Positions 1-20,400 of a stretch of DNA of 20,400 nt are shown here, piece after piece. Below the pieces are notes generated by a model. The model was not told the origin of the DNA. It did no database searches and saw only the letters and a list, made by a program, of their open reading frames with translations. Numbering within the stretch: position 1 is the stretch's first letter; every line of letters starts with the position of its first letter. The translations under genes and the position numbers were made by a program. The stretch comes from Chloroflexota bacterium (GTDB taxonomy: Bacteria; Chloroflexota; Dehalococcoidia; UBA2979), in assembly GCA_027593235.1 (NCBI GenBank), contig JAQCIU010000046.1, positions 1 to 20,400 of the forward strand, written 5' to 3'.

Positions 1-1518
1 CAGCGGGTCGCCCGCGTCGACCTTCACGCCGGCCTGCACCGGCCCGGCCGGCGCCACGGGTGCCACGGGCGCCACGGGCGCCACGGGTGCCGGCGGGCGG
101 AAGTAGAGCTGCGGCGCGCCACCGAGGTCGGCCGCCAACGCAGCGATGTGGTCATCGAGGAAGCCCGTGTACATCTCGGCGTTCGCGAAGTCGGGGTGCT
201 GTAGCAGCGCCTGGAGCAGCGGGATATTGGTGGAGACGCCCTCGATGCGGAACTCGCAGAGCGCGCGGTAGGTGCGCCGGATGGCATCCGCGAAGTCCGC
301 GGACGACGAAGACACAATCAGCTTCGCGAGTAGCGAGTCGTAGCGCGGGCTCGTGCGGTAGCCGGCGTAGCCGAAGCTATCGACGCGAATGCCACGCCCC
401 GCGGGCGGCTCGAACGCCGTCAGCTCGCCGCCGGAGGGCACGGTCGTGCCGTCCGGGCGCATCGTCTCCATGTTGACCCGCGCCTGGATCGCGAAGCCGC
501 GCGTCGGGACCGACGTGCCGCCCTCGTACCCGAGATCGCGCAGCGACGTCCCGGCCGCAAGGCGGAGCTGGAGCTGCACGAGGTCCACGCCCGTCACCTC
601 CTCGGTGACGGTGTGCTCCACCTGCAGCCGCGCGTTCGCCTCGATGAACGCGAACGGCGAGTGCTCGTCGAGCGCACTCGCGTCCACGAGGAACTCGAAG
701 GTGCCGAGGCTGGCGTAGTTCGTTGCTGTTGCGAGGCGAGTGGCGGCCTCGATGATGCGATCGCGCAACGGCGCGGGAAGGCCGGGCGCGGGCGCGATCT
801 CGACTACCTTCTGGTGGCGGCGCTGAATGCTGCAGTCGCGCTCGCCGAAGTCGACGACGGCGTGGCCGTCACCAGCGACCTGGACCTCGATGTGCCGCGC
901 GTGCGCGACGAACTGCTCGACGTAGAGGTCGCCGTTGCCGAAGGCGGCCTTGGCCTCGGAGCTGGCGCGCGCGTAGGCGTCGTCGATCTCGTCGGCGGCG
1001 TGGACGACGCGGACGCCGCGACCACCGCCGCCGGCGCGGGCCTTGAGGATCATCGAAGCGACACCACGCAGTCCGGCGAAGAAGGCGTGCGCCTCCTCGA
1101 GGGTGGTCGCGTGCGCGGTGCCGGCGAGGATCGGAACGCCGGCCGCCTCAGCCGCCTCGCGCGCGCGGGTCTTGTCGCCGAACAGCTCAAGCAGCTCGGC
1201 GCTCGGGCCGACGAAGGTGATACCGGCATCGGAACAGGCGCGGGCGAGCGCCGGGTTCTCGCTCAGGAAGCCGTAGCCGGGGTGCAGGGCGTCGCAGCCG
1301 GTCGCTCGCGCCGCCTCGATGATCGCGCCCACATCGAGGTAGGCCATCGCGCCCGCGCCGGGGAGCTGGTGCGCCTCGTCGGACTTGCGGGTGTGAAGCG
1401 AGTCGGCGTCATCCTCGGGATAGACAGCGACCGAGGCGATGCCGAGGTCGGCGGCGGCTCGCATGATGCGGATGGCGATCTCGCCGCGGTTGGCGACGAG
1501 CAACTTCTGGATCGACAA
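1..1518 (-). CDS. Biotin-dependent carboxylase, biotin carboxylase domain plus linker (partial, runs off the left edge); probably a single-chain BC-BCCP-CT acyl-CoA carboxylase
   Basis: Absent from the ORF track (no stop in window). Manual translation from TTG at 1518, with GGGAG SD 7 nt upstream, gives MSIQKLLVANRGEIAIRIMRAAADLG...LHPGYGFLSE...KARAGGGGRGVR...ERDCSIQRRHQKVVE...FIEANARLQVEHTVTEE, then a Pro/Ala linker and AGVKVDAGDPL. Confidence 0.92.
   Translation of the reverse strand, partial: MSIQKLLVANRGEIAIRIMRAAADLGIASVAVYPEDDADSLHTRKSDEAHQLPGAGAMAYLDVGAIIEAARATGCDALHPGYGFLSENPALARACSDAGITFVGPSAELLELFGDKTRAREAAEAAGVPILAGTAHATTLEEAHAFFAGLRGVASMILKARAGGGGRGVRVVHAADEIDDAYARASSEAKAAFGNGDLYVEQFVAHARHIEVQVAGDGHAVVDFGERDCSIQRRHQKVVEIAPAPGLPAPLRDRIIEAATRLATATNYASLGTFEFLVDASALDEHSPFAFIEANARLQVEHTVTEEVTGVDLVQLQLRLAAGTSLRDLGYEGGTSVPTRGFAIQARVNMETMRPDGTTVPSGGELTAFEPPAGRGIRVDSFGYAGYRTSPRYDSLLAKLIVSSSSADFADAIRRTYRALCEFRIEGVSTNIPLLQALLQHPDFANAEMYTGFLDDHIAALAADLGGAPQLYFRPPAPVAPVAPVAPVAPAGPVQAGVKVDAGDPL
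53..91 (-). repeat. In-frame 9-bp tandem repeat (GCCACGGGY x4 on the + strand) encoding an (Ala-Pro-Val)4 linker
   Basis: Units at 53-61, 62-70, 71-79 and 80-88; minus-strand translation is PPAPVAPVAPVAPVAPAGP. Confidence 0.9.
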
Positions 1519-1704
1519 CGGCGTACTCCCTCAGAGCACGCTGAAGTTATGGAATCGCCCTCGTTTGCGCGAACGCGGACCAACGGGTCTGTGTCACAGA
1601 GCCTCACACGATCGTCAAGCTCGTGGACCCTCGCAGGCACTAGTGTCGCGTACGCAATGGACCGGCGGACTCCGCATGGCGCCCGCCCGATCGGACGGGG
1701 GGTC

Positions 1705-2397
1705 ATGGTGAACGACGGTGTTGGTCCCATGGAGGTGCCGAACGACCTCCTGGCCGCTGAGATCCGATCGTTACGCGAGCGACTGTTCGCCGCTACCCAG
1801 GCGCACGACTGGATCCTCATTCGGTCGCGAGCGAAGGACCTGTCAGCGCTGGCAGCGGAGGTCGTTCAAGATGGCGCGCCTGAGGGGGAAGCCGTCTCCA
1901 CCGAGACTCGGCAGGCGGCCCAGCAAGCCCTCGAAGAGGCGAAGCGGCTGGCAGCCGCTGCCGAAAGTCGTCTCGCGGCACTCGGTGCGGACAGCGAAGG
2001 CGTTCTCGAGGAAGTCCGCGAACAGTTTCGAGTGTGGAGGCGGGGCACCCGGAACTACGGAGGCCTGAGCATTCTCGTGCGGCTCTCACTCCTATCGTCC
2101 ACCGCGATCGTCGCGGGCACGACGAACATCGAGGGCGACCCCGGCAACAACATCCTTCAGTCGCTCGTCGACTGGACGCCGCTCTTCGCGATCGCGGCGG
2201 CTGGCTTGACGGCACTCGATACGTGGCTGAAACCGCGAGACAAGTGGCGCGGTTTCATGGAGATGCGGGATCGCGCGAGGGCAATGATGACCCGCCTCAC
2301 GACACTCAGGGATGGGAAGGTCGAGGCCGACGTGCTCGGCTATCTCGACCAGTTGGCAGAGATGCGGACGGAGCACCGCGACCGAAATGTCATCTAG
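1705..2397 (+). CDS. DUF4231/SLATT-like two-TM membrane protein with an N-terminal helical/coiled-coil extension
   Basis: 3' part of ORF 613..2397. ATG 1705 follows a G-rich SD-like run; alternative starts are 1657 and 1729. Two hydrophobic segments (LSILVRLSLLSSTAIVAG; WTPLFAIAAAGLTALDTWL) are followed by KPRDKWRGFMEMRDRARAM, resembling the DUF4231 post-TM helix. Confidence 0.65.
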   Translation: MVNDGVGPMEVPNDLLAAEIRSLRERLFAATQAHDWILIRSRAKDLSALAAEVVQDGAPEGEAVSTETRQAAQQALEEAKRLAAAAESRLAALGADSEGVLEEVREQFRVWRRGTRNYGGLSILVRLSLLSSTAIVAGTTNIEGDPGNNILQSLVDWTPLFAIAAAGLTALDTWLKPRDKWRGFMEMRDRARAMMTRLTTLRDGKVEADVLGYLDQLAEMRTEHRDRNVI

Positions 2398-2419
2398 GAC
2401 GAGCGGAGCTGGCCCCAGC

Positions 2420-2436
2420 GCCGGACGGCATCCGGC
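2420..2436. terminator. Short GC hairpin between convergent genes (possible terminator)
   Basis: GCCGGA-CGGCA-TCCGGC in the 48-bp gap between the stops at 2397 and 2446; no clear U-tract. Confidence 0.3.
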
Positions 2437-2445
2437 CCTTCCCGG

Positions 2446-3555
2446 CTAATCCTCGTTCCAGAGTGCGCGGCGCTTCTGGTAGGTGTCCCATGCGAGATCG
2501 ATGTCGGCGAGGAACTTCGGCAGTTCTTCGAGGCGGAGCGCCTGCGGGCCGTCGACCAGCGCCTCTTCCGGGTTGGGATGGAAGTCGACCAGCACCATGT
2601 TTGCGCCGGCGACGACGCCCTGGGCGGTGACGTGCGCGATGTCGAGGATGCCGTCCGGGGCGACGCTGCGAGCGCCAACCGAGTGCGACGGGTCGATGCA
2701 CACGGGCATGCGCGTGAGGCGCTTGACGACCGGGACGTGGCCGAAGTCGACCATGTTGCGGTGCGGCGTGCCGAAGTCGCTGCGCATCCCGCGCAGGCAG
2801 AAGATCACGTTCGAGTTGCCCTCGCTCGCGAGGTACTCGGCGGCGTTGAGCGAGTCGTTGAGCGTGATGCCGAAGCCGCGCTTCACGAGCGCCGGGTAGA
2901 CGTGCTGGCGACCGATCGCCTTCAGCAGCTCGAAGTTCTGGCTGTTGCGCGTGCCGACCTGGAGGATCACGCCGGTCGGGCGCCCCGCCTTCTCAAGGGC
3001 GTTGTCGATCTCCTCGATGTGGGCCTCGCGGGTGATCTCCATCGAGATCGCCTTGATGCCGTACTGGCCCGCCAGCTCGAAGACGTAGGGGAGGCAGTCG
3101 GCGCCGTGGCCCTGGAACGAGTAGGGATTGGTGCGCGGCTTGTAGGCGCCCATGCGGGTCAGCGTGTGACCGGCGGCCTGCAGCGCCTTCATCATCAGCT
3201 CGACGTTCTTCGGGGTGTCCACCGCGCAGAGGCCGGGAAGCACCCGCAGCGTGTCCTGGCTGAACTCCACGCCGTTGTAGGTGAAGCCGGTCTGTCGCTC
3301 CTTGTCGGCGTGGCGACCGAGGACGCGGTACTCCTCGGAGATGCGGATCGCGCGCTCGACGGCTGGCAATGCGGCCACCTCGTCGAGGTCGACCGCGAGC
3401 GTGTCGCCCAGCAGGTAGATCTCGGTCAGCTTCTGGTGCTCACCCTGGATCGTGTTGACGCTGAGCTGCACACCCGGGAGTTGGTTGAGGTACTCCCAGG
3501 TCCGCTGGTACTCGGGGCTGCTCTCGTCGGTGTTGGGGTGCAGGATCGCGAGCAT
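2446..3555 (-). CDS. aroF: 3-deoxy-7-phosphoheptulonate (DAHP) synthase, class I-beta, with N-terminal regulatory domain
   Basis: Motifs GLCAVD, GAYKPRTNPYSFQG, QVGTRNSQNFELLK, LVKRG, DPSHSVG and DFHPNPEEALVDGPQAL. The roughly 75-aa N-terminal extension resembles the ACT/ferredoxin-like domain of this class. Confidence 0.88.
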   Translation of the reverse strand: MLAILHPNTDESSPEYQRTWEYLNQLPGVQLSVNTIQGEHQKLTEIYLLGDTLAVDLDEVAALPAVERAIRISEEYRVLGRHADKERQTGFTYNGVEFSQDTLRVLPGLCAVDTPKNVELMMKALQAAGHTLTRMGAYKPRTNPYSFQGHGADCLPYVFELAGQYGIKAISMEITREAHIEEIDNALEKAGRPTGVILQVGTRNSQNFELLKAIGRQHVYPALVKRGFGITLNDSLNAAEYLASEGNSNVIFCLRGMRSDFGTPHRNMVDFGHVPVVKRLTRMPVCIDPSHSVGARSVAPDGILDIAHVTAQGVVAGANMVLVDFHPNPEEALVDGPQALRLEELPKFLADIDLAWDTYQKRRALWNED

Positions 3556-3671
3556 GTGCGGCTCTCTCGCTGGAAACGGCTGGGGTGCCCAATCGTACTG
3601 CGCACCGCGCTGAGCGTCCTCGGGGGAGTCCGCACCCCTCGCTCACGGGCGCGGACCGGGTTTGCGAAGGG

Positions 3672-5291
3672 CTACGGCCGGTTCAGATCCTCGACGGCGC
3701 CGTCGATGTAGAGGATCTCGAAGGCACTGGCAACGACCGGTGCGATCCGCGCAAGCTCGATCTCGTAGTCGAGTGCGAGACGCTCCGCGATCGCGAGCAC
3801 AGAGCGGTTCCCATCGGCGAGCGCGAGCGCCGCGGCGATGATCGGACTGACGGGCGTGCCTGCCGGGCGACCAGGCGAGCGAACGACGTGCGAGCGCACG
3901 AACACCCCGGTCTCGAGCACCGGCTCGATGAGCAGCTCCACGCCCGCGGCGACGTGCGGGACCGCACCGGCGACCGTCGGGCGGCTCCGTTCCGCCGAGG
4001 CCTCGCGGGCCTCGCGTTCCGCCTCGGTACTGCGAATCGCCGCGACGAACGCCTCGGGGGCCTCGCCACGATCGAGGACGACGCGCTCGTACCCGGCGGC
4101 CGGCTGTCCGGCGACGGCGTTTACAAACGCCTCGCGAGCGGTCAGGCCCGCCGAGGACGGGTCGAGGCGACGCGCCTCCCAGAAATAGGAGTCGGCGGTG
4201 CGGTTGCTGGAGTAGAAGAGTTTCGCCAACTCCCGGAAGTGGTCGTACTGCTGCCGGTAGAGCCGCTCGTAGATCGGGCGCGACTCGACCGCGAGCTGCT
4301 CGTCCGCGAGCAGTGTCGTGACGTAGGCCGAGGCCAGCACGCCGGCGTTCATCGCGAGGTGTACGCCCGAGGAGAACAGCGGGTCGATGAAGCAGGCGGC
4401 ATCCCCGGCGAGCAGGTACCCGTCGCCAATCAGCGAGGTCGCGACATACGACCAGTCCCGGATCGCGCGCGGCGGACCCTCGAGCCGCGCGTTCGCGAGC
4501 AGCGCCGCCGTTCGAGGAGCGCTTGCGAGGTGTTCGTCGAGGAACGCTCCGAGGTCGCCAGCCTCGATACGGTCGCGCGCCCGCTCCGCGTCGACGACCA
4601 CGCCGACGCTGGCGCGACCGTCGTGGAGCGGGATCGTCCAGCACCACCCGTTCGGGTGCGCCTCCACGAGGATGTTGTTCTCGTCCGGTGACGGGAGCCG
4701 CTCCGCTCCTCGGAAATAGCCGTAGACCGCGAGATTGCGGAAAAAGTCGTCCCACTGCCGCAGACCGAGCGCGTTGGCGACCAGCGCCTGCTGCCCGCTC
4801 GCGTCGACGACGACCTTCGCCGTGGCCTCGGAGCGGGTGCCGTTGGCACCCTGGAATGCGACGCCGGTGACGCGGTCACCGTCGCGCAGCAACTCCAGCA
4901 CGCGGTGCTCCTCGCGCACGTCCGCGCCGAGGGTGGCGGCGTGGCGGAGCAGAATTTCGTCGAACTGGGCGCGCACCACCTGGTAGGCGTGCGGGTAGGT
5001 GCGGTTGGTCTCCTGGAAGTACCAGCTCCACGGCTCGGGCGAGCTGCCCCAGACCATGGTGGCGCCGTATTTCTTGAGGAAACCGGCATTCTCGACCGCC
5101 TGGCGGATGCCCAGCTCCTCGAGGATCGGCAGCGACGCCGGGAGGAGCGACTCGCCGACGTGCTCGCGCGGAAAGCGCTCGCGCTCGAGGACGAGCACGC
5201 GCGCTCCGCGCTTCGCGAGCAGCCCGGCGGTGGTCGAACCCGCCGGACCGCCGCCGATCACGATCGCATCGAACGCTGCGACGGATGTCAT
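3672..5291 (-). CDS. FAD-dependent halogenase (phenol/pyrrole/acyl-type rather than free-Trp type) with C-terminal PqqD/winged-helix-like domain
   Basis: GGGPAGS FAD motif, FPREHVGESLLP, GFLKKYG (catalytic Lys position), WCWTIP (WxWxIP) and GDAACFIDPLFSSG (Fx.Px.Sx.G signature). Confidence 0.85.
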   Translation of the reverse strand: MTSVAAFDAIVIGGGPAGSTTAGLLAKRGARVLVLERERFPREHVGESLLPASLPILEELGIRQAVENAGFLKKYGATMVWGSSPEPWSWYFQETNRTYPHAYQVVRAQFDEILLRHAATLGADVREEHRVLELLRDGDRVTGVAFQGANGTRSEATAKVVVDASGQQALVANALGLRQWDDFFRNLAVYGYFRGAERLPSPDENNILVEAHPNGWCWTIPLHDGRASVGVVVDAERARDRIEAGDLGAFLDEHLASAPRTAALLANARLEGPPRAIRDWSYVATSLIGDGYLLAGDAACFIDPLFSSGVHLAMNAGVLASAYVTTLLADEQLAVESRPIYERLYRQQYDHFRELAKLFYSSNRTADSYFWEARRLDPSSAGLTAREAFVNAVAGQPAAGYERVVLDRGEAPEAFVAAIRSTEAEREAREASAERSRPTVAGAVPHVAAGVELLIEPVLETGVFVRSHVVRSPGRPAGTPVSPIIAAALALADGNRSVLAIAERLALDYEIELARIAPVVASAFEILYIDGAVEDLNRP

Positions 5292-5312
5292 CGCGGACGT
5301 CGGTGAGCGGTT

Positions 5313-6647
5313 CTAGTCGCCAGCGACTCCCGCTTCCTCGAGCTGCGGGATCGGCTGGTTGGTCATCGTGTCGACCTCGAACGAACTAGGCAGATCGAGT
5401 TCCTTCGCCATTTCCCGCACGGCGGGCAGCACGTCAGAGCCCATCAGCTTCAGGCTGCGCATCGAGTCCTCGTGCGTCATTGCCCCGTCGCCGTCCCAGA
5501 AGAAGATCGTGCCAGGCCGCAGCGTTTCGAGAACGTGTCGGATCTTCGGGAGGACGGATTCCGGCGTGCCGACGATGATCGTCATGTTCTCGAGCTGCGT
5601 GTCGTAGTCGGCCTGCATTGGCGGCGCGGCGGGCTTCGCCGGGGCGCCGTCCTTCTTGTCGGCTGCGTTGTCCGCCGCAACGTCGGCGACGTCCCGACCG
5701 CGCGAGGCGGCGACGAAGCCGACCTCACCCGTCGGCAGCAGGTTCTTGCGGTCGGTCAGACCGGGCAGGTTCTGCAACACGGGCGAAGCCGTGCCGCGCG
5801 AGCCCTCGAGGAAGATGTTGCCGGGACCATCGAGGAACTTCTTGCCGACCTCGTAGGCCAGCTCCTCGGTCTCCTCGACGTGCACCTTGAACAGGTAGCC
5901 GATGTGCTGCGGGCCAGCCTCGTAGCCGTTCTCCCTCGCCACCTCGCGGTAGTAGTCGAACGACAGCTTGGTCGGCTCCAGCCGGGTCGAGAGCATCAGG
6001 TAGGGGTAGCGGTGCTCCGCTGCCCACTTCACAGTGTTCTTGGAGACGACGCCCGGAATCATGATTTGCGGGTGCGGCTGCTGGTACGGGCGCATCCACG
6101 GGTTCACATAGCGGTAGTCGTAGTGCTCGCCTTCCCAGCGGAAGGGACCGTCGGTCGTCCAGGCCTTCACGATGAAGTCGTGGGCTTCCTGGAAGCGCTC
6201 CCAGTTGAACGGCGGCTGCGCGTTGTGGGCGACGCTCTCACGACCGGTCCCGCGGACCCACCCGGTGACGAGGCGGCCGCGCGAAATCATGTCGATGGTC
6301 GCCAGCTCCTCGGCGAGCCAGAGCGGGTCGTCCCAGATCGGCAGCACGTTGCCGTTGAGAACGATCTTCACCTTGTTGGTGATGCGGGCGAGGATCGCCG
6401 CCTCGGTGTTGACGGTGCCACCCATGCAGAACGGCGTGGAGTGGTGCTCGTTGAGCATCACCGCGTCGAAGCCGGCTTCCTCGGCCGCCACCTGCTCATC
6501 GAGGTAGCGGTTGTACAGGTCGGCGCCGAGCCGCGGGTCATACTCGCCGTTGCTGAGCGAGAGGTCCTGGATCGAGCGGCCGGTCGCGCCGAAGTAGCCC
6601 GAACTCGGGTCCTGGTACGGGCGTTCGGTGAAGCGTCCAATCAGCAT
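5313..6647 (-). CDS. LLM-class (luciferase-like) flavin-dependent oxidoreductase/monooxygenase
   Basis: AEEAGFDAVMLNEHH, AEELATIDMISRGRL, PYQQPHPQI and IVGTPESV motifs; SD AAGGGG upstream. Confidence 0.92.
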   Translation of the reverse strand: MLIGRFTERPYQDPSSGYFGATGRSIQDLSLSNGEYDPRLGADLYNRYLDEQVAAEEAGFDAVMLNEHHSTPFCMGGTVNTEAAILARITNKVKIVLNGNVLPIWDDPLWLAEELATIDMISRGRLVTGWVRGTGRESVAHNAQPPFNWERFQEAHDFIVKAWTTDGPFRWEGEHYDYRYVNPWMRPYQQPHPQIMIPGVVSKNTVKWAAEHRYPYLMLSTRLEPTKLSFDYYREVARENGYEAGPQHIGYLFKVHVEETEELAYEVGKKFLDGPGNIFLEGSRGTASPVLQNLPGLTDRKNLLPTGEVGFVAASRGRDVADVAADNAADKKDGAPAKPAAPPMQADYDTQLENMTIIVGTPESVLPKIRHVLETLRPGTIFFWDGDGAMTHEDSMRSLKLMGSDVLPAVREMAKELDLPSSFEVDTMTNQPIPQLEEAGVAGD

Positions 6648-6662
6648 GTTGAATCCCCTTCG

Positions 6663-7454
6663 CTAGACCGCGGCCTGGGCGGCGATCAGTTCGGCGAGCT
6701 GCGCAGGCTGGTCCCACTCAACGAGGTGGCCGGCGTTCGCGACGACCTCGAGCCGTGCGTTCGCGAGACCTTCGACGTACTGGAGACCGGAGTCCCGCGG
6801 AATGATGCGGTCGTTGTCACCCCAGACGACCAGCGTCGGCGTCTTCACCTCGGAGAGGAGGTGCGGCAGCCGGCGGCTGAACATGTACGGGCTCCAGGTC
6901 ACGCGGGCGGTCATGATCCGGCTGAACTCCCAGATGTCTTTGACGTCCGCGTGCAACTCGGAGCCAAAGCGCGCCCCGTAGCCGGCTTCGTCGTTGAAGC
7001 CGCGGCGGACGTACTCCGCGTGCTCGATCAGCATCTGGTCGACGATCTCACCCTCGCGGGGCTTGATGCCGGCGGGGGTCACGAGCACGAGCGACTTCAA
7101 TCGGTCTTCGTTTGCCGTCGCGAGTTCGGCGGCGACGAAGCCGCCGAAGCCGAGACCGACGAGCGTGACGTCGGTGAGATCGAGGCGTTCGAGCAACCTC
7201 GATACGAGGATCGCGAGGTCCCGAGGTTCGCGCGCCCAGTCGGGGCGCTCTGATTCGCCGTAGCCGGGCAGGTCCGGCGTGATGACGCGGAACCGTTCGG
7301 CCAGCTTCTCCTCGAGTGCGTCCCAGCCGAGGGTGCCCGTCGATCGATGGAGCACGACCACCGGAGCGCCGTCCCCGCCTTCACGCAGGTGCAGGTCGAG
7401 CTCGGCCACCGGAATGACTCGTCGTTGGATCGCGATCGCCGTTGCCGTCGTCAC
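6663..7454 (-). CDS. Alpha/beta-hydrolase-fold protein lacking the canonical nucleophile Ser
   Basis: GGDGAPVVVLH, PDLPGYGES, PTLVVWGDNDRII and AGHLV motifs; the nucleophile elbow reads VGLGFGG. GTG start with SD AAAGGCGGTGA. Confidence 0.88.
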   Translation of the reverse strand: MTTATAIAIQRRVIPVAELDLHLREGGDGAPVVVLHRSTGTLGWDALEEKLAERFRVITPDLPGYGESERPDWAREPRDLAILVSRLLERLDLTDVTLVGLGFGGFVAAELATANEDRLKSLVLVTPAGIKPREGEIVDQMLIEHAEYVRRGFNDEAGYGARFGSELHADVKDIWEFSRIMTARVTWSPYMFSRRLPHLLSEVKTPTLVVWGDNDRIIPRDSGLQYVEGLANARLEVVANAGHLVEWDQPAQLAELIAAQAAV

Positions 7455-7505
7455 GTGAGTTCACCGCCTTTCGCGCGGATGTCGCTGAGTCGGTTGAGCT
7501 GGCGC

Positions 7506-7535
7506 GACCGTACTACGGTCCCCCGCGCGCAACAA
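7506..7535 (-). promoter_or_regulatory. Putative sigma70-type promoter (TTGTTG-N17-TACGGT) with a perfect palindrome over the -10
   Basis: -35 at 7535-7530 and -10 at 7512-7507 with a 17-nt spacer; inverted repeat GACCGTA-C-TACGGTC at 7506-7520. Confidence 0.5.
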
Positions 7536-7536
7536 G

Positions 7537-7553
7537 ATCAAACGCGGTCTGTT
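7537..7553. promoter_or_regulatory. Putative operator, shared-motif copy (ATCAAACGCGGTCTGTT)
   Basis: CAAAC-N3-GTCTG adjacent to the putative -35; same motif family as 8883, 11908 and 17342. Confidence 0.5.
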
Positions 7554-7617
7554 TTCCCCACTGCATCCGAGAAGTCAGCATCTCGGGCGGATTCCTGGGC
7601 GCGCCCCGGGCTGTTGA

Positions 7618-8796
7618 CTAGATCGTCCCGGCGTCTCGCAGGGCGCCGATCTTATCCCGGTCGTAGCCGAGTTGGGACAGGACCTCGTCGGTGTGCTGTC
7701 CCAACTCGGGGGCCGGCCCCTGGATGCCGCCGGGCGTCTCGCTCAGCTCGAACGGGATGCCGACCACGCGGTGATTGGGGTAATTGGGGTGCTCCAGGTT
7801 CTGGAGGTAGCCGTTGACCCAGAACTGTTCCTCGGCGGCCATTTGGGCGTAGGTGTAGACGGGGCCACACGGCACGTCCTGCGCAATCAGGCCGTCGAGC
7901 CACTTCTGCCGCGGGCCGCGCAGGAACGAGGCCGCCAGCTCGCTCCGCAGCCACTCGGCGTTGTCGCGCCGCGCGAAGGGATCGCCGGAGCGTTCGTCGA
8001 TGATCAGGTCCTCGCGCTCGACCGCAATGCACATCAGCGGCCAGTGCTTCGGCGTCAGCACGCCGATCGTGAGCCACTCCCCGTCGGAGCATTCGTACGC
8101 CGTGAAGGTCGGGTTGATGTACTTCACCGTCGGCTCGTCGTTTGAGTGCAGGAAGCGCTGAACGCTCAACGCCTGCAGTGTCGCCATCGCCCCCATCTGC
8201 GAGACATCGACGCGCTGCCCCATCCCGTAACGCTCGCGGGCCAGCAACGCGGTCATGATTGCGTAGGCGAAGACCATGCTCCCCACCTGATCGGCGAGGC
8301 CCCAGGCGATCTGAACCGGTTCGTTCCCCGGTCCACCAGCCTGGCCGATCATCGCGCCGGAGATCCCCTGCGAGACGATGTCGAACGAGCCGCGATCGGT
8401 CCACGGCCCACGCGGCCCAAAGCCGCTGTTCACCGCGTAGATCAGCTTCGGGTTCAACTCGCGCATCTCGTCGTAGCCGAAGCCGAGCGAATCGAGGACG
8501 CCGGGGCGGAAGTTCTCCGTGAGTACGTCGGCGTCCGCGACCAGCGCCCGGATGATCTTCGCGCCCTCGGGGGCCGCGAGGTCGACAGTGATCGACTTCT
8601 TCCCGCGATCGAGTGCTTCGAAATAGGCGCAAAATCCGTCGGGGCCCTTGCCGAGCAGGCGCCCTGGATCGCCCTCGCCCGGACGTTCGACCTTGATCAC
8701 CTGCGCGCCCATGTCGGACAGCATCAGCGTGGCGTGTGGCCCGTTCTGGAAGCGCGTGAAATCGATGACTTTGATGCCGTCGAGTGGTGCGGGCAT
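7618..8796 (-). CDS. Family III CoA-transferase (CaiB/BaiF/Frc family)
   Basis: Likely start is ATG 8796 (MPAPLDGIKVIDFTRFQNGP...GAQVIKVERPGEGD). Also RGKKSITVDL, ENFRPG, catalytic Asp region GLADQ and APELGQHTDEVL. The ORF track's extension to 10008 is antisense to the ThDP gene. Confidence 0.93.
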   Translation of the reverse strand: MPAPLDGIKVIDFTRFQNGPHATLMLSDMGAQVIKVERPGEGDPGRLLGKGPDGFCAYFEALDRGKKSITVDLAAPEGAKIIRALVADADVLTENFRPGVLDSLGFGYDEMRELNPKLIYAVNSGFGPRGPWTDRGSFDIVSQGISGAMIGQAGGPGNEPVQIAWGLADQVGSMVFAYAIMTALLARERYGMGQRVDVSQMGAMATLQALSVQRFLHSNDEPTVKYINPTFTAYECSDGEWLTIGVLTPKHWPLMCIAVEREDLIIDERSGDPFARRDNAEWLRSELAASFLRGPRQKWLDGLIAQDVPCGPVYTYAQMAAEEQFWVNGYLQNLEHPNYPNHRVVGIPFELSETPGGIQGPAPELGQHTDEVLSQLGYDRDKIGALRDAGTI

Positions 8797-8839
8797 GGCG
8801 TGAAACCTCGGGATCTCGTGGCGACCGGTCGACGGCGTC

Positions 8840-8899
8840 AGCCTACACCGGCGCGCCGGAGCAGATAGCATGCGTCGCTGAAACCAAACGACGTTCGAG
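8840..8899. promoter_or_regulatory. Divergent promoter region with shared-motif copy (ACCAAACGACGTTCGAG, 8883-8899)
   Basis: Candidate -10 hexamers TAGGCT (minus, 8845-8840) and TAGCAT (plus, 8866-8871). CAAAC-N3-GTTCG lies between the plus -10 and the GAGGAAGG SD. Confidence 0.45.
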
Positions 8900-8913
8900 G
8901 AAGGCAACACACG

Positions 8914-10554
8914 ATGGCGGAGATCAAGGGCGCAACGCTGGTCGCGCGGCAACTCAAGGCGAGCGGCATCGATCACGTCTTCACCGTGCTCGGCGGCCCG
9001 ATGATCGACGTCCTCGCCGAGTGCAACAACGAGGGCATTCGCGTCATCAACTGCCGCCACGAGATGAACGCTGCGTTCGCCGCGTCGGCGTGGGGCTACC
9101 TGAACCAGAAGCCTGGGGTGATGATCGCCGCCTCCGGGCCTGCAATGACCAACACTGTCACGCCGATGTACGTCGCCACGCAGAGCGCGATGCCGTTGAT
9201 CGTCCTCGGTGGCTCGGCTGCCGAGGGCGGGCTCGGGTTCGGCTCGTTCCAGGAGGCGGATCAGGTCGCCTTCGCGAAGCCGGCCACGAAGTGGGCGCAA
9301 CGCGTCGACCAGGCCGAGCGCATCCCGGAGTTCCTCTACCTCGCCATGTCCCGCGCGCAGTACGGCCGGCCGGGCGCCGTCTACCTCGACTTCCCGGGCA
9401 ACCTCGTCTCCGGTCCCGGACGTGTCGAGGAGGCCAACGCGCCGCTGCGCGAGAGCGCGCCGGAGATCGCCTTCGCCGCTCCCGACTCCGCGTCGATTGA
9501 GCGCATCGCCGAGATGCTCGCCACCGCCGAGCGGCCGTTGATCATGGTCGGCAAGGGCGCCGCGTGGGGTGACGCCGGGCTCGCACTGACGAGGTTGGCC
9601 GACCTCGGGATCCCGTTCGTCGCGTCGCCGATGGGGCGCGGCACGATCGCAGACGACCACGACGCGAACGCCGGCGCCGCGCGGTCCGCCGCGATGCAGG
9701 GCGCCGACGCCGTGCTGATGGTCGGCGGGCGCTTCAACTGGATGTTCCAGATGGGCAGCCGGCTGCCCTCGAACGTCCGCATCGCGCAGATCGACGTCGA
9801 GCCCGAGGAGTTCCACTCCGCCGCCAACGTCGAGATCGGCCTCGTCGCCGACTGCCGCGTCGGCGTGGAGGCGATCAACGCAGCCCTCGAGGGCCGCACG
9901 CTCCGCACGACCTCGAGCGGCTGGCTCGCCGATCTCCAGGCGAAGTCCCGCGACAACGAGGGCAGCGTCGCCGAGCAGATGAGCTCGGACCAGCAGCCGA
10001 TCAACCACTACCGCCTCATCGCGGACGTCCGCGACTCAATTGAGCGCGATGCGATCGTGACCGAGGACGGCGAGTTCACGATGGCGGTGATGCGCCAGGT
10101 GATGCCGACGCACGTCGGGCGTCACCGCTTCGGCGCCGGTACGACCGGATGCATGGGCACCGGCCTCCCCTACGCCGTCGGCGCGAAGCTCGCGCGTCCG
10201 GATCGGCAGGTGGTGGCGGTCCTCGGTGACTACGCCTTCGGCGCCGCGGCGATGGAGGTGGAGACCTGCGCGCGGCTGGACATCCCGATCGTGATCGTCG
10301 TGTCGAACAACGGTGGCATCGCGGCGCACACGATCCAGGACCGCAGCTTCCCGGCGGACGCACCGCCGATTGCGACGCTGATCCCGGCGGACTACGAAAA
10401 GATGGTCGAGATGGTCGGGGGCCACGCCGAGCGGGTCACGAACCCCTCGGAGATCCGCCCGGCGATGGAGCGTGCATTCGCGTCCGGCAAGGTGTCGTTG
10501 CTGAACGTGATCACGGACCCGAAGGCGAGCCGCCGAGGCAGCGGCTACCTGTAG
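8914..10554 (+). CDS. ThDP-dependent enzyme, 2-hydroxyacyl-CoA lyase / oxalyl-CoA decarboxylase family
   Basis: RHE catalytic Glu motif, SGPAMTN, GSFQEADQ, IMVGKGAAW, SPMGRG and the ThDP motif GDYAFG...MEVET...NNGGI. Confidence 0.88.
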   Translation: MAEIKGATLVARQLKASGIDHVFTVLGGPMIDVLAECNNEGIRVINCRHEMNAAFAASAWGYLNQKPGVMIAASGPAMTNTVTPMYVATQSAMPLIVLGGSAAEGGLGFGSFQEADQVAFAKPATKWAQRVDQAERIPEFLYLAMSRAQYGRPGAVYLDFPGNLVSGPGRVEEANAPLRESAPEIAFAAPDSASIERIAEMLATAERPLIMVGKGAAWGDAGLALTRLADLGIPFVASPMGRGTIADDHDANAGAARSAAMQGADAVLMVGGRFNWMFQMGSRLPSNVRIAQIDVEPEEFHSAANVEIGLVADCRVGVEAINAALEGRTLRTTSSGWLADLQAKSRDNEGSVAEQMSSDQQPINHYRLIADVRDSIERDAIVTEDGEFTMAVMRQVMPTHVGRHRFGAGTTGCMGTGLPYAVGAKLARPDRQVVAVLGDYAFGAAAMEVETCARLDIPIVIVVSNNGGIAAHTIQDRSFPADAPPIATLIPADYEKMVEMVGGHAERVTNPSEIRPAMERAFASGKVSLLNVITDPKASRRGSGYL

Positions 10555-10567
10555 CGCTGGGCTCCGG

Positions 10568-11836
10568 TCAGGCGGTCGCGGCACCTCGGTACTGGTCGCG
10601 CAGCGCCGTGGGTGTCGTCGACCCGAGGATCGACGGGATGCCGACGACCGCGACGACGATCGCGGCGATGATCCAGCCCATGGTGTAGTCGCCCTGCACG
10701 TCGACCAGCCGGCCGATGACCCACGGACCGGCTGCGCCGCCGGTCGTGGAGATGAACTGCATCGTTCCGTTGATCGTGCCGAAATGCTTGGTCCCGAAGT
10801 AGTCGGCAGCCATCGAGGGCCGCAACGGGATCGTGCCGCCGAAGCCCGGCGCGGCGATCGCGATCGCGGCGATCGCGACCACGAGGCTGTTCGCTGCCGC
10901 GAGCAGCAGCAGCCCGCCCGAAAGCATCACCAGCGCCACCGCCATCACCAGGCGCTTCGGGTAGCGGTCCCCGAGGTACCCGAACCCGATCCGGCCCACG
11001 ATCGAGGAGAGCGTGAACACGGCGATCGTGCTGCTGGCGACGGTCTTGGAGACCCCGAGCTGCGTCTCGAGGTACGGGATCTGGTGCACGACCAGCGCGA
11101 CGAACCCGAAGCTGCTCCCCAGCATCGCCAGCGAGAGCAGCAGGAACGACCGCGATTTGATCGCCTGCCGCACCGGTACGCCCCACTGCTCGGCAGCCTC
11201 GACGTCCTCGCCGTCGTCGCGTCGACGCACGCCATCCATTGGCTGCGGGTGGCCCGGCGGGCGGGAGCGCACGTTGCTGCCGACGGTCAGCCCGACGACA
11301 AGCATCAGCAGCGCCAGCACGCGCAGCGCCCAGCGCCAGCCGGCGAGCTCCACGAGGAACCCGATCCCAACGACGAAGACACCGCCGATGCCACCGCCGA
11401 GCGTCATGATCGACATCGCGAAGGCGCGTCGGTCCTGGAACCAGGTGGAGATCGCGGTGAGCCCGACCTGGCCGCCGGCCGCACTCGACCCGAAGGCGAT
11501 CACGACCATCACCAGGTAGAAGTGCCACAGCTCCTGCATGAACGACATCCCGAGGACGCCGATCGCCGCCATCGTGACGCCCGAATACAGGACGCGCTTC
11601 GGGCCAATCCGGTCGAGCGCGATGCCGACGAAGATCGCCCCGACGCCACCGATCTCGTTTCGCAGCGAGAAGGCGAGCGCCGTGGAGGCGTTGCTCCAGC
11701 CGAACTCGTCGCGAACCTCGTTGAAGATGGTGCCAAAGCCGTAGAAGAACGTGGCCGCGACCACGAGCACGATCACGGCGGAGGAGCCGACCACCAGCCA
11801 GCCCTCGTACACATTCGGGTACATCCTGCGAAGCAT
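10568..11836 (-). CDS. MFS transporter (monocarboxylate / oxalate:formate antiporter-like)
   Basis: About 12 hydrophobic segments; motif A in both halves (GIALDRIGPKRV, GYLGDRYPKRLV); YEGWLVV N-terminus; ADYFGTKHFGTING. Confidence 0.9.
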   Translation of the reverse strand: MLRRMYPNVYEGWLVVGSSAVIVLVVAATFFYGFGTIFNEVRDEFGWSNASTALAFSLRNEIGGVGAIFVGIALDRIGPKRVLYSGVTMAAIGVLGMSFMQELWHFYLVMVVIAFGSSAAGGQVGLTAISTWFQDRRAFAMSIMTLGGGIGGVFVVGIGFLVELAGWRWALRVLALLMLVVGLTVGSNVRSRPPGHPQPMDGVRRRDDGEDVEAAEQWGVPVRQAIKSRSFLLLSLAMLGSSFGFVALVVHQIPYLETQLGVSKTVASSTIAVFTLSSIVGRIGFGYLGDRYPKRLVMAVALVMLSGGLLLLAAANSLVVAIAAIAIAAPGFGGTIPLRPSMAADYFGTKHFGTINGTMQFISTTGGAAGPWVIGRLVDVQGDYTMGWIIAAIVVAVVGIPSILGSTTPTALRDQYRGAATA

Positions 11837-11878
11837 GGGTCCCTTGCCCGCGGTACTGGCGCTTGTGCCGTCCGCGCG

Positions 11879-11923
11879 CCAAACATCGCACTCGGTCGAG
11901 TCTCGTTCTACCGCCGTTTGATT
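11879..11923 (-). promoter_or_regulatory. Two partial copies of the shared motif upstream of the MFS gene
   Basis: Minus-strand AATCAAACGGCGGTAG (11923-11908) and CGATGTTTGG (11888-11879) match 17341-17349 and 17348-17357 exactly over 9 and 10 nt. Confidence 0.4.
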
Positions 11924-11926
11924 ACG

Positions 11927-13294
11927 TTACGGATCCCCGAGGATTGCGCGGAGCTTCCGAGCGCCGACCAGGACCGGATCCCACACGCCGGAGAACGGCG
12001 GCGCGTACGACAGATCGACGTTGATCAGCGCGTCCACCGTCATCTCGTTCCAGAGCGCCATCGCCAGCGCATCGATCCGTTTCGCTGCGCCGTCCCCGCC
12101 GACGATCTGCGCGCCCAGCATCCGGCGCGTCCCGCGCTCCGCGACGACCTTCATCGTCATCGGCTGCGCGCCCGGCCAGTAGCCGGCGGCGGTCGTTGCC
12201 TCGAACGTGTCGGCGACCACATCGAGGCCCAACGCGCCGCACTCGGTCTCGGTTAGCCCCGTGCGCGCGACCTCCAGGTCGCACAGCTTGGTGATCGCCG
12301 TGCCGAGCACGCCGGGGAACGCCTCGTCGCCACCCCAGAGGTTCACCCCGGCGATCCGTCCCTGCTTATTGGCGATCGTTCCGAGGTGGAAGTTGACCGG
12401 CTTGGCGGAGAGGCGGTGGCGCGTCTCCACGCAGTCGCCGGCGGCCCAGACGCCAGGGACCCGGGTGCGCTGATGATCGTCGACGATGATCCCGCCCGTG
12501 TCGCCAACCGGGATGCCGTTCTGCGTGGCCAGCCAGACCTCGGCGTGGCTCCCGAGGCCGAGCAGCACCACGTCAGCGGGGAACGGGTCGCCAGCCGCGC
12601 GGCACACGCCGGTCACCCGGTCACCGCCCTCGATGCGTTCGATGCGCTGGTCGGTGACGACGGTGATGCCGATCGCCTCGGCCGCCTCACGGATTAACCG
12701 GCCCATCGCCGGGTCGAGCTGCGGGTCGAGCAGCGACTCCGACGCCGTGACGATCGTGACGGCGATCTCGTGCCGGTGAAATGCCTCGGCCATCTCGACG
12801 CCGATGTAGCCACCGCCCACCACCACCGCGTTCCGCGGCTGCCACTCCTCGATGATCTGGCGCAACGCCACCGCGTCGTCGAGCGTGTGCATCTCGAAGA
12901 CGCCCGGTAGGTCCGCGCCCTCGATCGAGGGCCGGTTTGGCTGGGCTCCGGTGGCGATCAGGAGCTGGTCGTACGGCTCGCTGCGATCCTCGCCACCGTC
13001 GACCGGTCGCACCACGACCCGCCGCGCGTCCGTATCGATCGAGGTCACCTCGTGGCGTCGGTGCACCTCGATATCGCGCGCGGCGAACTCCTCGGGGGTG
13101 CGCGCGATCAGCGAGTCGAGGTCGGTGACGTAGTCGCCGACGAAGTAGGGCTCGCCGCAGGCGGAGTAGGAGACATACGAGGACCGCTCAAAGACGACGA
13201 TCTCAAGGTCATCGGCGGATCGGCGCCGGCGGGCCTCGGAAGCGGCGGACATCCCGCCGGCGTCGCCGCCGATGATGACGAGTCGTTCGGGCAT
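11927..13294 (-). CDS. CoA-disulfide reductase / NADH oxidase-peroxidase family flavoprotein
   Basis: GGDAGGMSAAS, SYSACG (single redox Cys), ATGA, VVGGGYIGVE, WAAGDC and C-terminal DLSYAPPFS. Confidence 0.9.
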   Translation of the reverse strand: MPERLVIIGGDAGGMSAASEARRRRSADDLEIVVFERSSYVSYSACGEPYFVGDYVTDLDSLIARTPEEFAARDIEVHRRHEVTSIDTDARRVVVRPVDGGEDRSEPYDQLLIATGAQPNRPSIEGADLPGVFEMHTLDDAVALRQIIEEWQPRNAVVVGGGYIGVEMAEAFHRHEIAVTIVTASESLLDPQLDPAMGRLIREAAEAIGITVVTDQRIERIEGGDRVTGVCRAAGDPFPADVVLLGLGSHAEVWLATQNGIPVGDTGGIIVDDHQRTRVPGVWAAGDCVETRHRLSAKPVNFHLGTIANKQGRIAGVNLWGGDEAFPGVLGTAITKLCDLEVARTGLTETECGALGLDVVADTFEATTAAGYWPGAQPMTMKVVAERGTRRMLGAQIVGGDGAAKRIDALAMALWNEMTVDALINVDLSYAPPFSGVWDPVLVGARKLRAILGDP

Positions 13295-13331
13295 GGGAGG
13301 TCCGTCCGTTCGTTCGTGTCGGCTTGTGGTT

Positions 13332-13895
13332 CTAGCGCGACCGGAAGATCCAGTGTGCCGTCATCACGAAGACGCGGTCGATGACGGCGATCACACCGCC
13401 GACAACCGCGCCGACTGATGCAGCGATCAGCCCGATCGGCACGAGGACGATCGCGGAGATGACGAAGACCGCGTAGCGGCCGCCGATCAGGTTGTATTCG
13501 ATGTTCTCGGGCTCCGGGAACAGGAGCTGGATGACCGTGACGATGTTCCAGAACGCGACCAGGCCCAGCCAGAACACGACGCCCGCCGTCGCGCCCCAGC
13601 GAACATGGTGGGGCGCCGCCGCCCCCGTCACCAAGGGAGGCTGGCGCCCGCTCGGTCCCAGCACCCGTGGCGTCACCCAATGCATGGCGAGCAAGAGGTA
13701 GCAGAACACTCCGGCGAACACGCCCGAACGCACATCCAGCGCGAGCATCACGAGGGCACCGAGGAGCGTGGAGAGGGCGATGGCGATGGCGGCTGCGCCA
13801 ACGACAGAGAACGCCCACGTTCGTCGAGTTCCAGGGCCCGGATTCGGACGGGAGACCCTGCCGAGCCACCGGCGGATCGGATCTCGCGGCGCCAG
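13332..13895 (-). CDS. Uncharacterised ~4-TM membrane protein, paralog of 14393..14938; start uncertain
   Basis: The ORF track starts it at GTG 13751, but the frame is open up to 13913 and encodes a further TM helix (TWAFSVVGAAAIAIALSTLLGALV). In-frame CTG codons lie at 13895 (GAGG just upstream) and 13910. Confidence 0.6.
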   Translation of the reverse strand: MAPRDPIRRWLGRVSRPNPGPGTRRTWAFSVVGAAAIAIALSTLLGALVMLALDVRSGVFAGVFCYLLLAMHWVTPRVLGPSGRQPPLVTGAAAPHHVRWGATAGVVFWLGLVAFWNIVTVIQLLFPEPENIEYNLIGGRYAVFVISAIVLVPIGLIAASVGAVVGGVIAVIDRVFVMTAHWIFRSR

Positions 13896-13913
13896 CCAGC
13901 CTCGGAACAGGGG

Positions 13914-14378
13914 CTACCAGTACCCGGCCATCAGCTCGCGCGCCCAGTCGTGCTCACGTACCTCGCTCCGCGGCTCGAAACCAGCCATGTAGGGCTTGAT
14001 GTCCAGCACCGGCGTGCCGTCGATCGCATCGAGGCCGCGCACGCGGATCCGCAGGCCGTCGACCTCGAGAATTTCGCAGGTGGAGACGCCGATGCGGTTG
14101 GGCCGGGCCTTCGCCCGCTGCGCGAGGATGCCGACCATCGGCCAGTCCGGGTTGCCTCGCGGGCGACGCGCGCCGCGCTGGACGGCGTCCGCGGCGACCC
14201 GGTCGAAGTGAAACACGACCACCAGATGCGAGAACTGGTCGAGGCTGGCCGTCGCGTCGGGATCGAACTGGGTCGGGTCGACCTCGATGGTCGCTTCCTC
14301 GGCGCCCCAGTCGTCGTCCTCGATTGCCTCGCGGCCACCTCGGACGTGGGCGATCGGGGTGAGCGCGATCGTGGTCAT
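13914..14378 (-). CDS. TrmO/TsaA-like SAM-binding beta-barrel protein (single domain)
   Basis: ATG 14378 with GAGAGG SD; FSHLVVVFHFD, GILAQRAKARPNRIGVS and GLDAIDGTPVLDIKPY motifs. Confidence 0.88.
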   Translation of the reverse strand: MTTIALTPIAHVRGGREAIEDDDWGAEEATIEVDPTQFDPDATASLDQFSHLVVVFHFDRVAADAVQRGARRPRGNPDWPMVGILAQRAKARPNRIGVSTCEILEVDGLRIRVRGLDAIDGTPVLDIKPYMAGFEPRSEVREHDWARELMAGYW

Positions 14379-14392
14379 CGTGGAAGCCTCTC

Positions 14393-14938
14393 TCACAGGG
14401 AATCGGCCTCTGGCGACCGAACGCGGATTATCGCGGCGGAGACCGCCACCAACAGGGAATCGGTGAGGCCGACAAACATCCCGACGAACGCGCCAACGGC
14501 AAATGCGAACGGCGATGAGATCGCTGCCCCGATCGGCAGAAAGATCGCGAGTCCAAGCGCATCGGTGTCTTGCTTTGCGACACCGATCACGAGCACCGCG
14601 ATCATCCCGATGGGGGCGGCAACCGCCACTGTGGCGACGCCAGAGACGCCGCCCCACAGCATCGACTGCGGCAAAATGTCGTGCCGTCGCACGAGCGACG
14701 GCCAGCCGATCCGTCGCAGCGCCTCGGCAGTTGTCACCCACGTGATCAGCCACAGGTAAACGAACAACCAGAGGCCCGCCACGGTGTTCAGTCCGTCGAG
14801 TGCGTCACCAAGGCCGCCGCCGAAATAGACAAGCCCGAGGACAACGAGCACCAGCAGCGTCGTATGGAAGGTCGCCAGCGCCACCGTGACCGAGGCGCTC
14901 GGCAGCCGCGGATCGATCCGTCGCAGTCGATCACCCAT
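14393..14938 (-). CDS. Uncharacterised ~4-TM membrane protein
   Basis: ATG 14938 overlaps the upstream stop by 8 nt (ATGGGTGA); four long hydrophobic segments. Confidence 0.75.
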   Translation of the reverse strand: MGDRLRRIDPRLPSASVTVALATFHTTLLVLVVLGLVYFGGGLGDALDGLNTVAGLWLFVYLWLITWVTTAEALRRIGWPSLVRRHDILPQSMLWGGVSGVATVAVAAPIGMIAVLVIGVAKQDTDALGLAIFLPIGAAISSPFAFAVGAFVGMFVGLTDSLLVAVSAAIIRVRSPEADSL

Positions 14939-15377
14939 GCGCAAGCCACACTGCCGCACAGACGATCACGGCGGTGAGTGCCGAAGTCGCCGCATAGAGG
15001 TCCACAAACACGTGCACCTCACGCGTCACTCCGATGTCGCGGAGGCGAATGACCGACAGCGCGCGCACCGCCGACAACAGCATCAGCACCACCACCAGCG
15101 CCATCTTAAAGACGAAGGTTCGGCCCCAGTCCGTCTCCGGTCCCGGCAGTCCGAGGCCAAACACGCCGAGGTTGCCGACACCCGTCGCAACGATCGCCCC
15201 GAAGGCGAGCCAGAACGCGATCTCAAAGCGGGCGGCGGTGGCGATGAACGCGGTGCCGCGTTGCGGGGCAGGCACACTCCAGCCGGCGATGGCGATTCCG
15301 AGGGATCCGCCGACCAGGATCGTCGCTGCCAGTACGTGGATCATGCGGACGGCGACGTGGATCACGTGGCCGTCCAT
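14931..15377 (-). CDS. CopD-like 4-TM membrane protein
   Basis: RMIHVLAATILVGG, IVATGVGNL, WGRTFVFKMALV and C-terminal LAHG fit the H...GG / TG / K pattern of CopD-like membrane domains. Confidence 0.65.
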   Translation of the reverse strand: MDGHVIHVAVRMIHVLAATILVGGSLGIAIAGWSVPAPQRGTAFIATAARFEIAFWLAFGAIVATGVGNLGVFGLGLPGPETDWGRTFVFKMALVVVLMLLSAVRALSVIRLRDIGVTREVHVFVDLYAATSALTAVIVCAAVWLAHG

Positions 15378-15382
15378 CGGCG

Positions 15383-15529
15383 TTACCCGACCTCGGGGGG
15401 TGGAGGCGATGGCTGGCCGCGACTGCCAGCGCCCAGGACGTGAAGATTCGGGCCAGTGGGTTCGGGAAGCAGAGGTCCTGCGCCGACCGAAGCCGGGGGT
15501 TGCGCATTCATCGGGGCGGAGCTGGGCAT
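15383..15529 (-). CDS. Candidate 48-aa Pro/Gly-rich small protein
   Basis: AGGAGG SD 7 nt before ATG 15529; MPSSAPMNAQPPASVGAGPLLPEPTGPNLHVLGAGSRGQPSPPPPEVG; the TAA ends 5 nt before the next ATG. Confidence 0.45.
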   Translation of the reverse strand: MPSSAPMNAQPPASVGAGPLLPEPTGPNLHVLGAGSRGQPSPPPPEVG

Positions 15530-15589
15530 CGGTCGCCCTCCTGCCGCAAGCCGTCTCACTGCTCCCTGAGCGTACTGAGCCGTTCGGTT

Positions 15590-15612
15590 ACAAACACCAT
15601 CGAGGATGGCAC
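15590..15612 (-). terminator. Weak hairpin downstream of lipA
   Basis: GTGCCATC-CTC-GATGGTGT (5 Watson-Crick plus 3 G-U pairs) followed by TTGT, 13 nt after the lipA stop. Confidence 0.25.
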
Positions 15613-15625
15613 CCGATACGCCGCG

Positions 15626-16516
15626 TTATCGCCCGACCTGCGCCGCCCGCGCCTGCTCGCCGGCGTGGTAGGAGCTGCGGACCAGCGGGCCTGCCTCGAT
15701 GTGATCGAAGCCGAGGGCGAGGCCGTGTGCCTTCAGTTCGGCGTACTCGTCCGGGTGGACCCAGCGGTCCACCGGGAGGTGCTTCTCCGTTGGGCGGAGG
15801 TACTGCCCGATCGTGACGAGGTCGACGCCGGCGTCCCGCACGTCCTCGAGGCTCCGCTTCAGCTCATTGAGGCGTTCGCCGATGCCGACCATGAAGCCGG
15901 TCTTCACCGGGATGTCAGGGGCGAGGCGCTTCGATTCGCGGAAGAGCGCCAGCGTTCGCTGGTAGTCGCCCTTCGGGCGGACGCGCGGGTACATCCGAGG
16001 TACGGACTCCGTGTTGTGGTTGAGCACCACCGGGCGCGCTTCCAGCACCGTAGCGAGGGCATCCCAGTTGCCCTCGAAGTCGGGGATCAGCACCTCGACG
16101 TCGCACGAGGGCGTCCGGTAGCGCACGGCGCGGACGCAGGCAGCAAAGATGCTGGCGCCGCCGTCGGCGACGTCGTCGCGATTGACCGCGGTGATCACGG
16201 CGTAGTCGAGGCCCAGCGTTTCGACCGCCTGCGCGAGCCGGACCGGCTCGAGCGGGTCGATCGCTTCGGGGCGGCCGGAGTTGATGGCGCAGAAGCCGCA
16301 GGCGCGGGTGCAGGTGTCGCCGAGGATCATGAACGTCGCGGTGCCGGCGTTGTAGCACTCGCCGATGTTCGGGCAGCGCGCTTCCTGGCAGACGGTGTGG
16401 AGCTGGTTGACCGCCACCAACTCGCGGACCATCTCGAACCGCTCGCCGCCGGGGAACTTCGCCTTGAACCAGCTCGGCTTCCGCTCGAGCGGCGCGCGTT
16501 CTGTTTCGATCGTCAT
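15626..16516 (-). CDS. lipA: Lipoyl synthase
   Basis: CQEARCPNIGEC (CX4CX5C), CTRACGFC (radical SAM CX3CX2C), IGQYLRP and RSSY; ATGA overlap with the lipB stop. Confidence 0.98.
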   Translation of the reverse strand: MTIETERAPLERKPSWFKAKFPGGERFEMVRELVAVNQLHTVCQEARCPNIGECYNAGTATFMILGDTCTRACGFCAINSGRPEAIDPLEPVRLAQAVETLGLDYAVITAVNRDDVADGGASIFAACVRAVRYRTPSCDVEVLIPDFEGNWDALATVLEARPVVLNHNTESVPRMYPRVRPKGDYQRTLALFRESKRLAPDIPVKTGFMVGIGERLNELKRSLEDVRDAGVDLVTIGQYLRPTEKHLPVDRWVHPDEYAELKAHGLALGFDHIEAGPLVRSSYHAGEQARAAQVGR

Positions 16517-17259
16517 GCGAGCACCGCCTCGGCGACTGCGGTTCCGAGTGGGCTGCTATCGGCATCGACGAGGTGCGAGTCGAACCGCTGCTCGAAAACG
16601 ACGCGGTACGCGTCGACCACATCCTCGAAGCGAGGAGCGACCTCGAGCAGGCGCGCCATCGAGGTGACCTCGGCGTCGGCGATGCCGCAGGGGACGATCG
16701 CGTCGAACCAGGCGAGGTCGGTGTCGACGTTCAGCGCGAGGCCGTGGGTCGAGACGCCTCGGGAGACGCGCACGCCGACGGCGGCGACCTTGGCGCCGTC
16801 TATCCAGACGCCGGGGCGCCCTCGGACGCGCTCGCCGCGCAGGTCGAAGGCCTCGAGGACATCGATCGCGGTCTGCTCCAGCAGGCGCACGTAGTCGACG
16901 GGCCGGATGCCGCGCGCGTGAAGATCGAGGATTGGATAGACGACGAGCTGGCCGGGGCCGTGAAACGTCACGTCGCCACCTCGATCTGTCTCGATCACCG
17001 TTGCGTCACACGCGGCGAGCGCATCACGCGATACGAGGATGTTCGAGCCGTCCGCGCGGGCGCCGAGGGTGTAGACGGGTCGGTGCTGGATCAACGCCAG
17101 CACCTCGGAAACGGCGCCGTTACTGGCGGGGGCGCCTCGGGAATCGCGAATCGCCTCGGCGGTCGCGAGCTGCCAGTCGAGGGCGATTCGGTAGTCGACG
17201 GCGTCGGCACGGTGCAGTCGCACCGTGCGGGGTCCTGCTGACGCGGGGTTCACCGACAT
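16513..17259 (-). CDS. lipB: Lipoyl(octanoyl) transferase
   Basis: QHRPVYTLG, DRGGDVTFHGPGQLVVYPI, KVAAVG, HGLALNV and IVPCG motifs. Confidence 0.97.
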   Translation of the reverse strand: MSVNPASAGPRTVRLHRADAVDYRIALDWQLATAEAIRDSRGAPASNGAVSEVLALIQHRPVYTLGARADGSNILVSRDALAACDATVIETDRGGDVTFHGPGQLVVYPILDLHARGIRPVDYVRLLEQTAIDVLEAFDLRGERVRGRPGVWIDGAKVAAVGVRVSRGVSTHGLALNVDTDLAWFDAIVPCGIADAEVTSMARLLEVAPRFEDVVDAYRVVFEQRFDSHLVDADSSPLGTAVAEAVLA

Positions 17260-17268
17260 CGTGCCACG

Positions 17269-17274
17269 ATTCTA
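17269..17274 (-). promoter_or_regulatory. Candidate -10 element (TAGAAT) for a near-leaderless lipB transcript
   Basis: TAGAAT ends 9 nt before the lipB ATG, with no SD in between. Confidence 0.45.
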
Positions 17275-17341
17275 GCTCCACGCCGTTCACGCGGCCTGAG
17301 TAGTGTTACTACGAACGCGCAACCGCAGCCCTATCTTCAGA

Positions 17342-17358
17342 ATCAAACGATGTTTGGT
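17342..17358. promoter_or_regulatory. Putative operator, best shared-motif copy (ATCAAACGATGTTTGGT)
   Basis: Perfect CAAAC-N3-GTTTG core covering the expected -35 position of a candidate -10 TAGGCT (17374-17379) upstream of aceE. Confidence 0.55.
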
Positions 17359-17406
17359 AGACCTTCGATCGTCTAGGCTGGGATCGCAGGGACGGAGCAG
17401 GCAGAC

Positions 17407-20112
17407 GTGAGCACGGACGCTCGACCTTCCACCGATGGCGCACAGGCCGCTGACTGGATCGAGACCCAGGAGTGGGTCGACTCGCTCCGCGACGTGCTGC
17501 GCGCGGGCGGCCCGGCCCGCGTCAGCCGCTTGCTCCAACACCTCCAGATCGAAGCGCAGAAGACCGGCGTACCGCTTCCGGTCACGTCCCAGACGCCGTA
17601 CGTCAACACGATCCCGCTGGAGCACCAGCCCCCTTTTCCGGGCGACCGCGCGCTGGAACGCCGCATCAAGTCGATCATTCGCTGGAACGCGATGGCGATG
17701 GTTGTCGAGGCGAACCAGAAGTCCGAGGGCATCGGCGGCCACATCTCCACGTACGCCTCGGCGGCGACGCTGTACGAGGTGGGATTCAACCACTTCTTCC
17801 GCGGCCCCGAGGACCCGAGCGGTGGCGACCTGGTCTATTTCCAGGGACACGCGTCGCCGGGCATCTACGCGCGGGCCTATCTGGAAGGCCGGCTGAGTCC
17901 GCAGCGGCTGCACGAATTCCGTCGCGAGTTTGCCGAAGCCGGTGGACTGCCCTCGTATCCACACCCGTGGCTGATGCCGGACTTCTGGCAGTTCCCCACG
18001 GTGTCGATGGGCCTTGGGCCGATCATGGCGATCTACCAGGCCCGCTTCCTCCGCTACCTTGAACAGCGCGGGATGACGCCGGCCGGTGGGCGCAAGGTGT
18101 GGGCCTTCCTCGGCGACGGCGAGACGGACGAGCCGGAATCGCTGGGCGCGATCTCGCTGGCGTCGCGCGAGAACCTCGACAACCTGATCTTCGTCGTGAA
18201 CTGCAACCTGCAGCGGCTCGACGGGCCGGTCCGTGGCAACGGACAGATCATCCAGGAGCTGGAAGCCGTGTTCCGCGGCGTCGGCTGGAACGTGATCAAG
18301 GTCCTCTGGGGTAGCGAGTGGGACGACCTGCTGGCGAAGGATCCCGACGGCGTGCTGGTCCAGCGCATGGGCGAGGTCGTCGACGGCGAATACCAGAAGT
18401 ACACCGTGGCCGGCGGCGCCTACACGCGCGAGCACTTCTTCGGCGTCGACCCGCGCCTCGCGAAGCTCGTCTCCCACATGAGCGACGATGCGCTCTGGGG
18501 CATGCGCCTCGGTGGCCACGACGTGGAGAAGGTGTACGCCGCCTACCGCGCCGCCACCGAGCACCGAGGCTCGCCGACGGTGATCCTCGCGCGGACGATC
18601 AAGGGCTACGGCCTGGGCGAGGCCGGCGAGGGTCGCAACGTCACCCATCAACAGAAGAAGCTCAACGAGGACGAGCTGCTCCACTTCCGCGACCGCTTCG
18701 ACATCCCGCTGTCGGACGAGGAGGTGATCGGCGCTCCGCTCTTCCGCCCCGCGGCCGACAGCCCCGAGGCGCGCTACCTGCAGCAGCGACGGCGTCTGCT
18801 CGGCGGCCCCGTTCCCGCGCGCCGCACCACCCCCAGTCCGCTCGCGGCGCCCGACGAATCGCTCTTCGGCGAGTTCTTCGAGGGCAGCGGGGAGCGCGAG
18901 GCGTCGACGACGATGACCTTCGTGCGGATGCTCGCGTCGCTGCTGCGGCACAAGGAGCTGGGCAAGCGGATCGTGCCGATCATTCCCGACGAGGCGCGCA
19001 CCTTCGGTATGGAGGCGCTGTTCCGTGAGTTCGGCATCTATGCCTCGAAGGGTCAGCTCTACGAGCCCGTCGACTCCGGCAGCTTGCTGTTTTACAAGGA
19101 GAGCAGCGACGGCCAGATCCTCGAAGAGGGCCTGACCGAGGCGGGTTCGTTCAGTTCGTTCATCGCCGCCGGGACCTCGCTCGCGAACACCGGCGTCGCC
19201 ACGATCCCGTTCTTCATCTTCTACTCGATGTTTGGCCTGCAGCGCGTGGGTGATCTGGCCTGGGCGGCCGGCGACGCGCGCACACGCGGCTTCCTGATCG
19301 GCGCCACCGCCGGGCGCACCACGCTGAACGGCGAAGGCCTGCAGCACCAGGACGGCCACAGCCACGTGCTGTCATCGGTGATCCCGACGATGGTCTCCTA
19401 CGACCCGGCCTACGCCTTTGAGATCGCCGTGATCATCCGCGAGGGCATCCGGCGGATGCACGAGGAGAACGAAGACGTCGTCTTCTATCTCACCGTCGAG
19501 AACGAGAACTACCGTCAGCCCCCGATCCCGGATCGACCGAACGTCCGCGAGGACATCATCCGCGGCATGTACCTGTTTCGGACCGCCTCGGAGGCGGGCA
19601 TCGAGGTCGGGGACCAGCCGCGCGTGCAGCTCCTCGGGAGCGGCGCGATCCTCAACGAGGCGTTGCAGGCGCAGGAGCTGCTTGGCCGCGAGTACGGCGT
19701 GGCCGCCGACGTCTGGTCGGTCACCAGCTACACCGAGCTGCGGCGTGAAGCACTCGATGTCGAGCGCTGGAACCTGCTGCACCCCGGTGCGCCGGCACGA
19801 GTGCCGTTCGTCGCACAGCAACTCGGGCCGGATCCGATCCTCGTGGTCGGCGCGTCGGACTACCTGAAGGCGCTGCCGGATTCGATCGCAAAGTGGGTCA
19901 ACGCACCGCTGGTCGCCCTCGGAACCGACGGGTTCGGCCGCAGCGGGACCCGCGACGAGCTACGCGACTTCTTCGAGGTCGATGAGCGGCACATCACACT
20001 CGCAACGCTCTCCGCCCTCGCCCGCGAAGAGCAGATCCCGGTCAGCGTCGCCCAGCAGGCGATTGAGGATCTGCGGATCAATCCTGAGAAACCGAACCCG
20101 ACCACCGTCTAG
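17407..20112 (+). CDS. aceE: Pyruvate dehydrogenase E1, homodimeric type
   Basis: ETQEWVDSL, GGHISTYAS, QGHASPGIYARA, FPTVSMGLGP, GDGETDEPE, NCNLQRLDGP and GRTTLNGEGLQHQDGHS motifs. Confidence 0.98.
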   Translation: MSTDARPSTDGAQAADWIETQEWVDSLRDVLRAGGPARVSRLLQHLQIEAQKTGVPLPVTSQTPYVNTIPLEHQPPFPGDRALERRIKSIIRWNAMAMVVEANQKSEGIGGHISTYASAATLYEVGFNHFFRGPEDPSGGDLVYFQGHASPGIYARAYLEGRLSPQRLHEFRREFAEAGGLPSYPHPWLMPDFWQFPTVSMGLGPIMAIYQARFLRYLEQRGMTPAGGRKVWAFLGDGETDEPESLGAISLASRENLDNLIFVVNCNLQRLDGPVRGNGQIIQELEAVFRGVGWNVIKVLWGSEWDDLLAKDPDGVLVQRMGEVVDGEYQKYTVAGGAYTREHFFGVDPRLAKLVSHMSDDALWGMRLGGHDVEKVYAAYRAATEHRGSPTVILARTIKGYGLGEAGEGRNVTHQQKKLNEDELLHFRDRFDIPLSDEEVIGAPLFRPAADSPEARYLQQRRRLLGGPVPARRTTPSPLAAPDESLFGEFFEGSGEREASTTMTFVRMLASLLRHKELGKRIVPIIPDEARTFGMEALFREFGIYASKGQLYEPVDSGSLLFYKESSDGQILEEGLTEAGSFSSFIAAGTSLANTGVATIPFFIFYSMFGLQRVGDLAWAAGDARTRGFLIGATAGRTTLNGEGLQHQDGHSHVLSSVIPTMVSYDPAYAFEIAVIIREGIRRMHEENEDVVFYLTVENENYRQPPIPDRPNVREDIIRGMYLFRTASEAGIEVGDQPRVQLLGSGAILNEALQAQELLGREYGVAADVWSVTSYTELRREALDVERWNLLHPGAPARVPFVAQQLGPDPILVVGASDYLKALPDSIAKWVNAPLVALGTDGFGRSGTRDELRDFFEVDERHITLATLSALAREEQIPVSVAQQAIEDLRINPEKPNPTTV

Positions 20113-20132
20113 CTGCAGCCGAGGAACCCGAC

Positions 20133-20400
20133 ATGGTTGAATTCACGCTGCCCGATCTCGGCGAAGACATCGACGAGGCCGACGTCCTCAAGGTGCTGGT
20201 CTCCGAGGGCGACACCGTCACCCTCGAACAGGCGATCCTTGAGATCGAGACTGAGAAGGCAACGCTGGACGTGCCGTCCTCGGTGGCCGGTGTCGTGACC
20301 GCGATCCACGTCTCCGAGGGCGACACGATCAAACCCGGCCAGCTCATCATCAGCGTCGGTGAGTCGGCGGCCGCTCCCGCCGCCGCGCCAGCAACGCCAG
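20133..20400 (+). CDS. aceF: Dihydrolipoamide acetyltransferase E2, N-terminal lipoyl domain (partial, runs off the right edge)
   Basis: Not in the ORF track. GAGGAA SD, ATG 20133: MVEFTLPDLGEDIDEADVLKVLVSEGDTVTLEQAILEIETEKATLDVPSSVAGVV...AAAPAAAPATP. Confidence 0.92.
   Translation, partial: MVEFTLPDLGEDIDEADVLKVLVSEGDTVTLEQAILEIETEKATLDVPSSVAGVVTAIHVSEGDTIKPGQLIISVGESAAAPAAAPATP

Follow-up and report, generated by a model that had tools for sequence, protein, structure and literature searches.

Does a halogenase that ends in a domain resembling the leader-binding elements of RiPP enzymes read a peptide, or does the domain serve the substrate pocket? This question is raised by a gene in a 20,400-nucleotide stretch of Dehalococcoidia DNA (contig JAQCIU010000046.1, positions 1 to 20,400; hereafter the window). 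The original prediction had offered two readings of it: (a) a halogenase of peptides or proteins that brings its own recognition element, the precursor being encoded elsewhere, or (b) a CmlS-like enzyme acting on an acyl substrate. Flavin-dependent halogenases are sought-after biocatalysts, and their usefulness is decided by substrate choice. We find that the gene for this enzyme with a PqqD-like tail is surrounded by genes for oxidative and hydrolytic enzymes rather than for peptides.

The gene encodes a predicted CndH/CmlS-type halogenase

Judged by its sequence, the gene encodes a CndH/CmlS-type ('variant B') flavin-dependent halogenase, for which halogenating activity is predicted. Its product scored 155.1 bits against the Pfam model Trp_halogenase (PF04820; cut-off 21). 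The best solved relatives by sequence were CndH (3e1t, E 1.7e-97), FasV (8zop) and CmlS (3i3l, E 8.7e-72), in alignments that span residues 5-397, all ending near residue 397 of the query. Whole-model fold comparison returned CndH (Z 49.2, 41% identity), FasV (48.5), RadH (46.1), PltA (43.4) and CmlS (42.3). Flavin-dependent halogenases of this type carry two motifs, the flavin-binding GxGxxG and WxWxIP. Both are present here, and GGGPAG, K74 (within FLKKYGAT), GWCWTIPL, D279 (within RDWSY) and FIDPLFSSG are all invariant among the 40 family members aligned. K74 aligned to the Lys of CndH 'IKRGG' and of CmlS 'VKKPSA'.

These matches bear out the complete halogenase core that had been proposed, and the charged helical linker said to follow it was also recovered: it includes a conserved AVAGQP..GYERVVLDRG stretch and, in the AF2 model, a long charged helix at residues 413-442. 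Model confidence was low at residues 367-377 and 379-404 (pLDDT <50) despite strong sequence conservation there. The tail, residues 444-539, matches the sequence first quoted for it letter for letter, and together with the stop codon it is covered by nucleotides 3672-3962.

Features of the halogenase gene and its neighbours in the window
Feature	Position	Strand	Details
Halogenase-type gene (P0001)	3672..5291	(-)	539 aa; ORF, translation, PF04820, CndH 3e1t match
Catalytic core, residues 1-397	4101..5291	(-)	GGGPAG 13-18, K74, GWCWTIPL 215-222, D279, FIDPLFSSG 301-309
Linker, residues 398-443	3963..4100	(-)	AF2 secondary structure and sequence conservation
C-terminal PqqD/RRE-like winged-helix domain, residues 444-539	3675..3962	(-)	Stop codon 3672-3674
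Luciferase-like (flavin-dependent) monooxygenase	5313..6647	(-)	444 aa; Bac_luciferase 8.4e-38; 21 bp upstream of halogenase
Alpha/beta-fold hydrolase	6663..7454	(-)	263 aa; Abhydrolase_6 4e-24; 15 bp upstream of monooxygenase
Family III CoA-transferase	7618..8790	(-)	Start approximate; CoA_transf_3 on residues 409-773 of 796-aa ORF
TPP-enzyme gene	8914-10554	Opposite to CoA-transferase	Real gene
Divergent second DAHP-synthase-like gene	2446..3555	(-)	DAHP_synth_1 9.1e-41; 116 bp downstream of halogenase

The C-terminal domain is a remote homologue of PqqD and RRE domains

The tail had been described as a PqqD/RRE-like winged helix. An AF2 model of residues 438-539, built from a 40-row alignment, had a mean pLDDT of 95.3 and showed this fold, with strands at 444-447, 452-460, 463-472 and 475-481 followed by helices at 483-491, 498-509 and 513-530 and by a closing strand at 533-537. 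In a Foldseek search of the PDB, the sole match at E <= 1e-3 was PqqD 5sxy (E 7.7e-4, TM 0.68/0.73, 91 columns, 25% identity). With VIA-align, which covered 48,161 chains, the best match of the domain was the C-terminal domain of Rv2067c (Z 12.9). Lasso B1 6jx3 (Z 11.0), PqqD 5sxy (Z 10.7, with 90 residues aligned at rmsd 2.1 and 26% identity), TbiB1 (Z 10.2) and the PbtF RRE (Z 8.5) were also matched, as were ThcOx, MibB, CteB, TbtB, MccB, NisB and LynD.

An alignment of 25 C-terminal-domain sequences compared by hhalign with 22 genuine PF05402 domains gave a probability of 89.4% (E 2e-6) over 75 in-register columns that include the aligned DG motif. Among 30 column-shuffled controls the top scorer had 1.0% (E 0.056), and the reversed control had 0.2%; as the controls stayed at or below 1%, the match between domain and PqqD is above chance. 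The Pfam PqqD model PF05402 itself gave no match to residues 438-539 or 390-539 at E <= 10, and HTH_47 was the only Pfam model to appear on the domain (0.0012, under its cut-off). Against solved structures, the domain as a single sequence had no meaningful match, the best being a coat protein (E 0.1), and the top six matches of its profile, none of them significant, included PqqD 3g2b (0.14), PqqD 5sxy (0.54) and QhpG (0.92). Look-alikes in the ESM Atlas (all <0.9) were DUF7782, PqqD, the PKMT winged helix and MftB, and are taken as leads only. Overall, these comparisons establish the C-terminal domain as a true remote homologue of PqqD/RRE domains, in line with the earlier fold assignment.

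Among 40 sequences, P445, P457, F464, G478, S482 and G494 of the domain are invariant. Conservation across the family extends to the two elements that make up the peptide cleft of RREs, namely the strand preceding helix 1 and the end of helix 3, and two near-invariant prolines, P476 and P480, lie on the strand expected to pair with any leader. Searching with the domain alone led back to halogenases: an exhaustive phmmer search of 1.84 billion representatives returned 48 matches, 45 of which are collinear with the C-terminal part of the halogenase and resemble fragments of its family, the other three being very long proteins that gave no BLAST alignment. No stand-alone or otherwise fused domain appeared among these matches, in which short stand-alone forms are indistinguishable from fragments. 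The 11 close relatives found by a word-indexed search all carry halogenase Pfam domains.

Hydrolase, monooxygenase and halogenase form a conserved module

The three adjoining genes for the hydrolase, the luciferase-like monooxygenase and the halogenase are a conserved module. A monooxygenase homologue (61-88% identity) was present in 55/80 related loci, mostly directly upstream and on the same strand, and a hydrolase homologue in 38/80, usually upstream of the monooxygenase. Intergenic gaps are small (medians 46 and 63.5 bp), and among ORFs of at least 70 aa at the related loci, the only recurrent ones are those of the monooxygenase and the hydrolase, along with shadow frames of these two. Other recurrent neighbours include a CoA-transferase, whose homologue was found in 20/80 loci, a TPP enzyme, a cyclase, a GMC oxidoreductase, an SDR, an HpcH aldolase and a Zn-ADH. 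The halogenase was carried by 30 of the 61 sampled genomes of the window's order; 28 had halogenase and monooxygenase, 2 the halogenase alone, none the monooxygenase alone and 31 neither. In many genomes the monooxygenase occurs in several copies, and it does not always adjoin the halogenase, which counts against the model proposed below. At E <= 1e-10 the halogenase family comprises 7793 database proteins, almost confined to Dehalococcoidia/SAR202-type Chloroflexota.

Within the window, the 796-aa ORF of the CoA-transferase (to 10008) is over-extended, as its CoA_transf_3 match is confined to the range given in the table and the TPP-enzyme gene lies on the other strand. The DAHP-synthase-like gene fell under all NCBIfam cut-offs, and a stronger copy is found on another contig of the genome (C35). 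DAHP synthase and biotin carboxylase were neighbours in only 2/80 and 3/80 loci, respectively, and were rejected as general pathway clues. PDB relatives of the monooxygenase were distant luciferase-type enzymes alone (best E 3.9e-18) and gave no clue to its function. The genome has four Flavin_Reduct genes at other loci. A predicted complex of halogenase and monooxygenase scored 0.00 in two runs without controls, a result that counts neither for nor against binding.

In the sources available to our literature search, we found no paper describing this family or a halogenase-RRE fusion, nor an activity or substrate for any of its members. The main text of a 2025 RRE survey names no halogenase or FAD fusion (PMC12710340).

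A model in which the domain walls the substrate pocket

We propose, with roughly even confidence, that the PqqD-homologous domain walls the substrate pocket and that the halogenase works with the monooxygenase and the hydrolase on a non-ribosomal substrate. As a two-component halogenase, the enzyme would draw its reduced FAD from a flavin reductase that is encoded at another locus, and a hypohalous or lysine-chloramine species would form at the conserved Lys74, behind the WxWxIP motif. The substrate would be halogenated while bound in a pocket that has the catalytic core on one side and the C-terminal domain on the other. On this view, the C-terminal domain would be an inherited, built-in wall or gate of this pocket and not a recently acquired reader of leader peptides, and the enzyme would act as part of the hydrolase/luciferase-like monooxygenase/halogenase module. 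The genes that surround this module in Dehalococcoidia/SAR202-type bacteria (CoA-transferase, TPP enzyme, dehydrogenase and aldolase) point to a substrate that is not of ribosomal origin. It would be a small molecule, for which an acyl-CoA and an enolisable or phenolic compound are candidates.

The position of the domain, which is that of the winged-helix domains of CmlS and QhpG, is consistent with its proposed role as a pocket wall. Three observations count against this role. The domain is conserved family-wide, including the elements that form the peptide cleft in RREs, which suggests a specific ligand. It is far nearer to true, leader-binding RREs (Z 10.2-11.0) than to the CmlS domain (Z 4.5). 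Moreover, the solved carriers of such domains include the protein or peptide modifiers QhpG, Rv2067c, PKMT1/2 and RiPP enzymes.

Alternative roles for the domain

If the domain is a working RRE, it would bind the leader of a precursor encoded elsewhere and present the core peptide to the active site. The fold is that of an RRE, with best matches that include RREs solved with bound leaders (6jx3, 5v1u, 8t19), and the domain is remotely homologous to PF05402. The relative QhpG acts on a peptide, as described in the available part of PMC7876137, and peptide halogenation has precedent in the enzyme class, with MibH, SrpI and ChlH given as known peptide halogenases in the available part of the ChlH preprint. 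However, the genomic context is of another kind. There were no RiPP enzyme families among the annotated neighbour families, and the proposed survey of homologue neighbourhoods yielded no conserved small ORF of 25-99 aa within 2.5 kb of the halogenase, the largest cluster reaching 4/81 loci. The operon is tightly packed, and its conserved partners are the monooxygenase and the hydrolase in catabolic-looking surroundings. A genome-wide six-frame search for PF05402 matched a single gene, which lies on another contig (C26). Near-invariant prolines, P476 and P480, occur in the very strand to which a leader would pair. An NHLP leader search of the genome gave no match; as the same search matched no control genome either, it is uninformative. 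Reading (a) of the original prediction is weakened, not refuted, since a precursor or a protein substrate may be encoded elsewhere in the genome; we regard a leader-guided peptide halogenase as unlikely.

The domain could also dock a folded protein (the monooxygenase, a flavin reductase or a carrier protein) for channelling or post-translational modification, like flavoproteins of the LodB/GoxB/QhpG type. Strict co-occurrence and frequent adjacency of halogenase and monooxygenase would fit such docking, as would sub-threshold matches to NCBIfam models of protein-modifying flavoproteins, namely QhpG (NF049967; 205.7 bits against a cut-off of 240, aligned to residues 10-480), LodB (144 bits) and GoxB. 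CndH-type enzymes probably act on carrier-protein-bound substrates, which also speaks for docking. The best fold match of the domain, that of Rv2067c, helps form a protein-substrate trough according to the available part of the Rv2067c paper. Nonetheless, all of these NCBIfam protein-maturase matches are under their cut-offs, sequence conservation of the monooxygenase starts at its first residue, with no leader-like extension, and carrier-protein, NRPS and PKS genes were not found among the conserved neighbours; we regard docking of a protein as unlikely, too. Finally, the halogenase-like motifs may have been retained by what is in fact a flavin monooxygenase (hydroxylase), just as the WxW motif persists in QhpG. 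QhpG and LodB, members of the same superfamily, hydroxylate (PMC7876137, available part), and the surroundings look oxidative and catabolic. Yet the Lys by which halogenases differ from hydroxylases is present in 40/40 aligned members, and every one of the nearest solved relatives, whether ranked by sequence or by fold, is a halogenase; we regard a hydroxylase as quite improbable. Improbable, too, is a reading in which this enzyme would be the first of the flavin-dependent halogenases to contain a functional recognition element of its own and, guided by its PqqD-like domain, would halogenate ribosomal peptides or proteins encoded elsewhere, with the monooxygenase and the hydrolase as further tailoring enzymes.

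Significance

The family is very large and, as far as our literature search showed, uncharacterised. Its domain on the substrate side is homologous to the peptide-binding PqqD fold. Should this domain merely wall the pocket, as we propose, the 'RRE fold' would be older and broader than RiPP biosynthesis. The family would join the examples of an RRE-type fold in carbamoyltransferase, protein methyltransferase and QhpG, and would be a warning for genome mining that uses RRE folds as RiPP markers. If the domain instead reads peptides or proteins, it would offer a portable module for leader-guided halogenation, and post-translational halogenation would be widespread in the abundant SAR202/Dehalococcoidia lineages of ocean and sponge. 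Turnover of refractory organic matter in the sea has been associated with the host bacteria. On either reading, the hydrolase-monooxygenase-halogenase module is a concrete target for learning what these bacteria halogenate.

Comparison with known systems

CndH, the chondrochloren halogenase ('variant B'), is the closest solved enzyme by both sequence and fold and shares the motif set including the Lys. It differs in its length (512 aa) and in its tail, which was absent among the Foldseek and VIA-align matches of the isolated domain. CndH is reportedly encoded in a natural-product gene cluster, unlike the gene family described here. PqqD and the RREs (PF05402; 5sxy, 3g2b, 6jx3, 5v1u, 8t19) have the same fold of a beta-sheet and three helices (Z 8.5-11.0), whereas the domain here is fused to a halogenase and has an extra N-terminal and an extra C-terminal strand in the AF2 model.

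CmlS, the chloramphenicol halogenase, has the same two-part layout of a halogenase core and a C-terminal winged-helix-type domain. Whole-model superposition on CmlS covered 451 residues (model 5-539 on chain 2-549) and reached the very C-terminus, whereas the other nine of the ten best whole-model matches superposed over 353-400 residues; the pose of the domain is read from these alignment ranges and aligned-residue counts. The isolated domain matched CmlS 448-549 weakly (Z 4.5, rmsd 3.6, 7% identity), the CmlS tail has no sequence match to it, and the NCBIfam CmlS model stayed below threshold (291.9 bits against a cut-off of 900). Reading (b), a CmlS-like enzyme, fits the architecture; taken alone, the domain is much closer to true RREs than to the CmlS domain. 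The Asp of 'DWSY' is conserved in CmlS and here; in CmlS it is said to bind flavin covalently.

QhpG, the peptidyl-tryptophan dihydroxylase (7ctq), belongs to the same flavoenzyme superfamily. Its C-terminal winged helix occupies the corresponding position, and the isolated domain matched QhpG residues 353-430 with Z 6.3 and 21% identity. QhpG is a hydroxylase that acts on a cross-linked peptide within the qhp operon (PMC7876137, available part); no qhp-type neighbours are present at the halogenase locus. In the same source, QhpG is described as a catalytic domain and a C-terminal winged helix with the substrate pocket in between, the arrangement that we propose for the halogenase.

Halogenase core and fold of the C-terminal domain

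The halogenase matched Pfam Trp_halogenase at 155.1 bits (cut-off 21), and its best solved relatives by sequence were halogenases: CndH (3e1t, E 1.7e-97), FasV (8zop, E 9.3e-85), CmlS (3i3l, E 8.7e-72), Mpy16, ChlB4 and PltA. The motif set is complete, with GGGPAG (flavin motif), Lys74, GWCWTIPL and FIDPLFSSG all invariant across 40 aligned family members of 52–88% identity. Every alignment to these solved halogenases stopped at residue ∼397, leaving the terminal 140 residues without a solved relative that sequence comparison can detect. The final 96 residues of the translated ORF are identical to the stretch in which the original prediction saw a PqqD/RRE (RiPP recognition element)-like winged helix.

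Pfam gave no PqqD match for this C-terminal domain, even at E ≤ 10, returning only a sub-threshold match to the winged-helix family HTH_47; in NCBIfam, ApyI, a RiPP-binding protein, was touched non-significantly (E 0.099). AlphaFold2 modelling of residues 438–539 with 39 homologues (mean pLDDT 95.3) predicted four strands, three helices and one final strand. On Foldseek comparison of the domain model with the PDB, the single match at E ≤ 1e-3 was the PqqD domain 5sxy (TM 0.68/0.73), followed in order by GdmN, Rv2067c, TbiB1, lasso B1, PqqD 3g2b, TbtB, QhpG, MibB, ThcOx, CteB, PbtF, CmlS and LynD. VIA-align against 48,161 representative chains gave Z-scores of 12.9 for the Rv2067c C-terminal domain, 11.0 for lasso B1 (6jx3), 10.7 for PqqD 5sxy (90 aligned, rmsd 2.1, 26% identity), 10.2 for TbiB1, 9.4 for PKMT2, 8.8 for NovN, 8.5 for the PbtF RRE, 8.0 for ThcOx, 7.9 for MibB and 6.3 for both NisB and QhpG (chain 353–430, 21% identity). 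When the Foldseek list was re-scored, GdmN reached Z 10.1 and CmlS residues 448–549 Z 4.5 (rmsd 3.6, 94 aligned, 7% identity).

To address homology beyond fold likeness, we compared two profiles: the window's domain with 24 short C-terminal fragments (25 sequences), and 22 PqqD (PF05402) domains from Chloroflexota genomes, 8 of 30 loci being left out because the match lay in a frame of ≥383 aa. hhalign placed 75 columns in register (probability 89.4%, E 2e-6), far above column-shuffled controls (n=30; best probability 1.0%, E 0.056) and a reversed alignment (0.2%). Judged from these profiles, the domain is remotely homologous to PqqD/RRE domains and goes undetected by the Pfam model.

Distribution of the family

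A word-indexed protein search (8000 candidates scored) yielded at least 7793 family members at E ≤ 1e-10. The best matches listed were mostly 535–573 aa long with 95–100% coverage, and names among them included Chloroflexi, Dehalococcoidia, SAR202, Tepidiformaceae, Tectimicrobiota and Planctomyces. Of 600 pattern hits among species-representative genomes, 584 encoded a relative; the best 80 of the 584 were almost all Dehalococcoidia/Chloroflexota MAGs, except for Entotheonella, Acidimicrobiaceae and Pseudomonadales (one each). At E ≤ 1e-80, an even phylum sample of 81 genomes gave matches in three, of which those outside the window's genome (two) covered the core only, and the window's order gave matches in 30 of 61, nearly all full-length. 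Carriers in the order usually have one copy, and presence is all-or-none for most genera. Database searches with the domain found it solely attached to members of this halogenase family. The sole gene of the window's genome matching Pfam PqqD (41.2 bits, 101-aa frame) lies on a contig other than the halogenase's (C26: 39868–40068 (-)).

Gene neighbourhood

The halogenase lies in a minus-strand run with gaps of 15 bp between hydrolase and monooxygenase and 21 bp between monooxygenase and halogenase; 116 bp separate it from the DAHP-synthase-like gene, the last of the run. In clustering of ORFs of ≥70 aa within 6 kb of the halogenase at 81 loci (80 plus the window), only the monooxygenase and hydrolase recurred widely, shadow frames aside. 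Monooxygenase homologues are better conserved than the halogenase itself. Rarer neighbours were a TPP enzyme, a cyclase, a GMC oxidoreductase, an SDR, an HpcH aldolase, a Zn-ADH and an H+-pyrophosphatase. Biotin carboxylase had homologues at 3 of the 80 related loci and four other window genes at none; the DAHP-synthase-like gene was shared only with the two closest loci (L006 and L007), and a stronger copy lies on contig C35 of the window's genome. Across the order's 61 genomes, which are kin, so that the counts are not a statistical test, 28 had halogenase and monooxygenase, two halogenase only (G132, G137), none monooxygenase only and 31 neither.

Many g62 genomes of the order (G092, G101, G122, G135, G138 and others) hold 2–4 close monooxygenase copies (55–72% identity to the window's), and in several no copy adjoins the halogenase. 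Four flavin-reductase genes of the window's genome lie away from the halogenase.

Features of the window
Feature	Position	Strand	Homologue at related loci	Remark
Candidate ORF	1699-2394	+		∼232 codons; between biotin carboxylase and DAHP-synthase genes, opposite strand
Divergent second DAHP-synthase-like gene	3555-2446	-	2/80	directly downstream of halogenase; below all NCBIfam cut-offs
Halogenase	3672-5291	-		539 codons
C-terminal domain (444–539) plus stop codon	3672-3962	-		translation
Residues 367–404	3963-4190	-		
Luciferase-like monooxygenase	6647-5313	-	55/80	directly upstream of halogenase; 61–88% identity
Alpha/beta hydrolase	7454-6663	-	38/80	between CoA-transferase and monooxygenase
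CoA-transferase	∼8790-7618	-	20/80	first of minus-strand run
Over-extended ORF	7618-10008	-		796 aa
TPP-dependent enzyme	8914-10554	+		546 aa
MFS transporter	10568-11836	-
Pyridine-nucleotide disulphide oxidoreductase	11927-13294	-
TrmO-domain protein	13914-14753	-
Lipoyl synthase	15626-16516	-
LipB	16513-17259	-
Pyruvate dehydrogenase E1	17407-20112	+

The CoA-transferase is only the C-terminal half of the over-extended ORF, whose N-terminal half is covered by the TPP-dependent enzyme gene; TPP-enzyme genes lie near the halogenase in ∼10 further loci. The candidate ORF has a protein-like composition, two hydrophobic stretches and no Pfam match. From 10568 to 20112 the window is housekeeping-like.

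Substrate of the halogenase

No RiPP-type enzymes were found among the annotated neighbour families in the window and related loci. Conserved short ORFs near the homologues, envisaged with a RiPP role, did not emerge: among 639 unassigned ORFs of 25–99 aa within 2.5 kb at 81 loci, the biggest cross-locus cluster covered 4 of 81. On the upstream side of the halogenase the median gap was 46 bp (n = 70), and on the downstream side 63.5 bp (n = 68), in a greedy gene call that dropped 11 loci whose halogenase ORF was not kept, although calls in GC-rich DNA may mask true gaps. That four-locus cluster is a conserved ∼70-aa protein starting MCRSIKTLRRP, encoded 31–38 bp beyond the downstream end of the halogenase gene (for example at L025:4749-4961 (+) and L029:11613-11831 (+)), and is not precursor-like in appearance. 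The hydrolase, monooxygenase and halogenase form a conserved module in non-RiPP surroundings.

Of the two roles originally proposed, the RiPP one was weakened by these surveys; the CmlS-like one fits the two-part architecture. We infer that the halogenase would act on a non-ribosomal substrate, with the C-terminal domain closing the pocket on its outer side as a wall or gate. Less likely alternatives would be a substrate that is a peptide or protein whose gene lies elsewhere, or a partner protein bound by the domain. Three points keep these in play: the domain is far nearer to working RREs than to the CmlS domain, the elements forming the RRE peptide cleft are strongly conserved in it, and several enzymes of the same fold act on proteins or peptides. 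We class the enzyme among variant-B flavin-dependent halogenases, its substrate-side domain being homologous to PqqD. The material returned by full-text literature searches held no description of this family or of a halogenase–RRE fusion, and the main text of a 2025 RRE survey, as far as consulted, names no such fusion.

Comparison with CmlS and QhpG

In the full-length model (pLDDT 84.9, pTM 0.85), a long helix (413–442) runs into the C-terminal domain. Residues 367–404 (SNRTADSYFWEARR ... AVAGQP..GYER) have pLDDT <50 despite being among the family's most conserved stretches, and may be a lid ordered only with substrate or partner. CmlS aligned over 451 residues (model 5–539 on chain 2–549) and the other nine of the ten top-ranked halogenase structures over 353–400, as expected if the domain occupies the position of its CmlS counterpart; this predicted placement is read from alignment ranges and counts. 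QhpG, which belongs to the same superfamily, is a peptidyl-tryptophan dihydroxylase; its authors describe a catalytic domain followed by a C-terminal winged helix, the protein-substrate pocket lying between the two, and name CmlS as its closest structure (PMC7876137). The QhpG winged helix (353–430) aligns with the window's domain, and both CmlS and QhpG share the arrangement of core followed by C-terminal domain. Given these parallels, a winged-helix domain behind the core appears to be an ancient trait of this clade of flavoenzymes, of which the halogenase family retains the most PqqD-like version.
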